A stretch of DNA of 64,000 bases from Naegleria gruberi (Eukaryota), in the NCBI GenBank assembly GCA_000004985.1, contig GG738891.1; one strand, given 5' to 3'. The notes beneath the pieces are model-generated. The model had not been told where the DNA came from. It saw nothing but the letters and a program-made list of their open reading frames with translations, and searched no databases. The position numbers and the translations under genes were made by a program. This document shows, in pieces, positions 1 to 64,000 of the stretch (within the stretch, counting starts at the first letter, position 1; each line of letters opens with the position of its first letter).

Positions 1-642
1 GCCATCAGAGCATGAGCATGTATTGTTGTCGGTGCAGTTTCCTCGTGAGTTGCAAACATTGAAATGGTCTTGTTGGATGCCAAAACATGAAATGGAAATA
101 GATTCAGATGAGGAATTGTTGGAAAGAGTGGTTTCATTATTAGATATTTGGGTGTTGTTGTTTTCAATAGACTCACAATTCAAACCTGAGTAACCTATTG
201 AACAATTGCAAAAATCAAATTCAATACATGTACCAGAGCCAGAACATACTTCGCTCTCATTACTAAGTAATCCAAAACAAGATGTTATGGAACAATTTTC
301 TCCAATGTAATTAATATCGCATTTACATGTATCTGGTCCAATACATTGACCGTGTTGGGAACAAGTCGTATTGAAATCATCAGGGTCCAGTCCATAACAT
401 TGATAGTTTTCACAGTCGGCACCAAAATATCCACTCTCACATATACACTCTGTTCCATTACTCTCCGAAGAACAATTGCCTCTACCAGAACAAACTTCAG
501 TGATTGAAGAATTGTAAAAAGATGTTGTATCATTAGAACATGATATAGCAGAGACATTCCAATAATGATGAAGGTGTCTATCACTCAACATGAAGAAAAG
601 AAGTTGTATCAATAGAAGAAGTGAAATGAGTCTATGTATCAT
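1..642 (-). CDS. Secreted EGF-like cysteine-rich repeat protein; 3' end runs off the window start. ATG is at 642-640. An N-terminal signal peptide MIHRLISLLLLIQLLFFMLS is followed by at least five EGF/laminin-EGF-like modules of the form C-x-C-x2-G-Y/F-x-G-x2-C.
   Basis: Hand translation of the reverse strand gives a continuous 214-codon frame from 642 to 1 with no stop. The ORF track misses it because it has no in-window stop. It contains a hydrophobic leader, regularly spaced Cys and N-x-S/T sites. Confidence 0.6.
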   Translation of the reverse strand, partial: MIHRLISLLLLIQLLFFMLSDRHLHHYWNVSAISCSNDTTSFYNSSITEVCSGRGNCSSESNGTECICESGYFGADCENYQCYGLDPDDFNTTCSQHGQCIGPDTCKCDINYIGENCSITSCFGLLSNESEVCSGSGTCIEFDFCNCSIGYSGLNCESIENNNTQISNNETTLSNNSSSESISISCFGIQQDHFNVCNSRGNCTDNNTCSCSDG

Positions 643-3222
643 TAGAGTAGACCTCCTCTCTGTGTATGAACATTGAGCAGTAGATGCCTGCATCTTCAGT
701 GTAGTTCCGTATCCTTCAGTAGTATGAAGCATATTAAAAGAGAGGAACAACAGTTTGTTGGTGTTGTTGTTTTTTGTTATTTAATTCTTTGTTAGCAAAC
801 AAAGAGGAGGAGCTATGCTAAATCAGTCCCAAAATACAGGCTATTATATTGAGCATTCAGTTGGCATCTGTGCTACCTTATTGAACTTCTACAATAGATG
901 AAGCTTGCTAATAAGCTCATTTTTCTGAGATCCTTTTCTGAAACATTGGATATACTTGTCGATATCATTGCACTTAATAGTACTTGTGAAGGAGCAAAAT
1001 GAGATTAAGAGCAAGTATCGTCATATACAGAATTTAAATAAGGAAACGCAGATGGATCGTAATAATGAACGGGAGCAAACAATGGTCTTTTCTCTGAAAC
1101 TCATTTTCCTCGATTTTGGTACCCAAGCCAAAATGCTCTGCTTCTAGGAGTGTCCCCCAAACAAGGGGAATGACTAAAGATTTCCTTACTTCCCAAGGCA
1201 GACGTCTGCCACTCGACCAGAAGATGATCTTCCTCCTGTGATGCTCTATTAATACCCATCTTTGAAAAATAGAATCTACATCCGGTTCAAGTTTGTGTTG
1301 CATCGTATCGAGAGAGTTGATTGGTCTCTCCAATTGTCCTCAAGGTATTACTCAACAAATAGGCTCAATATGGATCGGAATCAAGCAACTACAATCATTC
1401 TTAATATAGTTTATTTGAGATATTGTAGTCTTGACTTGTTAGCTTATTAATACTCAGAATTACTTCTTGTGGTTCTCTAATAGTTCAATATGATCGCTAA
1501 AGTTTGGGCCATCTAAACCTCTAGGAATCATCTTATTCGCAAATAATAATGTGGATCTAGATTTGATGAGGAAACAATCACCACCACGTATGCTTTGCAC
1601 TGGAGGCTATCACTCAAACATTTTGAAAGCCAAATATCCTCATTCGAATAATTAAATATAACAGCCGAATTGTGTGAAGAAAGCAAAAAATTGGACCACA
1701 CAATGAGCATTGTTCTGTGGATGATACCACCTTGTGGTAAAGTGAAAAACAAGCTAACAACAAGTGTAAATTCTTGTATTGTTGTGTTCCTAAAAATCAT
1801 CATGTCCAACAATCAGATTATTGCTAATAAAGAAGATTTATTCGGATAATCACAAAATCTTCTCCAACACAGTATTCAGCAAGGTTTGTATTGGTTGCTT
1901 GTTGGTTTCATCCACCCAGACTTAAGCTCCTTCATTCGTTGGTGGTGTAAAACGATGGAGAATGTTCTTCTTGGTGAATTGTGGATATCAACCTTATAGA
2001 CGTAAATCTAGCTTCGCATGACAAGGGAAAGTAATCTATTGTTACTGTGTTTAAACCTTTGGCTATCGTTAGTTTAAATCTTCTCCTCCATCACAAACCA
2101 ATCCAAGTTTTCTCATTTTTTTTGTTGAATATTTAACGGTAACAATTAGCGGAGCGAAAATATTTACTGAGTGGTGAAGTTTCCTTTGCTTTTCTTCACA
2201 AAACGCAGAGTGCCATATTAAAAGTTGATCATGATTTTGAAGATTGGTGACTCAAGAGTATGATTAAATTGTATAATTTAATTACAATTAATTGTAATAA
2301 TAAAATATTATTTCTATTTACCTTTAAAAAAATGTTTAAATGTGAATCCTTCAACATTTTTCTCCGAAACACTAGTACTATTTCCTTTGTTAAATAATGT
2401 AAATTTTCCAATTCAACAACATTAAAACAACAATATGTGGTAGCTGAGGAAAGTAATTGCAAATATTGTTTGATCGACAGTGAGCACTCACTACTTCGGA
2501 AGTCGATTCAACATCTCTCCAAGATTTGATAAACAAAATAATCAGAAGGCTTTCAAGACAATACAGTCCACATTCAACAGATTTACTCAAGCATTTAATA
2601 ATATTCTATTTCTTCTGGCCAATTCCATTCCTCCTCTGTGAACACTGTCAATGTTTATTCAAAACTGGATTCCGATTTATTGCCCTTCCTTGCTTTCCTT
2701 AAAATTCTTGGTGGAGAATATTTATTGCAACTTGTCCTCTCAAAGAACAAATGTATCTGCCAAGTTATTATAATTCTTCAAACGCCTTTTCGAATTTTGA
2801 CTCCATTCTGTACTTTCTCTTGCACTGTGCTCATAGATTTGTTGGAGAAATTAAGGTGTAGAAAGCAATTACTGGAGATTTATCCTGATATAATTACAAT
2901 GTTATTGGAAATTTAACATTCTCATTTACTATAACGAACAAATCACTTCCAAACTCTTAATTGTCTGCTCTATAATATATGGTGGAGAGTATTGCAATCT
3001 GAAGAGTACACCGTTCCCAAACAGACCTCAATATATACAAATTCACAATATCCATACGTATTATTGGCACAATCCCAACCAGGACTGACCAGTAAAGATG
3101 TTGAAGGAGATGTTGTCTAACCAGAAACACAGCAGTGACTGCTTTAAGAAATTAATTTAAAATATGGCTTTTAGTTGCGAAAGATATTCTAGTGTTTTAC
3201 CGTTTTGTGATTATAGATGTAA

Positions 3223-3295
3223 GTACCCTTGGCTCAATTGGAAGAGCATCGGCCTACGGAGCCGGGGGTTGTGGGTTCGAGTCCCACAGGGTATA
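3223..3295 (+). tRNA. tRNA-Arg (anticodon ACG), 73 nt, no intron
   Basis: Cloverleaf drawn by hand. Acceptor GTACCCT/AGGGTAT with a G1-U72 wobble pair. D-stem GCTC/GAGC. Anticodon stem TCGGC/GCCGG with loop CTACGGA, giving anticodon ACG at 3256-3258. T-arm GTGGG-TTCGAGT-CCCAC. Discriminator A. Confidence 0.8.
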
Positions 3296-3362
3296 ACTTT
3301 TTAACTTTTGTAATTTTTCTTACTGGTGTAAGCACAACTAAATCTTCTCAAAAATCGTTTTA

Positions 3363-4655
3363 TTAATCAAAATTATTAAAGAATGAAGACAATGAATCAG
3401 AGCACCAAAACTCATCTCGAACCAAACCTTCCTCAGGAGTTGATTCTAGGGTATTGTTAAAGTCAAATAAAAAGTCTAACTGTGAGAGTTCATCAAGGTT
3501 GGCACTGCTTGTGGCACATGTACTTGTTGTTGCTGATTTTTCATTGCATGTAGTATCCAGTGTTGGTTGCAACAATTTGTAATCAAATGAGGTATTGTTG
3601 TTGGAATAAGCCATCATTGACATCATGGATGGCATACTTGCAACAATATTAGGGTGAACATTCTCCACATCACCAAACTCTTTCTTTACAGTTATCAGCT
3701 TGTTCTTCTTCTTTGGAGAAACAAATGTTTGTTCTTCCTCTTCTTGTTTTACAATGTTTGGATGAATAGTCTTCAGTATGGCATGTATTGCTTCTTCATC
3801 TGAGGACGAAAAACTCTTGCATGCATCATCACTATGTTGTTCACTATCAGTGTCATTGCACTTTCTCTTCTTACTCTCGGTTGTGGTTCTCTTTGAATTT
3901 CTATCTTGAATGAGGAAGGATTCTATGGTTGTCCACTCAACACCATTCGAAGAGTCATCCCTATCTAAAAGTTGTATTCTAAATATTCCCTTTGTACCTC
4001 TATTTCCCTTGTTAATTGATACCTTGAGTTGAGCTCCAAACTCAACCTCTGATATCTTGCTCAAACTACACATTGTCTCTTTACTTAGAAGTGAGTTTCC
4101 ATCTTGTGTCACAAGCATGGTACCATTAGTGGGATCTCTCAATTCAATCATACAATAGTATCGGTTAGGTTGGAATGAAAACTTGCTATTCTTCATAAAT
4201 TTGATATTAATATCAAATTTTAAAACATTACTCTTCTTGATAACAGTGTTGGCTAAACTGCTTGTATCAATATTTGTTAATATTTGGTAGGAGAGAATAC
4301 ATGAGGAGAGGTTACTTGTCTTATCATGTTGTTGTTTGAATAAGACTTGATTGTGAAAGTCGATTGGTTTACGGTTAGGCATTCTGTTGTTGTAATGTAC
4401 AAGATGTGTTTGTTGATTGGTCGGATGTGTTTTTTGTAAACTTGTGTGTTTAGCACCGGATGAACTATTAATAATGAAGGTTGCTTGGCCTTGAAGAGAA
4501 TATTCGGTCAGGTGCTTGTTTGGTAGTGGAGGCAAGCTTTTTGCTGTTCGAGCTCTCAATCTTTTTTTTTGAATATAAAATAATAATATTTGTGATGAAG
4601 GTTGGTCGAGTTGCTTGCCACCTCCAAAATCGCAAAAATTTGTTGTACTTTCCAC
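3363..4655 (-). CDS. Hypothetical 430-aa protein. Ser/Thr/Asn-rich N-terminal half, a central globular region (NRYYCMIELRDPTNGTMLVTQDG...FRIQLLDRDD), and an acidic C-terminus with a DFLFDF motif. Possibly a DNA-binding or transcription-factor-like protein; family not recognised.
   Basis: Long single ORF on the minus strand with coding-like composition. An acidic, hydrophobic C-terminal tail is typical of activation domains. No family assignment is possible by eye. Confidence 0.5.
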   Translation of the reverse strand: MESTTNFCDFGGGKQLDQPSSQILLFYIQKKRLRARTAKSLPPLPNKHLTEYSLQGQATFIINSSSGAKHTSLQKTHPTNQQTHLVHYNNRMPNRKPIDFHNQVLFKQQHDKTSNLSSCILSYQILTNIDTSSLANTVIKKSNVLKFDINIKFMKNSKFSFQPNRYYCMIELRDPTNGTMLVTQDGNSLLSKETMCSLSKISEVEFGAQLKVSINKGNRGTKGIFRIQLLDRDDSSNGVEWTTIESFLIQDRNSKRTTTESKKRKCNDTDSEQHSDDACKSFSSSDEEAIHAILKTIHPNIVKQEEEEQTFVSPKKKNKLITVKKEFGDVENVHPNIVASMPSMMSMMAYSNNNTSFDYKLLQPTLDTTCNEKSATTSTCATSSANLDELSQLDFLFDFNNTLESTPEEGLVRDEFWCSDSLSSFFNNFD

Positions 4656-5179
4656 TCGAGCTGATTTTCAGCGGTTCATTCTCTGTTCAGGCTCGCTTGG
4701 ATTTTGTGCTTAAAAATTTTTTTAGGTCGTGGCATTTTTAGAAGTTCCGCCATGAGCGGGAAAGCTAGTTTGACGTTTACAATGGGAATACTAAATTTTT
4801 GGTAACTTTGATTTTTCACTTTACAATGAAAAATTTTTATTTAGGGATTGTGTTACATCTTTTGAAGGCAACTACAGTAAAATTATACAATGGCAAGTTG
4901 GGAAACTGCCTATATTTAAGTTTGGCTTGTGATTTTTGGTGCTTCTAGCAGAGTTTGAGGGAAAATGCGATTTTCTTTATTCTGAGCCTATTTTTCATTG
5001 TGATAGTGAGGTAACGATCAAAATTCGAACGCCTCTGAAAATACTATACCTCAAATAGTTTCTACTGATGTAAAGTCAATAATTGTGGTTAAAAAAGAGA
5101 AAGAAAGCGTTACATTTGTATTTTATGGCTATTTCTGTTATTTACTATCTATTGCACATTTTTAATGCAATAATGTGAA

Positions 5180-5260
5180 GCAGGGGTTCCCGAGTGGTCA
5201 AAGGGGGTAGACTCAAGTTCTACTGCGCAAGCTTCGTGGGTTCAAATCCCACCTTCTGCA
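5180..5260 (+). tRNA. tRNA-Leu (anticodon CAA), type II with long variable arm, 81 nt, no intron
   Basis: Acceptor GCAGGGG/CTTCTGC with two G-U pairs. Anticodon stem GTAGA/TCTAC with loop CTCAAGT, giving anticodon CAA at 5214-5216. Variable arm of 12 nt (tgcgcaagcttc). T-arm GTGGG-TTCAAAT-CCCAC. Discriminator A. Confidence 0.85.
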
Positions 5261-5429
5261 ACTTTTTATTTTTCGATTACTTAATGAAATTGCTATTTTT
5301 TCTATTTTCTGGTAGTATTTGATTTATACTACATAATTGGAGAGAGTCTATCTGTTACAATATATATTTGTTCGAAAAATAGCCTCGGATTGAAAACTTT
5401 CATTTTTAGCACAAATATTTAATAAAAAA

Positions 5430-5774
5430 ATGCAAACTCAACTATTGGAAACCTTGGAAAGCAACATTTCACACGAGCAAACCATCATACAAAGAACACA
5501 ATCCTATCAAATTATTGGCTTTCTCGGATTTACATGTGCAATCTCTCTCTTCAAGTTTGGAAGAAACAAAAAATTAACAACACCACTAGCAGCTGTCTTG
5601 TTCCCTTCCTCTTGTTATCTATTTGGATATAATACAGTTTTGAGAAGGAAAACAAATAGAAAATTGGAAAAGTATTCGGAAATTTATGAAAATGTGAAAA
5701 ATTCTTCTGAAATGAGTAAACAAGAAGGAAAACAAATTTTGGAATTAATGAAATCTATTCGAATTTCCAAATAA
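5430..5774 (+). CDS. Small hypothetical membrane protein of 114 aa with two predicted TM helices
   Basis: ATG-initiated ORF with hydrophobic segments IIGFLGFTCAISLF and LAAVLFPSSCYLFGY. No homology recognised. Confidence 0.35.
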   Translation: MQTQLLETLESNISHEQTIIQRTQSYQIIGFLGFTCAISLFKFGRNKKLTTPLAAVLFPSSCYLFGYNTVLRRKTNRKLEKYSEIYENVKNSSEMSKQEGKQILELMKSIRISK

Positions 5775-5822
5775 TTAATTCATTATTCAATGGAAGGTGT
5801 GAATTTCATACCTTGTTCAGAT

Positions 5823-6365
5823 TCACTTTTGGATTCGTCTACCCGTTCTAATTCTACTACGATCTTCCATCAAAATTACACAATGACCCATTTCTACATG
5901 TTTTTTCAATTGATATTCCTCATGAACTTCATAGACATTCTCCTTACACACATTGCAATATCTGTAACCATTTAGACTATCACTCATTGAATCAATTTTT
6001 AGTGGACATTCGTATTCCCATTCACAATTTTCTATAAATTCACGTTTGTAATCTATTGGGGAATACAATGTTTTGGACTTGGATAATGGCAACGAGTTTG
6101 GAGAATGAATTTGTAAATGGATGATTCGTCTACGGAGAATGTGCATCCAATTTTTCACATTTAGAGTTTTGGAATAATTGGAAAAGTAGAATAGAACTAG
6201 GGGTTTCCAAATGATTGTTTGAGTTGGTTGAAATGTTTCATCATTTTCATTGTAAACATCTTTGATGGAAACTATTCTTGAAGACATGTTCATCTCTTCA
6301 AGTGGTGAAATATCATCAATTGCATCATTGGCACGAACTTTGGAGAAGAATCGAAATAGTGGCAT
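5823..6365 (-). CDS. Hypothetical 180-aa protein with a C-terminal C2H2/U1-like zinc-finger motif (C-x2-C-x15-H-x4-H)
   Basis: ORF on the minus strand. The motif is CNVCKENVYEVHEEYQLKKHVEMGH. It overlaps a shorter plus-strand ORF that I regard as spurious. Confidence 0.45.
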   Translation of the reverse strand: MPLFRFFSKVRANDAIDDISPLEEMNMSSRIVSIKDVYNENDETFQPTQTIIWKPLVLFYFSNYSKTLNVKNWMHILRRRIIHLQIHSPNSLPLSKSKTLYSPIDYKREFIENCEWEYECPLKIDSMSDSLNGYRYCNVCKENVYEVHEEYQLKKHVEMGHCVILMEDRSRIRTGRRIQK

Positions 6366-6768
6366 TTTTTTATTAGAGGTGTTTCATATGATTGTCGATG
6401 CCGTTTCTATTGTGAAATTCCACACTTTTTATTTTACAGGAATAGTTTTGAATTTTCATTTACAAGTTAGTTTGGATTCCACCAAAAGGAAAACTACAGA
6501 AATTGTTATAGAGGTCAAGAATCAAACCAGGAGTACCAGGAGTGAAAATTGCTTCAACCGTGTCATTGATTGTCCGCCCTCTGTGTGAAACCTCATCCAA
6601 ACAAACATCAGCATCCTCAAATAATAAATGCTCATGCACATTACATGAAAATGCATCCGCACGCTTTATGCACTATTTCTACTCTCAATAAAACGTTTCA
6701 ACTCTCTTCCGAAAATCAACAGAATAACAACAATAAGAAAAAAACAATTTAATAATATTAAAGAGAAA

Positions 6769-7380
6769 ATGGTCGTTGAAATTGCTTACTTTGCTGGTCC
6801 TGGTCGTGCCGAAGTTTTAAAGTTAATTGCTGAAGTTGGTCAAGTTGAATACACCTTCAAGGGTATTCCTCGTGAAGAATGGCCAAATCACAAGGTAACC
6901 TGTAGATATGGACAACTTCCTTACCTGAAGATTAATGATGAAACAACCTTGTATCAAACCATTGCTATTGCTAGATATTTGGCTCAAGAAGGTGGTCTCT
7001 ATCCAACTGACCGTCTCGAAGCCAGTGCCAGTGAAGAATATGTTGCTGCCATTGATGATATCATTGCTGGTTTTGTTAGAATTTTCTTCAGAACCCCAGA
7101 AGAAAAGAGAGAAGAAGAATTGAAAGCCTTTTCCGAAGGTATTTTGAAGACTACTTTGGTTGCTTTTGAAAAGGTTTTGGAAAAGAATGAAGGAAACTTG
7201 GTTAAGGGAAAGCTTACTTGGGCTGATTTGGTATTGTATGATATTGTCGTTAATATTCAATCTAAGGGAGCTGATATTTCCTATGCTCAAAATGTTCTCA
7301 AATTGAAGGAAACTGTCGCTGCTCACGAGAGAGTTAAGGCATTCTTGGAATCTGATAGAAATTTGAGAAAGCAACAATAA
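6769..7380 (+). CDS. Glutathione S-transferase, sigma-class-like (thioredoxin-fold N-domain plus helical C-domain), 203 aa
   Basis: N-terminus YFAGPGRAEVLKLIAEVGQVEYTF...GQLPYLKINDETTLYQTIAIARYLAQE matches the sigma-GST consensus (YF.GRGRAE....G..YE......FG.IP.LE.D.....QS.AIARYL). ATG is at 6769. Confidence 0.9.
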   Translation: MVVEIAYFAGPGRAEVLKLIAEVGQVEYTFKGIPREEWPNHKVTCRYGQLPYLKINDETTLYQTIAIARYLAQEGGLYPTDRLEASASEEYVAAIDDIIAGFVRIFFRTPEEKREEELKAFSEGILKTTLVAFEKVLEKNEGNLVKGKLTWADLVLYDIVVNIQSKGADISYAQNVLKLKETVAAHERVKAFLESDRNLRKQQ

Positions 7381-7655
7381 ATTGTTTACATAACTATTAA
7401 TAATATAATTGATTGATTCAATAATTATCTATTTTTAATGCATTATTGTTCACCATAATGATGATGAGATATCTATCGTTCTTGTCCTTAATAATCACCG
7501 TAATCCAAAAAGAATTGAATTAGAGTTAGGTGCACCTCAAAAATCCTACAATTACCGCTGCTCCTCAATACTCCTCGATACTCCTTATCTTGTTGCTTAT
7601 CTTCTCTGAACAATAATAACATTTCATTTATTAAAAAACAACAAACAACAATAGT

Positions 7656-8870
7656 ATGGATCCATCCAATTTACTGGAAGAAGAGACAACACCAACTCAG
7701 AGAAGGAAATCGGCTGTCGAAACTTCATCCCTCAAAAAGTCAACCATTTCAGCTCTAGTACTAATCGTTACTGGAGTTGCTTGCTTGGTTATCGCCATTG
7801 GCTTTTTATTGGTCAATTACTTGTTGGATGGTAAGTCACTCCATCCTTATAGGGTTTTCTAATTAATAACTATATATTGTGCTAATTCTTCATCTCTATT
7901 AAGATAAGAGAAAATATCAACTTTCAACTTGGACAAAATATAATGATAAAAACATTATGAATCATGTCATGGAATTGTTAGGAGTTTAAATTATCATTTC
8001 CAAAAAATTGAACTCTCTCCAAATAGAAATCTATGGAAGCCAATTGTTAGAGAACTTTTATATCAACTCAAAACTGCTCCTTTAGCCGTCCACAAGATTA
8101 GTTTTGCCTCAAAGGACGATTATTACCTTGCATTAGAATGGAATTTTGTTACCAACAAATACTCACTTGAATATTATCAAAACGGTCAATTATTCACCTC
8201 AGTTGATGTTGATTTGGAAGGAAATTATGTCTTGCCAGAAAAGGGTGCATTTACTCCTTCCTCACTGAATGATTTGGTATTTTGGAATTCTTACACACAA
8301 GCACCAAATTCCCAAAAGTGGAACTTTAAAGCCAACGAAGAATATTTGGACGTAACTGCCAGCACTGGTTTCTATGCAGAAAATGGAAGATTGAATTACT
8401 TGATTACTGTCACTTATTACTCCAAAGGCTTTTCCAAAGTCATTAATGTACCACAAACACTTAATTCTAAATACTATTTGATAACTCCAGATTTGAATAT
8501 GATTGAGGCGTATGATGAAAGTCCAATTGGCAAGAATAAGTTTGGAATTGGAAGAAAATCATTGCTTAACAGTGATAATACTGATGTTAGAGAATTGGGC
8601 AAGTATATGCTCTCATCTCAACATGTTGAAAAATGGTTCTACCAAAAGTTTACTGCAGATGACAGTGGCAGAGATTATTATGTAAAGGTGGAAACTTTGG
8701 ATAATTCATGGTGGTTGGTGCACACGATCGCTGTTGATGATTATGAATATGACCTTGTCAAGTATTTCACTGTAGTTGTCTTTTTGATATCAGTTGTTGC
8801 TGCCTTTGTGTTGATGTGTCTATTTGGAGTTCAATTTAATGTTTACAAGACTCATGTTGCAAAGAAATAA
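7656..8870 (+). CDS. Putative two-exon gene. Exon 1 is 7656..7830: a cytosolic N-terminus plus TM helix ALVLIVTGVACLVIAIGFLLVNYLL, ending at a GGTAAGT donor. Exon 2 runs to 8870 and is open in frame from 7950; candidate acceptors are 8201-8202 or 8135-8136. The downstream ORF encodes a luminal domain and a C-terminal TM helix. Product hypothetical.
   Basis: A canonical GTAAGT sits directly after the in-frame codon GAT at 7827-7829. Both ORFs share a frame modulo 3 and exon 1 is phase 1, as needed. The second ORF's track start (8214) is a TTG, not ATG, so it lacks its own start. The intron would be 300-370 nt, longer than others here, so the join is uncertain. Confidence 0.4.
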
Positions 8871-9139
8871 ACATCTTTGTTTGTTTGGAAAGCTTCTCTA
8901 TTTCCAATCATTGCAAGATTCAATTCAAGAACCACCTTTGAAAACTGGAAATATTAAAAACAAGTTTAGTGACTAATATTAATTCTAATGACAATGTTTG
9001 GCAATGAATTGGCGTCAAGCTTTAGTGATAGAATTGTTAGTTTCCTGTTGTGTGCGAAAAGGTTAATGGGATTGAGTTACAGATTCAGTAATTTGTCAGC
9101 TCAAATATGATTTGAAAATTCTATTTTAATGGTCATGTT

Positions 9140-10927
9140 CTAATCCATTTTAATTGACAATTCTTTTTCCAATTCCTTTCCAAATTCAGAGTGAAATCTA
9201 TAAAAACTGTCGAGCATGTTGTGTTCACACACTTGTTGAATTTCATTGAAAATTGAAATTGAGATGATGCTTTCCAAATTGGTTCCGTTCATTGAATTGT
9301 AGATTTCTATAATTTCTGGAATACCATTTGTAGATCGAGCAATGTTCAATTCGAGAGGAGCTCCCAATATTACATAGGTCTTTACAATTGTTCTGAATAA
9401 TTCGACTCGTTTCTTATTCGATTTGATCATTTTGAATTGTTCAATGGCATTCCACATCATGACATCTTCAGGACAATAACTCTTTTCATTGAATAAAAGG
9501 AATTTTGAATTCCACTTTTTAGAGGTCAAACATTTCTTGATGTGATTCGAAGAGTTTCCTCCAGAACTTTGAGAATCTCTTGGTTTTGAAGAGGAGGTAC
9601 TTCTTTGATAGATAAAAACTGGAAGGAAATGAGCTACAAATGTATCCCATATACATCCAAATACAATAAACATTTGCCATGGAAAGAAATAGTCAACTCT
9701 TTACAATAAATGTTAACTATTTAAAAACTACTAAAAGGTAACTTACAAAGTATTAATATCAGTAAAGAATGAAGGTATGGCATACAATAAACTTGATAAC
9801 AACCATCCTACACAAATTAAAAACAGCTCCAACTTAATTTTCCACACATCATTCTTCATAAACAGAGCTAGCACAAATAATCCAAAAATAATCAACACAT
9901 AAACTCCAAAATGAATTGCCATAATCACCAAATCAAGTGTTCCATTTCCACATCCTTCCACCGAAAGTAAATGAGTGCCCCGAACGAACGAAGATACTGA
10001 GCTATTCAATCTATCTGTTTCAGCAATAATGGCATTGTAATAATCTGCAACTCCAACTGAAAAGTAAATTATCAAGTGAATTCCATAAACAACCAGGAAG
10101 AGTAATCCAATGAATTTGGAGCTTGTGAAAAATCGATAGATTCTCAATTTTTGTTTGTCAAATTTGGAAGAACTCAATCTTGATATTTCTTGGCTGTTTG
10201 TAGAATTTTTGGAGGTTTTTCTTTTAGGAATTTCTACTTGGATGTGTGAATCAGCATTGGTTTGTTTAGTTTCAAGCTGTGAATTAGAATCAGTAGTAGT
10301 TTCTTCTTGATTATTCACCAAAGCAAGTGAACTAAACGATTGTGAAATGGAAACTCCACTCAAACTCTGCAGCTCCACACTATTTCCATTATTTCCACTC
10401 GATCCTTCCACCATAAAACTACTTAGATCATTCAACTCCATGCTTTGGCTCAATAACTTTCGTTTTCCAATTTTCACTTTCAATTGATTCATCCAAGTCA
10501 AGGCAATCAATCGAACACATCTCCCAATGATAATGGCAGCCAATCCAGGCACTGCCATCCAATAGGTGAAGGTAAATAGAAAGCACGGATAGGTCTTTCT
10601 GGAAATGACAACTCTCAACAGCTGAATTAATACGAAAGCATACGAAGTTAAAGTTCCCAGAACCATCAGAGCAGGATTTCTGGCAATGGATATGTAGTTA
10701 ACCTCCTTGTTGCCTATTCTGTTGGTTTTTAGTTTCCATTGTTTGTAGAAGAGGCCAATTAGACAGGCAATTACCATCACTGTGTAGAACCCAAGAAATA
10801 AACCAGCCGAAACTCGACTTGTGGGATAATCATCACATAATCCTCGATAACTCGTGTAGCCCATTTCAAGGAGAATAGGATGACATGCGGCTGATGTATC
10901 ATTGATAGAAGAAATAGAATAGTTCAT
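9140..10927 (-). CDS. 7TM-RGS protein, copy 1: join(complement(9747..10927), complement(9140..9698)), 579 aa. Seven predicted TM helices with a long Ser-rich loop between TM3 and TM4. TM7 and a C-terminal RGS domain lie on exon 2.
   Basis: The exon 1 frame ends ACT TT|GTAAGT: the apparent TAA stop at 9745-9743 is part of the donor. A 48-nt intron ends at acceptor AG 9700-9699. Splicing restores the frame into LVDYFFPWQMFIVFGCIW... (TM7) and then an RGS-like box. The lengths 1181+559 = 1740 are divisible by 3. The RGS box is SYCPEDVMMWNAIEQFKMIKSNKKRVELFRTIVKTYVILGAPLELNIARS...NMLDSFYRFHSEF. The architecture is analogous to plant AtRGS1-type 7TM-RGS. Confidence 0.75.
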
Positions 10928-11152
10928 GATAGAACCTGTGTGAATTTTTTTTCAAGTTTCGGATAATCAAATCATGGATGATTAACGTTAACAAAGACAG
11001 CAAGGGCTTCCGTAAGAGGCAAGGGCTATTAAGTTCCAATTCCAGAAATTGTAAAAAGTGAAATATTTACCATTAATATTTTTACTTTCAAAATTAAAAT
11101 ATTAATTTCCGTTTCTTCTGATTATTATATGTATTAAGAATCGTTTGAGTCT

Positions 11153-13007
11153 CTATATATCTTCAAATTTAATTCCCAATTCTTGTTCCAATTCCTTTCT
11201 AAATTCAGAGTGAAATCTCAGAAAACTATCAACCATGTTGTGTTCGCAAACCTGCTGAATTTCATTGAAAATTGAAATGGAAATTGAGATGCTTTCCAAA
11301 TTGGTTTCGTTAATCGAGTTGCAGAGTTCTATAATTTCTGGAATACCATTTGTAGATCGAGCAATGTTCAATTCGAGAGGAGCTCCAATCAAAATGTAGG
11401 TTCTCACAATAGTTCTGAATAATTCGACTCGTTTCTTATTCGATTTGATCATTTTGAATTGTTCAATGGCATTCCACATCATGACATCTTCAGGACAATA
11501 ACTCTTTTCATTGAATAAAAGGAATTTTGAATTCCACTTTTTGGAAGTTAAACACTTCTTGATGTGATTTGAAGAGTTTCCTCCAGAACTTTGAGAATCT
11601 CTTGGTTTTGATGAATTTCTATTCCTCTGATAGACAAAAACTGGAAGGAAATGAGCTACAAATGTATCCCATATACATCCAAATATAAGGAATAATTGCC
11701 ATGGAAAGAAATAGTCAACTCTAATTCACAATTATTTGCAAATCAAATTTCAATTACAATATTTCTTCTTCCAATTTAATGGATGTAACTACTTACAATG
11801 TAGTAATATCACTAAAGAATGAAGGAACAGCATAGGTAATTGTCGACAACAACCATCCCACACAAATCAATGACAATTCCCATTTGATTTTCCACACATC
11901 ATTCTTCATAAACAGAGCTACAATCACAAATCCCAACAAGAGTATCAAATAAGCTCCAAAATACGTGGCCATCACCACCAAATTATAAGTTCCATTTCCA
12001 CATCCCTGCTCTGATAACAAATGAGTTCCCACCACAAAGGACAACTTTTTGTTTTGTAACTTTTCCAATGAACCTGATTGGACATTGAAATAATCAGCAA
12101 CTCCAACTGAAAAGTAAATGATCAGATGGGTTCCATAGATCAGTGCAAATAGAATAGCAATGAATTTTGAGCTGGTAAAAAATCGATACATTCTCAATTT
12201 TTGCTTGTCGAATCTGGAAGATCCCAATCGAATAATTTCTTCACTATTTTCAGAGTTTCTCTTGTTGTTTGCTGTTTCATTATTTGATCTAGTCACTATA
12301 CTTTCGTCCTTCTTTTCTTTCTGTTCTGAACTACTTTCCACATTTGTTGCTGGGCCAAGATCTTGTTGATCTTCATTCATCAAGGCCCCAATCGAACTAA
12401 ACGATTGTGAAATGGAAACTCCACTCAAACTCTGCAGCTCCACATTACTTGCACTCATCAATTCTACTCGATTCTCATCCATCAATAAACTCCTACTCTC
12501 CGTATTCTCCAACATGAAACTCTGACTCAATAACTTTCGTTTTCCAATTTTCACTTTCAATTGATTCATCCAAGTCAAGGCAACCAATCGAACACATCTC
12601 CCAAGAATAATGGCAGCCAATCCAGGCACACCCATCCAATAAGTGAATGAAAACATGAAACAGGGAAATAATTTCCTCGAAATGACAACTCTCAACAATT
12701 GAACTAGTGTGAAAATGTACGAGGTGATAGTTCCCAAGACCATTAGTGTTGGATTTCTTGCGATGGATATGTAATTCACCTCTCTGTGTCCTATCCTATT
12801 AGTTTTTAATTTCCATTGTTTGTAGAATTGACCAATTAAACTGGCAATCACCAGAGCTGTGTACAATCCGAGTGTCAGAGCTGCCAAAACTCTACTCGTT
12901 GGATAGTCATCACATAATCCTCGATAGTTTGTGTAGCCCATGCGAAGGAGTGCTGGATGACACGCAGCCGAAGTGTCATTTATTGCATAAATTGATGTGT
13001 AGTTCAT
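11153..13007 (-). CDS. 7TM-RGS protein, copy 2 (tandem paralogue): join(complement(11797..13007), complement(11153..11720)), 592 aa
   Basis: Same architecture as copy 1. The donor is ACA TT|GTAAGT (GT at 11796-11795), again overlapping an apparent TAA. A 76-nt intron ends at acceptor AG 11722-11721. The likely ATG is at 13007 (MNYTSIYAINDTSAACHP..., aligning with the copy 1 N-terminus); the track start at 13127 adds 40 aa not found in copy 1. A roughly 200-nt tract in the RGS exon (about 11415-11620) is near-identical to copy 1 (about 9395-9600). Confidence 0.75.
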
Positions 13008-14748
13008 TTTGGCTTTCAATTTTTTTTTGCATGAGACTTTCTGCCACTCGATGATTGTTGACAGTTTAAAGGTTTCTTGAAGAGGCAACAGGATACAAAT
13101 AGATGAAAGCCAAATCGCAAAGTTCATTCTGAATCAAAACTAAAACCACTGTCCATTCAAACCAAAAATCCATCTATTTCGAATAAAACAATTGTATAAA
13201 TATCAAGTTTCACCTTTCAATATTTTCTTCAATCCAGCGCACCACACTCTTTCCATTATTATTCACCCAAATACCACCACTACAGCTTCTAAGTCCAAAA
13301 AGTAATTTACAGTAAATTCACAAATATCTACAGTACATTTAACTACCCACCTCAATTCAGAATATGAAACATACGCACGTTATTATACTGTAGTAACCAC
13401 GTTGCTCTTATTTATATAATAGATTATCGCAGTGCAAATCAATATCAGATATTATCAAAACAATCATTATAATTAATACAGGCAATATATCGCTCTCAAA
13501 GTTCATTGACCATTAATTGATGATTGAGGTTGTCAAGTCGTTGTTGGCACCTCTGTGATTATTTACTGTGAATACTTTGTGTTACTTTTAAATTGTGTTA
13601 TAATTGAAAGTAGGAAGGAATTAAGGAATTAAGGATTCTTTCATCAGTTTGAATTTACAATGATGCTTTCGCTTAATCCAATCAAAAAGAAAATTGAAAT
13701 ATATGGGTAGTCGTCGGACCATTCACATGAATGTCAAAACACCAATTTCAAGTGTTACTGGTTGAACGGTTGCAACGAAACCTAGAAAAATTCGCCATAA
13801 TTAAAGATGTGGAAAATTTGGCTTTGAAAGTGTCGAGTTTCAATATATTAAAAAGGAAGAGATGTGGACACGGCACTGTATCCAAGATACAATGAATGTG
13901 CAAACCAAACTCGTGAATTTTTGATTGTTTTTTAAGTTTTCAAGGATAGAAAATTCTGAATACTTGTTAATCAATACATATTGAACAACATTAAGGACAT
14001 ACACTAGTCAGGTCTGAAAAGAGCTCAACAAGCCCAAAAGAAGATTATAAGGTCCCTGAAAGAGCTTACTCGCTTAATGAACTAATAAGGATAATGAGTG
14101 TTTCGGATACTCGAACTCAGGCAAGCTGTGCTTAACAGTTACTTTTTAGAGACGAGTAATATAAGAAGAACAAACTGCTTGTTACGATGGTTTAAAAAGT
14201 GAATATTGAAAACCAGTAATACAATTAGAAAGAATTACTTCTTCCCCATGAGAATAAGAATTAGAAGCAATCTCGATATTGATATTAACAACAAAATGAT
14301 GTAGGGACATAAAATGGTACATTGCCTGTTTAAGAACATCCTTATAGAATCCGCTTCACTGAAGAAAAAGTTGTCTAGATTAAGCTAGTAGATTCCCTTA
14401 ATCAAATATCTCAAAACACCCTCCCCATTTAATCTACATTCTCTACAAATAAAGAAATCGTTTAAGCACATTGATGAGAATCACAGCGCTTGCGCATAGC
14501 ACAATAAACACTTCATACACACGTGTGTGGAGGAAGAAAAGGTCGTGCCATTCTATCACAAATTCTTCCTCCATGTTGCTCCTCCACAAACATCTCACCA
14601 ACCAACAAAACCTTAAAAAAAGCATCAACAAACAACAGTTTTAGACTGCTAGTTCTGTTCAGAATTAAACAAGGGAAGAATCAGTTCAATATTCACAAAC
14701 CTTTTGGCAAACACTAGTATCACCAATACATACACACATTTTGAGAGT

Positions 14749-15921
14749 ATGGGATCCAATACTTCATCCACAGTTAATCAAACCTCGCAAAAAGTCAGAG
14801 ATGTCCTCCTCCATAGTCCTGTCAATAAGAAGAATAGAGTTACCAACTCTTCTGCTAGTGCTCAAATGAGTAGGTCCTCTCCAACACTCACATTGGAAGG
14901 AAGAGTGCTGAAACCATGTTTAAAGAAGAATACAAACTTGATACAGAATGCCTCACTTCCAGTCATTTCCTCTCCATCCAACAATAACAGAAAGGCACTC
15001 TATAAGAGTGTCAGTTCTGACAATTTCACCACCAATGATGAAACAATGACTGCACCAGCTGTTGATATTGAATGTGAATCGACATGTTCTTCATCCTCCT
15101 CTTCAAGCTCTGATGAGCAACAAGTTAAAACAGCATTGAACACTGTTGCCAATGCCCAACAGCTAAATATGAATCCAACAGATATTACCAAATCAGGTCC
15201 GCCCAATTCCTCAATTTCCTCTTCTCATGCCAATAGAAAACAGCTCCAATTAGCTCCAATTATTCTCTCGCCTTCAAATTCCTCATCTTCCTCCTCTCCT
15301 AGCCAAAGAGTTCAGTTTGCTGATACAAGACGTTCTGGATCATTCTCCTCACTCACCTATACAAATTATATGAATTCCATGGATTCAAAGTTGAGAAACT
15401 CTCCATCCTCTTCACCAGCCAATTCTCCAAGAAGATTTTCTAGTTCTTCAGCTCCTTCTAATTCTCCTCGTTCTGCAACTTCAACAAGCATCAGCAGTGG
15501 AAGAAAGAAGTTAACAATTAGTACTCCTTCTTCACCTTCAAGCTCTTCTTCATCTAACGGTTCTCCTACTCATCATGTGAGTAATGTAAAGTTTCAATCA
15601 ACATCCAATTCATCTTCTCCTTCAACACCATCCTCTAGACCAATGTCCCTTTTTGAAATGTATAACAACTGCAATAGTAATTCACCTAAATCTCCATCAA
15701 GAAGTGACTCTTTCAGAACACACAAGGATTTCAGTTCGAGCAAATCCGATTCAAAGAGCATGAAGAATCTTTATGCCTCAAGATTTGGTTCGATATTCAA
15801 TCCTTCTCTCAATACTGCTATTCAAATTCCATTGTTGAGTGTTACTCAGCCAGACGCTCCACCTTCCTATGTTTATTATCCAAAGACTAATAGATCAACT
15901 CAATACTTGGATGTTCGATAA
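14749..15921 (+). CDS. Ser/Pro/Asn-rich low-complexity protein, about 390 aa, hypothetical
   Basis: Long ORF. The track start at 14704 is TTG; the first in-frame ATG is at 14749. It contains runs of S, SP and SS and no recognisable domain. Confidence 0.45.
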   Translation: MGSNTSSTVNQTSQKVRDVLLHSPVNKKNRVTNSSASAQMSRSSPTLTLEGRVLKPCLKKNTNLIQNASLPVISSPSNNNRKALYKSVSSDNFTTNDETMTAPAVDIECESTCSSSSSSSSDEQQVKTALNTVANAQQLNMNPTDITKSGPPNSSISSSHANRKQLQLAPIILSPSNSSSSSSPSQRVQFADTRRSGSFSSLTYTNYMNSMDSKLRNSPSSSPANSPRRFSSSSAPSNSPRSATSTSISSGRKKLTISTPSSPSSSSSSNGSPTHHVSNVKFQSTSNSSSPSTPSSRPMSLFEMYNNCNSNSPKSPSRSDSFRTHKDFSSSKSDSKSMKNLYASRFGSIFNPSLNTAIQIPLLSVTQPDAPPSYVYYPKTNRSTQYLDVR

Positions 15922-16695
15922 ATTTAATGTATATAACATGGATATTAAACCCTATAGTTTCGAGATTTTTGAATAAATAATGAAATGCTTTATTGATAAT
16001 TGATATTGTTGTGTTTCTATGAGTAGCATTGTCTGATTGTATTGATGATATCAAAACCTTAATATTATTCAACGTGAATATTGAACAGAAATATTTCAGT
16101 TATTCTAGAATGCATTGCGAAATGACCAAATTCAAACCATTCATATCTATTAATTGACGATTCTCTTTGAAAACACTGTCCATGACTTAATATGAAGTGT
16201 ATTGTCTTTTTTAATGCCAAATTAATCGTATTGGGTCCAATACACTACAATTATTGCTGTATCTTATGGTTGTTCTAATATTCAAGGTCGCGAACAGTAC
16301 ATGGACTTTTGGATGAACAAATAAAAGAACTGCTCCACTTGTTTGGTGGAGAATCCCTCAAGATAATTCTCCACAACAACGTTCCAATAAATCCCAACAA
16401 TACTGTGTCCAAATCCACAAACAAGGATACATCTTCTCCTGTTTGGTCACACTACTTCCAAATTCTGTCCAACATCTCAATAAAGAGCAAATTATTCAAA
16501 TGTGCAAGAAGGTTTTCCACAACCAATTACGAACATGTTCTCAAATATAATGCTTCTTCTGTATTTGAATAATGTAATCCTAATAATTATCTTTGTTCTT
16601 AAATATGTCCAACAACCAATAGATTCTATAGCTAATCATCATTATCTTTGAATCCAATCAATTGATGCATAAAGAATCGTGATACCTCCTCAATT

Positions 16696-17616
16696 TCAAA
16701 AATAAAAGACAAATGGTTCTTCCACAATCTTTTGCTTCTTATCCCCAATTACAGAGGTTGCATTCATGTAAATTCTATCTGACTGCTCCTCATGGTAGTA
16801 ACCTCTCGAATCGTGATTGTGTCCAAAAATGTGAACTCTTAATTGTTTAAAATAGTCAGAATCCAACAAGGTAGTCAACTCTTCAGATCCTCTCGAAGTC
16901 ACACCATCATAGATAATATCCAGTGAATTCTTATTGGCTGGTGTGTGGGTCAGTAAAATGTCAATATCGTGTGGAATGAAGAATTTTGTCTTTTTTACAG
17001 AGTCCTTCTTGAGGGGTGGAAATTTCCATGCATCTCTGAATCTGCTTCCATAAATTTTAATATTGTGTCCATGGTTATCAGGAATGGATATGGTTTCGTC
17101 TAGAAGGAGATGAATTTGAGATTTTGTCTTTTTATCTCGAAAATGTTTTTTGAAATGTCTACCAACAACAATATCAGGAGCCCATTCATGATTACCTATT
17201 TAATATTTAATAATTATTTAATAAATATTTAATAAATATGTAATTTTCATTACAAATAATATTTAAAATAACATTTAATATTAAAAAGAATCAATCTACA
17301 TACCAACAATCATTAAAATATATTTAAATCTTCCATCGCAATTCTTTGTAATATATTCAAAGAAATTATTAACCTCCTCTGCAGTTCCTCTATTCGTAAA
17401 GTCTCCACAATGAATCAAGACATCACCATCAGGAATTTTCAATAATTCATGAAGATTGTGAGTATCGGAAATGACTACAAACTTTAACCTTCCTCCATTA
17501 TCATGATTATTTTCCTCATCATGATGATAATAATTATTTTCTCCTTCGTGATGATGATTCTTCTTTCTTGAAGGCACTTTAACAACTTTACCAACAACGT
17601 TAGCTTCCGATAGCAT
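16696..17616 (-). CDS. Calcineurin-like metallophosphoesterase (MPP superfamily, MPPED-like): join(complement(17304..17616), complement(16696..17195)), 270 aa. Contains a His-rich N-terminal insert.
   Basis: MPP motifs are VVISDTHN, HCGDFTNRG (GDxxxRG), GNHEW (spanning the intron junction) and GHNHDS. Donor G|GTATGT is at 17303-17302 and acceptor aaatAG at 17197-17196. The 108-nt intron is AT-rich. Exon lengths 313+500 = 813 are divisible by 3, and the splice joins G+GT into the Gly of GNHE. Confidence 0.8.
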
Positions 17617-18011
17617 GTTTGTTTTTTTAGAATGTTAGTTCCAGAAAACTTCATTCTAATAATAAGTTTAAATTAATTACATCATCAATTATTATTATTA
17701 TTTATTGTGATGATATGTTATCATTCTTATTAAAAACCGTACTCCTCATCGTTTAAAAAAAAACATAAATATTGAAATATTTTTAAGGTCGCTGCCTTAG
17801 TTCATCTCCATCATCAATTCGATCGTTAGTTTGACGAGAATTGGATTGCTAACATCAATAGACCGCCATCAATATTGGTGTTAATTCTATTGTTGAATTT
17901 TTGAGGACGTTAGAAAATATAATAATCAGTTTGGGAGATTATTGTTATTCTATAGAGAGAATATTAAGTAGTTTTAAACGACGACCAAATAACAATATAT
18001 ATTGTATAACA

Positions 18012-18830
18012 ATGGAGAGAAATGTCGTGATGATTGCCCAACTGGGCCTCATTGCAATTTTATTCTTTAGTTTTGTGAGTGCGGAACTTGAATGTGATTG
18101 TGAGAAGATGTTTGCTCCAGTTAGATTACCTGCTAAGCATAATGACACAGAATGTGAGCAGTGGGGTTATCTTCCTTCAACATCGAATGGAACACTTCTT
18201 GTAAATCATACATTGAATCAAAATATAACTTGGTCAAGCAATTCAACAGAATCACAAAATAATTCAACAACTTCATCATCGAAAATACCTACCATACCTG
18301 CCAATAATAATAACTCAACAAGATCGAAAACAGAGGGAAATACTACTCTTGTAGAAACAATGGATCAAGTTCTCAATGGAAAAGGGAAACAAGCTCAAGC
18401 TGGAGTTGCAACAGATAAAGGAGCTGATCCAGGGATGATTGCAGGTATTGTAATTGGATGTATTGCTGCTTTAGTCATCCTGGTGATATTTACATTAATG
18501 ATTATAGGAGTGATTATATTCAAATCCAAGTACAAGACTGCCTATTACTTTGTCCATGATGTCAGTGGTAAGAAGAGTGTAAGTATCAGACCCTTTTTAA
18601 TCTTTATTCTTAAATGATTTATTTTCAATTATTTTAAATTACTGAAATAGTTTGCTGATGAAACAGCAGATATTATGAGAGAAACAGAAGAAGAATTCTC
18701 AAGTCATTTCACAGAGAGAAATGATAATGAGAGTGACACTAATAGTGAAAGAGGAATCGATTTGGGTGAAATGTCTGATGATGAAATTAGTGAAATTGTT
18801 GACTTTTCTAATGACAAGTTTGAATATTAA
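18012..18830 (+). CDS. Type I membrane glycoprotein-like protein, join(18012..18578, 18651..18830), 248 aa. Signal peptide, Cys-containing and N-glycosylation-rich S/T ectodomain, one TM helix, and an acidic cytoplasmic tail encoded by exon 2.
   Basis: ATG at 18012 is followed by the hydrophobic leader MIAQLGLIAILFFSFVSA. The TM helix is GMIAGIVIGCIAALVILVIFTLMIIGVIIF. AGT|GTAAGT donor at 18579, a 72-nt intron, and acceptor AG at 18649-18650. Exon 2 is in phase 0 and ends at TAA 18828-18830. Confidence 0.55.
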
Positions 18831-18849
18831 CTTATAAATCTCAATTTGT

Positions 18850-20298
18850 TTATAAATTATTTGAATCTGAAATTAAAAGTGGAGAAATATTATCCATTAT
18901 GGATTCGATTGATTCTAAAGATTTCTTCAATTCTTTTGAATCTTTCATTTTCCTTTTGAGATTGAGATGTTTTTCTCTCATCACTTCCAGTTTTTCCTTC
19001 AGTTTTGCAATCTTTTCCTCGTTTTGTTGAGATGACTTTTTCAGTTGATCATTTTCTGATTGTTGAGAAGAGAGCTCACTCATCAAGTCTCGTATCATGG
19101 TTTGGTCTTCTCTACTTTCTCTACTTTCTGTTGTGTTAGTATTGCTAGTGTTGAAATTTTGTTGTTGGGAAATGATTGGTTTTGTTGGACTAGCTTTAGA
19201 TGCTGGTTGGTAGTCTCTAAATTCAGTTCCACTCCTCAGTTTAACAATGGAGCATGAAAAAGTATTGTACAATTCTGAAAGTCCCTTATTGGACGAAGTT
19301 TCATCAAAATCCATGAATGGGAAGAGCCACTTTTTCAAAACAACGGCCATTGACTGAAGACTTCTCGTAAAGATAACACTCGCACCATGAGGAAGATCAT
19401 CAGTCTCCCTAGGATGTGAATCTGCCAACAAGAACATTCCAGTCTTGAAATTGTAAAAGATCAATACTGTTTCTGGTTGTTTTGTAAATATGGCACATAG
19501 TGGTCTCCTCATTTGATGAGAACAGCTCTCAATTGTTTCCAGAGTTGTGAGAAACGATGGGCCTTTGACTGATTTTTGAATTTCTGGATGCACTAGCTCT
19601 AGATAACTACTCATTCTATTATTGATATTCATTACTTCCTCAAAAGACAAGTTTCCAAGTCGAGGATCTTGCATGCATCCACACTCAATTACCTTGTCAA
19701 TAGTGGTGGGACTCCAAGAGAATGATCTCTCAGAATCCAACACTCCGTTCAACAGTTGAATAGCAAATTCACATGCTATTGAAGTACAAGCATTCTTTCC
19801 CCCAAATGAGTACTGGTCCTTACTACTCACTACAACTGCAATGTGTTCAATCTTTAATCCTGTTGTGGTTGCATCTACATGTCTGTAATGGGTTGAAAAT
19901 AGAGCAAGACTTGCTTGTTTCGAATTGTTTTTTCCACTTTGAGATTCTTCAAATTTCTCACTACAAACACTCGATCCATAAACATGATCTAAAAAGATGG
20001 AATAATTTGTATAGATTTCTCCACAAATTGGGCAAGTGTTTTGTGTTGGAGAGGGAGTTTGTTTTGAGTACATTCCTTGTGATGAGGGTGGTTTGGTTGG
20101 TGAAATTGTTGGAAGTGAGGCTCCCCTACTAAATTGTGACTGTTTGATAGGGGAGATGTGATGAATGGGCGAAGAAGAGTAATCGTACAAATCTGTAGAG
20201 TGTGTAGCATGTCCTGTATCACTAATTCCACTCAAATCCAAATCCGAAGCATGCAGCGATTCAAATGAATCCTTATATGAATTTGATCTCATCTCCAA
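18850..20298 (-). CDS. Hypothetical 482-aa protein with an N-terminal C2H2-like zinc finger (CPICGEIYTNYSIFLDHV), a central candidate papain-like cysteine-peptidase region (GGKNACTSIACEF ... ADSHPRE, a D-x-H motif), and a C-terminal coiled coil. The architecture resembles a zinc-finger plus UfSP/C78-like peptidase.
   Basis: Single long ORF. The motif assignment is by eye only. The C-terminal 70 aa are K/E-rich heptad-like (KLKEKLEVMREKHLNLKRKMK). Confidence 0.45.
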   Translation of the reverse strand: MEMRSNSYKDSFESLHASDLDLSGISDTGHATHSTDLYDYSSSPIHHISPIKQSQFSRGASLPTISPTKPPSSQGMYSKQTPSPTQNTCPICGEIYTNYSIFLDHVYGSSVCSEKFEESQSGKNNSKQASLALFSTHYRHVDATTTGLKIEHIAVVVSSKDQYSFGGKNACTSIACEFAIQLLNGVLDSERSFSWSPTTIDKVIECGCMQDPRLGNLSFEEVMNINNRMSSYLELVHPEIQKSVKGPSFLTTLETIESCSHQMRRPLCAIFTKQPETVLIFYNFKTGMFLLADSHPRETDDLPHGASVIFTRSLQSMAVVLKKWLFPFMDFDETSSNKGLSELYNTFSCSIVKLRSGTEFRDYQPASKASPTKPIISQQQNFNTSNTNTTESRESREDQTMIRDLMSELSSQQSENDQLKKSSQQNEEKIAKLKEKLEVMREKHLNLKRKMKDSKELKKSLESIESIMDNISPLLISDSNNL

Positions 20299-20384
20299 TT
20301 TTTAAATTCCGATAGAATCAAAATTCTTCAATCAAATCACAATTAAATAGTAGTAATAAATATGAGGTTTTCTAAAAGGTCGTG

Positions 20385-20862
20385 AATAAACCTCTCCGCG
20401 GTATGTTTTCTTATTTTTTTACTAATATTTTTTTGTAGAATTTTTGGCGCCATATTTTTTAAATCTCTTCTCGTGAGGATCATCACTACTTTGTGATATT
20501 AAGCCATCTTTTTCATTGATCAAAATATTAAAATTAATTTTCATCAAAATAATCGCTCTCGAATTCTCAACCATCTTAAAATCCATCTAACTTCATGACA
20601 AAATCCATCTAACCTCATATCGATTCAATTTAATAAAATAGCAATATATAATTCGATAAAAAACATTTTATACCAATAGTGTGATGATTAAAAAAAATTG
20701 GGTTGCAAATTTGCAAAAAATTTTATTTATTGCAAAGTACCAGCATTAACCAATGAATCAGCAACACCCTTCAAGAATGAGTAAGCATTTGGATTCTTGT
20801 GTGGTTCTCCGAATAACCCTACAATGACAGCTGACTTTAAGACAACTCCTGATACTCCTTGC
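20385..20862. repeat. Inverted-repeat arm A (about 480 bp, ancestral copy): the 3' 120 nt of the profilin CDS plus about 350 bp of its 3' flank
   Basis: Reverse complement of 28117..28595. Hand alignment shows about 90% identity with a 28-nt indel and a tandem-duplicated 24-nt motif (aaatccatctaac[t/c]tcat x2) present in arm A only. Confidence 0.8.
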
Positions 20863-21125
20863 TTCTTTGTTGAAGAAAAGCCTTGGAAGTTTTCTTCATC
20901 AGCAACCAAACCCATATATTTGACACCACCCAAAGTGATACCAGTAGCAGGGACGGAAGATGGATTAGCAACTTGACCAGCCAAATTCTTGGCTTCTTGA
21001 GCAGTAACAGCCCATCCGTCAGTAACACCCCAGATGGTACCATCTCTACCCATGATAAAACCCTTTTGGATCAAACCATTTGATGGAGCAACGAATTGAG
21101 AGTCAACGAAAGGAGTCCAAGACAT
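20727..21125 (-). CDS. Profilin, 132 aa
   Basis: MSWTPFVDSQF...GRDGTIWGV...GVKYMGL...KKQGVSGVVLKSAVIVGLFGEP...AYSFLKGVADSLVNAG matches the profilin consensus (MSWQ.YVD, GTKYMVI, C-terminal helix). True ATG is at 21125; the track's longer ORF starts at a non-conserved upstream codon. Confidence 0.9.
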   Translation of the reverse strand: MSWTPFVDSQFVAPSNGLIQKGFIMGRDGTIWGVTDGWAVTAQEAKNLAGQVANPSSVPATGITLGGVKYMGLVADEENFQGFSSTKKQGVSGVVLKSAVIVGLFGEPHKNPNAYSFLKGVADSLVNAGTLQ

Positions 21126-21921
21126 TTTGTTGTTGTATTTTTTTTTATGTTTTAATATTTGATTGATTGGCTTGAATATTTGACGTGTTTTTGCTTGGTT
21201 GACCATAAGCTTGTCAAGTTAAAAACCTGTCCATCAATTAATACAAAATGCTTCCGTCACCAGACAAAACTCGTCAATCTTGAAGATTGTAAAAATAATG
21301 ATTCGATTCCGCGATTAAAAAGCTTAAAATTTTGACAGGTTTTGTCAGTTAGAAAGAAAATGCTTATTGATTGGTTTCACACTACTCACAAGACTGTATT
21401 GAAATAGATTAATTCATTGAAAAGAAAATGTCCAAACTCTAATCAAGTTCCATTCAAGAAATACTATTGAAATTGACCAAGTTCTATATTTTTACAAAAT
21501 ACCAAAAGAGACGAATTGCCCAATCAGTCTATATGCAGGAATTTTATGGATTTGGATAATTGTGTTGAGGTCTAGGATTGTAGACTAGTTGAATAGGATA
21601 CAATGCTGGAAGTGATCATTATTCCTTGATGGGCTGCTTTACAATTTTAAAAAACTTGAGCACTGATAAGGAATGTTGCAATTTTTCATCAACAGAGTAA
21701 TGCAATATTCCCTTCTTGCATTTCCTTTGGCTAATCTTGTAAAAGTTTGAAATGGAACAATACTTTGAATATGAAAGTAATTCCTTGGTGAAAATGGATA
21801 ACAAAAATATGCTTGTTCATATTCAAGGATATCGAATCAAAGGAAAAATAGTCTTACTTAATACTTGGCAATAGACGAGTGTGAGGAAAGGAATGAAATG
21901 TTCCCTTAGGGTCTGTTCAAG

Positions 21922-23114
21922 ATGGACTCAACAATCGGTGAGTTAAAAGAGGAGAATTTGCAATTCTTCTCCCAAATTGTTGTGGATTTTTATCATAAAA
22001 ATCATAAGGCAGTTGTAAAACAAGGCATTGTGACAGATAAAAAGCCAATTGTGAAATCTTTTAATTTGGATAAGAGTGCAATTAATTATTTAGTATTTCT
22101 TTGTAGAAATTCAATACGATTTGGAACACCCTTGGGTTAATCAAATCAGTGCTCAGAATTTACCTCAATCAGTGTTTGTCAAGTCATTGCCAAGAAGAAT
22201 TAGAGGAAGAATTGTCAGGTTTTGTTGTATTGATCATTACTGTTTTTTCTCTCAAATCCTCAGTAATGATTATTGATCATCATTTACATAAAAAAGTAAT
22301 GATCATATTATGAGAGGAAAGTATCATTTCAGAGGATATTCTCCAAAGACTATTACCAAAGAAGAAAAGTTTAAAACTGTGGAAACTATTGCCAAGCTTC
22401 ATGCTTCTGGTATGGCTTATTTCAGATCACTTCCAGAGAAAGAAAGGCAATACAAGATTGACCAATTAGATAGAAAGGCACCAGTATTTTGCAAGAATAC
22501 ACAAAACACACCAGACCTTATCATGTTGATTCCACAAATTTGCTTCTGGTAAAATGGTTGACAATGATATTCATCCTGAAATTATTGAACTTGCTAAACA
22601 ATTCTTCCAATCTTCAGTTATCAATGCCAAGTTAAAGTTATGTGAGGGAGCAGAGGAAATGCTTTCATTCGTTCACAGAGATTTACATTTCAATAATATT
22701 ATTCAATTCGACCATGTCAGTGTTAAACTCGTTGATTGGCAATGCTGTGGATTGGGTAATCCTCTATTTGATGTATTTTACATGATATGTTTCACATCTG
22801 ATTTGAATACAGTTGAATCTGTCGAGAAGGAATATTTGGACAATTACTATATTTGCATTTGCAAGGAATTGGAGCAATGAGGACTTTCCAAACCAAAACA
22901 ATTAGAAAATTATGAAAATTATTTGGAATTCTACAAGAATGCCATGCTTAGTTTCTTCACTTGGTGTCTTGCCATCCAACTCATTTCAACTCAAAGCAAG
23001 GACAAGAATACTGAACTTGGTATTTCTGCCATAAATTTCCTCCAATCAGGAGCTCATCTCCTATTAAAGTATGGTAATTTAAAGAAGAGAGTTAATAAAA
23101 TTCTCAGCCAATAA
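21922..23114 (+). CDS. EcKinase/CHK-like (choline/ethanolamine-kinase-fold, APH-like) small-molecule kinase gene. Multi-exon; model incomplete and possibly frameshifted.
   Basis: Three consecutive ORFs carry family motifs: KLHASGMAYF, VHRDLHFNNII (Brenner HxD motif) and VKLVDWQ (D-x-Q in place of DFG). There is at least one clear 45-nt intron (GTTTTG...CCTCAG around 22226-22270). The frame jumps at 22552/22554 and 22880/22923 are not explained by canonical GT..AG, so the gene may be a pseudogene or carry assembly indels. Confidence 0.45.
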
Positions 23115-23207
23115 TGATGAGAAATAACACTAAGGTTGTTTGAATTATCATCTCTGATTATTATTTTAAATTGTGATGAATTTTAATTTTTTTTAATTAA
23201 TAAAAAA

Positions 23208-24097
23208 ATGATTACCAACAATAATGCAGTTTCGGAGGTGACCATTTCATCTTCATCATCACCAGAAGAACATGGTTTTGTTATTAACAAGACTCAAGAA
23301 TTTCTGAAGAGTAAAGGATTTGGGTGGTTGATGGAAGTGGATTCGTCATCAGATAGTAAGGAAAATATTTTGGGAGGAGAATCGGTTGAACAACCATCAA
23401 TTTTAGAAGAATTGGATATTGATGTGGCCGAAATTATATTCAAAGTCAAGAGAGTAATTGTACCTTTTGGAAAATTTAGTAGTGAAGATTTGGAAAAATT
23501 GAGAGAACCAGGTAAGAGGATCAAATCGATCATTCTCACAATAATTTTCTCATCAATTATATTTAAATATAATTAATAATAATTTAATGATTGAAATAAT
23601 ATTTAGATTTTTGGGGACCATTCTTTATAATTTTAGCTTATGCCTTCCTTGTGGAATTAACTTATTTACAACTTAAAGTCATTACTTGGATGTATTTGAT
23701 TTGGTTTATTGGATCTGCATTGCTTTTTGCACTTGGTAGATTATTCACTCCAGCAAATATTGAAGAAGCCAGATCACTTAAAAAGCTCAAGATGAATCAA
23801 GAAGGTTTCCAACCAATTGGAACATCAGATAATGCCCAATTTCCTTCTAGTGACAATGATGCTCCACAAATTTCTGAAGAAGAACAAAAGATTATTGATG
23901 TTCACTATGGACAAGTCATGTCATTTGTTGGATATTCCCTGATACCTCATGTTGCCATTCTCGTAGTTTTACTTCTTTTCAGACTTATTTTCGATCCTAT
24001 ATTATTCTCTTTAGTCTCACTTATTTTGAACTTGTGCTCAATTGCTTGGTCTACAGTGGTAAGTTTAATTTTCAGAATTCATTTAGCCTTATTCTAA
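23208..24097 (+). CDS. Yip1-domain family protein (YIPF-like Golgi membrane protein): join(23208..23511, 23607..24097). A further short intron after 24057 is possible.
   Basis: N-terminal cytosolic region with EQPSILEELDIDVAEIIFKVKRVIVPFGKF (Yip consensus EPPLLEELGI...K...L.P). The D-F/L-W-G-P motif is rebuilt across the splice (G|GTAAGA donor at 23512; tttAG acceptor at 23605-23606). Five hydrophobic helices follow. Confidence 0.75.
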
Positions 24098-24351
24098 TTT
24101 CAATAGTCTTGTGTTTATTTATTCACAGCTGATAATTATTATCTGGAAAAGAAGAAGAAACTCTTGATTGTTCCAATCTTGTTATTATATTTATACTTTT
24201 TCTCCATGCAATCAGGTGTTTAAATCTTTACATTCAATTAAATAATTAAATAATATTTTATTATTTCAAATCACATTGGACATTGGATATCCAAATTGTT
24301 CATTGTAAAATGTTAAAATATCCAATTTTTGATGGAAACACAAATTAAAAA

Positions 24352-25965
24352 ATGGCAAGAAAACGATTGCACACTTCCGAACATGATGACGAGGAAGAGA
24401 ATCAACTTGTTGATCAAGAAATAATTGATGAAGAACAAGAAGAGGAAACAAAACATGATGATAAAGATATTATGGAAGATGATGAAGCACAAGATGAAAA
24501 TGATGGAGAACTTGATTTTGTCTACTCTGCTTCCGATGTTTTCACCAAACCAAAAAAGAAAAAGAAACACTCACATAGTGATGGATGCTGTGTTGTTAGG
24601 GATATTGTCAATGTTGATATTTCAAAGGCTGGTTCTTTTGGTAGAATTTCAGAGTTGGCCTTCTCCTATATTTTGTTATATACGCACACAAAAGATACAA
24701 CCAATTTGGCCTCTGTTTGTAAATGGACTTATTCAGTATTCTTATCTCTTAGATCATACAGTTTGAATAACATTCGTTTGGAGTATTTGAATGGCAGATG
24801 TCAACAGTACAAGACTTTGAATAGTTTGTTTAAAGTAGATAACATGAATAGAATGACTGGCTTTATGAAATATTTACCAAACTTTGAACCTGTTGATATT
24901 ATGAATGATGACATTACTTTAAAGCTTCCAAACAAGTTTACCAAGAGAAGAAATGTTCTCATTGATCTGTATAATGATTTTACTGCAGAGGAGAAGAGTG
25001 ATGCGAGTCCTGTGAAGAGAGATTTTCATTTTGATAGGATGAATCATTTAAAGTGGGAAACCTCTTTTCCAGAAAACATTGAAGAATTCCAATCTGTAGT
25101 GTCAGAAAATGCTGAACTTGGAAAGCACTTGTTGGACTGTTTGTGGGAAAATAACAAGGAGAATAGGGAGAAATTCATTATCGCTGGTGGTTTTGTTCTT
25201 TCATGTTTAACATCTAATACGCATTCATCTGATATTGATGTATTCTGTATTCAAAATGGAGAATCCAAAGAAAATTGCCACATGTCATTGAGAAGGATTT
25301 TATTCAAGTTTGGAGAATTAGCCAAGAAACACAAGTTTAATTATGGTATTGTGAAGAATAATGGTTGTATCAATATTTGCTTTGAGAAGAGATCTAAAAT
25401 GATACAATTTATTCTGAGAAGAGTGGACACCATTGAGGAATTAATGACCTTCTTTGATATTGATTGTTGCAGATTTTGTTTTGACGGTGAAAGAGTCTAC
25501 ACAACAAGAGAGGGTATTGCCAGTCTTAATGTCAAGTACAACTTTGTACCAGCAGAGCACAAGGAGAAGGGAATGTACACCTCCAGAGCATACAAATACG
25601 GAATGAGAAACGTGATGACTCTTTTCACAAAAGATCACTCTCTCGATCATTTTCATTCCAGAAAACTCAAACTCGATAGAATTAATGAAGCCCTGGAACA
25701 GAATGATACCGAAGAATCAGAAGTGCTCTTTGGTGATGGTACTGACAAGAAGGATTTTGAAGGATTATATTCTATTTTCAATGACTTTTCACTTTCGTAT
25801 GATATTATCAAATTGGTAAGAGTTGTGGGAGTGAGAAAATTCTTGTCACACAATTGGGAGAACTATTATGGATCAAATTGGGATGGCATATCATACAATC
25901 CTCAAGATTATGAAAACAATGAAGAAGAAGTCAAGGTTCTTTTGATGAAAAGTTGGAAGCAATGA
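24352..25965 (+). CDS. Hypothetical 537-aa protein: acidic D/E-rich N-terminus, then a region with a possible minimal nucleotidyltransferase-fold signature (IIAGGFVLSCLTSNTHSSDIDVF followed later by FFDIDCCRF)
   Basis: Single ORF with ATG at 24352. The pattern hG[GS]-x13-D-h-D resembles the Pol-beta-type NTase core by eye only. The stop TGA at 25963-25965 overlaps the ATG of the next gene by ATGA. Confidence 0.45.
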   Translation: MARKRLHTSEHDDEEENQLVDQEIIDEEQEEETKHDDKDIMEDDEAQDENDGELDFVYSASDVFTKPKKKKKHSHSDGCCVVRDIVNVDISKAGSFGRISELAFSYILLYTHTKDTTNLASVCKWTYSVFLSLRSYSLNNIRLEYLNGRCQQYKTLNSLFKVDNMNRMTGFMKYLPNFEPVDIMNDDITLKLPNKFTKRRNVLIDLYNDFTAEEKSDASPVKRDFHFDRMNHLKWETSFPENIEEFQSVVSENAELGKHLLDCLWENNKENREKFIIAGGFVLSCLTSNTHSSDIDVFCIQNGESKENCHMSLRRILFKFGELAKKHKFNYGIVKNNGCINICFEKRSKMIQFILRRVDTIEELMTFFDIDCCRFCFDGERVYTTREGIASLNVKYNFVPAEHKEKGMYTSRAYKYGMRNVMTLFTKDHSLDHFHSRKLKLDRINEALEQNDTEESEVLFGDGTDKKDFEGLYSIFNDFSLSYDIIKLVRVVGVRKFLSHNWENYYGSNWDGISYNPQDYENNEEEVKVLLMKSWKQ

Positions 25966-27369
25966 TTAGAAAATTAACATTTGAAGATACTCACTACTTT
26001 TGTCTGAGTGCTAGAGAATTATTCTTGAGAGATGCCACTATTTATTACTCTGATTACTATTTTGATTCACATCTTAGAGGAAAGTACAACTTTTGGAAGT
26101 GCTATTGTTGTGGATTCTACAGACATTCGAGAAAACTGAGTTATACCAATGATGGACACGATATGTGCGATACTTGCTCTCTATTTAATAGTAGAATGAG
26201 ATCTTTGAAGAGAGATTTGGTTGGAAAGGTTGCTATTGTGACTGGTGCAAGAATCAAGATTGGTTTTGAGACTGCTCGTGCTCTTTTGAAAAATGGAGCT
26301 ACTGTTATTGGTATGTATCAACATTTCATTTGGTATTTTAACATTTTTATTCATAGCTACTTCCAGGTTTACTCATGATGCCTATGAAAAGTATGCAGAA
26401 TGTGATGACTTTGAGGATTGGCAATCTCGCCTCTTTATTTATCCATTGAACTTGAAAGATGGTGATTCAATTCTTTCATTCTGTGCCTATGTAAAGAATA
26501 ATTTTTCTAAAATTGACATTCTCATTAACAAGTAAGTATTATTCACCTTGACTGAGTTTTGTAAACTAATTATTGATCTATACAGTGCTGCTCAAACTGT
26601 GAGAAGACCACTCAAGTATTATGAAAAATTATTGGAGAAAGAAAAGAGTAACTTATCAGAAACTCATCTTGGAGAAATCAAAACCAATGACTCTACCGAG
26701 TTGGTTCTCAAGAATGAAAATAAGAAAATTGTAATTTACAGTGACGAATTATCAATCAAGAACCACTGTCTCAATATTACAGAACATTACAGTTTAACTA
26801 AGGAAGATTTTGATTCCAACCTCCATAGCATGTTTCCTGAGGGAGAAACTGATCAATTTGGTGAACAAAAAGATAATAGAACCCACCACTCTTGGACATA
26901 CTTACTTCCAGAAATTGATGCTATTGAACTATTGGAAACTACAATGATTAACAATATTGCACCAACAATTATTGTCTCTCAACTAATGGACATTATGAAA
27001 CCTAAAGTGGAAGATCTAGAAAATGTAACTGCTGAAGACATTTTGACTGGCAAAAACTCATCCTACATTATCAATGTTGTTTCACATGAAGGTATTTTCA
27101 ATATTGATGGTAAAACAGATGGTCACGTCCACACCAACATGTCCAAAGCTGCTCTCAACATGCTCACCAGAAGTGCCTCAAACTACTATGCCAAGAATGG
27201 AATCTTGATGAATTCATGTGATACTGGTTGGATTTCATCTGCAATCAAAACCTTTATGAAACCACCTCTCACTGTAAAGGATGGTGCCTATAGAATTTTA
27301 TATCCTATTCTCACTTGTTCATTAGATTATGGCAAGTTGTATAAGAATTATCATGAATCCAAGTGGTAG
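25962..27369 (+). CDS. Short-chain dehydrogenase/reductase (SDR) family protein with a Cys-rich N-terminal extension: join(25962..26310, 26357..26531, 26586..27369), 435 aa
   Basis: Rossmann motif KVAIVTGARIKIGFETARALLKNGATVIG. The conserved SDR motif IDILINNAAQT is rebuilt exactly across the second splice (AA|GTAAGT ... tacAG|T). Both introns are canonical (G|GTATGT...catAG, 46 nt; 54 nt). An atypical active-site region HTNMSKAALNML stands in place of YxxxK. Confidence 0.7.
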
Positions 27370-28116
27370 TAAAAATTGAAAAAAGGATTAAAAATGTTAT
27401 TAATAATGATGACAAGTTTTGAACAGGTTAAGCCTGTTTACAGCAATCCTAAACTTGATATGAATAAATTCATAAAGTATTCAATGCACTTTGAGCTATT
27501 CTGAAATCCGAACAAGAATTGTGGTGAAGTGAAGCTAAGAGAATTCAAATGGATGTTCCAGTAGAAGGTCTCAGTTCACTCAACCCAATTGTCATTGATG
27601 ACGAAGATGATGAAGTAATCAAGCTTTGTTTTTTGAGTATGTGTTTGAAGAGGATCCACTAAAGAAAGGTTCCAGTAAAATTAATATCAAAAGAAAAAAT
27701 CAGATGATTTTCAAGTTCTCATCGGATTGTTGGATTTCATTTTTAGTGGATTCTTCCAAAATCCGTGCTTTCAGTGTGTCTGTTGTATAATTTTTTGCCT
27801 TATTCTTTTTTAAAGTTACTCTTTATTTCTAAAAAAGTTGCACTAGTGCAATTTTTTATAGAGATTCTACCTCAATGTTCTTTTCATCTTGATTGTCTCA
27901 TCCTTCTGGCCATTCCTCGTCCTACTGATCAACCTTAATAATTAGGTAAGTAATGAAATATACTCTTAAGAAAAAGTACTGAAAGAGAGTGGATTCGGAT
28001 CAATTTATATCAACAAGAAGACAGCCAATGAAGGAGCCAAGTCAAAGATGATGTTGTGTAACGACAACATGTTTGTTCCTAACACAGAAGTTAAAAACAA
28101 CTCTCTAGATGTATAC

Positions 28117-28595
28117 AAATGCAGTAGCAAGGAGTATCAGGAGTTGTCTTAAAGTCAGCTGTCATTGTAGGGTTATTCGGAGAACCACACAAGAATCCAA
28201 ATGCTTACTCATTCTTGAAGGGTGTTGCTGATTCATTGGTTAATGCTGGTACTTTGCAATAAATAAAATTTTTTGCAAATTTGCAACCCAATTTTTTTTA
28301 ATCATCACACTATTGGTATAAAATGTTTTTTATCGAATCATATATTTCTATTTTATTAAATTGAATCGATATGATGTAGTGTGTATTTTGTCATGAGGTT
28401 GGATGGATTTTAAGATGGTTGAGAATTCGAGAGCGATTATTTTGATGAAAATTAATTTTAATATTTTGATCAATGAAAAAGATGATCCGAGAAGAGATTT
28501 AAAAAATATGGCGCCAAAAATTCTACAAAAATTATATAATTAAAAAAAATAAGAAAACATATAGGAGGAGGTTTTAATTCTGTCATGATTAAGAG
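28117..28595. repeat. Inverted-repeat arm B (derived copy), 7.25 kb downstream of arm A
   Basis: Reverse complement of 20385..20862 at about 90% identity. Similarity decays beyond roughly 28640 and 20345. Confidence 0.8.
28118..28262 (+). pseudogene. Profilin 3' fragment (last 47 codons, QGVSGVVLKSAVIVGLFGEPHKNPNAYSFLKGVADSLVNAGTLQ*) inside inverted-repeat arm B. It has no start or 5' half and is preceded by an in-frame TAG.
   Basis: The hand translation is identical to the C-terminus of the 20727..21125 gene, in opposite orientation. Confidence 0.75.
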
Positions 28596-28873
28596 AACCT
28601 TCAAGAACAAGAGGAAGAAGTAAGATATTTGACACAACAATGAAAAACCCAACACTATCGAACTAGTTCACTACCATATCAAACTAAATTTTCATTCCTC
28701 TGGTTACAGAGCTTACTATTTTATACTGCTCACTCAATTTAAGAAACTCTCCGTAACACAAGAAACTATTTGCATGTAACACTACAATTTCTTCACTTCC
28801 TGCTCGTGTGGCAGATTTTATCATCTCTATAATCGTGCGCTGGCTGATTTATTTTCTCTCCACCTTAAAAAAA

Positions 28874-29506
28874 ATGGCAAAATTACTCCTCGCTCTACTA
28901 ATCATTGTAATCTCCCTAGTAGCTTTATTAAGCGTGGATAATGTTGTGGAGGCAATTGTTTGCCAACAAAATTTTGAATATCCATTGTATAAACAATGCG
29001 GCCAGCCATGGTCTAATGACTTGTTTGGTCGTAGCTCTATTTGTTATACTGGATCTTTGATTACATCAATGAGCATGGCTTTGAACGGTCGGAAGATATC
29101 TTCCATGAATCCTGGTCAATTAAATTCTTGGGCACATACAGCTCTTAAAGAATGGTTTGATAAGTGGAATGATGATGATAGAGCATTGGAAAATGCCTTA
29201 GTACATGGCTTGGAAAAGCTTGGCATGAAAAACACTAATTACTATCCGAATAATAATTGGATTGGAGAGATGGTTACTGATCTTTGCAAGGGAAAGGTTG
29301 TTCTTTTACAGGTTGCCAAAGATGACTATAACAAATACTGGACTCTGGCCACTGGTTTTGATGAGACAACATTCACTGTTAATAATCCAGCCTATTCCAA
29401 GACAGTTTTTAATGCAATGGAAGTTAAGAGTGCTGTTGTTTTCGAACAAATCAATCAAGAATTCATGAAATATTTTGATTGTCATGTTGAAATAGTTAAA
29501 TTGTAA
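28874..29506 (+). CDS. Secreted hypothetical protein of 210 aa with a signal peptide (MAKLLLALLIIVISLVALLS). It has a possible papain-like/C39-like fold (Q-CG...C-x-GSLITSMSMAL), weak.
   Basis: The ATG at 28874 is in frame with the longer track ORF. The peptidase suggestion is by motif only. Confidence 0.45.
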   Translation: MAKLLLALLIIVISLVALLSVDNVVEAIVCQQNFEYPLYKQCGQPWSNDLFGRSSICYTGSLITSMSMALNGRKISSMNPGQLNSWAHTALKEWFDKWNDDDRALENALVHGLEKLGMKNTNYYPNNNWIGEMVTDLCKGKVVLLQVAKDDYNKYWTLATGFDETTFTVNNPAYSKTVFNAMEVKSAVVFEQINQEFMKYFDCHVEIVKL

Positions 29507-29524
29507 TGAATCAATTAATAAAAA

Positions 29525-31675
29525 ATGTATCAACATGTAAATGTTGTCACTATACCATCAAGAGAACCTAAACTCAATATGAGAGAATTATTGGAAAGGC
29601 TGAATAAATCGGAAGAATATTTACTAACCAATCAAATTGATCAATATGTGAATATCAGATACAATAATTGTGATCCTATCATTCAGGATTTAATTATTAA
29701 TGATTTGAAAACAAACAATAGCACCTACCAGCAGCAGCAACAGAATATTAAATTAAATATTAAATTATTAACAAATTGTTTGGATGAGAATATAATTTAT
29801 GAAATTATTCAATTCATTCCGACTTATTCTAGGATTCATGATCAATTGAATAATGATGACAATGATGATGATGGATCGGAATTTAATTTTGCAGACTATG
29901 TGATGGATGATACGTTAGTAACACTTCACAAGATGAGATTGATTAACAAGACTTTTAATTCAATCATGATGAAGAGAATTCTAACACTTTCAAAGATTAG
30001 AATTGATTTGACCGTAAATTATAGGAATTCAAGAGATTCCTTTATCAAATTACTTGATTCTCAGGAATTGTACAAGGAAAACATGATGTCAGATAAGAAT
30101 TTCACTTTAGGATACTCATTCGATAGCTTAGTGGATGGAGGGTGGGAAAATAAAAAGCCCCTTACTCTAGTTTCTTCCAATATGGAATACAAGGAAGCTG
30201 TGTATTCAATATACCATTCAGAGAAAATACGTACGCTTGAAGCATTGAGAAAACATACTTATCGATCAACAACTTGGAATACCACAGTTGAAGAATTGAC
30301 AATTTGCACTGAGGATTCAGATATGGAATTTATGTTGTCATGTAAAAAATTGAGAAAGTTGAACATTTTGACAACTGTAATGCCAAAGTTGACTACCCAT
30401 CAATTCGATGTATTGGAAGAGGTGGAAATTATTGAACCTTCCCATGATTCAGTAGTTAATAATGGCAGAACATTTAGAATGTTAATCAATTTACCGAATA
30501 TCAAATCATTGACGCTTTTCTTGGTTGAATCAGATGAAGATGCCTATTACAAGCTAATGGTTTTCTTTCTTTCTCTGAACTTTGGAATTAATTTCAAATT
30601 TTATGAAATTGTGGAGAATGGAGAAAAAAGAGAACTAGATGTGAAGGAGTTATCAACTCGTGAGGAAACAGGACGAGTAGTCGTGATCAATTTCAATTCT
30701 GTAATATCAAACCCCAGCAGAAAAGTATTGAAAGAGCTTATTGAGCGATATGGTTCCAAATTCGAAACCTACCTACCAAGAATTATCTTCACTTCAGAAA
30801 CTGACAAGACATCTACCATAGAGAAATTCAGAGAAATAGCAGGTGATTTTCTAAAAGAGGGAATATTTCACATCTGTCACACGAATTCTCTGAAAATGTT
30901 TAAATCTTGCAATGTGGATCCAAAGACTGCTTTGATGTTGCAACATGTAGTTTATTCTTGCAATGAGTATCAAGAATCGAAACTTATTTCCTATCGTCCT
31001 TTTAACAAGGAAGACTTTCCAATATTTTTAGAGGCAATTCATTACGGATTGGATTTTAGAAAACAAATCAAGGAAATTATGAATATTTATTGTTCTATGG
31101 ATGATGTTTCTGGAATAGGCTCAACCCTACATTATTTGAATGTGGATTACAAAGTTATTTATTCCATGCTTCACAATATTACTAAAGTTATTATGAAACT
31201 CAATCAGTTTTCCAAAGGAATTGAGATATTGATTAGCTACATGCTCAAGAATAATCCAAAACTACTATTCGAATGGTTAAAAGAAAAGAAGGCGATTTCA
31301 AAGTCTGAAATATGGCACATTCCTTTTCTTGCAAGCTTATTTTCCACAAATATTAATCCATATTTCGTAAGACTATTAATTGATGAAATGGATAAGGAAA
31401 TATTTGAATGGGTAAATGAGAGAGGAGATTCAATTCTTCATTTATTCATCTTTTTAACAAAATCATTCAATTATGAGATATTCCTTGCAATTATCAAGAA
31501 GAATCCCAATTTATTGAACCTGTCCAATCACAAAAACGAAACTCCTCTCCAACTTTTACTGCTTCGACAAAAAGATAACGCCTACTCACTTCTTTTTGAA
31601 ACAGCAAGATTAACAGGACTTGAGATTAAAAACTTGGGAGGTAATACTTTTGATATGGACTTTACGTTCAAATAA
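29525..31675 (+). CDS. Hypothetical 716-aa protein with ankyrin-like repeats at the C-terminus (GDSILHLFI...NLSNHKNETPLQLLL)
   Basis: Long ATG-initiated ORF. No other domain recognised. Confidence 0.5.
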   Translation: MYQHVNVVTIPSREPKLNMRELLERLNKSEEYLLTNQIDQYVNIRYNNCDPIIQDLIINDLKTNNSTYQQQQQNIKLNIKLLTNCLDENIIYEIIQFIPTYSRIHDQLNNDDNDDDGSEFNFADYVMDDTLVTLHKMRLINKTFNSIMMKRILTLSKIRIDLTVNYRNSRDSFIKLLDSQELYKENMMSDKNFTLGYSFDSLVDGGWENKKPLTLVSSNMEYKEAVYSIYHSEKIRTLEALRKHTYRSTTWNTTVEELTICTEDSDMEFMLSCKKLRKLNILTTVMPKLTTHQFDVLEEVEIIEPSHDSVVNNGRTFRMLINLPNIKSLTLFLVESDEDAYYKLMVFFLSLNFGINFKFYEIVENGEKRELDVKELSTREETGRVVVINFNSVISNPSRKVLKELIERYGSKFETYLPRIIFTSETDKTSTIEKFREIAGDFLKEGIFHICHTNSLKMFKSCNVDPKTALMLQHVVYSCNEYQESKLISYRPFNKEDFPIFLEAIHYGLDFRKQIKEIMNIYCSMDDVSGIGSTLHYLNVDYKVIYSMLHNITKVIMKLNQFSKGIEILISYMLKNNPKLLFEWLKEKKAISKSEIWHIPFLASLFSTNINPYFVRLLIDEMDKEIFEWVNERGDSILHLFIFLTKSFNYEIFLAIIKKNPNLLNLSNHKNETPLQLLLLRQKDNAYSLLFETARLTGLEIKNLGGNTFDMDFTFK

Positions 31676-31690
31676 AGTTGTTTATTCAAG

Positions 31691-33250
31691 TTAAAAGAGA
31701 ATGAGTGGAGCAATTGCAAACCAATTACCAACAACTGTAAATGCAACAGCCCATAAAATTCCATTCAATAAAACAGTATTATATTCTGATTGATTCCACA
31801 AACTATTGTACAATTGGAGTGGTTGGTCGTGATTCTTTTTGTGAGTTCTGTCAGATAAAAAGTTGCAAAGGTTTTTCTGATATGTGGAATAGTAGATTGA
31901 ATAGGCAAAAAGGGTAGCTCCTCTGAAAACTGCTTTTGGTATTGTGATACCTCTTTGATGTTTCAAATGGAGATAGCAAACAAAACTGACGAGTGCTGAT
32001 CCTACTAAATTGGTAGAGTTTGGAGCCCGCAATTGAACAACCAGACTATTTTCATTCATTCCATCAATATATTTTCCAATCACAGCAACATGATGTTTAA
32101 AGTATTGATCTCCAACACGAGAGGATGCTAGATTCATGGCATCTACAAGTTTTGGATTGGATTCAGAGAGTGGCTTCATTCTACTCTTTGTTAAACTTGA
32201 CAATACAATTCCATTAACACAAATCAATGCCACAAATTTTTCCAAATCATTTCCCTTTGTGAACATGTTGGTAATGTCGTTCTTGTATGTTTCATCCTCG
32301 AGAAAATGTTGAAGTAAATGTTTGTTTGCAAAAAAGTGAGAAAGTAATGAGAGTGATCTCTTTTCTCTCAAAACAATAGCTCTAGTTTGATTCATGTCAG
32401 GAGATTTTTGGAATCTGTCAGCAGTACTGACCTCTCTTGAAGATTTACTAGCAAGAGCGGCCAATTCCTCAAAAGAAATGTGAGCTGATGTACTTTGGAA
32501 TGCCTTAATATTATCAATCACAATTCTAATAATATTAAACTCCTTGGTTTGAGTTGAAGCCTTGTAGAAAGTCTCTGCCAAACGGGGAGGAGAGCCAGCC
32601 TTGAAAATTAATGACATGAGCTCTAAAGCAGGTTCACTAAGATTATTATTCTTTGAGAGGGATAGCTTGAAAATATTCTTGACAAAGTTCTATATTATTA
32701 TTAATTTCACGAAATTTCTCACATTTCAACATACCTGATTGTAAAATTCCTCCATAGCAATTCTTTCCTTCAATAAAGTTTTGATATCAGTGAGGAGAGA
32801 AACAATTCTAGCCTCATCTGTTGCAGACAAGTCGTCCTCATTGAAATTTCCTTTCGACATCCATTCAAAGTACTCATTCTCTCTAATTGTTACTTGAGCC
32901 TTTTCCAATAGATATTTAATACCATACCAAATACAAGTAAAGACAACACCAGTTACGATAGTGCTTGGTCCTGATGATTCTTGTTGATTTGATTGAGTAT
33001 TATATTCGGAATATTCTTCTTGTTTTTGTTCTTGTTGTTGTTGTTGCTGTTGTCTAAAAAGCCTTTCCTTTTCCCTTTCGTAGGCTTGTTGTTCTTGATC
33101 ATTTTCAAACATTCTAGAAAGTAATTTTGCATTACTAGTTCCCAACATTCTAAAATGTTCCTTTCCGATATTAATCATTGTTTTCCTATTATTCACATTT
33201 CTATTTACAAAATTAACAAGTGAACGACTCGATAAAACACTTCTTTTCAT
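31691..33250 (-). CDS. Hypothetical 504-aa protein, two exons: join(complement(32735..33250), complement(31691..32689)). The N-terminus looks like a mitochondrial targeting sequence (MKRSVLSSRSLVNFVNRNV), with a poly-Q/E coiled region and a C-terminal TM helix.
   Basis: Donor CAG|GTATGT (GT at 32734-32733) and a 45-nt intron with acceptor tatAG at 32691-32690. Both exons are phase 0 (516 and 999 nt). The track splits it into two ORFs. Confidence 0.5.
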
Positions 33251-33661
33251 TTTTTATAATAATTATTATTTTTAAAAATAGTTTCATTCCTATCTTGATT
33301 TGCTAATGGAATTTTGATAGGTTTTCATTGTAACACTAAGGAGATATTGAAGTCTTAATCTTCCAGGAGCCCCTGAATTCATATAATGAATCCTCGTAGC
33401 TGATCAAAAACATGTTCTGCTATTTTTTTAAGATAATTTAAAAACCTTTTCCCGCCAACAACTACACAAACTTTAAATTTTAAAAAATTAAAAAATATTC
33501 ACAACATCGATCAAGATGTTGTCAAAAGTAAAAGTATCCAATGATTTTAATATTATTTGTAAAGCAAGTAAAGCTATTTAAAGCGAAAATCGAATCCTAA
33601 CTCCACAAAAACTCCAAACAAACCCTTTCGCCCTTTTCTTCTTAAAATATATGGAAAAAAA

Positions 33662-36149
33662 ATGAACGATCAACTACCATCCAAACCATTCACTTCCTCC
33701 ACGACAACTACCACGAGTGCTCTCTCCATTACTTCATCATCATCGGCGGCTACGACCACCACCACCTCTGGATCATCTTCTTCGAATAGCTATAGCAATC
33801 AGTCAATGATGTTCACACCATCGGGTCCAACAAGGACACAATCAGCAGGCAATTTTCAAGAAGGTTTTCATGTTGGTGGTGATTATGGTAGTGGTAACAA
33901 CAATGGAGTCACAAGGGCCACTTTTACATCATCCACTAGTGCTAATAATATGAAAGCACCCTCTCGTTTACCAACAGGAAATATCAATCATCAAAATATA
34001 CCAACACCAAATTTCTTCTCGTCAACCATTCCGACTGGCAGCCAGTTTGTTCCTCACACTCAACAAATGTTTATGACAAATAATGAAAAGATTGAAAGGT
34101 TAATCAAGACTACTTTCCAAACACAACAATTGGGACTTACAAAGACAATATCTTTCCTTCATAATATTTGTGGTATTGAAGAATCATATCAACAGAAAAT
34201 TGCCACTGAATGTGCAAGTAGTAATTTTGAAGTGCATTTTCCTGGTGAAATAGGACAAGTACTTGCTTCTTGTCGTTCCTTCTTTTATAAGAATGCAAAG
34301 AGCTCTGAAAGATTTGCTCAAGATGTGAAAACTTGTCTCTGTGACCCTCTATCACAAATTAACAAGGATATTTCGAAAAAGAAAAAGATGATTACCCAAA
34401 CACACGAAGCCATTTGTAAATCCCATCAAAATTCACTCAGTCAGCTTCAAAGTAAGAAGAAAACAAATGAATCAAAGAGACAAAATTTGGAAAATGCAGA
34501 AAAGAAATGGAAAATGTCTCTTGCTCAATCCCAATCCGAAAAAACATCAGCAAAGGAATCATTTTTCAGTTCTTTAATCGATCGTCAACTCAATCCTGAA
34601 CAGACCAAAGCCAAATGTACGTATATGTTTTCACAATATCATTTACATTGTTTTTAAAGACGAACAAAGCTTGGAAGAATATTCCGAGAGTGAAATCGAA
34701 CTTCAACAAACTAAACAAAAATACGAGACACTGGTAAAGACAACACTTCATCCACAATGTAAAACAATTGCTGAAAAGACAGCTGAACAATATGTTGAAA
34801 CTGGAACAATTCTTCATCTCTATATTCAACATTTAACTAAATTATTAGAAGCAAGAGTTACAGAAGCTCAAAATAATTTGGCAGCTTTTAGAGAAATTGT
34901 TGACGGTATGAATGTCGAGGATATTGAACAAACATTGGTACAATTAGATGCCACACTCGATGAAGAACCAAAAAAGAAACGAGAAACACCTTCCCCTAAC
35001 ACTACCTCCCCACATTCAGAGAGACCAAGACCAAGTAATGCGACTCCAATTTTTTCTGTATATAGCCAAGAACGAGATGAAAATACTGTCTTTTTTGATG
35101 AAATGCTTAGTGAAATTATTACAATGGATGAGAGTGATGAACCAAGTTTCCACAAATCACCAACCACTTCACCTATCTCACCATCCAATGATGCAAGAAC
35201 TTCACTTCCTATTGATGAAGATCAATCATTACCGAATCAAGAAAACCCATCATCTGAAGATCAAGAGCAACCTTCATCTCCAAGTCAAGAACAAGGTACT
35301 CTTGGCTCTCCAATAGAAGAACCAAGCGAGCCAATTATTCCTAAAAAACGACCAACCATACACAAAGAATCAAATGTAGATAACAGCCCACAATTTGTAA
35401 AATATATGAACAGACTTACACAAGCTAAGGAAAAAATCAACACATCAGAAGAGTGCAGAATTGCATTTTGTAAAGTACTCAACCAAAAACGATCCAAAGC
35501 ATGCTTTAAGAAATTCTTCTACTTCCAAGATTTGGCAGAGCTCATTGGAGATTGTTTGAGTTTGGCCCACACACAAAATGATAGAAATGTTGGAAGATTA
35601 TTGCTTAACATGACACAAACATTCTACTATTATGGAATAGACTATCCTCCACTTGAAGAAGAAAAGGACAAACCAAAAGAAAAGAAGAAAATATTTGTCT
35701 ACTCTATTTTGGATGATATGCCATGCTGGCAAGATTTGAGATTTTGGGAATTTTGTTTATATGACGGTCTCAACACTGAGAAACTTAGTAGAGTTTCAAA
35801 TAATAATACCGCTCTGACAGAGGAACAAATGCAAGCAGAGCATGAAAATATAGTCTTTGGATTATTGAGCAGTTTTTGCTTTACAATGAATGAAATGCAC
35901 ATTCCACAGGACATTATCAGAAAGTTTGCAGAAAAGATGTGTGATATTAACTCTCTAAATGAAGATTACAGAACCATGATCATGTCTGTTGTTGCCCCTG
36001 AAAACAATGAATCTTCTGAACCAGAACACCATGTGAAAATGTCTCGATACAGATCCAAACGTCAGGGTGTTCTCATGACTGACGAACAATTATCTCAACT
36101 TCGAAATGATATCCGAAGGGAAAGTATTGTTGACATTAATGATGAATAA
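33662..36149 (+). CDS. F-BAR (FCH plus coiled-coil) domain protein, about 822 aa: join(33662..34616, 34660..36149). S/T-rich N-terminus, a central F-BAR-like region, and an acidic/Pro-rich C-terminal half.
   Basis: Donor AAA T|GTACGT (34617-34618) and a 43-nt intron with acceptor aaAG 34658-34659. The splice gives T+AC = Tyr and continues in the frame of the second ORF, whose track start is a TTG. The F-BAR call rests on the helical pattern ERLIKTTFQTQQLGL...YQQKIATEC...FAQDVKTCL...ENAEKKWKMSLAQSQSEK, by eye. Confidence 0.5.
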
Positions 36150-36232
36150 TTTTCCACTACTCCAATTTTTCACACAATAAATTCGAACATGAAATAGCAC
36201 ATGTCACACCATATGATAAACTTTACAATAAA

Positions 36233-36967
36233 ATGCATCTTGGAATGGTCATTGCCAACTCGAAGTTCCAATCAAATTCCGATAGCAAAAAAATGTCTCA
36301 ACTCATTCTTCGTACTTTTGGTTTTCTCTATGTGATTTTATCCCTCATTACAATGATTACACCAAATATGGTGGCCAATTCGTTTTTCCAACAATATTTC
36401 CACCATCTAGATATTGATAATTATTCTCTGATTATTATGGATTTGTTCCGATTGATTGGAGTTTTTGTTTTTATTAGTGGCGCCTTGATGATTGGAATTT
36501 CGAGAAGCAAGTTGGAATCTTTGACATTTTTCAATGTGGCCTTTATGATTTTCTCAGTGATTGGTTTGCTTTATTCGGTATTTCATGCAGTGTTGAGTAG
36601 GGAATTTCGTTGGAAGTTTACATCATCAGCTTGTTTGGTGATTGTCTTTCTTGCTCAGGTCATTTCAATGGGATATTCAATGTTTGCCTCGTCGAGGAGA
36701 AGAAATCAACACAGCACCTCATTGCCATCTTCGAATAGTTATAGTATGGGTTTTAACAATCAATCATCAACTCCTTACAATCCAAATATTCACACAAATT
36801 ATTATAATGCACAACCACAAATGCATCAACAACAATATCAACAAGCTTCTTGGAATACTAATAGTAGTGCTTTTGGACAAAGTTACAATGGATTTAATAA
36901 TGGTGGAGGATTTGGTCAATCTGGCTTTGACACCTCTTTTGGTTCGGATATGAGAAAGAGAGTTTAA
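36233..36967 (+). CDS. Four-TM membrane protein with an N/Q/S/G-rich C-terminal tail, 244 aa (alternative start MSQLIL at 36293)
   Basis: ORF with four hydrophobic helices. The tail (NNQSSTPYNPNIHTNYYNAQPQMHQQQYQQ...) is prion-like in composition. Confidence 0.45.
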   Translation: MHLGMVIANSKFQSNSDSKKMSQLILRTFGFLYVILSLITMITPNMVANSFFQQYFHHLDIDNYSLIIMDLFRLIGVFVFISGALMIGISRSKLESLTFFNVAFMIFSVIGLLYSVFHAVLSREFRWKFTSSACLVIVFLAQVISMGYSMFASSRRRNQHSTSLPSSNSYSMGFNNQSSTPYNPNIHTNYYNAQPQMHQQQYQQASWNTNSSAFGQSYNGFNNGGGFGQSGFDTSFGSDMRKRV

Positions 36968-37167
36968 TCTTCCATGATGGAATAAACAATGGTATAATAA
37001 TAGAAATCATAGTATTTAATTATGAATTAGGTTTATTTAGGATTGCTCTTTCGGAATAATTTCAAAATTGTGTGATAAACATTAGATATTCATCACAACC
37101 AATCATGGATTGGTATTGGACGATTTGTATGTGTGGATCGTCGTACCCTGTACAAACAGACAAGTTA

Positions 37168-38331
37168 TTATTTGTTATGTAGGAGGAGTGATGGATTAGA
37201 TATGGAGCTTTGAAGGTGGCTTTCAAGGAATTGATCAAATTCTCTCGAATCCATAAACCTCACAAAGACATCATGCAAATTACCCATACAATCATCAAGC
37301 ATTGATTTGTGAAGTGCCTTGTAATAGTTAAGTGTTGCTGCTTCGAGTGATATCTTTGGCATTTCTACCTTGTTAGTAGGAATAATGGCAGCATTGGTTG
37401 ATTCAACATTTGAATTTGTTGCTGTTGTTTCTGTTGTTGATGGTGTTTGACTCAATGTTTCTTCCTCTATTGTAATTTGTTCACTTGTTGATTCTGCAGC
37501 TATGGTCGATGGAGCTGTTGAAGAGTCAATTGTTGAAGAGGTTGTTGAAGAGTCAATTGTTGCAGTTGACTTTTCGGTGAGATCTGTTATTGTGGTAATT
37601 GTTGTTGCTGTATCTTGGTTCATTCCTTCAAGTCTTGGTGTTGTTGTGTAGGCAAATTCCTCGATACCTCCTTTCCTTCTCTTGGACAAGACAGCAAAGG
37701 TACAAAAACCAATATTCATCTCATAATCTGACCCAGAACTTAGGTATTCCTCTTCCACTCGTTCCATATCAGTAATGAATTTCTCTGTTTCTGTCATGTT
37801 TCTTTCGTCTGGTTTCTTCTTTAACAGAAGGTGTGAAACAGAATTTGTCTTGGCTTGCATATCATCACAATTGATGGTCAGCAAGACTTTTAACAAATCT
37901 AAATTTTCATGGCTATACTCCTTTTTAGAGAATTTGTATAAGAATTCAAAACCAACTGGATCAAACAAGACATCAGATAAATGATATTGTCCAGCATTGG
38001 CAGGTCTAACAGCAGCACTCGTAGCTCTTCCACTTCTATTGATGATATTTGTTTGTGAACCTGGTGAATCGAGTGCACTTTCCAACAGTGAAGAATTGGA
38101 CGAAAATTGGGTACTGTTTTGTTTGGCAATGCTGCTCTTTCGTGATGACTGCAATTTGGTCATGAGTTTAGTACCTAAAATCCTCTTTGCAAGACTGGCA
38201 TTATGATATGGATTTGGAGCTGATATGGAAGATCCATCAATTGACTGTGAATCTATGGATAATCTCGGTAAATGGCTCTTCTTTTCCAAAGGTTCTTCAT
38301 TAGAACGTTGTTGACTCAGGCAATTTCCCAT
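37168..38331 (-). CDS. RGS-domain protein with an N-terminal myristoylation/palmitoylation motif (MGNCLS). The RGS domain appears interrupted by a Ser/Thr-rich insert. 387 aa.
   Basis: HLSDVLFDPVGFEFLYKFSKKEYSHENLDLLKVLL matches the RGS N-terminal helices (F..FL..E.SEENL.F). The C-terminal AATLNYYKALHKSMLDDCMGNLHDVFVRFMDSREFDQFL matches the RGS C-terminal helices. Gly2 and Cys4 fit an acylation site. Confidence 0.6.
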   Translation of the reverse strand: MGNCLSQQRSNEEPLEKKSHLPRLSIDSQSIDGSSISAPNPYHNASLAKRILGTKLMTKLQSSRKSSIAKQNSTQFSSNSSLLESALDSPGSQTNIINRSGRATSAAVRPANAGQYHLSDVLFDPVGFEFLYKFSKKEYSHENLDLLKVLLTINCDDMQAKTNSVSHLLLKKKPDERNMTETEKFITDMERVEEEYLSSGSDYEMNIGFCTFAVLSKRRKGGIEEFAYTTTPRLEGMNQDTATTITTITDLTEKSTATIDSSTTSSTIDSSTAPSTIAAESTSEQITIEEETLSQTPSTTETTATNSNVESTNAAIIPTNKVEMPKISLEAATLNYYKALHKSMLDDCMGNLHDVFVRFMDSREFDQFLESHLQSSISNPSLLLHNK

Positions 38332-39724
38332 ACTTTCAACAGTTATAAATATTATTGAAACCTTTCAGATAAGTTAGAAGCAGTGGTAGTAGTTAAATAT
38401 ATATCAAACAGCTAGCAACTAGTTGTTGTCAATGTATTTTGTTATTGTTTGTGTGTTTTAGAGAATTTGAAAAAGGTTAACTTTTGCTTCTCACAAATTC
38501 AAGAGAGAGATAGATTGATATATTCGGACAATCAAACAACCCTTCAAAGGATGACTCGAAACAAACACACTCTCTGCAATATTTACTATAGTAGATATGC
38601 AAATAATCTTCTCTTATGCTGAATAGAGATGATGATGACGATTCAAAAAATCGGCCGCGCTTTAATGAACCAACAAACAATTGAGAATGTAATAACATGG
38701 TACGTGGTTTCTGTTGTTGTGAGGGTTTTTGTGCTTTTTTTTTTGTTGTGTTAAGCAACCAAGCCTTTGTGATTGTTTTCGAATCTTTCGGATGTTTGGG
38801 CAATTTCAAAGATGGTAGTGATTTGTGCTTTTGGAAATTTGAAGAGATGTTAAAGAACATGCAAAGCTTTGAAAGGTCTAATATTGAGAATAGTTTAGTT
38901 TCTAATAATTTGAAGATTGCAATGTTATACAACAGAGACAATATTCAATATCATCACTGATGAATAGTCTTTTTCACATTGAGTAGCACAGCAAGTAACA
39001 AAAACAGCGTACCAATCCTTGCCTTTACAAATAAAGGTGAGATTGAGGGCTGCCGAATTAGCAGAAATGATGCAAAAATTTCTGTTTCCAAAGAAAGAAG
39101 CTATTGGAAAATCTGAATTTCCTTTGGCTCGAATTTTCTTCGCTTGTTGTTCGTCAATTCCTTTTCAAATTCATTAGCAAACTTTGTTCGGAAAAGATTG
39201 TTCAATTTTTTTAACTGTCGGAATGATTTGAGAAATCATTGCAATAAATGATTCGAATTTGAGAGGTTTAAGTTGGTCACGAATAGATGATATTTACTAA
39301 AACACACTACCACACGAATACCTTCTTTAAAGAGCAATTTAAATTGCGAATAAGAAATGGATGGTACAGTTTCGAATGGTCAGGAATATACAGTTGCAAT
39401 CTACAGTTTTCAAATGCTCTTCCACTTGTTTCTTCCTTTATAAATTAATATTAATATCGTTGTGATAATAATTTTTGAAATGAATCACTTGAAAATTGTT
39501 TGTCATCCACATTTTTAAAAAGGGTAAAACAACGTCTAATTCACTTCTGAAAGGAAAATTACATAAAAAAAATACAAACAAATTGTTGGGAGGAGGAGAA
39601 TATATCTTTTCTTGTAAAACAGTTGGATTTGAAAAAGGACGAGCAGAAGAAAGAGAGGAATTGTTAACAATTCGGATTAAAGTAATCATCATCATCATAC
39701 TATTGTACTATTATTGTTATAAAA

Positions 39725-40675
39725 ATGTTGAGATGTTGTTGTTATCAGTGTGGTCCTCTGGTGGATCACGCCCTCCAACAGAAAAACAAATTCTTTTATG
39801 GATCAACAACGAGAGAGAGTGAAGCCTTTGAGAAAATGTTCAAATCGAGGAAGGAAAATACATCAAGACATTCCGATGAATATTTTCAAAATGATGATGA
39901 AAGACACGTTTTTGAAATTTATGTACCCATGTTAGATGAAAATATGTTTGGTGGACTGCCAACACTGTTTGATAAGGAGACTTATCCACTTACTTATTTG
40001 GGGTTACCTAAAACAGCTAAGAATAGCAATATGAATGAGGATGGATTTGTAATGAATAATAATAATAATAATAATATGGATGTCGCTCAGCAGCAATCTG
40101 GAGAGGGCAGTGTGAAATTCATTTTCAATCATTCTGCTTTTGAAAATTCATGTACTTTGGGAATCCCCAATAATGTCAATTTGAAAACCATTCTCACATC
40201 TGAGGAAGAACAAGTGGAATTATTGAGACAAATTGTCTTTGAAAATATTAAACAACATGAATGGAGATATTGCATAACGAATATTAATGCTGGTATCAGT
40301 CACTCATTTCCATGTCCTGGAAAGGTCGGTTCTGCTCTTACATTTGCTCCATTTACTTGTGGGTTGAGTATCCTGCCTATTTTCTTATTGAGCAATTATT
40401 ACATTTCTGAAGCAATGAGAAGAATCAACATGTACCTTGGCAAGGTCAATAAGAGCCTCTTGGATAGAGCTAAGGAAAAGAATCTGGACTTTTATTTACA
40501 TTTCCAAGTGGTAAGACAAGAGAAATCAGGGATCAGCTGGGTGCAGGTCAATGCATTGGCAACAAGAGGAAGTGAGGCTGAGAGTCGTCTTTCCTTCTCA
40601 AATGAGCACGTTATTGCACAAAGACAATTAATTGATGAGGATGAAGAGGATATGCAATCAATAGAATTAAAGTAA
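39725..40675 (+). CDS. Hypothetical 316-aa protein with a Cys-rich N-terminus (MLRCCCYQCG), possibly palmitoylated, and a poly-N tract
   Basis: ATG-initiated ORF. No domain recognised. Confidence 0.45.
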   Translation: MLRCCCYQCGPLVDHALQQKNKFFYGSTTRESEAFEKMFKSRKENTSRHSDEYFQNDDERHVFEIYVPMLDENMFGGLPTLFDKETYPLTYLGLPKTAKNSNMNEDGFVMNNNNNNNMDVAQQQSGEGSVKFIFNHSAFENSCTLGIPNNVNLKTILTSEEEQVELLRQIVFENIKQHEWRYCITNINAGISHSFPCPGKVGSALTFAPFTCGLSILPIFLLSNYYISEAMRRINMYLGKVNKSLLDRAKEKNLDFYLHFQVVRQEKSGISWVQVNALATRGSEAESRLSFSNEHVIAQRQLIDEDEEDMQSIELK

Positions 40676-40781
40676 ATGTATTATTTCAGAATTAAAAAGA
40701 TTACCTCTGCATGATGATACTGAATATTCACTTTGATCATTGTTTTTGGATGAAAAATTTTACGGAGGGAATTTATTCACG

Positions 40782-42914
40782 ATGTATGAGCTGAAGAACT
40801 TGAATGAGACTCAAAGCACCATCACATCTACTCAACTGAGCTCAACTGTTTCCAGTATTTCATCTGTTAGCTCTACTATTGGATACCTAGATTCTTCTAC
40901 TCGATCAACTGTTGTAGAATATTTTCTGGTTACATTACAAAAAGCCGATTTGAATAATGTTCAATTATCAACTGAAGATTTTCAAACAAGTTTATCTTCA
41001 CTTTCCTCCATTGAAAATCAATTTATTTCATCTGTAGAGAGGAGATTAACTGTCACCAGAAAATTTACTAAAATCATTAATATTTACAATGTGTTAACTC
41101 AAATGAAATCTAAAAACTTGATAGAAGATTCATCACCAATTAAGATAATTGGAAAGGTCTATAAATCGTATTCCAATTATATCAAGAGTTCAACAGTACA
41201 AGATTTAATATTTGATGATGAAACAATTATGCAGTCAAATGGATTGCCATCATCCAGCATTGTAACAGTTAAAAGTTATTACAATGAATTAGTTTCAAGT
41301 GATTTCAAGTATTCAAAAGTTTTAGAGTTTACCCTCTACGATGTGAATACCAACCATGCAATTGAGAATCTAAATGTAAATTCACAATTTTTTATTCCAT
41401 TCACTTTAAAAAGATCATATGTTTCAAGCAATTGTAAATTTCAAAGCTACTCAGGAGAATTCATACAAAACTATTGTACGACATTTACAGACAATTCTGG
41501 TTTCCTATCACTTAATGTGTCCAGAACTGGTGTTTATCTATTGGAATATCAACAAGTTGCAGAGATTACACCTCTTCCACCAACAGCAAGTACAAGTCAA
41601 CAAACTGTCAAATTGTCCACAACCAGCAGTGACCCTTTAATTATTGGATTATCTGTAGGATTACCTGTCGCTTCCTTGTTTGTCGTTAGTATTGTTATAA
41701 TCATAGGTTTAATTATTATTTTGAGGAAGAATAGAAATTCCAAATCATTAGTTGAAGAAAGTCAAAATGAAAGAAATTACTTTGATAAATTGAAATCTCA
41801 AAAGGAAATGGAAATACCCACCATAGATATTGAATTGAAAGATAATGCCGATTTTATTGAAATTGAGGAATCTTGGTCACATAATGAAGGTCCATTATTG
41901 ATTCCATCAGATGAGATCTCAATTGTTTCAAAGCTAGGAAGTGGAGGGTTTGGAAAGGTGTACAAAAGTGAATATACACCAAGAGGAAAGGAAAAGAGAT
42001 TTGTTGCAATTAAGAGTATAAACGATGAAGACTCGATATTGTCTAACTCTACTTCAAATCCTTCCTCTTCATCAAGTCAAACCATTTCAACTGAAGCTCT
42101 GCTGATGTGTTCACTAGATCATGAAAATATTGTGAAATGTTTTGGAGTTTCTATAAAGGATGGCATTCAATTTATTGTAATGGAATATGTGGATGGTGGA
42201 AGCTTACAAGATTTGATACATGAATTGAAAAATGGAAGAAAAGTAATGGATTTGGATGAAAAAATCAAAATATTGTTACATATTTGTCATGGAATTAATT
42301 ATTTACATAATTTACCAAGACCAATAGTTCACAGAGATTTGAAACCTGGAAATTGTTTATTAACCAGATCGACAATGTGTTGTAAATTATGTGATTTTGG
42401 CTTATCAAAAGCATTTTCAAATTCATCAATTAACTCAATGACAAACAACATTGGGACTTTATTCTATATGAGTAACGAAATTATTGAAGGAATGGTCAAG
42501 AAGGAATTCGCCAAAGCCATTGATTGTTACAGCTTCTCAATTTTGATGTGGGAACTGCTGTTTGAAGAGAATCCTTACATTTACAAGAATATAGGAAAGT
42601 TATTCTTTGAAAGAGATTTTGAGGGTTCAGGATATTCTGGCTTGGTTGGTTTTAATATATTGCCAAGAGTTATGAGTGGGTTGAGGCCAGTGATTCCCTT
42701 CCAAAACGATAGACAATTATGTAAATTGTGGACCCAAAAGTTTATTCATTCCAAATTTACAAATGAGAGTATTGTTGAATGTTTATTGAAGATGAAGGAC
42801 TTGATGGAATCTTGTTGGCAACCAACTCCAGAAAAAAGACCAAGCTTTGCATCTGTGATTAAAACACTGAACGACATTAGAAATACGTTGCGTTTGAACA
42901 AACAGTGTGTTTAA
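40782..42914 (+). CDS. Receptor-like protein kinase (TKL-like Ser/Thr kinase): S/T-rich extracellular region, one TM helix (LIIGLSVGLPVASLFVVSIVIIIGLIIIL), and an intracellular kinase domain. About 710 aa; an upstream signal-peptide exon is not found.
   Basis: Kinase motifs are LGSGGFGKVYKSEY, VAIKSI, HRDLKPGNCLL and DFGLSKA. The track start at 40740 is TTG; the first ATG in frame is at 40782. No obvious signal peptide, so a short 5' exon may be missing. Confidence 0.7.
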   Translation: MYELKNLNETQSTITSTQLSSTVSSISSVSSTIGYLDSSTRSTVVEYFLVTLQKADLNNVQLSTEDFQTSLSSLSSIENQFISSVERRLTVTRKFTKIINIYNVLTQMKSKNLIEDSSPIKIIGKVYKSYSNYIKSSTVQDLIFDDETIMQSNGLPSSSIVTVKSYYNELVSSDFKYSKVLEFTLYDVNTNHAIENLNVNSQFFIPFTLKRSYVSSNCKFQSYSGEFIQNYCTTFTDNSGFLSLNVSRTGVYLLEYQQVAEITPLPPTASTSQQTVKLSTTSSDPLIIGLSVGLPVASLFVVSIVIIIGLIIILRKNRNSKSLVEESQNERNYFDKLKSQKEMEIPTIDIELKDNADFIEIEESWSHNEGPLLIPSDEISIVSKLGSGGFGKVYKSEYTPRGKEKRFVAIKSINDEDSILSNSTSNPSSSSSQTISTEALLMCSLDHENIVKCFGVSIKDGIQFIVMEYVDGGSLQDLIHELKNGRKVMDLDEKIKILLHICHGINYLHNLPRPIVHRDLKPGNCLLTRSTMCCKLCDFGLSKAFSNSSINSMTNNIGTLFYMSNEIIEGMVKKEFAKAIDCYSFSILMWELLFEENPYIYKNIGKLFFERDFEGSGYSGLVGFNILPRVMSGLRPVIPFQNDRQLCKLWTQKFIHSKFTNESIVECLLKMKDLMESCWQPTPEKRPSFASVIKTLNDIRNTLRLNKQCV

Positions 42915-43111
42915 TAGTTTAAGCATCTTGAAGTGGACCCTTGTAACAAATCAATACAATGTTTATATTTAATAATATTCAATGCTAGCTGTTTAACATA
43001 ATTTATTCAATATTGCAATGGTTGAACTTTGAAATCCGAGTTCAGTTTCATTGTAATCATTTTTCTTCTCTTTAAATATTGTAAACAGTTCAACAAAAAG
43101 AACCAAAAAAA

Positions 43112-43894
43112 ATGTCTCAACACCTCTCCACAAACATTGACGAATTCATAAAGAAAGGCTACAAGGGATGGTATTATAGCAAAATCCCATCATTCCGTCC
43201 TGGACGTTCCATCCTCTCCACCTATGAATTATTTTCATTCCGAGAATTGCCTTTTATTCATTTCCTTGATGAGGATTATAAAGCCTTTGTTGAAAGATAT
43301 AATTTGGAGGAGAATGAGACACAAGATGATGATGAAATAGTTCTTTCTTATAGTAGTAATAGTAGAACAAACACTTCTTTGGAATTAATACCTCCAAAGA
43401 TTGTTCATCTTTATGAAAATAGCAATATAATTGCAAAATATTTAAAATCGGAAATTACTACGTTTTATGTATCGGAAGGAAGTGTTGTTCGTTTGAAACG
43501 ATATGAGGATTTGGATTTGTATATTCTTCCCTTTTTTAAAGATGCTATTGGTGTGATGAATTGGTATGCCCTGTATGATTTGAAGAAGAGTAGTGGAGTG
43601 GGAAGTTTTATGCATCCCGTGGTTGTTTCTGGTTTTCCAGAGGATTTATCAATGCTGGATTTGAATGATTTAGATTTGGTTTCAATGAATGTTCATGAAT
43701 TTATTGGAAGAATGCTTTTGGAAGGTCATTTGGCAAGAGAAATGAAACGTGTTAATGGAGATGTTCAAGCTCTTGTGAATCCATTGTGTCGTGAATATGT
43801 AGAACATTATTTGAGAATTCAGAAAAGAAGGAGTGAAACCATATTTATTGGAAATGAGCATGTTGGCAATTTTAGTGATGTGAGCTTTGCTTAA
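43112..43894 (+). CDS. Hypothetical 260-aa protein
   Basis: ATG-initiated ORF with coding-like composition. Its 3' end overlaps the convergent neighbour by 23 nt. Confidence 0.45.
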   Translation: MSQHLSTNIDEFIKKGYKGWYYSKIPSFRPGRSILSTYELFSFRELPFIHFLDEDYKAFVERYNLEENETQDDDEIVLSYSSNSRTNTSLELIPPKIVHLYENSNIIAKYLKSEITTFYVSEGSVVRLKRYEDLDLYILPFFKDAIGVMNWYALYDLKKSSGVGSFMHPVVVSGFPEDLSMLDLNDLDLVSMNVHEFIGRMLLEGHLAREMKRVNGDVQALVNPLCREYVEHYLRIQKRRSETIFIGNEHVGNFSDVSFA

Positions 43895-44669
43895 TTTTGA
43901 ACATGGTATCAGTTCTGAGGATGTACTTGACGCCATCTGTTACTTTTTCTCCACAATGTAACATATCCATATCTTCCTGTGGAAAAACAATACAAGTTCC
44001 AGATCTCTCAATAACTCTGGCAGTCTCCTTTCTATGATATTGCTCAAAGAAAATTGTCGATCCACCCTTAAAATCACCCTCCAATTGTGAATTCAAATAG
44101 ATCATAAATGTCAATGCACTCTTGGTTCTATTACTTCTATTGGAATAGGTACCATCAGTGTGAGTTCCAAAATAGTGACCTGGCTTATATTTACACAATC
44201 TCCAACGATTATTCAATGAATGCAATGTCATATCCATTCCATGATGATTCAATTCTTGTGGCAAGTGATCCTTCACTCTATTCCATATCACTTGTGTCAA
44301 CGCATCATCATCAACCATCAATCTATCATTGAATCTATCATTATAAGCATAACAATACGAATCAGCATCTTCATATCCAAGTTTTTCACTCAATTCAATC
44401 AATAATTTACATTCCTCCTTCAACAAGACATTTTCTAAAATCAAAACTGGTTTTCCATTCTTTTCAACCTTCTCCAAATGTCTCACATTGATCTTTTCCC
44501 TAACAATCTCATCATTCTTTGCCAACAAATCACCAATTGACAATTTTATACTTTTCATTGAATCGGCAATTTTTTCATCAAAGCCATCAGCAACCACCTC
44601 CGAGGAGAGAACTTGCTGTGAGAGAAGAGGTGTATACTGAGAGGATTGCCACTTTTGAGACATGAACAT
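43872..44669 (-). CDS. 2-oxoglutarate/Fe(II)-dependent oxygenase, prolyl-4-hydroxylase-like, 265 aa
   Basis: H-x-D...H facial triad in GTHTDG and HCGEKVTDGVKYILRTDTMF (distal His and Arg), plus the GGSTIFF strand motif of the P4H/2OG-FeII_Oxy_3 fold. Confidence 0.7.
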   Translation of the reverse strand: MFMSQKWQSSQYTPLLSQQVLSSEVVADGFDEKIADSMKSIKLSIGDLLAKNDEIVREKINVRHLEKVEKNGKPVLILENVLLKEECKLLIELSEKLGYEDADSYCYAYNDRFNDRLMVDDDALTQVIWNRVKDHLPQELNHHGMDMTLHSLNNRWRLCKYKPGHYFGTHTDGTYSNRSNRTKSALTFMIYLNSQLEGDFKGGSTIFFEQYHRKETARVIERSGTCIVFPQEDMDMLHCGEKVTDGVKYILRTDTMFKIKQSSHH

Positions 44670-44956
44670 TTTTTTTAATTATTAGATATTAATAATTTTC
44701 ATTTTCAATTTGGAAGTGTTCGCAGTTCTCTCTATTTTTTTTACAATGGAAAGAAAAGTTTTGAACTGGAAATAGATTTTTCAAATAGAATGTATGTTTA
44801 CAATGAAAATGGTGAAATTTCAATTCTGTTCACCATTTTCATTTTGTAAAGAATATTAAACATTAAAACATAACATTAATTTTCCAAAAGGGATGAATTC
44901 AATTGGGTTCGTAAATAACCAAAAAAAAAAGCGCCAAAATCCAATTCTTCAAGTCA

Positions 44957-47194
44957 ATGATGATGAACAGAAATAATTCAATTCTTTCCTACAGTTCGGA
45001 ATTTCATCATTATTTCGAATCAAGAGTGGGGAGTCTGCTCACTCTCGATCAAACCTTCCCAGCCAAATATTTAGCAAGTGATCAATATTTCGATGATAAG
45101 CCAACTCATTCCTTGATTACTTTACAAATAATTCCGAATTTAATTAATAATAGTAATGATGATGACGATGATCTGGTTGGTGATCAAAGAGGAGATGAAT
45201 TTACCATCATGATGAAGAATCGAGTGGAAAAGTACATTCAAGCAAGTAGGAAATTTAAGAATAACATTCCCTTGATGAAGTGCTTTGAAGAGGTGACTGA
45301 TGGTGGATCTACATTGACTTTACATTTGTGTTCCTTTCCATTCAATTTGAAAATTCAATCGGAAATGAATAACATGAGGATGATTAAGGAAGTGTTTCAT
45401 AGGAGAGAAGATTTGATAACTTTGGAAAAGTATTTGGAAAGTAACTATTCACTGGAGAATGATTATGGAATGTTGATTGGAATTTTACAGGGTTTGGCAA
45501 AATCTCTATTTGAGTTGCACTTCATTGGTAAATTGAGCCATAATAGTATTATACCAAGGAATGTGGTAATTTCAAGGAAGAATTCAACAGCTCTGATTGG
45601 ATTGCCATCGTTTGGATTGGATGATGTGGTTGGAACGTTGAATGATGAGCATTTGACCTATTTTTCACCTCAAGTTTTGGAAAGATTTGAAAATGGAGAG
45701 AAAACAGTCTTTTCCAATAGTAATGATGTATACATGTTTGGTACATTGATTATTAGGATATTATTGGGCGAGGAGTTTGATGCCAAGTATTTGGACACTG
45801 AACGAATGGATGGGGAATTGAAGGATTTGAAATCAAGAATATTGAAACAGCTCACTAATAATATGCCAATGAGGGAAATCTATGAAAATATAGCAGATAT
45901 GGCATTCAGATGTATTGACAGAAATGAATCTAAACGACCTTCAATAGCTGAAGCGTTTCAACTATTGGAGAAACAAGAACCAATAATCATCCTGCCATCT
46001 TCCGAGTCTGCACTTATCTCAAATTCCAGTTCTGAAACCCCAACTTTTACCGTATCCTCACGTTCATTCAATACCTCAAAATTTTCGCTATTTTCTAACC
46101 TTTTTGGAGTCAAGAAAAAGGACCGAGTGCCATCTTTAAGAAATGATGTGGTAAATGATGTATGTGATGACATATCAACAATTGAAAGTTTACCAATTAT
46201 TGTTCAGTGTGAAGAAAAGAAACTAGATGAAGAAGAAACAAAACCAGTGGAGAATCCAGAAGATTTGGATGAGGAAAAGAAGAAACTCTACATTATTGAT
46301 AAGAGAATTAGTGAGGGAGCTTCTGCTGTTGTGTTCACTCTCAAGAGACCTTCCGAATGTGTCATGAAGAGATACAAGAAAGGTCACGAATCGGATTACA
46401 AGAGAGAAATTAGATGCCTACAAAAACGTCATCAGAATATTGTTACCTTAATAGACAATTATTCATTTAAGGAAGGAGAAAATTTTAATCATGTAATTAT
46501 TATGGAATATTGTGGATATGGAGATTTGTATCGATTGGTATCAAGTAGTGTACAGAAAAGTGCAATCAAACCAATTGTAAGTTTTGTAATGGAAAGTTGT
46601 TTAAATGGAAAACAACAACATTTTAAAATAGAAATTCCTAACAATGGGTATTCAATTATTTGAGGCATTGTGTCACCTCCACTCTAACCAATATGTACAT
46701 TGTGACGTTGTAAGTTTCTTAAACCTTCTTAAACATTCTAATATTCTTTTAAGAAACCTGTAAAGCTTGGCGACTTTGCATTTAGTGTGAGAAATGGAGA
46801 AAGTTCACCAGGATTGACGTTCCACTATGCACCTCCTGAGCTTCATGAAGGAAAACCAGCCATCATTGAATGTGATGTTTACAGTGCTGCTTGTTCTCTA
46901 TTCGAAGTACTTGTAAAGAAGAAGGTTAGTTTGAAAGATAAGGATTTCACACAGGTTTGGGATCAACACAATGCCAATACTAGATTCTATTCCAGGACCA
47001 TGTCTAATCCTCATGCCATTAGATTGTTCAATCTGATGAAAGAATGCTTGGAGCCTGATGCGAAAAATCGATGCTCTTCAAAGAAGGTCCTTTCTGAAAT
47101 GATAGATATTCGAAACAATTTTTGTGCAACCCTTATTCAAAAGATATTTAGAGGATTTAGAGTAAGAAAGAGCCTTAAAAGAAGAATGAATTAA
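44957..47194 (+). CDS. Tandem pseudokinase-kinase protein with a C-terminal IQ motif: join(44957..46576, 46632..46709, 46754..47194), 712 aa
   Basis: Exon 1 holds a degenerate kinase-like domain and then a canonical kinase N-lobe (IIDKRISEGASAVVFTLKRP...VMKRYKK...IIMEYCGYGDLY). ATT|GTAAGT donor at 46577 and a 55-nt intron. A 78-nt micro-exon encodes KFLTMGIQLFEALCHLHSNQYVHCDV (catalytic loop H-C-D). GTT|GTAAGT donor at 46710 and a 44-nt intron. Exon 3 begins KPVKLGDFAFS (DFG equivalent), then APPEL, then IQKIFRGFRVRK (IQ). All exons are in phase 0. Confidence 0.7.
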
Positions 47195-47463
47195 CCTTCC
47201 TCTGTAAATATGCCAACGATTAAAAATTAATTGTAAAACTACAGCTAAAAAGTTTTTTTGATAGAGTATTTTGTGTGACCATTTTTATTAATTTTTTAAT
47301 ACTAGAAAGTGGAATCCCAAAACAGACGAATTACCATTATTTTGGTGGATGAATCCCAAATCAAGTTCTGGACCAAAAACAAGAATTTCACACCACTTAA
47401 GGTCCATCTTTTCACGATTACTAATTTAGAAAGCCAACCATATTTCAAAAACTTGCATATTTA

Positions 47464-48669
47464 TTATGAAAGAGAAACAATACTTTGTGAAGTGATAATG
47501 TCACGAGTGGAGGGCACGTTATCGTAGCTCTTTGAAACCATTCGTAATATTAACTCAACCAAATCCCTTCTGTGTTGAATGCATTTAGATAGACGTGAGT
47601 ATAGAGCTTCGTTAATGAGAGTTTCCTCTTCGTTTTGTTCGTAAAGTTGGGAAAGAATCAATTCCTTGTCCCTGCTGCAAATTTGATAGAGTGTAACACC
47701 CAAATGATAAACATCCATTATTAATTTCTTGTCATTGAATGAGTTGTATGCCTTTGGTAAGGTGAATCTCTTCTCAGAGTTGGATGCGAAGGATTGTTCT
47801 TTCCATCCAAAGTCAGACAATACTACTTCAATCAAGTCGTAATCATCATTGAATGTCTTGATAAAGATATTGTGTGGTCTGATATTACCGTGATGGAGAC
47901 CCTTATTATCATTCAGGAATTGTATAGCTTGTGTAATTTGTGAAATGACTTGAGCAATCATTTCGTCTGAGAGTTGAACATCTTCTTCGTCCATGAGTGA
48001 TTGTAAATTACCCATTTCAATGTATTCCATCTCCACGGCAACTGTTTTTTCACCAACAATAGAAGAATCATAAATATGTACAAAAAAGTCTTGATAATTT
48101 GGCAGGTGCATAATTCGCTCGAAATGGACATTCAATAATTGTGCTTCTTTAACCGTAGAGCACTGAATTAGTCTCAACACTTTGTATTGGGATTCGTGTG
48201 GGTGTTTGATAAGATAGAGGCATGAATTGCCCTTTCTGCTCAGCAATTCAACACTTTCGAATTTTGCAAAGTAATGTTCTTGCACTTCCCAGCATGATTC
48301 AAATTCAAGTTTAGACACAAATCTTGGGGATGCAACTCGTGGTTGTTCAGATATCGACTTGGTAAGCAGTGAAGAACCTCTTCTTCTCCTTCCTCCTGCC
48401 ATTGACATTCTATTCGAAACCATTCTTGCCTCCTCTTCATGTTGCATAATAGTAGCAAAGTTACAATCGAATAATGGATTAAACTGAGTAGTCCATTCCA
48501 AATTATTCTCATCATAAATTTCCTCATTGCTACAATAACATGTCGACGACGATAAACTCGACGACGAAGCAACATCTGGTGATAATTCCTTATTGATTAT
48601 TGGATTGGCTCTCACCGAGTGATGATTAGCAGCAATCTTGACCATCAACTTTTTCATCAAGTTAGTCAT
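47464..48669 (-). CDS. Protein-kinase-like protein (probable pseudokinase: HGN replaces HRD in LHHGNIRPHNIF; DFG is retained), 401 aa
   Basis: Kinase-fold motifs VAVEMEYIEMGNLQSL and LSDFGW are present, but the catalytic Asp is absent. Convergent with the preceding kinase gene. Confidence 0.6.
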   Translation of the reverse strand: MTNLMKKLMVKIAANHHSVRANPIINKELSPDVASSSSLSSSTCYCSNEEIYDENNLEWTTQFNPLFDCNFATIMQHEEEARMVSNRMSMAGGRRRRGSSLLTKSISEQPRVASPRFVSKLEFESCWEVQEHYFAKFESVELLSRKGNSCLYLIKHPHESQYKVLRLIQCSTVKEAQLLNVHFERIMHLPNYQDFFVHIYDSSIVGEKTVAVEMEYIEMGNLQSLMDEEDVQLSDEMIAQVISQITQAIQFLNDNKGLHHGNIRPHNIFIKTFNDDYDLIEVVLSDFGWKEQSFASNSEKRFTLPKAYNSFNDKKLIMDVYHLGVTLYQICSRDKELILSQLYEQNEEETLINEALYSRLSKCIQHRRDLVELILRMVSKSYDNVPSTRDIITSQSIVSLS

Positions 48670-49713
48670 TTTCTCTTACTAGTTATTTGTTGTTTATCTA
48701 CAATATTAATCTTTCAAAGCCTTTTTCTTATATGAACTCCGATGTAGTGTAAGTATCAATACAAAAAATATGAAACTCTAAAAGGTCGTTTTGTTGTGTG
48801 TTGTTTTTTTTTCTTCAAATTCTAAGAATGCTAAGCATTTTTCGCTCCTTAAACAGCAAAAGAGCGGCAATGTTGCTGAATGGAAGGATACTCGTCCAGG
48901 GCTTGTAGCCGTTCGTGGAGGTTTGCCATCTCACGAGAGAAATCGAGAGCAGGAAAAAATAAAAATATCGAAAGAGTTGGGAAAATGTCAAATGTTTGAA
49001 AAGTTTTGTTGCTATTTATAAAGATTGAATGACACATACCTTTGGTGGAGTTGGGGTGAACATTTGAGGAACAGAGTGCATTTGCAGAATTTTTGCTCAA
49101 GTAAATAATTGAAGTCAAATGACAAGTGACTGTTATTAATGTTGTAGGTCAATCAATTACGCACATTAAATTATGTATTGAATACTTCAATAATTGATGA
49201 GTAAGGATTGTTGTATGCAATTTTCAAGTCTTTTCATTGAGGTTGCAAATTGTTGAATAAACTCCTAAACTATTCGAAACTTTCCAGATTTAAATTTAGA
49301 TATGCGGTATTACATGCTTTATGTCCTTCTTCCAATAAACAGCTCCGGTGTCTTGGAATCAGAGCTGATATTTTGTGGAGTTAATTCCTGAATGTTTCTA
49401 AACAATTCGAACCTGTAGTCGAATTTGATTTATACACAACATGAATTCGAATAACTTTTAAGGTACACAAATTAGTTGAGCCAAAGGAAGGATGAACATG
49501 GGTACCCACTTGAACAATGTAACAGAGTTCCATCAAAATTTCCGAAGAAGAGCGAATCAACTAATGTAACCATACTTGGATGATTCAATTATTTGTTTCA
49601 TTCAATTCGTGTACTAATGAATATTTTTTCAATGTATTGAGGTAGAAAAATAGAGAACTCAATGGCAGATAGAAATTGAATACAAAATGTATTAACAGGA
49701 TTAATGAGGAATT

Positions 49714-50975
49714 CTATTCACAATTCATATCAAAGAATATATCTGAAAATGCACTTCTCCTTTCCCTCAAATTGCCAAAGAAATAGTCAAAATCTTTTGT
49801 AGAATTAATACGTCTTACGGCCATAAAATATAACTCATCAGAACCAAGCAACACAATAGTGTCATCATTTAGCTCATAAACTACCTTGCCATGAAATGTC
49901 GTGTATTGACGTTCTAATTCTTCTGGAATTGTGTAATTGATGAGCATTCTCTCATTCTTATCATATTCATATATCTTGAAGACATCGTTATCACCGTAAA
50001 GAATGAGAAAACTTTCACTTGTTAGATAAGGTTTGTTGGCTCCTCTCAAACAAATGCTCCTTGAGTATGAAGAATAACCATTTGTTTTAAGTAATTCAGA
50101 AACGGGTGTGCTCCACTCTCTAGTATTGAAATTAAAATCATGTAGGGCTGTTATATAACCAGTTGAATCATATCCACCAAATATTGTAATTCCATTTTCA
50201 GATATATAGGTATTAGGAGTAATAACTGTTAAGGTTGGGACTTTATGTGAGTATTTCGGCTGTGTCCATTCTCTAGTTTCCAAATCCAACTCATGGAAAT
50301 CATTCAAGTACGTTCCACAATACCCTCCATATACATAAAACTTTCCTCTACTCGAATATACAGCCGAACATCCACATCTTTTGCAAGGGTTTCCCTTTGT
50401 TACAATATTGGTCCATACTTTAGTTTGCAAATCAAAAGTCCACAAGTCATCCAAATGACCAATCGTATTAACATGTCCTCCATATAAATATATCAATTGA
50501 TGTTGTTTATCATATGAAATACATGGATATTCTCTAGCACATGGTTGGTCAGCTCCATTCGGAATAATTTCCTTCCAGACCAATCCTTCCTCTACTTTAA
50601 ATCTTGGATTTGATGGCAATTCCAAAATTACAATCTTATTATTGTGCGATCTTGAATTTGTCTCAGTTCCTTATCAAAATCAAATAGTAAATTATTCAAT
50701 CACGTGAATGATTTCCAAATCAACATATTAAATATATATTAATATAATCATCGCGATCAAAATTATTACACAATATTATAATTATTATTATTATTACTAA
50801 TATTAAAATACAAACCTCCAAACATGAACAAGATCGGAGAATGTGTCAATACATTCTCTGATCCCAATAACAATGAATGAAAATTTTCGGTCGGTTGCAA
50901 ATTGTGTTTATAATGGTGATACCAACGAATGGGTTCTTCGGTGGTGTGAATGTTTGTATTGTTTTCCTTCTTCAT
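49714..50975 (-). CDS. Kelch-repeat beta-propeller protein, two exons: join(complement(50816..50975), complement(49714..50669)), 371 aa
   Basis: The exon 2 frame has no ATG (the track start is TTG) and is preceded by an in-frame TAA. The upstream ORF (ATG 50975) ends MFGG|GTTTGT. A 146-nt AT-rich intron ends at acceptor ataAG 50671-50670. The splice restores Gly and continues ...KIVILELPSNPRF...LIYLYGGH. There are multiple Kelch blades (YLYGG, YVYGGY, TIFGGYD). Confidence 0.6.
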
Positions 50976-51067
50976 TTTTTTTTGATTTTGTAAATTCGGT
51001 AATCAATGAACTTGAAACTCTAAATTTGAAGTGAAATTTGGAATTTTGCAATGATGAAGGTATTAAT

Positions 51068-51120
51068 TGTGTTGTGAAAAATGTCTTCCAGAGGGTTAGA
51101 AAGACATTTTTCACAACACA
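51068..51120. repeat. Perfect 20-bp inverted repeat (hairpin) with a 13-nt loop in the intergenic region. The loop motif gagggttagaaa is repeated again 38 bp downstream.
   Basis: tgtgttgtgaaaaatgtctt (51068-51087) is the exact reverse complement of aagacatttttcacaacaca (51101-51120). The loop is ccagagggttaga. A second copy of gagggttagaaa lies at 51129-51140. Confidence 0.7.
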
Positions 51121-51494
51121 ATCATTCTGAGGGTTAGAAATTTGTGATACAATGAATGTTGTTCTTCTAATTGACCTCAATATAGAAAAATTCACAGAGA
51201 TGTCATCATTGATTGAGATTGAGTTACAAGTTCTGAAATTGAATAAAACTCTATAATTCTCAATAAATTATTATTCACAAGAATATTCAAATAGTTCCTT
51301 ATTCGTATTTTCAACTATCAAGAATTTCCATTTCAGTATTTTCAGCGTTAGGGGAGATAGCAAATGAATCCTCACTTTTTTATATTTTGGCCATGAACAT
51401 ATTTTCAAATTCCAATTAAGGATTCCATCCCGCCAAATTTGAAATTATCAGATGATCTACGAATCCCTTAAATTGGCGCCTCTTTTGGATCACA

Positions 51495-52067
51495 ATGAAA
51501 AAAGCAAAACAAAAAAAAACAAGCCAACAACACTGCCCTTTAACAAACTCAATCTTACGTAGTTTTAAGAAACCAAAAACACACACACCAATAATGGTTC
51601 TCCACTATTGTTCCCTCAATGAACGAACTCATGAAATTAGTGAGCAACAACAATCGTTTTCACTCCATCCCGAATCATACTTCTCCATGAATGAATATTA
51701 TTCGGAACGATCCAAGATTAGACACACACTCCACTTTAAACACAATAATCAAGTGCCCTTACCAATAAATTTCATCGACTCGGCAGGAATTGAACACCAG
51801 ATTACCATAAATTCGAGAGGGGAGAGTTATACGGCCCTATTTCCATGTCATAAGGAAATGGAATGGTACAGTGAGGATAGGCAGGTGACGAAATTGTACT
51901 CATCCAATAATTTTGTAATAGTTTCGTTTATTCACATCCCTGGCGGGTTGTATAGAAATCAATGTTTGGGAGTCGAGCTCAGACAATTCCATTGTACAAA
52001 TGATCAAGTGTATAGTAATGATTTGAAAAGATGGAAAAGTCTTTTTAATAATAAATTCGAGTTGTAA
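51495..52067 (+). CDS. Hypothetical 190-aa protein with a basic N-terminus
   Basis: ATG-initiated ORF. No domain recognised. Confidence 0.4.
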   Translation: MKKAKQKKTSQQHCPLTNSILRSFKKPKTHTPIMVLHYCSLNERTHEISEQQQSFSLHPESYFSMNEYYSERSKIRHTLHFKHNNQVPLPINFIDSAGIEHQITINSRGESYTALFPCHKEMEWYSEDRQVTKLYSSNNFVIVSFIHIPGGLYRNQCLGVELRQFHCTNDQVYSNDLKRWKSLFNNKFEL

Positions 52068-52125
52068 ATATCAAGTTGACCAGAACAATGTTAAATGTAA
52101 ATTTCTAAATTGATTCAAAAAAAAA

Positions 52126-54353
52126 ATGAATGAAAGTAAATCCAAGCCAGTTTCAAAGCTCGGAGATTTCTTGAAGAAACAATTAGAAACTGATCAATTA
52201 CAATTACAATTGATGAAAATTCTCTATTCGAATTGTTATAAAATTCACATGGAGAAGAAACTCCAGAAGAAAGCTCCACAAAAAAGCAATATAATAATTA
52301 AAATGACTGAACAGGAGAGAGGACTAAAAGATTTCTTGGAGATTGTGGACGAATGTACAGAGAATCAAGCTTGGTTTCCGCAACAAACGGTGAGCAAATA
52401 TTTGGATATTGGTGAGGAAGGTTGGACGATAATGTCTCACTGGATGTTGCCAATATTTAAAGTTTCTAATAGCGGATTGGAACTGGGATGTGAAACTTGT
52501 GGGAAATTACAATGTATTTCACAAGCTTTCGAACAATTTTTGACGAAACGAAACGAATTCGAAATGGACAATCAGACAGCTTTGCATCCATTCGAAAAAT
52601 TCGTGGATATTTGGTCTCAACCTAAATTACGTTCCATGCACAATACAATTTACAAATTGGCAGATCATCCATCTGCAAATGCATTTACGAAAGGTTTCTC
52701 CAACTGTACAATGACCTATTTCGTATTTTCTCGTGAATTACAAGGAGCAGATCCAAAGAAACATCAAACTTTGGTTGCTGTTCTAGAAGCTCTCACATTG
52801 AATAGTTCAATTTATTCGATTGATGTTTCAAACTTACTTCTCATTCACGATGCTGCAGTTAAGGCACTTTGTAACATGATTAGAAAGAAGAAGAATCTGA
52901 AACGAATTGTAATTTCTGATTTGAGTTTGGGGAAATCTTCATATAGTTTGGATATTATTAATGCTGTTTTGGAAGCTCCACTCCTACAAGAAATTTCCAT
53001 TTATATTTATGAAGAATTGGATAGTAATTTCAGATTTTTGGAAGGGGCTCCTGCAAGTTTAGTTTACAAATTGGGAAATCATCCTTTCAAAAATTTTACA
53101 TTTTCATTGCTTAATTTCAATTTTCCAATTCAGTCCTTGTCAATTTTAGAAGGAATGCTCAAAAATAGAAATTTGAAATATATAGAATTTAAAGTAGAGA
53201 ATAATGATGAATATAAGAAATATCAATATATTGACTATGTAAACAAGATGGGTAATTTGATTGGATCAATTGACGAATTTCACTTTCAAACATGTCACAT
53301 TCCAAATATTTCCCTCAATCAAAATCTGCACTTGCTGAAAAAATGTACAAATCCAAAGAAAAGACAGTATTTTATAGAAAATGACTTGTTGAAGGCCATC
53401 ATTAATGATGAATTGTATTCAAGTGTTGGTTCAGAATTCAATTTGAACTCTGATTTAATGCGAGAGTTTGGATTTTCACATGTTTCACATTTCTGTAAAT
53501 TTATAACCAAACTAGAACTTGATTTGAAAACTGATTTGAATGAAAATGAGTGGGAATTGATTTGTAGCGCAGTAATAGAATCTGAAACTTTGGAAGAATT
53601 GAGAGTGCGTAATGTGAATGTTTTACAAAAGAATAATCATTCAATTTTTCAAAATTGAAACACAATAATTCAAAACTAACTTGTTTGATTTTACAAAATG
53701 CTTACCAACCTGAAATAATTTCAGGCCCAGAATTGATTGCAGATGCAGCCAGAACTTTCCTTAATCATAACCACTTCCCAGAATTTAAAAAGTTTATCAT
53801 ACGAGGAACGGAATTTGAAATCAATTTCAAATGTATGGAAATAATTGTTGAATGTATCAACAAACATCCTTATGGATTGACTAGTTTGGAGCTTGGAGAG
53901 AGTTCGATCAAAGATCCAAATTGTACTGACCTATTACTGAAAGCCCTTTCACACAATATGACAATTGAAACAGTGGCTTTGTATGGTGCTGCGTTGAACA
54001 ATGTTGATATGTTTTCTGATTTTCTTATCACCAACAAGAGTGTGAAAACACTCAAACTTGATTATTCAGGACTCGACGAATATATTCCACAAGATTTGAG
54101 CATTGAGGATGATTTTGGAGCAAGCTTATTGAAATTCTTTGGATCTTTACAGTTGAATTGGAGAATTACAGCCATCGATTGGTTTTTAGAATATTATTAC
54201 AACACTTTCATTTTTGGAAGTGGAAATTATGTGGGTGAAAGATTTCTCGCCCAAAGAATAATGAAAAGGAATAAGAAACAAGTAGAAATTAACAAGTTAA
54301 TGGATCCAATTAGAAAAAAGATGCAATTCTCGGATGTGAAAATAATTCAGTAA
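52126..54353 (+). CDS. RNI-like leucine-rich-repeat protein. Two ORFs (52126..53658 and 53655..54353) are separated by a +1 frame change. Either one gene with an intron (candidate donor C|GTAATG about 53611, acceptor tttcAG about 53729) or a frameshift, or two adjacent LRR genes.
   Basis: Repeats of the ribonuclease-inhibitor type (L..L.L..N.I.......L...L..N..L) occur in both ORFs (e.g. LEALTLNSSIYSIDVSNLLLIHDAAVKALCNMI and LTSLELGESSIKDPNCTDLLLKALSHNMTIETVALYGAAL). The second ORF's track start is TTG. Confidence 0.5.
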
Positions 54354-54386
54354 TATTTCAAATTAAATTACAATAAATTACAAAGT

Positions 54387-55871
54387 TTAATGGGAAATGT
54401 AAGCAGCAGCTTCAAGGAATTGATCAAAAGAGAAGGTTGCTTGTCCAGTACTTTGCTTATCAAATAATTGGAATGAGTTTCTACAAATTCCAATAAAGAT
54501 AGTGAAATCAATATATTCAGCAAAGGAGAATGTACCTTGTTTGTCCTTATCAAAATTCTTGAACAATCTGTCAAGAGCAGATGGAGAAACTTGAACTCCT
54601 GAATATTGAATTGCTGTCTTGACTTCGTTCAAATCCAAAGTTCCACTTCTATTAGTATCAGTCTTTTCAAAAGCATTCTTCATGTTCATTAAATAATAGT
54701 GCAATTGTTCAAATTCATGGAAACCAATTTGACCAGAATTATCACGATCGAACATTTTGATCATCTTTTGAGTAACACTCTTATCAAAGACCATACCACC
54801 CTTTGACAAAACAGTTGATAATTCTTCAGCTGAGACTTGTCCGGACTTGTCAAGATCAACAGCATCGAACCAAGCCTTGAGTTGAGGATTTGGTTGAGTT
54901 TGTTGAATTGGCATGAATTGATTTTGACCTGGTTGTGGTTGTTGTCCAGTTTGACCTGGTTGTCCATATTGTGGTGGAACTTGACCTGGTTGTCCCACTG
55001 GTTGTTGACCAAATTGTGGTGGTTGTTGGCCAAATTGTGGTGGAACTTGACCTGGTTGTCCGAGTTGTGGATTTTGAGGTGGAACAGATGGTTGGCCATA
55101 TTGTGGGTTTTGACCTGGTTGTGGTTGTTGACCATATTGTGGTGGAACTTGACCTGGTTGTCCGAGCTGTGGATTTTGTGGTGGAACAGATGGTTGTCCA
55201 AATTGAGGATTAGTTGATGGAGGAACTTGTCCCATTGGTGGTTGTTGACCTGTTGGTGGAACTTGACCTGGTTGACCATATTGTGGATTTTGTGAAGGAA
55301 CAGATGGTTGACCATATTGTGGTGGTTGTTGTCCAGTTTGACCAGGTTGAGGTGGTTGTTGACCAAATTGTGGGGAAACTTGACCAGTTTGACCATATTG
55401 AGGTGGAACTTGTCCTGGTTGTCCCATTGGTGGTTGTTGTCCGTATTGAGATTGATTCATTGGAGGAACAGATGGTTGACCATATTGTGGATTTTGAGAT
55501 GGTGGAATTGGTGAGCTACTAACTGGTGGAGTAGTTTGACGAGGAACTTGTCCCATAGGTGGTTGTTGACCATATTGTTGAGGAACAGATGGCTGACCAT
55601 ATTGTGATTGTCCCATTGGAGGTTGTTGGCCGTATGGTGATTGTCCCATCGGTGGTTGTTGTCCATATTGACCATATTGTGATTGTCCCATTGGTGGTTG
55701 TTGACCGTATGGATGTTGTGGTTGGCCGTATGGAAGTTGTTGACCATATTGACCTCCGTATGGCGGTTGTTGTTGTTGACCATATTGACCGTATGGTTGT
55801 TGTGAAGAAGGAGGTTGTTGACCGTAGCCTTGAACTTGTGGTGGATGTTGACCGTATGGAGGTTGACTCAT
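54387..55871 (-). CDS. Penta-EF-hand (PEF) Ca2+-binding protein, ALG-2/peflin-like, 494 aa. The N-terminal roughly 325 aa is a P/Q/G/Y-rich tandem-repeat domain and the C-terminal roughly 170 aa is the PEF domain.
   Basis: The C-terminus has EF loops DLDKSGQVSAEEL, DRDNSGQIGFHEF, DTNRSGTLDLNEV and DKDKQGTFSFAEY, plus an odd fifth hand. The N-terminus has dozens of QYGQQPPMGQ / QYGQPSVPPQNP repeats. The ATG at 55871 was verified. Confidence 0.85.
   Translation of the reverse strand: MSQPPYGQHPPQVQGYGQQPPSSQQPYGQYGQQQQPPYGGQYGQQLPYGQPQHPYGQQPPMGQSQYGQYGQQPPMGQSPYGQQPPMGQSQYGQPSVPQQYGQQPPMGQVPRQTTPPVSSSPIPPSQNPQYGQPSVPPMNQSQYGQQPPMGQPGQVPPQYGQTGQVSPQFGQQPPQPGQTGQQPPQYGQPSVPSQNPQYGQPGQVPPTGQQPPMGQVPPSTNPQFGQPSVPPQNPQLGQPGQVPPQYGQQPQPGQNPQYGQPSVPPQNPQLGQPGQVPPQFGQQPPQFGQQPVGQPGQVPPQYGQPGQTGQQPQPGQNQFMPIQQTQPNPQLKAWFDAVDLDKSGQVSAEELSTVLSKGGMVFDKSVTQKMIKMFDRDNSGQIGFHEFEQLHYYLMNMKNAFEKTDTNRSGTLDLNEVKTAIQYSGVQVSPSALDRLFKNFDKDKQGTFSFAEYIDFTIFIGICRNSFQLFDKQSTGQATFSFDQFLEAAAYISH
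54895..55860. repeat. Coding tandem repeat (degenerate 30-45-nt units, ccatattgtgg(a/t)tgttg(a/t)cc... on the plus strand) encoding the PQ-rich arm of the PEF protein
   Basis: The repetitive nucleotide pattern is visible by eye. It generates the many overlapping alternative-frame ORFs in the track (54761..55396, 54837..55217, 55214..55522 and others). Confidence 0.7.
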
Positions 55872-56286
55872 TTTTTATTATTTTTATATTTGATGATCAA
55901 AAATGAACGCTCCCACACAACATTTTGTAAATGGGTTACACCACCAACTTGGTGACAAATCAAAATATTGACATCCAATAGAGAGATGAATACCTCACGT
56001 TGTCAACAATCGTGTGTTTAAATATTTATTAGATTTCTTTTGAGGAGTAATAATTGTGGAGGAGAGGTTGTAACATTTTTCGAGAGGAGGCCATGTTGTG
56101 CTGTACAAAGTATTTGGTGTTTTCGGAATCTTGTTCTGCTTTCCAGTGGGTGAGGTTCAATTCTGATGAACATTGATGAACCAGATGATTCACAGAATTG
56201 CTCAATAACTTTTGATTAGGTGTGTATATTACAAGTTGTCTCTTGAATTGATTTTCCTCATCACTGTAGGCACACATCACATAGAG

Positions 56287-56336
56287 NNNNNNNNNNNNNN
56301 NNNNNNNNNNNNNNNNNNNNNNNNNNNNNNNNNNNN
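56287..56336. other. Assembly gap (50 N)
   Basis: Run of n characters. Confidence 1.
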
Positions 56337-56347
56337 AGTCTTGTGAT

Positions 56348-57199
56348 TCAACTTGGAAACTTAAATCTCTCAAAGAATAACTTTTCGAATAATTCCTCTC
56401 TTTGTTTCTGTTCAAAGCTGAGAAGGGCTAAGAGTCGGAGAGCTTGTTTCTCATCTCTTGGTGTTACTTTCTTGAATTTTGGCTCTAAATTCATAGTGTC
56501 GAGAAGGATGGTTCCAAGCAAGGCTTCACAACATTCTCTATCTTCTCTGAGCATGTCGTCACTCAACAATTCAGCTACCAAAGTACATGAAGATCCAATC
56601 AGATCGATAATTCTTCTCTCCGAAGGAATGTCATAACACTTCTCATCAACGTGATGATCAATAATTTGATAGACAAAGTTGCCCAATAGTGGTTCTTGTT
56701 CTGGAGTTAACTTGTTGTGATCTGTGAGAATGACTTGCAGATTATTCTCCTTTCCTAAGCTTTCTAAAACATCAATAAGAGTTGGATTTTGATGATAAAA
56801 GATTAAATCCTCTCCACTAATACCAAACTTTTCCAAGAACCAAGTAGCATCCGTTCTCAAATTGTATTCATCGGCTGGAATATTAATAATAGGAATGGAG
56901 GTAATCTTGTCTCTCTTATATTGAGCATAGGAAAAGACAATTGATGAAACTATAGAATCCAAATCACTAGCTAAGAAAGAATTCGATGATAATTTAATCC
57001 AATTTTTACACAATATTCACATTTGATGATTAATATTAAATTAACAATTAAAAATTATTAAAATTCTTCTCAACAACAACAAACCTTGATTTCCGAGACA
57101 GATTGCCAAGGTGCCACCATTAAAGGTCTTGTTTGTTACAAGATCTTTACAGGATCGCAAAAAAGACTTCATCAGTATTTTTTTAGTGAAGTTTTCCAT
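56348..57199 (-). CDS. DHH-family phosphoesterase, PPX1/prune-like exopolyphosphatase: join(complement(57085..57199), complement(56348..56970)). The C-terminal (DHHA2) part is probably lost in or beyond the N-gap.
   Basis: Exon 2 has SDLDSIVSSIVFSYAQY, IPIINIPADEYNLRTD, VILTDHN and QIIDHHVDE (the DHH motif). These align with yeast Ppx1 ADMDSIASAITYSYCQY, IVPIIDIPREDLSLRRD and IIDHH. Exon 1 (ATG 57199; MENFTKKILMEVFLRSCKDLVTNKTFNGGTLAICLGNQ) ends G|GTTTGT at 57084. A 113-nt intron ends at acceptor cttAG 56972-56971, and the splice rebuilds GNQ-A-SDLD. The 245 aa before the stop at 56348 are too short for the family (about 390 aa), so I expect a further exon or a misassembly at the gap. Confidence 0.65.
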
Positions 57200-57933
57200 T
57201 CTGTATTGTACAGTATTGGCGGTTGGTTATCAGTGAAGGACATTAGGAATTGTCTTTCTCTTAATAACGCGTATTGAGCGTATCAAGTCAACTTGACTCC
57301 CAACAGTTGGTAACGATATTACCAGTTGCTCTATTAAGGGAGAATCTTTTTGAAGGAATGAACGGTTAAATAAGTTTAACACAGCACTACAGATCCTGAT
57401 TAATGGATAATTCTTGAAATTGTAATGAAGTAAATATCTTTCATAATAAGTATGTTCAATTCGAAAAGTGCATTTAATTGTCATTCTTGAAACAAAATCA
57501 ATTCATCAGAAGACATTAAATATCTCTTAATAATTTATATTGATGTTGTTTTCAAGGCGCCAATATAACTGCTTCAAAACTGATGCTCATCATTGGTCAT
57601 CATTATTAATACTCTCATAACTATATCATTTATTGGTCCGATCAATCTTCAGTGTAGTTGCTGCTCCTTGCTTTTTTACATCAGCAATCATCTGGTGTTA
57701 TTCCTTAATGAATCGTGATGTGTTTTGTTGCGTTGTGTTTTCGTTGCAGCTGTTGAGGTTTATTGTTGTTGTGGTAGCTGTTGAGTGAAGCAAGTTTGGT
57801 GATGGGACAGGAAAAGCCTTGAGATGAAACAACTACAAAAAAAAATTCAAGTCTGAACAACCTTTGAAAATCATCTATTTTGAATTGCAATATACATCTT
57901 ACTTTGAAGGAAGAAAGAGTACCTATTAAGAGA

Positions 57934-58944
57934 ATGATGATGGACGAAAACAATTTTGAACAAGATGGACCTACAACAAAACCCTTATCTAATCAATTTT
58001 CCTCAGGACTAGATGAGCAGCATCATAATAATACAATGAATGGTAATCATGATGATATGAAGACCCATAATGATTCGAAAGCAAAACATGGAAAGATAAG
58101 CACACCAGGCACACCAGTGAGAAGTAAAAGTCCAACCCTTCCAAAGGAGAAGGGAACTAAGAGTTCGGAAAGAATGAGAGAATCATGGAAAACACCAGAG
58201 GAATATAAATCAAAAGCATGGACCAAGCCATCAGCTTGGGGTGCATCTAAAATGGATAGATTTAAGGATTCTAAACAAGAGGCTCCTCCAGCAACCAAGT
58301 ACAATCTCAACTTGTCATCACTTGAAATTAAGGAATTCAATTCCATGTTCAAGTCTCAAAGCCCAAGATTTAAAGATGCTCGAGTAGAAACACCTCCTGC
58401 CACAAAGTACTCTGTCTTTGATCCTAATCTTTCAAAGAAAGGAGATTTAACTTCAACTTGCTTTAAAACAACAACTAAAAGAGAATATGAAACAGAAATC
58501 AAACCTAAATCTCCAGGTCCTCTGGTATATGAGCCAGTCATTCAAGCAATAGATGCCAAGAAGGCTGTAGTTTCTTCTTTTAGATCCTCCTTTGATCGAT
58601 TCAGGGAGAAAACCCCATCATCCCCACCTTCAACAAAATACAATACAGCAACTTCATCTTTTAGCACTGTAAAAAAGGAAGCAACTTCATTCGGATCAAC
58701 TTCTCCAAGATTTGATAAGGTTAGAACACAAGCTCCACCAGCCACAAAGTATGATACAAGCAAGTATTCCGATTTCAACAAAACAAATTCTCCTAACAAT
58801 GCTGGATCTGCTCAATTCCGTTCGTCTACTGATAGATTCTTCAGAGCATCTGAGAAAGCAGCAAAATTAACACCACCAGCAACAAAATACACCATTCCAA
58901 GCAATTTAGATGAAATTATTTCGAGACCACCAACAAGGAAGTAA
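57934..58944 (+). CDS. Repeat protein of 336 aa carrying five copies of a [AT]PPATKY motif, each about 40-60 aa apart and preceded by a (S/T)(P/D)RF(K/D/R) box. Reminiscent of sperm-tail PG-rich (SHIPPO/ODF3-like) repeats.
   Basis: The five motif copies are EAPPATKYN, ETPPATKYS, SPPSTKYN, QAPPATKYD and LTPPATKYT. The track start at 57880 is TTG; the first ATG in frame is at 57934 (MMMDENNF). Confidence 0.45.
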   Translation: MMMDENNFEQDGPTTKPLSNQFSSGLDEQHHNNTMNGNHDDMKTHNDSKAKHGKISTPGTPVRSKSPTLPKEKGTKSSERMRESWKTPEEYKSKAWTKPSAWGASKMDRFKDSKQEAPPATKYNLNLSSLEIKEFNSMFKSQSPRFKDARVETPPATKYSVFDPNLSKKGDLTSTCFKTTTKREYETEIKPKSPGPLVYEPVIQAIDAKKAVVSSFRSSFDRFREKTPSSPPSTKYNTATSSFSTVKKEATSFGSTSPRFDKVRTQAPPATKYDTSKYSDFNKTNSPNNAGSAQFRSSTDRFFRASEKAAKLTPPATKYTIPSNLDEIISRPPTRK

Positions 58945-59105
58945 ACTGTAAATCATAATAAATCAATATTTTGTACATTTTATCCAAATAAAACAACTTT
59001 AGTGAAAGCTATCATTTCCTCTTGAACTGGTCTAGTTTTTGGATGAAATATTTTTCAAATTAGAATAAAGCAATGCTAATATTATGTAAATATTTACAAA
59101 TCGAT

Positions 59106-62100
59106 TTATTGAATGTTACAAATTTGAGATTGGTTCTTTTCTCCCTTTGATTTCTTTCCACTCTTTGGAGGAGGAACACTATCGTCCAAAGCATTAGAAA
59201 CTTCCTTAACAGCAGTCTTTGTCAAAGATCTAGCCTTTCTCATCATGGCATCGAAATCATTGTCAGAATCAGAATCACTGCTGCTTCCTGAATCACTGTC
59301 TCCAACAAGATCATCAAATTCGGAGAGAATTTCCCTAGCTTTTTGCTTAGAACTGATAGCAGCAATATCTTGTTCAAGTTTCTTGATATTCTTCTTGAGT
59401 TTTCTGTAATACTTTGAACCGACATTGGCCTTACCAGTCTTCTTAACTCTTGAACGCAAAGATTCATTTTCAGCCAAAGCAATGTTAAGATCAACAATCA
59501 AGTTTGTCTTTTCGCTGGTTAATTGTTGATTAACTTGCTCCAAAGTTGTAATCTTTTCCTTCAAAACTGATGGATCAACTACAGCAGCTTCAACATTAGC
59601 TTCAACAGTCTTCAATGAAAGGAATGGATCAGCAGAGTTATCAACATAATTTCCATTCATTATAGCCAAGTGGAAGCTTCTCAATTGATTCAATCTGGTT
59701 TCAAACATATCACGAGTCCATGTTTCAGAGTGACCAGTTTCAAGATCAGTAACTTCAACTTCAATTTGAGAACCGACAAGTTTAAGATCAATAGCAATAC
59801 TTCTCTTAAGTTCAGCTACCATGATAGAAGCTTCTTGAATCCAAGGAACTAATTGAGAAACTGAATCGGTACTAGCAGAGGAGGCAATAACAGTTGTCTT
59901 TACAGCTTTTTCTATGATTATTTGGGACTTTTCAGCCATTTCTTGTTGAAGTCTATTTTCCATATCGAACAACTTCATAGACATTTCCAATTCCTTTCTT
60001 TGGAAGTCTCTTTCCTTTTCTTCCTTTTCTAATTCAATCAATCTCATTTGTTCTAACATTGCCTTAGTGTCCTTTTCGGCATTAAGAAGAAGTTCACTTT
60101 GCTTAAGAGCTAAGGATCTTGCCATTTCTTGTTGTTGTCTTTCCATTTCAACCTTTTGTCTTTCGATTTCTTCTTGTTGTGCCATCTTTTCTTCCAAATA
60201 TTGTTGCTGGAGGAGAGTAAACTTTTCTTCTGCCTTTGTGGATGCTGAAGCAGCAACTGTATTTGATTTTTGGATTTGAGTCTTGAAAATAGCTCTTACA
60301 GCTGTCATCTTGAGTCTGTTGTCACTTAACTTTCTTTCATAATCTTCTCTTTCCTTTTCCAATTGCTTTTGATTTTCTTGCTTGGCAGAAACGAGTTGAT
60401 TTCTGAGTTGATTGACTTCTTCTTCACTAGCTCCAGATTCAATCTTAGCAAGGAGCTCTCTTTCCTTAGCTTGGAAAGAACCAACCAATTCCTTTTCTCT
60501 CAACATGAACTTTTCCTTTTCTCTTTGCATGATGTCTTCATGTTCCTTATTCTTTTTTGTCATTTCTTCTTCAACCTTTGAGAGTTGTTCTTTATACTTT
60601 CTAGCTTCTTCTTCAGCTTGTTTTGATTTTTCTAACTTTTCCTTGAGAACAGAAACTTCAGAGTTGATTTGGACTCTGATTCTTTCTTCAGATTGAGCAA
60701 ACATTTCATTTTGAGCCTTGATAACACCGTCAATTCTTTCCTTTTCCTTCTTCAATTCTTCTTCATATTTGGAAACGAGAGCACCATTGTGTTGGTTCTC
60801 AGAAATCAACTTTTGAATTTCAAGTTCTCTTTGTAATTTTTCATCAACTAAAAGTTGCTCCTTCTTTTGCAAAAAGTCCTTTTCTTCGTTGATCTTTTTT
60901 TGATATTCAGCTTCCTTTTCCAAGATCTTTTGTTGCAAAGCTTGATTTTCCTTTTCTAAATCTTCCTTATGCTTCTTTCCAATGTTAATTTCAGCCATAA
61001 GCTTGGATTCAAGTTCCATGATTTGCTTTTGGTATGATGAAGAAATATTCATCTTGGAAGCTTCCAACTCTCTTTGGTACTGCAAAACTTGTTCTTCATT
61101 CTTTTTCTTTTCAGATTCCAACATTTGTTCAATTTGCTTTCTTCTTTGTTCGTCATTCTTGTTTTGCAACAATTCAGCTTGCAACAATTTTTCCTTAGTA
61201 GCATATTCAGCTCTGAGTAAATCTTCTCTCTTCTTGGCATTTTCCATTTCTTGTTGAATGAGATCCTTTTGGGCTTGTCTTTGCTTTTCAATTTCAGACT
61301 TGACACTGTTGATGGTTTCTTGCATTTCTGTTTCTCTCTTCTTATGTTCTTGAACAAGTTGGTTAGTCTTTTCATCAATCAAATTCTTACTGAATTCATC
61401 CCATGCAAGTTTCCAATCAGAGTTGTTAACAGCGCCTTCACTAGGGTTATTGTATTGATAGATCAATCTGGAACCGATAACAAGTCTGTCTCCATTCTTG
61501 ATCTTTGTCTTTTCCTTAATTTCTACACCGTTAACATAAACTTTGGCATTTTCAGATGGAGTGATAAAACCGGCAGAAATTGTGGCATGTGAGTCTAAAA
61601 TACCAGCACCTTGAATTCTGACAGTGTTTCCTTCAGCAGCACCAATATTTGTTGGTTCTTGAACATAATAGTTAAGTTTTCCACTCAACAATGGATCTTC
61701 ATTAAGGTTACTAATATGCAACTTGTTCTTATCGAAATCAAGTTCAACATTCATTTCCTTGAAAAATTCTTCTCTCTCCTTTGCCATTTCTTCAGTTCTT
61801 TTAATCTTTTCTTCGGTGGTCATTTGCATTTCAGTGATAAGCTTTTGGGAGGCATCTAATTGCTCCTTCAACTTGTCATACTCTGCTTGGGCAATTCCTC
61901 CAGGAACTCCAGTAGAACCCTCAGTATTTTCTCCAGCAGGAACAATACCCTTACCAGCAAGTTGATTCTTCAATCTTTCAACTTCAGCTCTCAATTGACT
62001 GATAATCTTGGCAGAAGGATCTTCGTTAACAATAGCCTTGTTGACAATTTGTTTAGCTCTGTCAGCATATCTGAGGGTTGAGAGAGATTCATCATAGTTG

Positions 62101-63246
62101 ACATCAGCAGGAGAAATAGCAGCAATCATAATAGTTCTAGAGTTACCACCCAAAGATTCCTTAAGAAGGTGAGTTAACTTGGAATCTCTGTATGGAATGA
62201 AGGCAGTAGAGTTTTTTCCTGTGCACTTATCAGCAAGAGCCTTAATAACATTACCCAAAGAGGTCAATGAAAGGTTAATGTTAATACCTTCTTGAGCTCT
62301 AGCACCAGTAGCACCAGTTCTGGCCATTCTTTCGGAACCTGCCAAGTCGACAAGATTGATGGAGGAAACCTTTTGAACTTTTTGCTTTGTTTCAGGATGT
62401 TGAACGGTTTGCTTTACATATAAAATAAAAACGGTGTGAGCTCTAGATGATGTCTTATTCATGGCAGTAGCACCAGTAGTTCTAGCATCTTCACCTTGCT
62501 TCAACAACTTTAAAATTTGATCCTCTCCTTGAGCAACGTGCTTTGACAAACCCTCTATGATTTTTTAAATATTCCTCAATAAGATCCAACAATAAATTCT
62601 TCACTTACCAATATAGACACCTGTTTGTGGATTTTCTCTGATTTTTAGACCACCTGTTGGATTGTTCTTTGGATTGAAAAGATCCTTAATTTCTTCGTTA
62701 TAAATTTCCAACATGGAGGCTTCAACACCATATTCAATAGGAACTGTGTTTTGAGACTTTGATTCTTCAATCTTTTGGAAAATACGCTTAGAAGCCATAG
62801 TGACTAAACCTTCATCCTTTCCTGGATAACCAATCATACTGTATGATTTACCAGAACCAGTTTGACCACTATTATTATTGTTGTTTAAATACAAATTATT
62901 CTCAACAATTTAACACTTACTAGGCAAACATGGAGGTGTTGTATCCTTGCCAACAGTTAGCAAGCATAGATTCTCCCATATCATTCCACAGAACTTTGTT
63001 ATCAGCAAAGTTGGCATCAGCGCTATTAAAGCTCCAATAAGAATAGTCAAAAGTAAATTTGTTTTCCTTTCCTGAGGCAGGATCGCTTTTCCCAAGTCAA
63101 TACAACCACAATTTCCTAAAAATTACTTACACCAAGATGGTCTGTGGACCATTCATTTGTACAATACATTTTGATTTACCTTCAATTTCGTAATCCTTGA
63201 ATGGTCTTACTCTCACAGCAACCTTAACTGAATCAGCTGATGACAT
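59106..63246 (-). CDS. Kinesin-3 (Unc104/KIF1-like) motor protein with FHA domain and long coiled coil: join(complement(63131..63246), complement(62921..63085), complement(62609..62868), complement(59106..62554)), 1329 aa
   Basis: Motor motifs are [39 protein letters not shown] (P-loop, spanning intron 2), SSRAH (switch I), DLAGSE (switch II) and [10 protein letters not shown]. The FHA-like segment is [20 protein letters not shown]...[22 protein letters not shown]. Introns are 45, 52 and 54 nt, all GTAAGT...AG, and the phases check out (116+165+260+3449 = 3990 nt). The track ORFs 62601..62894 and 62910..63095 are read-through or wrong-frame artefacts. Confidence 0.9.
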
Positions 63247-63590
63247 TTTTTAATGAGGGTGTGTAGAAAAGGGAGAGAAGTTGTTGAATTTTTTTTGGTT
63301 GAACTTGCCCTGATGTTGTATAATTAAAAGAGCCAGCCGAATAATTCTTTCAGTTATTTTACCTTGATGTTCGTGAATGAGTTGTAGTTGATGGTTGGCG
63401 GGAATATTTGTTCATCATAAAAAGTTCATTGTAGGGGATCGATTGAGAACATGTTCCCATTGTGTATCTCTTTTGATATTGTGTGATGGAATCAATCGAT
63501 AGGCTGATCCTAATCATCTACCTCCGAATTGGATTTTCCTTCTTAAATTAATAAACATTAATTTATAGTGAATTTCCTTTTCAAAAAGAA

Positions 63591-64000
63591 ATGAATAGAA
63601 AACTCGTTAAGCAATTTGCAAAATTAAATGGAAATTATCATCATCAACATTCATTGATGATGAAGAATTCGAGACAGTCCTTCTGTTTGTGTGTTCTTTG
63701 CATGAAAGAAAACCCGAAACTCTCCTCAAAAGATCAACCTATTAAGCAAACTCTCAAAGATCCTCTCCAAATGGCCATGCAACAACAAAGGGAAGTATTA
63801 GAAGAGAAATCGGACGAAATTGCTCAATCAGTCATGAAAAACTTTCAACCCATAACTACCAATGAAAGCGAGAATCAAAGAGGACCATCCAACAATGAAT
63901 ACAGTCCTGAGAGTAAATATAAATTGGATGATGATGGAATTGATAGAAATTTGGATGGAATGGGAAGAATTCTCAATTCTCAACAAGGAAAAGTTGCAGA
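63591..64000 (+). CDS. Hypothetical protein, 5' part only (at least 136 aa; runs off the window end)
   Basis: The frame starting at ATG 63591 is open to the last base. It is not in the ORF track because no stop lies inside the window. Confidence 0.4.
   Translation, partial: MNRKLVKQFAKLNGNYHHQHSLMMKNSRQSFCLCVLCMKENPKLSSKDQPIKQTLKDPLQMAMQQQREVLEEKSDEIAQSVMKNFQPITTNESENQRGPSNNEYSPESKYKLDDDGIDRNLDGMGRILNSQQGKVA

What the first reader, a model, noticed from the sequence alone, without database searches (positions are those of the whole stretch)
9140..13007. Tandem pair of 7TM-RGS genes whose stop codon is really a splice donor
Two adjacent, same-strand paralogues each encode a seven-helix membrane protein. 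Helix 7 and a C-terminal RGS box sit on a second exon. In both copies exon 1 appears to end at TAA, but that TAA is the TAAGT of a G|GTAAGT donor (ACT TT|GTAAGT at 9746; ACA TT|GTAAGT at 11796). Splicing a 48-nt and a 76-nt intron restores the frame exactly into TM7 (LVDYFFPWQ...) and then the RGS domain.

ORF callers and the supplied track therefore report a truncated 6TM protein plus a separate small RGS protein. The fused receptor-plus-GAP architecture is the rare plant-type (AtRGS1-like) way of regulating G-alpha. Here it is duplicated, and each copy carries an unusually long Ser-rich insert between TM3 and TM4. The duplication fits the window's other G-protein-signalling genes (a myristoylated RGS protein at 37168..38331).

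A roughly 200-nt near-identical tract in the RGS exons (about 9395-9600 and 11415-11620), amid otherwise diverged sequence, suggests gene conversion between the copies.
Basis: partly seen in the sequence, partly recalled or inferred. Interest (0 to 1): 0.7.

Follow-up and report, generated by a model that had tools for sequence, protein, structure and literature searches.

The report
Two tandem Naegleria 7TM-RGS receptor genes

Summary
On the minus strand, copy A (10927..9140) and copy B (13007..11153) each have a phase-2 intron with a GTAAGT donor, 48 nt and 76 nt long. Removing it joins six TM helices to TM7 plus an RGS box that passes Pfam's threshold.

The window is Naegleria gruberi. The public model of copy B (NAEGRDRAFT_71509) already uses exactly this intron. 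Copy A is wrongly split into NAEGRDRAFT_71508 (a TM fragment ending at the TAA) and NAEGRDRAFT_71507 (an RGS fragment).

Synonymous divergence between the copies is mosaic (pS 0.07-0.3 against 0.6-0.77, permutation p about 2e-4).

The architecture is not rare here. N. fowleri has 28 7TM-RGS proteins, and GAP activity was shown for some (Bosch et al. 2022). The in-frame TAA follows automatically from a phase-2 GTAAGT donor.

Verdict: a correct reading of ordinary, already-known biology. It yields a small annotation fix and a modest case of concerted evolution.

The parts
9747..10927 (-). Copy A exon 1. It runs from Met1 to the first two bases of codon 394 and encodes the extracellular N-terminus, TM1-TM6 and the Ser-rich TM3-TM4 loop (loop = 10112..10489).
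   Evidence: ORF list, splice arithmetic, hydropathy. Residues 124-394 are the public fragment NAEGRDRAFT_71508.
9699..9746 (-). Copy A intron: 48 nt, phase 2, GTAAGT...GTAAAG, 21% GC. The apparent stop TAA (9745..9743) is bases 2-4 of the donor.
   Evidence: The orthologous contig L001 (98% identical strain) has 2/48 differences in the intron against 1/180 in the flanking exons.
9140..9698 (-). Copy A exon 2: ECL3 end, TM7 (about 9611..9667), linker, RGS box (about 9212..9535), stop TAG at 9142..9140.
   Evidence: The ORF from the internal Met (9673) is the public fragment NAEGRDRAFT_71507, 177 aa.
11797..13007 (-). Copy B exon 1. It runs from Met1 at 13007 and encodes TM1-TM6 and the Ser-rich loop (12162..12566). 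The public model starts at Met23 (12941).
   Evidence: Similarity between A and B stops upstream of this ATG. The conserved C-H-P-x-L-L motif lies upstream of Met23.
11721..11796 (-). Copy B intron: 76 nt, phase 2, GTAAGT...AATTAG, 24% GC. It does not align with copy A's intron.
   Evidence: The public model NAEGRDRAFT_71509 removes exactly this intron.
11153..11720 (-). Copy B exon 2: TM7 (about 11630..11695), linker, RGS box (about 11213..11557), stop TAG at 11155..11153.
   Evidence: AF2 model helices 391-412 (TM7) and 429-563 (RGS) in P0155 numbering. Foldseek RGS hits.
9392..9661 (-). Low-synonymous-divergence (conversion-like) tract 1 in copy A. Its partner in copy B is about 11414..11683. 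The perfect-identity core is A 9392..9520 = B 11414..11542.
   Evidence: 195/200 nt identical over 9400-9600, pS 0.07-0.3, 38-codon synonymous-identical run, p = 1.7e-4.
10331..10540 (-). Low-synonymous-divergence tract 2 in copy A exon 1, covering the end of TM3, the start of the cytoplasmic loop and the VELQSLSGVSISQSFSS motif. Its partner in copy B is about 12396..12617.
   Evidence: runs of 22 and 19 synonymous-identical codons; pS 0.15-0.22 against 0.6-0.77 in the 5' part.

Best explanation
The window is Naegleria gruberi nuclear DNA. It carries two tandem paralogues of the heterolobosean 7TM-RGS family.

Gene structure. Each gene has two exons separated by a short phase-2 GT-AG intron. 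Spliceosomal removal of the intron joins TM1-TM6 (exon 1) to TM7, a Ser-rich linker and an RGS box (exon 2).

Protein. The product is a plasma-membrane protein with a GPCR-fold seven-helix bundle. The short glycosylatable, Cys-containing N-terminus is outside, a long disordered Ser-rich intracellular loop 2 is inside, and the RGS domain is in the cytoplasm.

Inferred mechanism, by analogy with N. fowleri 7TM RGS2-4 and Arabidopsis AtRGS1. The RGS box binds the transition state of one or more of Naegleria's many G-alpha subunits, some of which self-activate, and accelerates GTP hydrolysis. An extracellular or membrane cue sensed by the 7TM part would modulate that GAP activity or the protein's location.

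Evolution of the pair. The two copies arose by local duplication. They have since exchanged sequence by gene conversion over the RGS exon and the TM3/ICL2 boundary, while TM1-2, ECL2 and most of ICL2 diverged.

Shown here: exon and intron structure, domain content, fold, conserved contact residues, mosaic dS, and the state of the public models.

Inferred: actual splicing of copy A, GAP activity, the ligand, and the conversion mechanism.
For: Identity of the window:
- Exact-sequence look-ups match NAEGRDRAFT_71507, 71508, 71509 and 59003, all on one 339,217-nt N. gruberi contig.

Splice:
- The junction arithmetic works.
- NAEGRDRAFT_71509 equals spliced copy B from Met23 and contains SDITTL|VDYFFPWQ.
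- The paralogues P0003 and P0156 read ...LSILVDYFFP and ...LSTLVDYYFP with no gap at the junction.
- A third paralogue contig, L002, has the same TT|GTAAGT donor, an unrelated 55-nt intron, and resumes VDYYFPW.
- A-B nucleotide identity is 69/90 before the donor, 40/76 in the intron and 84/90 after the acceptor.
- Coding conservation reaches the acceptor, well upstream of any exon-2 ATG.
- 103 of 144 family representatives align across A residues 380-450 in one HSP.

Domains and fold:
- Pfam RGS is above its gathering score.
- Seven hydrophobic segments follow the positive-inside rule.
- The AF2 model of copy B has pLDDT 82.5 and pTM 0.80.
- Foldseek gives probability 1.00 and TM-score 0.65-0.78 to RGS16, RGS8, RGS2 and RGS4.
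- The equivalents of RGS4 S85, E87, N128, D163 and R167 are kept in 46-49 of 48-49 family members, including both copies.

Function by analogy:
- N. fowleri 7TM RGS2-4 RGS domains are GAPs for Nf G-alpha subunits (PMC9283941).
- An N. fowleri family member (P0027, FDP41_012977) aligns to copy A over residues 4-564, E = 1e-37.

Selection and conversion:
- Overall dN/dS is about 0.27, so the pair is under purifying selection.
- The pS mosaic and run test support conversion.
Against: - The exact spliced products are not in the protein collection.
- Copy A is modelled publicly as two genes.
- The equivalent of RGS4 N88 is Asp in both copies and varies across the family, so GAP potency and G-alpha specificity are uncertain.
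- The Pfam scores are only just above threshold.
- No ligand or G-alpha partner can be inferred.
- The splice is not arithmetically unique.
Confidence: 0.88

Rival explanations
1. The public annotation of copy A is right. Under this reading, copy A has decayed into, or is expressed as, two separate products: a truncated TM protein (NAEGRDRAFT_71508) and a small soluble or single-TM RGS protein (NAEGRDRAFT_71507) translated from the Met at 9673.
For: Both fragments exist as public models. Exon 2 of copy A does have an in-frame ATG (9673) 24 nt after the acceptor.
Against: - The 71508 model starts at Met124 inside TM3 and drops TM1-2, which are conserved. It looks like a modelling artefact.
- The donor, acceptor and junction residues are the same as in copy B, whose public model is spliced.
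- The Met at 9673 lies inside TM7 and is Leu in copy B.
- Coding conservation covers the eight codons between the acceptor and that Met.
- There are no disabling mutations, and dN/dS is about 0.27.
- The 98%-identical strain keeps both splice sites.
Confidence: 0.04
2. Intron retention is used as a switch. Because the donor carries an immediate in-frame TAA, unspliced mRNA would give a 6TM protein lacking TM7 and RGS, or would be degraded by NMD. That would let the cell tune the amount of receptor-GAP. This adds to the main model rather than replacing it.
For: The TT|GTAAGT phase-2 donor, and so the immediate TAA, is conserved in three paralogues. The introns are very short and AT-rich.
Against: The immediate TAA is an automatic consequence of a phase-2 GTAAGT donor, so its conservation only shows that the intron position is conserved. 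Nothing else found here points to regulation. A 6TM product would have the wrong topology for a GPCR fold.
Confidence: 0.08
3. The near-identical tract is not gene conversion. It reflects unusually strong constraint on that stretch (at nucleotide, RNA or codon-usage level), or a younger partial duplication.
For: The tract codes for the most conserved part of the RGS box, helices alpha1 to alpha5, where pN = 0. With only two sequences, a formal conversion test is weak.
Against: - The test used only codons with identical amino acids, so protein-level constraint is already factored out.
- pS falls from 0.6-0.77 to 0.07.
- A second low-dS tract lies partly in a disordered loop, where no protein constraint is expected.
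- The non-Naegleria-gruberi paralogues diverge strongly in the same RGS stretch.
Confidence: 0.15
4. The 7TM part is a true GPCR that acts as an exchange factor (GEF) on G-alpha, and the fused RGS domain acts as a built-in timer. In that case the protein is not a pure GAP receptor of the AtRGS1 type.
For: The bundle has a full GPCR fold, closest to class C receptors, some of which couple to G proteins. GPR158, one of the top hits, recruits an RGS protein in trans.
Against: No sequence family membership was found: there are no 7tm Pfam hits at E <= 1. In N. fowleri the partner G-alpha subunits include self-activating ones that need no GEF (PMC9283941). No G-protein-coupling motifs could be assessed.
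Confidence: 0.1

Closest known systems
Naegleria fowleri 7TM RGS family (Nf 7TM RGS1-4 and 24 others; Bosch, Jeck & Siderovski, J Biol Chem 2022, PMC9283941)
   Same: It is the same protein family by sequence. N. fowleri FDP41_012977 aligns to copy A over residues 4-564 at E = 1e-37. The architecture is the same (N-terminal 7TM, C-terminal RGS) and so is the genus. The RGS domains of three members were shown to be GAPs for Naegleria G-alpha subunits.
   Different: The N. fowleri members that were characterised have large extracellular N-termini (EGF-like, lectin and GPS motifs). Copies A and B have only about 40 extracellular residues with two N-glycosylation sequons and conserved cysteines. 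Identity to any named N. fowleri or N. lovaniensis member is 39% or less, so there is no clear one-to-one orthologue. No biochemistry exists for the N. gruberi proteins.
Arabidopsis thaliana AtRGS1 (plant 7TM-RGS)
   Same: It has the same domain order and the same predicted topology, with the RGS box in the cytoplasm. The presumed logic is also the same: a receptor-like GAP acting on self-activating G-alpha.
   Different: No sequence or profile link between the 7TM parts was found or could be tested here. AtRGS1 has short loops. These proteins have a 126-135-aa disordered Ser-rich ICL2. Plants usually have one copy, whereas N. fowleri has 28.
Class C GPCR 7TM domains (GABA-B, mGlu, GPR158, GPR156, GPRC5D)
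R4-type RGS domains (RGS2, RGS4, RGS8, RGS16)
   Same: These are the closest solved relatives of the C-terminal domain by sequence (E about 3e-5) and by fold. The G-alpha contact residues S85, E87, N128, D163 and R167 (RGS4 numbering) are conserved.
   Different: The N88 equivalent is Asp. The domain is tethered to a 7TM bundle by a Ser-rich linker of about 25 residues, rather than by an amphipathic helix.

Membership tests
7TM-RGS architecture class (AtRGS1-type receptor-GAP) | Seven transmembrane helices N-terminal to the RGS box, forming a GPCR-like bundle | tested here: met
   [not shown]
7TM-RGS architecture class (AtRGS1-type receptor-GAP) | C-terminal RGS domain recognised by the curated model | tested here: met
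   PF00615 scores 25.0 bits (A) and 29.3 bits (B) against a gathering score of 23.9. Foldseek gives probability 1.00 to RGS structures.
7TM-RGS architecture class (AtRGS1-type receptor-GAP) | RGS box on the cytoplasmic side of the membrane | tested here: met
   Positive-inside rule: K+R counts are 6, 17, 3 and 21 in the odd loops and C-tail, against 2, 2, 2 and 0 in the N-terminus and even loops. N-glycosylation sequons lie in the N-terminus and ECL2. This is prediction only.
7TM-RGS architecture class (AtRGS1-type receptor-GAP) | Both parts encoded in one transcript and one polypeptide | tested here: inconclusive
   This is supported by comparison: the public spliced model of copy B and 103/144 relatives that are continuous across the junction. 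No RNA data for copy A or B were available.
7TM-RGS architecture class (AtRGS1-type receptor-GAP) | GAP activity on a cognate G-alpha | not testable with these tools
   Only the contact residues could be checked. The S85, E87, N128, D163 and R167 equivalents are conserved. The N88 equivalent is Asp.
Plant RGS1 family (homology, not just architecture) | Detectable sequence or profile similarity of the 7TM region to AtRGS1 | not tested
   The AFDB fold library was unavailable. Among the members looked up, profile searches returned only heterolobosean and unnamed metagenomic members plus RGS-only hits.
Heterolobosean (Naegleria/Willaertia) 7TM RGS family | Full-length sequence similarity to named members covering both the TM and RGS parts | tested here: met
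   Copy A aligns to N. lovaniensis C9374_012022 (39% identity, residues 6-573, E = 4e-126), N. gruberi P0003 (38%, 4-577), N. fowleri FDP41_012977 (4-564, E = 1e-37) and Willaertia magna ABK040_016376 (6-565, E = 7e-25).
Class C GPCRs (Pfam 7tm_3) | Match to the family's sequence model | tested here: not met
   No 7tm Pfam family was hit at E <= 1. The resemblance is in fold only.

The most novel reading that the evidence does not exclude
Gene conversion in this tandem pair may be confined to the cytoplasmic signalling modules: the RGS box with its linker, and the TM3/ICL2 junction with the VELQSLSGVSISQSFSS motif. The ligand-facing parts (N-terminus, TM1-2, ECL2) are left free to diverge. Concerted evolution would then keep both receptors coupled to the same G-alpha and the same regulatory kinase, while letting them sense different cues. 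That would be one way the large Naegleria 7TM-RGS repertoire diversifies its inputs without rewiring its outputs.
Probability: 0.2. Interest if true: 0.35.

Novelty: already known. Interest (0 to 1): 0.15.

Why it matters
The practical value is small.

- NAEGRDRAFT_71507 and NAEGRDRAFT_71508 should be merged into one 579-aa 7TM-RGS gene.
- NAEGRDRAFT_71509 should probably start 22 codons earlier, at the Met at 13007. That restores the family's conserved N-terminal Cys-His-Pro motif.
- Counts of 7TM-RGS genes in N. gruberi that rely on the public proteome will miss copy A.
- The pair gives a clean example of segmental gene conversion inside an expanding receptor family.
- It also illustrates a general trap: ORF callers truncate eukaryotic genes at phase-2 GTAAGT donors.

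It does not change how G-protein signalling in Naegleria is understood. That was set out by Bosch et al. 2022 and by earlier comparative surveys.

Tried and rejected
I used the paralogue P0003 and the public spliced model P0155 instead.
- The word-indexed homology search with copy A, and with two alignments, returned only 4-7 hits. The single-sequence search with copy A and the first alignment search also missed the 100%-identical N. gruberi fragments; the last one recovered P0036. The exhaustive search was needed to see the family.
- The look-up of encoding contigs has no record of the N. gruberi gene models. I could not inspect intron positions in paralogues or the record's neighbouring annotations.
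- The AFDB Foldseek library was unavailable, so there was no fold-level comparison with AtRGS1 or other predicted 7TM-RGS proteins.
- A window-wide scan for donor/acceptor pairs that reopen long frames was too unspecific to give a local intron consensus.
- Enumerating every GT/AG pair showed that the proposed splice is not arithmetically unique, so I did not use uniqueness as an argument.
- A three-way comparison with the 98%-identical strain contigs gave too few informative sites to date the conversion or show it recurring.
- I considered TAA readthrough or reassignment and rejected it. Both genes end in TAG, and the introns contain several stops of all three kinds in frame.
- I considered the third RGS gene at 37168..38331 as evidence of a signalling gene cluster and rejected it, because the related N. 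fowleri has more than 100 RGS genes (28 7TM-RGS plus 79 others).
Full report
**What is in the sequence**

The region 9140..13007 holds two genes on the minus strand.

- Copy A: a 394-codon ORF (10927..9743) ends ...ACT TTG TAA. The bases TT|GTAAGT place a consensus donor at 9746.
- 48 nt further on, after ...TTGTAAAG, the frame reopens as (TT)A GTT GAC TAT TTC TTT CCA TGG CAA and runs to a TAG at 9142..9140.
- Copy B: the same pattern, with ACA TT|GTAAGT at 11796, a 76-nt intron ending AATTAG at 11721, and an exon that runs to a TAG at 11155..11153.
- The spliced products are 579 aa and 592 aa and read ...TDINTL|VDYFFPWQ... and ...SDITTL|VDYFFPWQ....
- Without splicing, translation meets four to six stops inside each intron.
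- The introns are 21-24% GC, against 34% for the whole window.

**The in-frame TAA is an arithmetic by-product**

Both introns are phase 2. With a GTAAGT donor, the frame necessarily reads xyG TAA GT. Every phase-2 intron with the consensus donor therefore looks to an ORF caller like a stop codon. The title feature of the finding is correct but has no special meaning.

**Whose genome this is, and what the public models say**

- Exact-sequence look-ups identify the window as Naegleria gruberi, on a 339,217-nt scaffold.
- The 177-aa ORF 9673..9143 is NAEGRDRAFT_71507 (EFC40632.1).
- A residues 124-394 are NAEGRDRAFT_71508 (EFC40633.1, 271 aa, ending at the TAA).
- The ORF 38331..37171 is NAEGRDRAFT_59003.
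- Copy B is NAEGRDRAFT_71509 (EFC40634.1, 570 aa). It equals my spliced copy B from Met23 onward and contains SDITTLVDYFFPWQ. The proposed 76-nt intron is therefore already in the public model.
- Only copy A is mis-modelled, as a TM fragment plus an RGS fragment. The full spliced copy A is not in the 15-billion-protein collection.

**Evidence for the splice without RNA data**

1. Copy B's public model uses it.
2. Other N. gruberi paralogues run through the junction without a gap: P0003 ...LSILVDYFFP and P0156 ...LSTLVDYYFP.
3. A third paralogue lies on a metagenome contig from a 98%-identical strain (L002). It has the same TT|GTAAGT donor at the same codon, an unrelated 55-nt intron, and resumes VDYYFPW.
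4. A-B nucleotide identity is 69/90 just before the donor, 40/76 in the intron with a length difference, and 84/90 just after the acceptor.
5. Amino-acid conservation starts at the acceptor, not at the first exon-2 ATG. In copy B that ATG lies 79 codons downstream, inside the RGS box.
6. Of 144 family representatives that hit copy A, 103 align in one piece across residues 380-450.

One caveat applies. 47-49 other GT/AG pairs also give open frames by deleting more coding sequence. The argument therefore rests on consensus and homology, not on arithmetic uniqueness.

**What the proteins are**

- Pfam RGS (PF00615) passes its gathering score in both: 25.0 and 29.3 bits against 23.9.
- The nearest solved relatives are R4-type RGS domains.
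- Hydropathy gives seven segments (A: 42-60, 86-108, 116-146, 273-291, 334-352, 366-384, 405-423). The positive-inside pattern places the N-terminus outside and the RGS domain inside.
- AlphaFold2 on the public spliced copy B with a 52-sequence family alignment gives pLDDT 82.5 and pTM 0.80. It shows seven long helices, with TM7 (391-412) coming from exon 2. There is a short helix at the junction, a disordered stretch at 160-226, and a helical bundle at 429-563.
- The paralogue P0003 gives the same picture.
- Foldseek matches the C-terminal domain to RGS16, RGS8, RGS2 and RGS4 with probability 1.00.
- Across the family, the equivalents of RGS4 Ser85, Glu87, Asn128, Asp163 and Arg167 are kept in 46-49 of 48-49 sequences, including both copies. 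These are the G-alpha contact residues; the numbering is from my knowledge of the RGS4-Gi-alpha1 structure. The Asn88 position varies and is Asp here.

**How it most likely works**

These are receptor-like GTPase-accelerating proteins. The cytoplasmic RGS box should bind G-alpha in its transition state and speed GTP hydrolysis. The 7TM bundle should tether the RGS box to the membrane and probably couple it to an external cue.

This is inferred from relatives. In N. fowleri, the isolated RGS domains of 7TM RGS2-4 accelerate GTP hydrolysis on several Nf G-alpha subunits, including self-activating ones, through the canonical interface (PMC9283941). The long Ser-rich ICL2 (18-21% Ser) is a candidate phosphoregulatory region. 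That idea is speculation.

**The duplicates**

- Overall dS is about 0.67 and dN about 0.18, so the pair is under purifying selection.
- Synonymous divergence is strongly mosaic. pS is 0.62-0.77 over the first 120 codons. It is 0.15-0.22 around A 10570-10330, and 0.07-0.30 over A 9660-9390.
- Using only codons whose amino acid is identical in both copies, the longest run without a synonymous change is 38 codons (A 9520..9392 = B 11542..11414). Permutation gives p = 1.7e-4. Further runs of 22 and 19 codons lie in exon 1.
- Gene conversion is the best explanation. With two sequences it cannot be proved.

**Comparison with what is known**

- The fused architecture is not rare in this lineage. N. 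fowleri has 28 7TM-RGS proteins and 79 other RGS proteins (PMC9283941).
- An exhaustive search with a paralogue found 208 cluster representatives. Those with names are from N. gruberi, N. lovaniensis, N. fowleri and Willaertia magna.
- Surveys report 7TM-RGS proteins in many bikonts and some opisthokonts (PMC3971589).
- Other family members also sit close together in N. gruberi. EFC37800 and EFC37803 share one scaffold, and so do P0003 and P0156.
- Whether the 7TM part is homologous to plant AtRGS1 or only analogous could not be tested.

**Side claims**

- The long TM3-TM4 insert is real, but it is shared by paralogues.
- The gene at 37168..38331 starts MGNCLSQ, which fits the N-myristoylation pattern. 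It has a sub-threshold, interrupted RGS match (18.9 bits).
- Since the related N. fowleri has more than 100 RGS genes, its presence 25 kb away is not evidence of a functional cluster.

**Verdict**

The net gain is a corrected model for copy A, a likely N-terminal extension for copy B, and a modest case of segmental concerted evolution.

Noticed in passing
window 12941..13007 (-): The public model of copy B (NAEGRDRAFT_71509) starts at Met23. The 22 codons upstream, from the ATG at 13007, encode two N-glycosylation sequons and the Cys-His-Pro-x-Leu-Leu motif, which is invariant in the four closest relatives. The family consensus CxPxL covers the same position. The true start is therefore probably 13007.
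   Followed up: partly
window 13008..13127 (-): Copy B has a further in-frame ATG 40 codons upstream (MNFAIWLSSICILLPLQ..., a signal-peptide-like stretch). Copy A has stops in the same position. A-B similarity ends at the MNY start. The 98% strain (P0002/L003) carries an 18-nt indel and several changes here. It is probably 5' UTR.
   Followed up: partly
L002 about 2700-2740: The third paralogue, on metagenome contig ERZ929261 k127_223625, has TAG where copies A and B have TGG (the Trp of KKWN at the start of the RGS box). It could be a pseudogene, a strain variant or an assembly error. The contig ends about 20 nt later.
   Followed up: no
window 37168..38331 (-): NAEGRDRAFT_59003 starts MGNCLSQ (Gly2/Ser6 myristoylation pattern plus Cys4). 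Its RGS match covers only model positions 2-81 (residues 118-220, 18.9 bits). A Thr/Ser-rich insert of about 110 aa seems to separate this from a C-terminal ...DVFVRFMDSREF... stretch that looks like the last RGS helices. It may be an RGS box split by a low-complexity insert.
   Followed up: partly
[not shown]
   Followed up: partly
L001, L002, L003 (ENA ERZ929261, PRJEB11402): One metagenome assembly holds contigs about 98% identical to this N. gruberi locus, plus another family member. A close relative of strain NEG-M was therefore present in that sample.
   Followed up: no
window 3223..3295 (+) and 5180..5260 (+): ARAGORN finds two tRNA genes, tRNA-Arg(ACG) and tRNA-Leu(CAA), about 2 kb apart upstream of the locus.
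   Followed up: no
window 10331..10408 (-) = 12396..12464 (-): Within the otherwise fast-diverging, disordered ICL2, a 17-residue motif VELQSLSGVSISQSFSS is identical between the copies at the protein level, with no synonymous codon differences across it. It is a candidate regulatory (phospho-)motif, or part of a conversion tract.
   Followed up: partly

What the first reader, a model, noticed from the sequence alone, without database searches (positions are those of the whole stretch)
20385..28640. Diverged inverted repeat (~480 bp) bracketing a 7.25-kb five-gene block, with a profilin 3' fragment in the distal arm
Sequence 28117-28595 is the reverse complement of 20385-20862 at roughly 90% identity. 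It contains a 28-nt indel, and a 24-nt motif is tandemly duplicated in one arm only. Arm A is the native 3' end of the profilin gene plus its downstream flank. Arm B is a partial copy carrying only the last 47 profilin codons and is preceded by an in-frame stop, so it is a pseudogene fragment.

The arms enclose profilin, an EcKinase-like gene, a Yip1 gene, an NTase-like hypothetical and an SDR gene. The divergence argues against a collapsed-assembly artefact. It points to an old inversion-duplication, or a large foldback-type element whose interior has been replaced by host genes. Long inverted repeats of this kind can mediate recurrent inversion of the enclosed block.
Basis: seen in the sequence. 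Interest (0 to 1): 0.6.

Follow-up and report, generated by a model that had tools for sequence, protein, structure and literature searches.

The report
Inverted profilin-tail duplication in Naegleria
A ~450-bp piece of the Naegleria gruberi genome (the last 44 codons of a profilin gene plus the DNA just downstream of it) is present a second time, upside-down, 7.3 kb away; it is a real and fairly old local duplication that leaves a dead gene fragment and could let the four and a half genes in between flip, but it is an ordinary kind of genome scar rather than a new system.

Summary
The inverted repeat is real. The arms are 20402-20866 and 28123-28561, 7,256 bp apart, about 90% identical with gaps, and they are the only such pair in the 64-kb window. 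The window is Naegleria gruberi NEG-M nuclear DNA.

- **Arm A:** the native 3' end of profilin D2VRA1 plus about 325 bp of downstream intergenic DNA.
- **Arm B:** 44 profilin codons plus the stop, directly preceded by an in-frame TAG. It has no upstream profilin exon and no annotated gene.

An independent metagenome contig from a second N. gruberi-like strain (L006) carries exactly the same truncation junction. So the duplication is not an assembly artefact, and it predates the split of the two strains.

All differences between the arms lie in the outer ~250 bp. The inner 213 bp are identical in arm A, arm B and the other strain. This fits gene conversion from the selected, intact gene onto the fragment.

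There is no target-site duplication (TSD), transposase, extra copy or Rfam match, so it is not a foldback element.

L006 links the arm-B inner flank to the arm-A outer flank, which is the opposite orientation of the block. Because the identical core (213 nt) exceeds the assembler's k (127), this only hints at an inversion polymorphism.

Verdict: an ordinary inverted segmental duplication with a pseudogene fragment. Its origin is either a staggered-break inversion or templated repair. Low novelty.

The parts
20402..20866 (-). Arm A: the last 44 codons and stop of the intact profilin gene, plus ~325 bp of downstream intergenic DNA. It ends 109 bp before the ATG of gene X.
28123..28561 (+). Arm B: an inverted partial copy of arm A (439 nt). 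It lies in a region with no annotated gene, between the SDR gene (taken to be D2VRA5 from consecutive UniProt numbering) and gene W (D2VRA6).
28128..28262 (+). Profilin gene fragment (residues 89-132 plus TAA), 100% identical in DNA to the parent. An in-frame TAG at 28125-28127 immediately precedes it. It contains no Met, and no profilin N-terminal sequence lies upstream.
   Evidence: (tblastn and frame translation)
28126..28338 (+). Identical core (equivalent to 20863-20651 on arm A): 213 nt with zero differences among arm A, arm B and the strain-E contig L006. It covers the coding fragment plus the first 76 nt of the 3' flank.
20727..21125 (-). Intact profilin gene (132 aa, D2VRA1 / XP_002673381.1), the parent of the fragment.
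20573..20616 (-). Two tandem 22-nt units in arm A, 18/22 alike. The homologous units in arm B (28373-28416) are 13/22 alike, and strain E has a single unit. This is the main cluster of arm-to-arm mismatches.
20473..20504 (-). Approximate site of the net 28-nt length difference (24 nt + 4 nt, both absent from arm B). The 24-nt piece is bounded by GATG direct repeats. Strain E has the 24 nt, like arm A, and lacks the 4 nt, like arm B.
20867..28122 (.). Enclosed 7,256-bp block:
- the first 88 profilin codons
- an EcKL/APH-like kinase gene (about 21922-23114, +)
- a Yip1-like gene (23208-24097, +)
- the 537-aa protein D2VRA4 (24352-25965, +)
- an SDR-like gene (about 26000-27369, +)
- a 753-bp unannotated spacer (27370-28122)
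27777..28122 (+). Inner flank of arm B ('I_right'). It is present in strain E directly joined to the fragment at the same breakpoint. The two strains differ here by 15 substitutions and 5 indels, some of which would shift a reading frame, so the region looks non-coding.
18850..20292 (-). Gene X (D2VRA0, 480 aa), the outer neighbour of arm A. In strain E the same gene follows the arm.
28874..29506 (+). Gene W (D2VRA6, 210 aa). It has a hydrophobic N-terminus suggesting a signal peptide and a Peptidase_C39_2-like match. It is the outer neighbour of arm B.

Best explanation
This is a genuine inverted segmental duplication in the Naegleria gruberi nuclear genome that has been retained over evolutionary time.

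A ~450-bp segment was copied in reverse orientation to a site 7.26 kb away. The segment comprises the last 44 codons of profilin D2VRA1 plus ~300-325 bp of its downstream intergenic DNA. The copy (arm B) cannot be translated on its own and is a pseudogene fragment.

Since the duplication, the outer half of the arms has drifted apart at roughly the neutral rate. The inner 213 bp have been kept identical. The most likely cause is non-reciprocal recombination (gene conversion) from the intact profilin copy, which is under selection. Conversion would be confined to the stretch that is still free of mismatches and indels.

The duplication most likely arose in one step, by one of two routes:
- an inversion of the 7.26-kb block generated by staggered breaks, which leaves inverted duplications of unique sequence at the two ends (Ranz et al. 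2007, PMC1885836); or
- a templated or template-switch repair event that copied nearby sequence into a break.

The present tools cannot separate these two.

As a by-product, the two arms are a substrate for homologous recombination that would flip the block. Profilin would stay intact, and only its downstream neighbour would be swapped (gene X or gene W).

**Shown:** the repeat, its anatomy, its presence in a second strain, and the uneven divergence. **Inferred:** gene conversion, the mode of origin and invertibility.
For: **The repeat and its anatomy**
- Repeat and coordinates. It is unique in the window.
- The source is N. gruberi NEG-M, with exact matches to D2VRA0, D2VRA1, D2VRA4, D2VRA6 and D2VRA7. 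From their consecutive numbering (D2VRA5 was never looked up and is taken to be the SDR gene), no gene model lies between the SDR gene and W.
- The fragment is residues 89-132, preceded by TAG, with no upstream profilin exon.
- The fragment derives from the local gene (100% identity). It does not derive from the second N. gruberi profilin D2UZH7, whose locus L005 is 92-94% identical and homologous only within the CDS.

**Independent support**
- Contig L006 (ENA ERZ929261; gene X 98.5% identical to the window) contains the same I_right|fragment junction and the same arm|X junction.
- A second assembler (Logan) reproduces part of that contig at 100%.

**Uneven divergence**
- There are 0 differences in 213 inner columns and about 13 independent events in 234 outer columns. 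P is about 2e-4 if events were spread evenly.
- Three-way counts of lineage-specific events in the outer half are about 4 (arm A), 5-6 (strain E) and 8 (arm B). Projected onto the inner 213 nt, these predict about 15 events. None is seen.
- The inner flank of arm B differs between strains by 5.8%, including frame-breaking indels. So the neutral rate is high, and there is no conserved exon directly upstream of the fragment.

**Other**
- No Rfam family or tRNA lies in or near the arms.
Against: - Gene conversion is inferred from the divergence pattern only. Direct selection on arm B would give the same pattern, for example if it were an exon of an unannotated gene or a regulatory element.
- The bases just before the fragment (…TGCAGTAG|CAAGG) could serve as a splice acceptor, and they are conserved in strain E.
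- No outgroup with a single-copy state was found, so the mode of origin is untested. The N. lovaniensis and Willaertia loci are too rearranged to help.
- No expression data were available.
- Only the 64-kb window could be searched for further copies, not the whole genome.
Confidence: 0.72

Rival explanations
1. The repeat is an active recombination substrate, and the 7.26-kb block exists in both orientations among N. gruberi strains or haplotypes (an inversion polymorphism). Crossing-over inside the identical core would flip the block. Profilin stays intact in both isomers, but its downstream neighbour alternates between gene X and gene W. This extends the best explanation rather than excluding it.
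For: - Contig L006 from a second strain reads [window 27777-28122]-[arm]-[gene X]. This is the arm-B inner flank joined through the arm to the arm-A outer flank, exactly the linkage expected for the flipped isomer.
- The identical 213-bp core points to ongoing recombination between the arms.
- Profilin is oriented differently relative to the conserved neighbour gene Q in N. gruberi and N. lovaniensis.
Against: - L006 is a MEGAHIT k=127 contig, and the identical core is at least 213 nt. A de Bruijn graph therefore cannot tell which outer flank belongs to which inner flank. The same contig is equally likely under either orientation, and it could arise by pruning of low-coverage branches.
- The complementary contig (intact profilin-arm-W) could not be found.
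- The N. lovaniensis locus differs by many other rearrangements, so the orientation difference cannot be attributed to this repeat.
Confidence: 0.33
2. Arm B is functional rather than a dead fragment. It could be the 3'-terminal exon of an unannotated or chimeric gene. Alternatively, it could be a regulatory copy, for example a source of sense/antisense or hairpin RNA acting on profilin, or a reused polyadenylation or promoter module upstream of gene W. In that case its perfect conservation would reflect selection on arm B itself.
For: - The coding fragment plus 76 nt of 3' flank show zero change in arm B and in the second strain, while neighbouring non-coding DNA differs by about 6%.
- A possible AG acceptor lies exactly at the homology boundary and is conserved in strain E.
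Against: - There is an in-frame TAG directly upstream and no Met in the fragment.
- The upstream 346 nt carry indels of 1, 4, 6 and 16 nt between strains. One of them removes the only GTAAGT-like donor nearby.
- The profilin search returned only full-length (132-aa) profilins and no other protein containing the 44-aa fragment.
- No annotated gene model lies here, judging from consecutive UniProt numbering.
- There is no Rfam match.
- A transcript that would pair the two arms would need a 7.2-kb loop containing four genes.
Confidence: 0.07
3. The arms are the terminal inverted repeats of a foldback-type or TIR (terminal-inverted-repeat) mobile element that now carries host genes.
For: The only support is the geometry: two inverted arms bracketing a block.
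Against: - The inner third of each arm is the conserved 3' coding end of a host gene that is orthologous across Naegleria and Willaertia.
- The outside flanks (…CTCTCCGCGG | …| TAGGAGGAGG…) form no target-site duplication.
- No transposase or recombinase domain occurs in the block.
- No other copy occurs in the window or in ten fetched loci.
- Strain E's arm sits in the same flanking context.
Confidence: 0.02
4. The repeat is an assembly artefact of the NEG-M reference: a misjoined clone, or a haplotype inserted in reverse.
For: None specific. The reference is a 2010 Sanger draft of a heterozygous strain (own knowledge).
Against: - The arms differ by 14-17 substitutions and 4 indels.
- Both arm B's inner junction and arm A's outer junction are reproduced in an independent short-read assembly of a different strain.
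- Arm B has unique flanks on both sides.
Confidence: 0.02

Closest known systems
Inverted duplications at inversion breakpoints (staggered-break model; Ranz et al. 2007, PLoS Biol 5:e152, PMC1885836)
   Same: In both, a short stretch of ancestrally unique sequence, here part of a protein-coding gene plus its flank, is present in inverted orientation at the two ends of a block. One copy is an incomplete gene. No transposon is involved. The paper reports this footprint for 17 of 29 Drosophila inversions.
   Different: - No outgroup shows the single-copy, opposite-orientation ancestor here.
- Only one end of the block is duplicated. That is allowed by the model if the second break was blunt.
- The block is very small (7.3 kb).
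- The organism is a heterolobosean amoeba.
Inverted repeats or palindromes that evolve in concert by arm-to-arm gene conversion (for example human Y-chromosome palindromes and plastid inverted repeats; own knowledge)
   Same: Two inverted arms stay identical over a stretch where independent neutral evolution would have produced about 15 changes. Such repeats are also known to flip their spacer.
   Different: - Only the inner 213 bp behave this way, and the outer half has diverged.
- The arms are about 0.45 kb, not tens of kb.
- One arm holds only a gene fragment, so conversion has no obvious benefit for that arm.
Duplicated (non-processed) pseudogene fragments and templated-insertion repair products
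   Same: It is a truncated copy of a nearby gene together with its genomic 3' flank. It is not a poly(A) cDNA copy. It lacks a start codon and follows a stop codon.
   Different: It has remained 100% identical to the parent in the coding part despite its age. It is inverted at a distance that exactly brackets a gene block.
Tandem profilin duplication in Naegleria lovaniensis (locus L001)
   Same: It is the same gene family and a loosely syntenic region: gene Q lies within 8-19 kb of profilin in both species. The profilin copies there also show concerted or constrained evolution, with identical proteins and 17-18 silent differences.
   Different: There both copies are complete, in direct orientation and 750 bp apart, and homology stops at the CDS ends. 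The N. gruberi repeat includes ~300 bp of flank and only a third of the CDS, so it is a separate and younger event.

Membership tests
Inversion-associated inverted duplication (staggered-break footprint) | Inverted copies of otherwise unique, non-repetitive sequence sit at the two ends of one contiguous block | tested here: met
   The arms are at 20402-20866 and 28123-28561 and are the only copies in 64 kb.
Inversion-associated inverted duplication (staggered-break footprint) | An outgroup or ancestor has the sequence once and the block in the opposite orientation | tested here: inconclusive
   The N. lovaniensis profilin locus shares only profilin and gene Q. The Willaertia locus for gene X has no profilin. 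Strain E already has the truncated junction.
Inversion-associated inverted duplication (staggered-break footprint) | Each copy keeps one ancestral junction and has one novel junction | not testable with these tools
   The profilin|arm A junction must be ancestral because the gene is intact. Deciding whether arm|X or arm|W is the other ancestral junction needs a close outgroup genome.
Foldback / TIR transposable element | Target-site duplication flanking the terminal inverted repeats | tested here: not met
   The flanks …CTCTCCGCGG and TAGGAGGAGG… share no direct repeat.
Foldback / TIR transposable element | Multiple dispersed copies of the terminal repeat | tested here: inconclusive
   There are two copies only in the window and none in the other fetched loci beyond the profilin CDS.
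Foldback / TIR transposable element | Element-encoded transposase, or arms made of element-specific rather than host-gene sequence | tested here: not met
   The block's ORFs match only EcKL/APH, Yip1 (weak) and SDR (weak), or nothing. The inner third of each arm is profilin coding sequence.
Pseudogene fragment (duplicated, non-processed) | Homology to a parent gene that extends into genomic flank, with no poly(A) tract at the end of the copy | tested here: met
   There is 100% identity over 44 codons, and homology continues for about 300 nt of 3' flank.
Pseudogene fragment (duplicated, non-processed) | Cannot encode the protein: truncated, with no start codon and an upstream stop | tested here: met
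   A TAG lies immediately upstream, the fragment has no Met, and tblastn finds no N-terminal profilin nearby.
Pseudogene fragment (duplicated, non-processed) | Not expressed or spliced into another transcript | not testable with these tools
   No transcript data were available. Indirect evidence only: no gene model from consecutive UniProt numbering, and frame-breaking indels upstream between strains.
Concertedly evolving inverted repeat (arm-to-arm gene conversion) | Arms more alike than expected from their age or the neutral rate | tested here: met
   There are 0 events in the inner 213 nt against about 15 expected from outer-arm rates, and the junction is shared with a strain that is about 6% diverged in non-coding DNA.
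Concertedly evolving inverted repeat (arm-to-arm gene conversion) | Direct evidence of conversion tracts, such as shared derived variants between arms within a strain | tested here: inconclusive
   Only one arm of strain E is known. Its outer half is a mosaic of A-like, B-like and private states, which ordinary lineage sorting also explains.
Invertible DNA switch (both orientations present) | Both orientations of the bracketed segment are observed | tested here: inconclusive
   L006 shows the alternative linkage, but its k=127 assembly cannot phase across an identical core of at least 213 nt.
Invertible DNA switch (both orientations present) | Dedicated site-specific recombinase encoded nearby | tested here: not met
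   No recombinase or integrase domain occurs in or next to the block. Any flipping would have to use general homologous recombination.

The most novel reading that the evidence does not exclude
The 7.26-kb block is a naturally flipping segment. Homologous recombination in the 213-bp identical core would keep both orientations segregating in N. gruberi populations. Profilin would be preserved in each isomer, while the gene lying downstream of it (X or W) would alternate. The dead profilin fragment would be retained because it is the recombination handle. A less likely variant is that arm B is itself selected as an exon or regulatory RNA.
Probability: 0.3. Interest if true: 0.4.

Novelty: new member of a known kind. 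Interest (0 to 1): 0.27.

Why it matters
The practical value is mostly for annotation and assembly.
- It flags a profilin pseudogene fragment that is not covered by any NEG-M gene model.
- It marks a 213-bp perfect inverted repeat that will break or mis-join short-read assemblies. The second-strain contig may be an example.
- It identifies a locus where block orientation should not be trusted without long reads.

Biologically, it is a clean small-scale example in a heterolobosean of two processes documented mainly in animals, plants and yeast. One is the formation of inverted duplications at rearrangement ends. The other is concerted evolution restricted to the still-identical part of a repeat. 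If the block really exists in both orientations, it would be a convenient PCR-sized marker of mitotic or meiotic recombination in Naegleria, an organism whose sexual cycle has never been observed directly (own knowledge). This is a modest gain, not a new mechanism.

Tried and rejected
1. **Second profilin gene with an intron.** tblastn of profilin against the window found no N-terminal part near arm B. The frames upstream are full of stops. Rejected.
2. **Relic of an ancestral tandem profilin pair, as in N. lovaniensis.** Homology there stops at the CDS ends, whereas the N. gruberi arms share about 300 nt of flank. The fragment is 100% identical to the local gene and only 92% identical to the other N. 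gruberi paralogue. Rejected.
3. **Non-coding RNA gene in the arms.** There are no Rfam hits at E <= 1 in 19500-29500 and no tRNA in or near the arms.
4. **Transposon.** There is no target-site duplication, transposase or additional copy (see the membership table).
5. **Outgroup synteny.**
   - The N. lovaniensis profilin locus (L001) shares only profilin and gene Q.
   - The Willaertia profilin locus (L002) shares only profilin.
   - The Willaertia locus for gene X (L010) shares X plus genes found at about 37 kb and 54-58 kb of the window, but no profilin.
   - All are too rearranged to polarise the event.
6. **More contigs from the second strain or other strains.**
   - Exact look-ups of 19 window ORFs and guessed partial products found only NCBI entries.
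   - The 51-aa ORF look-up returned L006 again plus a Logan contig that does not reach the arm.
   - Two JGI metagenome pattern scans gave either nothing or two contigs that match only the 20-nt probe.
7. **Homologue searches that failed.** The 537-aa protein search returned only one remote hit. Its 90% cluster is represented by an unrelated 51-aa peptide.
8. **Literature.** No paper mentions PRJEB11402. No paper was found describing inverted repeats or inversions in the N. gruberi nuclear genome.

Full report
**Source and context.** The window is nuclear DNA of Naegleria gruberi NEG-M, from a 339,217-bp scaffold.
- The profilin ORF (20727-21125, minus strand) is 100% identical to D2VRA1 / XP_002673381.1.
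- Four neighbouring ORFs match NCBI/UniProt entries exactly: gene X (18850-20292, minus) is D2VRA0, the 537-aa protein is D2VRA4, gene W (28874-29506, plus) is D2VRA6, and the 716-aa protein is D2VRA7.
- D2VRA2 is a 108-aa piece of the EcKL-like gene.
- The accession numbers run consecutively. If D2VRA5 is the SDR gene (it was not looked up), no gene model exists between that gene and W. That is where arm B lies.

**Checking the observation.** The inverted repeat is real.
- The repeat finder reports a 362-nt core at 97% and a 60-nt block at 88%, with 7,256 nt between the arms.
- A self-BLAST of the window gives 20402-20866 against 28561-28123: 90.6% over 467 columns, 14 mismatches, 4 gap openings, 654 bits. 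It finds no other inverted pair of that size.
- Probes from either end of the arm occur exactly twice, with zero expected.
- Outside these limits the two sides are 49% identical, which means unrelated.

Some details need correcting.
- Arm B holds 44 profilin codons plus the stop (28128-28262), not 47. They are directly preceded by an in-frame TAG.
- The net 28-nt length difference is a 24-nt deletion between GATG repeats plus a 4-nt indel.
- The 'motif duplicated in one arm only' is a 22-nt unit that is present twice in both arms. It is better preserved in arm A (18/22) than in arm B (13/22).

**What arm B is.** Arm B is a truncated copy of the local profilin gene's 3' end with its genomic downstream flank.
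- tblastn finds only residues 89-132 there, at 100% identity, and no N-terminal part anywhere nearby.
- The fragment has no methionine and follows a stop codon.
- It comes from the adjacent gene, not from the second N. gruberi profilin (D2UZH7, on another scaffold). That paralogue's locus in strain E (L005) is 92-94% identical to the window and homologous only within the CDS.
- It is not a remnant of the tandem profilin pair seen in N. lovaniensis. There, homology is confined to the CDS, with identical proteins and 17-18 silent differences.
- No Rfam family or tRNA lies in or near the arms.

**Independent confirmation and age.** Gene X has a 90%-cluster relative, P0018, from ENA assembly ERZ929261 (run ERR1078381).
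- Its 3,210-bp contig L006 is 98.5% identical to the window across gene X.
- Upstream of X, L006 contains the arm. Upstream of the arm it contains the sequence that lies just inside arm B in the window (27777-28122). The two are joined at exactly the same breakpoint, …TGCAGTAG|CAAGGAG.
- The Logan assembly of the same run reproduces part of L006 at 100%.
- So the truncated junction is not an artefact of the NEG-M assembly. It already existed in the common ancestor of two strains whose non-coding DNA differs by about 6%. Across the 346 aligned columns of 27777-28122 there are 15 substitutions and 5 indels.

**Uneven divergence.** In the three-way alignment, the first 213 nt from the inner end are identical in arm A, arm B and L006. 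This stretch is 28126-28338, equivalent to 20863-20651, and covers the coding fragment plus 76 nt of 3' flank.
- Every difference lies in the outer ~250 nt: A-B has 17 mismatches and 4 gaps, E-A has 11 and 5, and E-B has 15 and 4.
- Counting clustered changes as single events gives about 13 A-B events, all in the outer 234 columns. The probability of that under even spread is about 2e-4.
- Lineage-specific events in the outer half number about 4 (A), 5-6 (E) and 8 (B). This is consistent with a duplication somewhat older than the strain split.
- The same rates predict about 15 events in the inner 213 nt. None is observed.
- Purifying selection explains this for the intact gene. For the fragment, the simplest explanation is gene conversion from the intact copy, restricted to the part that is still free of heterology. 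Selection on arm B itself is the alternative.
- That alternative is weakened by the upstream stop codon. It is also weakened by frame-breaking indels in the upstream 346 nt between strains, one of which removes the only nearby GTAAGT-like donor. Finally, the profilin search returned no other protein containing the fragment, and no gene model appears to cover it.

**Is it a mobile element?** No.
- The inner third of each arm is conserved host coding sequence.
- The outer flanks share no target-site duplication.
- The enclosed ORFs match only EcKL/APH, Yip1 (weak) and SDR (weak), or nothing.
- No further copy exists in the window or in the fetched loci.

**Origin.** Two one-step routes fit.
- **Route (a): staggered-break inversion.** An inversion of the block made by staggered breaks would duplicate the sequence between the nicks and leave it inverted at both ends. 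This footprint was documented for 17 of 29 Drosophila inversions (PMC1885836). Because profilin is intact, the profilin|arm A junction must be ancestral. The model then predicts an ancestor with profilin directly upstream of W, and with X next to the present 28122 side.
- **Route (b): templated repair.** A templated or template-switch repair would have inserted an inverted copy between the SDR-side spacer and W.
- Only a close single-copy outgroup can decide between them. The N. lovaniensis profilin locus shares just profilin and gene Q (window 39728-40567), in a different relative orientation. The Willaertia locus for gene X shares X and genes now at about 37 and 54-58 kb, but not profilin. 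Both are too rearranged to help.

**Does the block flip?** L006 links the inner flank of arm B, through the arm, to the outer flank of arm A (gene X). The reference links that inner flank to W.
- This is precisely what the inverted isomer would look like. In either isomer profilin stays intact, because recombination occurs inside the arms.
- However, L006 is a k=127 de Bruijn contig, and the identical core is at least 213 nt. The graph is therefore the same for both orientations. A spanning contig can arise in a low-coverage assembly through pruning of the other two branches.
- I could not retrieve the complementary contig.
- I therefore treat the inversion polymorphism as a live possibility, at about one in three, and not as a result.

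**Verdict.** This is a real, moderately old inverted segmental duplication that creates a profilin pseudogene fragment. There is good statistical evidence for concerted evolution of its inner half, and only an untested potential to invert the 7.26-kb block. The kind of feature is well known. This instance appears undescribed, and it is mainly of annotation and assembly interest.

Noticed in passing
window 21922-23114 (+): The EcKL/APH-like kinase gene is split over at least four ORFs, but the public model D2VRA2 (NAEGRDRAFT_71515) is only the 108-aa ORF at 22554-22880. The neighbouring ORF 22310-22552 matches an earlier part of the same Pfam EcKL profile (positions 110-151, against 195-283). 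The gene model therefore looks truncated, either by missed introns or because the gene is decaying.
   Followed up: partly
L006 856-2391 vs window 18850-20292: Gene X in the second strain encodes 511 aa. It has an extra in-frame 31-aa segment after residue 8 and lacks 'SRE' near residue 395. Otherwise it appears to have the same amino-acid sequence as NEG-M's 480-aa protein (judged by eye), despite 1.1-1.5% DNA divergence.
   Followed up: partly
window 9149-10927 and 11168-13007 (-): This is a tandem pair of paralogous genes, 77% identical in DNA over about 1.85 kb. They encode roughly 394-444-aa multi-pass membrane proteins. A following exon ORF (9140-9673) looks RGS-like by eye.
   Followed up: no
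window 54387-55871 (-), repeats 54922-55696: A GC-rich (44%) internally repetitive stretch encodes a long Pro/Gln/Gly-rich (PQYGQ…) N-terminal region. It is fused to a C-terminal EF-hand-like domain resembling ALG-2 or peflin. A Willaertia homologue lies in the syntenic locus L010 at 18597-19796.
   Followed up: no
L001 8853-9251 and 10001-10399 (N. lovaniensis): Two tandem profilin genes encode identical 132-aa proteins and differ at 17 CDS sites (18 in the 404-nt BLAST match), all silent. Homology ends at the CDS boundaries. This indicates strong purifying selection or CDS-limited gene conversion. About 2.9 kb downstream of the second copy has no called gene.
   Followed up: partly
window 20430-20472 and 28489-28531: A 43-nt island is identical in both arms and in strain E, within the otherwise diverged outer half of the arms: GAGAAGAGATTTAAAAAATATGGCGCCAAAAATTCTACAAAAA. 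Its reverse strand contains TTTGGCGCC, which resembles an E2F-type site (own knowledge). It lies about 140-180 nt upstream of gene X's ATG. The conservation is not statistically remarkable on its own.
   Followed up: no
window 28874-29506 (+): Gene W (D2VRA6) has a hydrophobic N-terminus that looks like a signal peptide. It passes the Pfam threshold for Peptidase_C39_2 (25.2 bits against a cut-off of 24, E = 2.7e-5), although it is annotated only as 'predicted protein'.
   Followed up: partly
window 51066-51122: A 57-nt near-perfect palindrome (84% self-complementary) turned up in the self-BLAST.
   Followed up: no
window 3223-3295 and 5180-5260 (+): Two tRNA genes: tRNA-Arg(ACG) and tRNA-Leu(CAA).
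   Followed up: no
protein collection, clusters of D2VRA4 and D2VRA7: The 90% clusters holding the 537-aa and 716-aa N. gruberi proteins are represented by unrelated 43-51-aa peptides from Logan and ENA. This is why a homologue search with the 537-aa protein did not find the protein itself. It is a database artefact, not biology.
   Followed up: yes

Follow-up and report, generated by a model that had tools for sequence, protein, structure and literature searches.

Gene model and domains of NAEGRDRAFT_71527

Positions 44957..47194 on the plus strand of the window, a 64,000-nt stretch of Naegleria gruberi contig GG738891.1, hold NAEGRDRAFT_71527, a gene that has been annotated but is unstudied. 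Its three exons are separated by introns of 55 and 44 nt, both running from GTAAGT to AG (Table 1), and splicing gives a protein that matches the public entry XP_002673323.1 at 100% identity; that entry starts at the third ATG (44963) of a reading frame that is itself open from 44957. This agrees with a preliminary description of the window, which had placed the HCD motif on a 26-codon exon between introns of these lengths, and which had correctly assigned the DFA, APE (here APPE) and IQ motifs to the last exon.

Table 1. Coordinates of the features discussed in the text; contig names are given for positions outside the window.
Feature	Position	Strand	Description
Exon 1, NAEGRDRAFT_71527	44957..46576	+	Pseudokinase, linker, kinase N-lobe and part of C-lobe; open reading frame, spliced product equal to public protein
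Intron 1	46577..46631	+	55 nt, GTAAGT...TAG, phase 0
Micro-exon	46632..46709	+	78 nt / 26 codons, encodes KFLTMGIQLFEALCHLHSNQYVHCDV: helix αE and start of catalytic loop with HCD Asp
Intron 2	46710..46753	+	44 nt, GTAAGT...AAG, phase 0
Exon 3	46754..47194	+	KP-VKLGDFA...APPE...IQ...stop; DFA within 46760-46780, YAPPE 46826-46840
Deletion junction	46757..46760	+	Loss of 30 nt, in frame, where exon 3 begins just past the acceptor of intron 2; CT microhomology of 2 nt
N-terminal pseudokinase	45194..45976	+	About aa 80-340
Pseudokinase relic motifs	SHNSIIPRN 45536-45562; PSFG 45605-45616	+	HRD changed to HNS, Lys to Ile, Asn kept; PSFG for DFG
Low-complexity linker	45989..46294	+	Predicted disordered, between the kinase-like domains
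NEK-like kinase domain	46295..47095	+	aa 447-680, split by both introns
Kinase motifs	SEGASAVV 46310-46333; CVMKR 46358-46372; YKREIR 46397-46414	+	Degenerate Gly loop; β3 Lys; αC Glu
IQ motif	47126..47185	+	ATLIQKIFRGFRVRKSLKRR, fits [ILV]QxxxRGxxxR
NAEGRDRAFT_51637	47464..48669	-	Convergent, single exon, pseudokinase, 401 aa
NAEGRDRAFT_51637 motifs	YLIKH 48216-48202; HHGNIRPHN 47895-47869; SDFGW 47817-47803	-	YLIKH with β3 Lys
Upstream transmembrane kinase	40782..42914	+	Hydrophobic segment 41637-41723; GSGGFGKV 41937-41960; VHRDLKPGN 42327-42353; DFG within 42390-42407
N. lovaniensis 78-nt exon	Contig L001, 8676-8753		
N. fowleri-like 78-nt exon	Contig L002, 7829-7906		
W. magna 78-nt exons, both homologs	L011, 4342-4419; L012, 3015-3092		

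The gene had been described as encoding a degenerate kinase-like domain followed by a canonical kinase. The first half of this reading withstands an HMM check: over aa 136-335, the Pfam profiles PK_Tyr_Ser-Thr and Pkinase give 23.8 bits (cut-off 23.1) and 30.3 bits (cut-off 31.7, narrowly missed), the corresponding domain of the N. lovaniensis ortholog reaches 38.8 bits, and a profile of the N-terminal domains of the family finds 121 kinase chains in the PDB (best E = 2.9e-7), with PSFG falling on DFG and HNS on HRD. These two motifs align onto HRD and xDFG of IRAK4 and MKK6, and the N-lobe of this domain lacks a confident AlphaFold2 model. In a kinase, the three critical motifs comprise the Lys of β3 and the aspartates of HRD and DFG, and both aspartates are replaced by Ser in every family member. 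The sequence-based definition given in PMC13519141 applies the term pseudokinase where at least one of three critical catalytic motifs has been lost; judged by its sequence, the N-terminal domain is a pseudokinase. It is followed by a linker (residues 341-431 at AlphaFold2 pLDDT <50) whose length varies greatly among species in the ortholog alignment.

The second domain is recognized as a eukaryotic protein kinase fold (PF00069/PF07714), with 114.1 bits for Pfam Pkinase (cut-off 31.7) over aa 447-680, covering profile positions 3-259, and its AlphaFold2 model matches PDB kinases. It keeps the β3 Lys (VMK), the αC Glu (REI), the HCD Asp and the DFA Asp, but, as set out below, the Asn of the catalytic loop is missing along with strand β7, and here the term canonical kinase does not stand. 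The C-terminal IQ motif is a putative one (PF00612, cut-off 20.3): the isolated tail scores 23.7 bits, but the match is weak by the Pfam threshold when the whole protein is scanned (18.5 bits) and in the tails of two orthologs (20.0 and 14.4 bits). The consensus [ILV]QxxxRGxxx[RK] is satisfied in all eight family sequences, and AlphaFold2 places a long C-terminal helix at residues 673-709.

Lesion and exon structure of the catalytic loop

A 30-nt segment is missing from the catalytic loop at the very start of exon 3. Where a close relative reads AAACCT-CAAAATGTCTTTTTACAAAGAGACGGAACT-GTAAAG (KPQNVFLQRDGTVK), the N. gruberi window reads AAACCT-GTAAAG (KPVK), such that HCDVKP runs straight into VKLGDFA, and QNVFLQRDGT, the stretch with the Asn of the catalytic loop and with strand β7, is lost. 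The extra 30 nt are present in two independent assemblies of run ERR1078381 (L004 and L010), which are 97.4% identical to the window, and the 10 codons are also found in N. lovaniensis, N. fowleri, W. magna and the paralogs, with QN[IV][FL] kept in all seven other sequences of our eight-sequence family alignment. Among 72 aligned kinases, the column of the catalytic-loop Asn is at least 90% conserved, and NAEGRDRAFT_71527 has a gap there.

The catalytic-loop Asn is a Mg-binding residue, and strand β7 forms the floor of the ATP pocket. Because both have been deleted, the kinase domain encoded by NAEGRDRAFT_71527 in this genome is probably catalytically impaired. We note that its activity may have been unusual even before the deletion, since the DFA (for DFG) and GLT (for GGT) of the N. 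gruberi lineage are both present in the intact relative as well. AlphaFold2 models the deleted kinase domain at pLDDT 85-97; no loss of fold is thus predicted, and the model is uninformative on activity.

It is possible, although we consider it unlikely, that the gap is an artefact of assembly or cloning, or represents one of two alleles, in which case the organism would have an intact, active NEK-like kinase and the designation as canonical would be right after all. The deletion is known from one assembly, namely that of the window, which is identical to the public gene model, and this explanation would fit with the fact that, apart from the gap, exon 3 has 100% nucleotide identity to the intact relative. 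It would also fit with the intactness of every other family member and with strong purifying selection on the gene (recent constraint, with pN/pS 0.14 overall and with 4 synonymous and 0 nonsynonymous differences in the kinase part), and it is helped by the report that Naegleria is diploid with heterozygous sites (PMC9928731). However, the deletion is clean, in frame, flanked by 2-nt microhomology and located in unique, nonrepetitive coding sequence, as is typical of slippage or end-joining and not of misassembly, the public gene model has the same deletion, and a search for contrary sequence from the same strain found none. With a genuine deletion as the preferred reading, surveys of the N. 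gruberi kinome should leave NAEGRDRAFT_71527 out of their tally of active kinases, and functional work in strain NEG-M may meet a null or scaffold-only protein, because the lesion is specific to this genome. The intact allele and the one lacking 10 residues also provide a tractable natural pair for examining the role of a kinase domain without the Asn and β7.

The micro-exon directly upstream is shared well beyond N. gruberi. A 78-nt exon ending in YVH[CS]D[VI] recurs in four further genes, which belong to three additional species (Table 1), and the identity of its position, length and phase across the five genes is far beyond chance. The site of intron 1 is common to N. lovaniensis (59 nt), the N. 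fowleri-like contig (67 nt) and W. magna, and that of intron 2 lies directly after HCD[VI] and before AAACC[T/A], encoding KP, in N. lovaniensis, the N. fowleri-like contig and both W. magna genes. From these comparisons, we judge that the micro-exon is genuine and ancient, a small and constitutive-looking exon between two old phase-0 introns. Its length is divisible by three and exactly 78 nt in all five genes, and with both flanking introns in phase 0, a transcript that omits it would stay in frame and encode a protein short of the catalytic loop, such that one could imagine an alternative-splicing switch to a regulated "pseudokinase" form. We regard such a switch as very improbable: in the second (clade-B) paralog of N. 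fowleri (L013), both introns are gone and the domain lies on one exon, and the micro-exon structure is therefore dispensable, while a constant length is to be expected in any case from the structural rigidity of the αE/catalytic-loop segment.

Intron 2 itself contains a look-alike of the missing loop. Read through in frame, it gives HCDV-VSFLNLL-KHSNILL-RNL*, with exon 3 in the -1 frame relative to this reading, and it holds a 10-nt tandem repeat, TTCTTAAAC. As the chance of obtaining the KHSNILL mimic is estimated at about 5e-4 to 1e-3, these features together could suggest that KHSNILL is the relic of a KPxNILL loop, that the 44 nt were once coding, and that the annotated intron is a patch over the damaged catalytic loop of a frameshifted pseudogene. 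This scenario is hardly credible when the relatives are taken into account, as the position of intron 2 is conserved in the four genes compared above, and the 97%-identical relative has an identical 44-nt intron followed by the true loop, KPQNVFLQRDGT. Since the true loop lies downstream of the same intron in this relative, KHSNILL is not the loop, and we rejected it as a chance mimic. As a point of method, a single 97%-identical environmental contig sufficed to settle a conserved intronic loop look-alike as chance.

Neighboring kinase genes

Two further kinase genes lie close by. The convergent neighbor NAEGRDRAFT_51637 (Pfam Pkinase, 43.3 bits) retains DFG and has HGN, which aligns on the HRD of NEK2, in place of the motif with the catalytic Asp; across five orthologs this position reads HG[N/Q/H/E] and never Asp, with DFGW invariant. 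We conclude from this conservation that it is an independent pseudokinase maintained throughout the genus. The upstream gene, described as a receptor-like kinase, indeed encodes a kinase domain (PK_Tyr_Ser-Thr, E = 1.5e-48) with intact HRD and DFG, preceded by a hydrophobic segment, and its sequence marks it as unrelated to the NAEGRDRAFT_71527 family.

These genes had been taken for a locally expanded, partly dead family. Tandem duplication within 8 kb would account for the three kinase-domain genes, with four kinase-like domains among them, that lie from 40.8 to 48.7 kb, and both the C-terminal domain of NAEGRDRAFT_71527 and NAEGRDRAFT_51637 find their best solved matches among NEK structures. 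This claim fails on several counts, and we consider it highly unlikely. The four domains share 22-30% identity over short local matches (BLASTP E 1e-5 or worse), each gene has its own orthologs (42-50% identity) in other Naegleria species, and the N. lovaniensis orthologs of NAEGRDRAFT_71527 and NAEGRDRAFT_51637 lie on different contigs among different neighbors, with no other kinases within 15 kb around the former. Naegleria has 265 kinases (PMC9928731). The true paralog of NAEGRDRAFT_71527 is on another scaffold. Assuming a uniform distribution of these 265 kinases over the N. gruberi genome, which is about 41 Mb in size, we estimate that ~0.5 such triplets would be expected by chance. The proximity of the three genes is thus, as far as these comparisons show, due to rearrangement or chance and not to duplication.

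The Naegleria/Willaertia family and known kinase systems

A phmmer search of 1.84 billion representative sequences with the pseudokinase domain returned only six proteins with E-values under 1e-10, and each of them belongs to Naegleria or Willaertia. The tandem order of pseudokinase and kinase with a C-terminal IQ motif, as originally described for this gene, is conserved in 8/8 sequences of the family alignment, with the motifs H[NK]S, PSF[GY], H[CS]D[VI]KPQN, D[FY]G and IQ, and the intact gene NAEGRDRAFT_45977, located on another scaffold, is the only real paralog of NAEGRDRAFT_71527. The four locus tags that we looked for are not mentioned in the searched literature. On the evidence of these searches, the combination of pseudokinase, NEK-like kinase and IQ motif defines an undescribed, small family restricted to Naegleria and Willaertia. 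The general understanding of kinases is unchanged by this phylogenetically restricted architecture.

Taking all of the above into account, we consider it likely that NAEGRDRAFT_71527 represents clade A of this family in N. gruberi, that its kinase bears a deletion, and that its neighbors are independent genes and not duplicates. In the intact members, the C-terminal domain would be an active kinase, modulated by calmodulin or a calmodulin-like EF-hand protein docking on the IQ helix that abuts the C-lobe, and the pseudokinase would act as a regulator within the molecule or offer a docking site. The N. gruberi allele, in turn, would be catalytically dead or severely impaired, a gene otherwise under constraint having been damaged very recently, and the intact paralog NAEGRDRAFT_45977 possibly covers the lost function. 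A bolder version, which we put forward as speculation with little probability of being correct, is that the family forms an undescribed calmodulin-coupled tandem-kinase module, conceivably acting in the Ca2+/calmodulin-dependent differentiation from amoeba to flagellate, and that the natural allele of the laboratory strain sequenced has been caught as its active kinase turns into a second pseudokinase, still expressed and used as a scaffold.

In terms of known kinases, the C-terminal domain most resembles the NEK group: among solved structures, NEK1 (E = 5e-20) and NEK7 come nearest to it, many of the nearest named database relatives outside the family are annotated as NEK, and the intact loop, KPQNVFLQRDGTVKLGDF, closely resembles that of NEK1, KSQNIFLTKDGTVQLGDF. 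The identity is, however, only about 25-30%, the NEK assignment is one from best matches, and the family differs from NEKs in its HCD/HSD for HRD, its degenerate Gly loop (xDGASA) and its N-terminal pseudokinase, which to our knowledge is found in no described NEK.

The juxtaposition of a calmodulin-binding helix and a kinase fold, which is only predicted in our family, recalls CaMK/MLCK-type kinases as well as Legionella SidJ. In CaMKs, this element is a basic amphipathic autoinhibitory segment and not an IQ motif. SidJ, which has a protein kinase-like fold, was crystallized in complex with calmodulin, and an IQ motif is discussed in that work (PMC6858067), but SidJ is a bacterial glutamylase of unrelated sequence. 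GCN2, plant tandem kinase proteins (WTK1/Yr15), RSK/MSK and obscurin/SPEG similarly carry two kinase folds per chain, often with one inactive, yet they differ from the family in accessory domains, domain order or kinase groups, and their sequence kinship to it is limited to the general kinase fold. We know of no C-terminal IQ motif in any of these tandem-kinase proteins. Tandem kinases and pseudokinases are discussed in PMC13519141, PMC13581431 and PMC7957886.

Finally, the arrangement had been called JAK-like, which is apt as far as domain order is concerned, in that a pseudokinase precedes a kinase in one polypeptide, as JH2 precedes JH1 in JAK, and by analogy with JAK, the pseudokinase may plausibly autoregulate the kinase. 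The likeness does not extend further: Pfam finds only Pkinase/PK_Tyr_Ser-Thr and IQ in the NAEGRDRAFT_71527 protein, and neither FERM nor SH2, the kinase has its nearest relatives among the NEK Ser/Thr kinases and is not a tyrosine kinase, and the family has a long disordered linker and a C-terminal IQ motif. The order of pseudokinase and kinase in this family arose independently of JAK.

Gene structure and the 78-nt exon

Joining the three exons of the gene studied here (gene 1; coordinates are collected in the table) gives a product 100% identical to XP_002673323.1 (NAEGRDRAFT_71527), and the window is therefore part of the published N. gruberi genome. The preliminary description had derived this exon/intron model from the sequence alone, and it agrees with the annotated one, in which the third ATG (44963) serves as the start. 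Both introns (55 and 44 nt) follow the pattern GTAAGT...AG and lie in phase 0. An exact protein look-up for transcript or other-strain copies returned none for the public protein (P0001), the 568-aa read-through ORF, the convergent neighbour, or P0132.

Features of the window and their coordinates
Feature	Position	Strand	Remarks
Upstream kinase gene	40782-42914	+	transmembrane kinase
2OG-Fe(II) oxygenase gene	43875-44669	-	flanks kinase pair; PF13640, E = 3.6e-10
Gene 1, exon 1	44957-46576	+
Gene 1, exon 2	46632-46709	+	78 nt
HCDVKP	46698-46759	+	spans intron 2
Tandem repeat, intron 2	46716-46735		10-nt unit: TTCTTAAAC-C-TTCTTAAAC-A-TTCTAA
Gene 1, exon 3	46754-47194	+
VKLGDFA	46760-46780	+
IQ tail	47126-47185	+	ATLIQKIFRGFRVRKSLKRR
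NAEGRDRAFT_51637	47464-48669	-	convergent neighbour
Kelch-repeat protein gene	49717-50625	-	flanks kinase pair; E = 3e-49
Composition outlier (2-kb profile)	54001-56000		GC 0.39, GC skew +0.24
EF-hand ORF	54390-55871	-	494 aa; EF-hand_7 at ~aa 331-456, E = 6.5e-25
1147-aa ORF	59106-62549	-
Composition outlier (2-kb profile)	60001-62000		AT skew -0.31, within the 1147-aa ORF

The 78-nt exon, proposed as a micro-exon isolating the catalytic loop, is real, and the same exon is found in N. lovaniensis, in an N. fowleri-like contig, and in both W. magna homologues. In the N. lovaniensis orthologue (P0002, locus L001), it occupies the same place, encodes RMLRFTLQLFSALEHVHEKKYVHCDV, and has a 59-nt intron on each side, while the introns of the N. 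fowleri-like contig (L002) measure 67 and 76 nt; the spliced product of the latter (1073 aa) has the length of FDP41_001997, whose cluster includes the L002 exon-1 ORF. At both W. magna loci (L011 and L012), the 78-nt exon ends in YVH[CS]DI and the next exon opens with KPQNIL. In the second Naegleria paralogue, seen in N. fowleri (FDP41_009127, locus L013), the entire kinase domain lies on one exon. The introns shared between the two genera, taken together with this single-exon paralogue, indicate that both gene 1 introns were already present in the common ancestor of Naegleria and Willaertia, and that the FDP41_009127-type paralogue has lost them. The 78-nt exon is small and conserved but otherwise ordinary; that the paralogue can do without it speaks against any special role in regulation. 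Elsewhere, the sole intron of FDP41_009127 (63 nt, L013 987-1049) falls between aa 162 and 163, in the pseudokinase domain, its kinase domain being intronless, and among the four introns of W. magna ABK040_003774 (L011) are additional ones following aa 287-288 and aa 1111; intron content is thus fluid within the family.

In-frame read-through of intron 2 gives HCDV-VSFLNLL-KHSNILL, which resembles a relic catalytic loop, and the probability of a look-alike of the KHSNILL type arising in this intron by chance is approximately 5e-4 to 1e-3. The reading as a relic, whether a frameshifted pseudogene or coding sequence turned intron, is nevertheless refuted, because in two assemblies of a close relative (L004 and L010) the genuine loop lies downstream of the identical intron; the conserved position of this intron across genera likewise speaks against a broken exon concealed in it. 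The read-through has its source in the 10-nt tandem repeat, which is identical in this 97%-identical relative.

A deletion in the catalytic loop of the second domain

The second domain scores 114 bits against Pfam Pkinase, and the best solved relative of its intact form is NEK1 (E = 5e-20). In the window, HCDVKP directly abuts VKLGDFA, at a site where the orthologues read HCDVKPQNIFLA[SK]DG[NT]LKLGDYG. The 4.2-kb metagenome contig L004 (ENA ERZ929261, run ERR1078381), reached through the 99%-identical homologue of the neighbour, is 97.4% identical to window 45460-48850 and shares the 44-nt intron 2, after which its exon 3 opens AAACCT-CAAAATGTCTTTTTACAAAGAGACGGAACT-GTAAAGCTT, encoding KPQNVFLQRDGTVKLGDFAF; L010, assembled independently from that run by Logan, agrees with L004 on this extra segment. 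From these two assemblies we infer that the window carries a precise 30-nt in-frame deletion, with CT/CT microhomology at its edges, and the outgroups point to presence of the segment as the ancestral state. The domain that had been described as a canonical kinase would thus be damaged in this genome.

Among the residues lost are the catalytic-loop Asn, whose column is conserved to at least 90% across an alignment of 72 kinases and is a gap in the gene 1 protein, and the β7 strand. In kinases generally, the Asn of Hanks subdomain VIb ligates Mg2+, and β7 supplies a catalytic-spine residue beneath the adenine; because both are lost, kinase biochemistry predicts that the allele in the window is very likely without activity or strongly impaired. 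For gene 1, comparing the window with the relative gives a pN/pS of 0.14, the kinase part shows four synonymous and no non-synonymous differences, and exon 3 is identical apart from the deletion. The rest of the gene thus looks to be under constraint which, with the otherwise identical exon 3, suggests that the lesion is recent. We consider it unlikely that the 30-nt gap instead reflects an assembly error or heterozygosity at this site. Neither an exact 32-mer scan nor a protein-guided scan of the JGI metagenomes recovered further N. gruberi-like haplotypes, and a Foldseek search of the full gene 1 model against the PDB gave generic kinase matches only.

The pseudokinase-kinase-IQ family and its neighbourhood

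Run with the N-terminal domain against 1.84 billion representative proteins, phmmer matched only six below 1e-10, namely, the query, FDP41_001997 and FDP41_009127 of N. fowleri, NAEGRDRAFT_45977 (a second N. gruberi family gene, on a different scaffold), and two W. magna proteins, with the N. lovaniensis orthologue found separately. Their alignment reveals one common architecture: an N-terminal kinase-like domain (ELH...[ST]H[NK]SI[IL]P[RK]N, PSF[GY]), a variable, low-complexity linker, a kinase (xDGASA, V[ML]K, RE, H[CS]D[VI]KPQN[IV][FL], D[FY]G, GGTxxYxPPE), and a C-terminal [IL][IL]QKxxRGxxxR. As far as the databases searched show, the union of pseudokinase, NEK-like kinase and IQ motif appears to be a new combination, restricted to Naegleria and Willaertia; a literature search with four locus tags found no mention of them in the papers searched. 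Naegleria members form two clades, A and B, and the two Willaertia genes are most similar to each other (54% identity), so that sorting them into the Naegleria clades by HCD/HSD was dropped.

The first domain had been proposed to be a degenerate kinase, and profiles do recognise a kinase fold, pointing to a conserved pseudokinase. The N. gruberi domain scores 30.3 bits against Pkinase (cut-off 31.7) and 23.8 bits against PK_Tyr_Ser-Thr (cut-off 23.1), and the N. lovaniensis domain reaches 38.8 bits (Pfam). A seven-sequence family profile finds 121 PDB kinase chains below 1e-3, with IRAK4 at the top (2.9e-7), where PSFG is aligned on DFG and H-N-S on H-R-D (see also MKK6); both catalytic aspartates are substituted in every family member. 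AlphaFold2 gives no confident model of the N-lobe, because the alignment is shallow in that region.

At the other end, the tail matches the [ILV]QxxxRGxxxR consensus, and the motif is kept in all eight family sequences. Against the Pfam IQ cut-off of 20.3 bits, gene 1 scores 18.5 (full protein) or 23.7 (isolated tail), N. lovaniensis 20.0, and the N. fowleri-like sequence 14.4. AlphaFold2 places the motif on a long helix (residues 673-709) extending out of the C-lobe, and calmodulin binding by this putative IQ tail is a reasonable inference. Separately, L004 (reverse complement) has TTT at window 47119-47120 where the window and L010 have TTTTT, frameshifting the gene immediately upstream of the motif, and a synonymous G>A at 47143; the frameshift was rejected as a lineage feature since L010 is without it, and it is either a second haplotype in the sample or an assembly error. 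The EF-hand ORF, with no Pfam match listed for its N-terminal ~330 residues, lies ~7 kb from gene 1, a proximity of position only.

The neighbour, described as retaining DFG without the catalytic Asp, proved to be a conserved pseudokinase: in its orthologues (N. lovaniensis, N. fowleri and two environmental contigs), the HRD site reads HG[N/Q/H/E], never Asp, with DFGW and the β3 Lys invariant. Its best solved relative is NEK2 (E = 1e-7). The suggested local kinase expansion did not hold up. The four kinase-like domains of the window share 22-30% identity (local BLASTP, E 1e-5 or worse), which argues against any recent relationship between the neighbour and gene 1; the upstream gene is unrelated, with its motifs intact. 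The N. lovaniensis orthologues of gene 1 and the neighbour lie on separate contigs, and the genes called around the former include no kinases. The differing N. lovaniensis and N. fowleri-like flanks (NHL, START, HAMP/RGS, ThrE) indicate that synteny around gene 1 is not conserved between N. gruberi and these two. The N. gruberi genome is ~41 Mb in size, and a rough estimate from 265 kinases over that length gives ~0.5 three-kinase clusters by chance. The count is that of predicted kinases in the Naegleria genome (PMC9928731).

The neighbour's 90%-identity cluster (P0123) also includes P0128 (loci L005-L009), an unrelated 46-aa protein encoded alongside YqaJ and SLT genes on phage-like contigs of digester metagenomes; its inclusion is a clustering artefact of the protein collection. 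For both composition outliers, the probable cause is a strand bias of coding regions or coding sequence of low complexity.

Comparison with known systems

Chief among the new findings are a definition of the family, a micro-exon that is old and has been lost in part of it, and a catalytic-loop deletion specific to this genome. The gene 1 kinase is NEK-like on best matches only, and neither a pseudokinase at the N terminus nor an IQ motif at the C terminus is known to us in any described NEK. Legionella SidJ provides a precedent for a kinase fold regulated via an IQ motif (PMC6858067), as an analogy only. Of the JAK-like tandem with a Ca2+/CaM handle initially envisaged, the pseudokinase-kinase order stands and the putative IQ motif is conserved, but the protein is not a JAK: it has no FERM or SH2 domain, and its kinase is not a tyrosine kinase. 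By analogy with JAK, GCN2 and plant tandem kinases, the gene 1 protein may work like a tandem pseudokinase-kinase.
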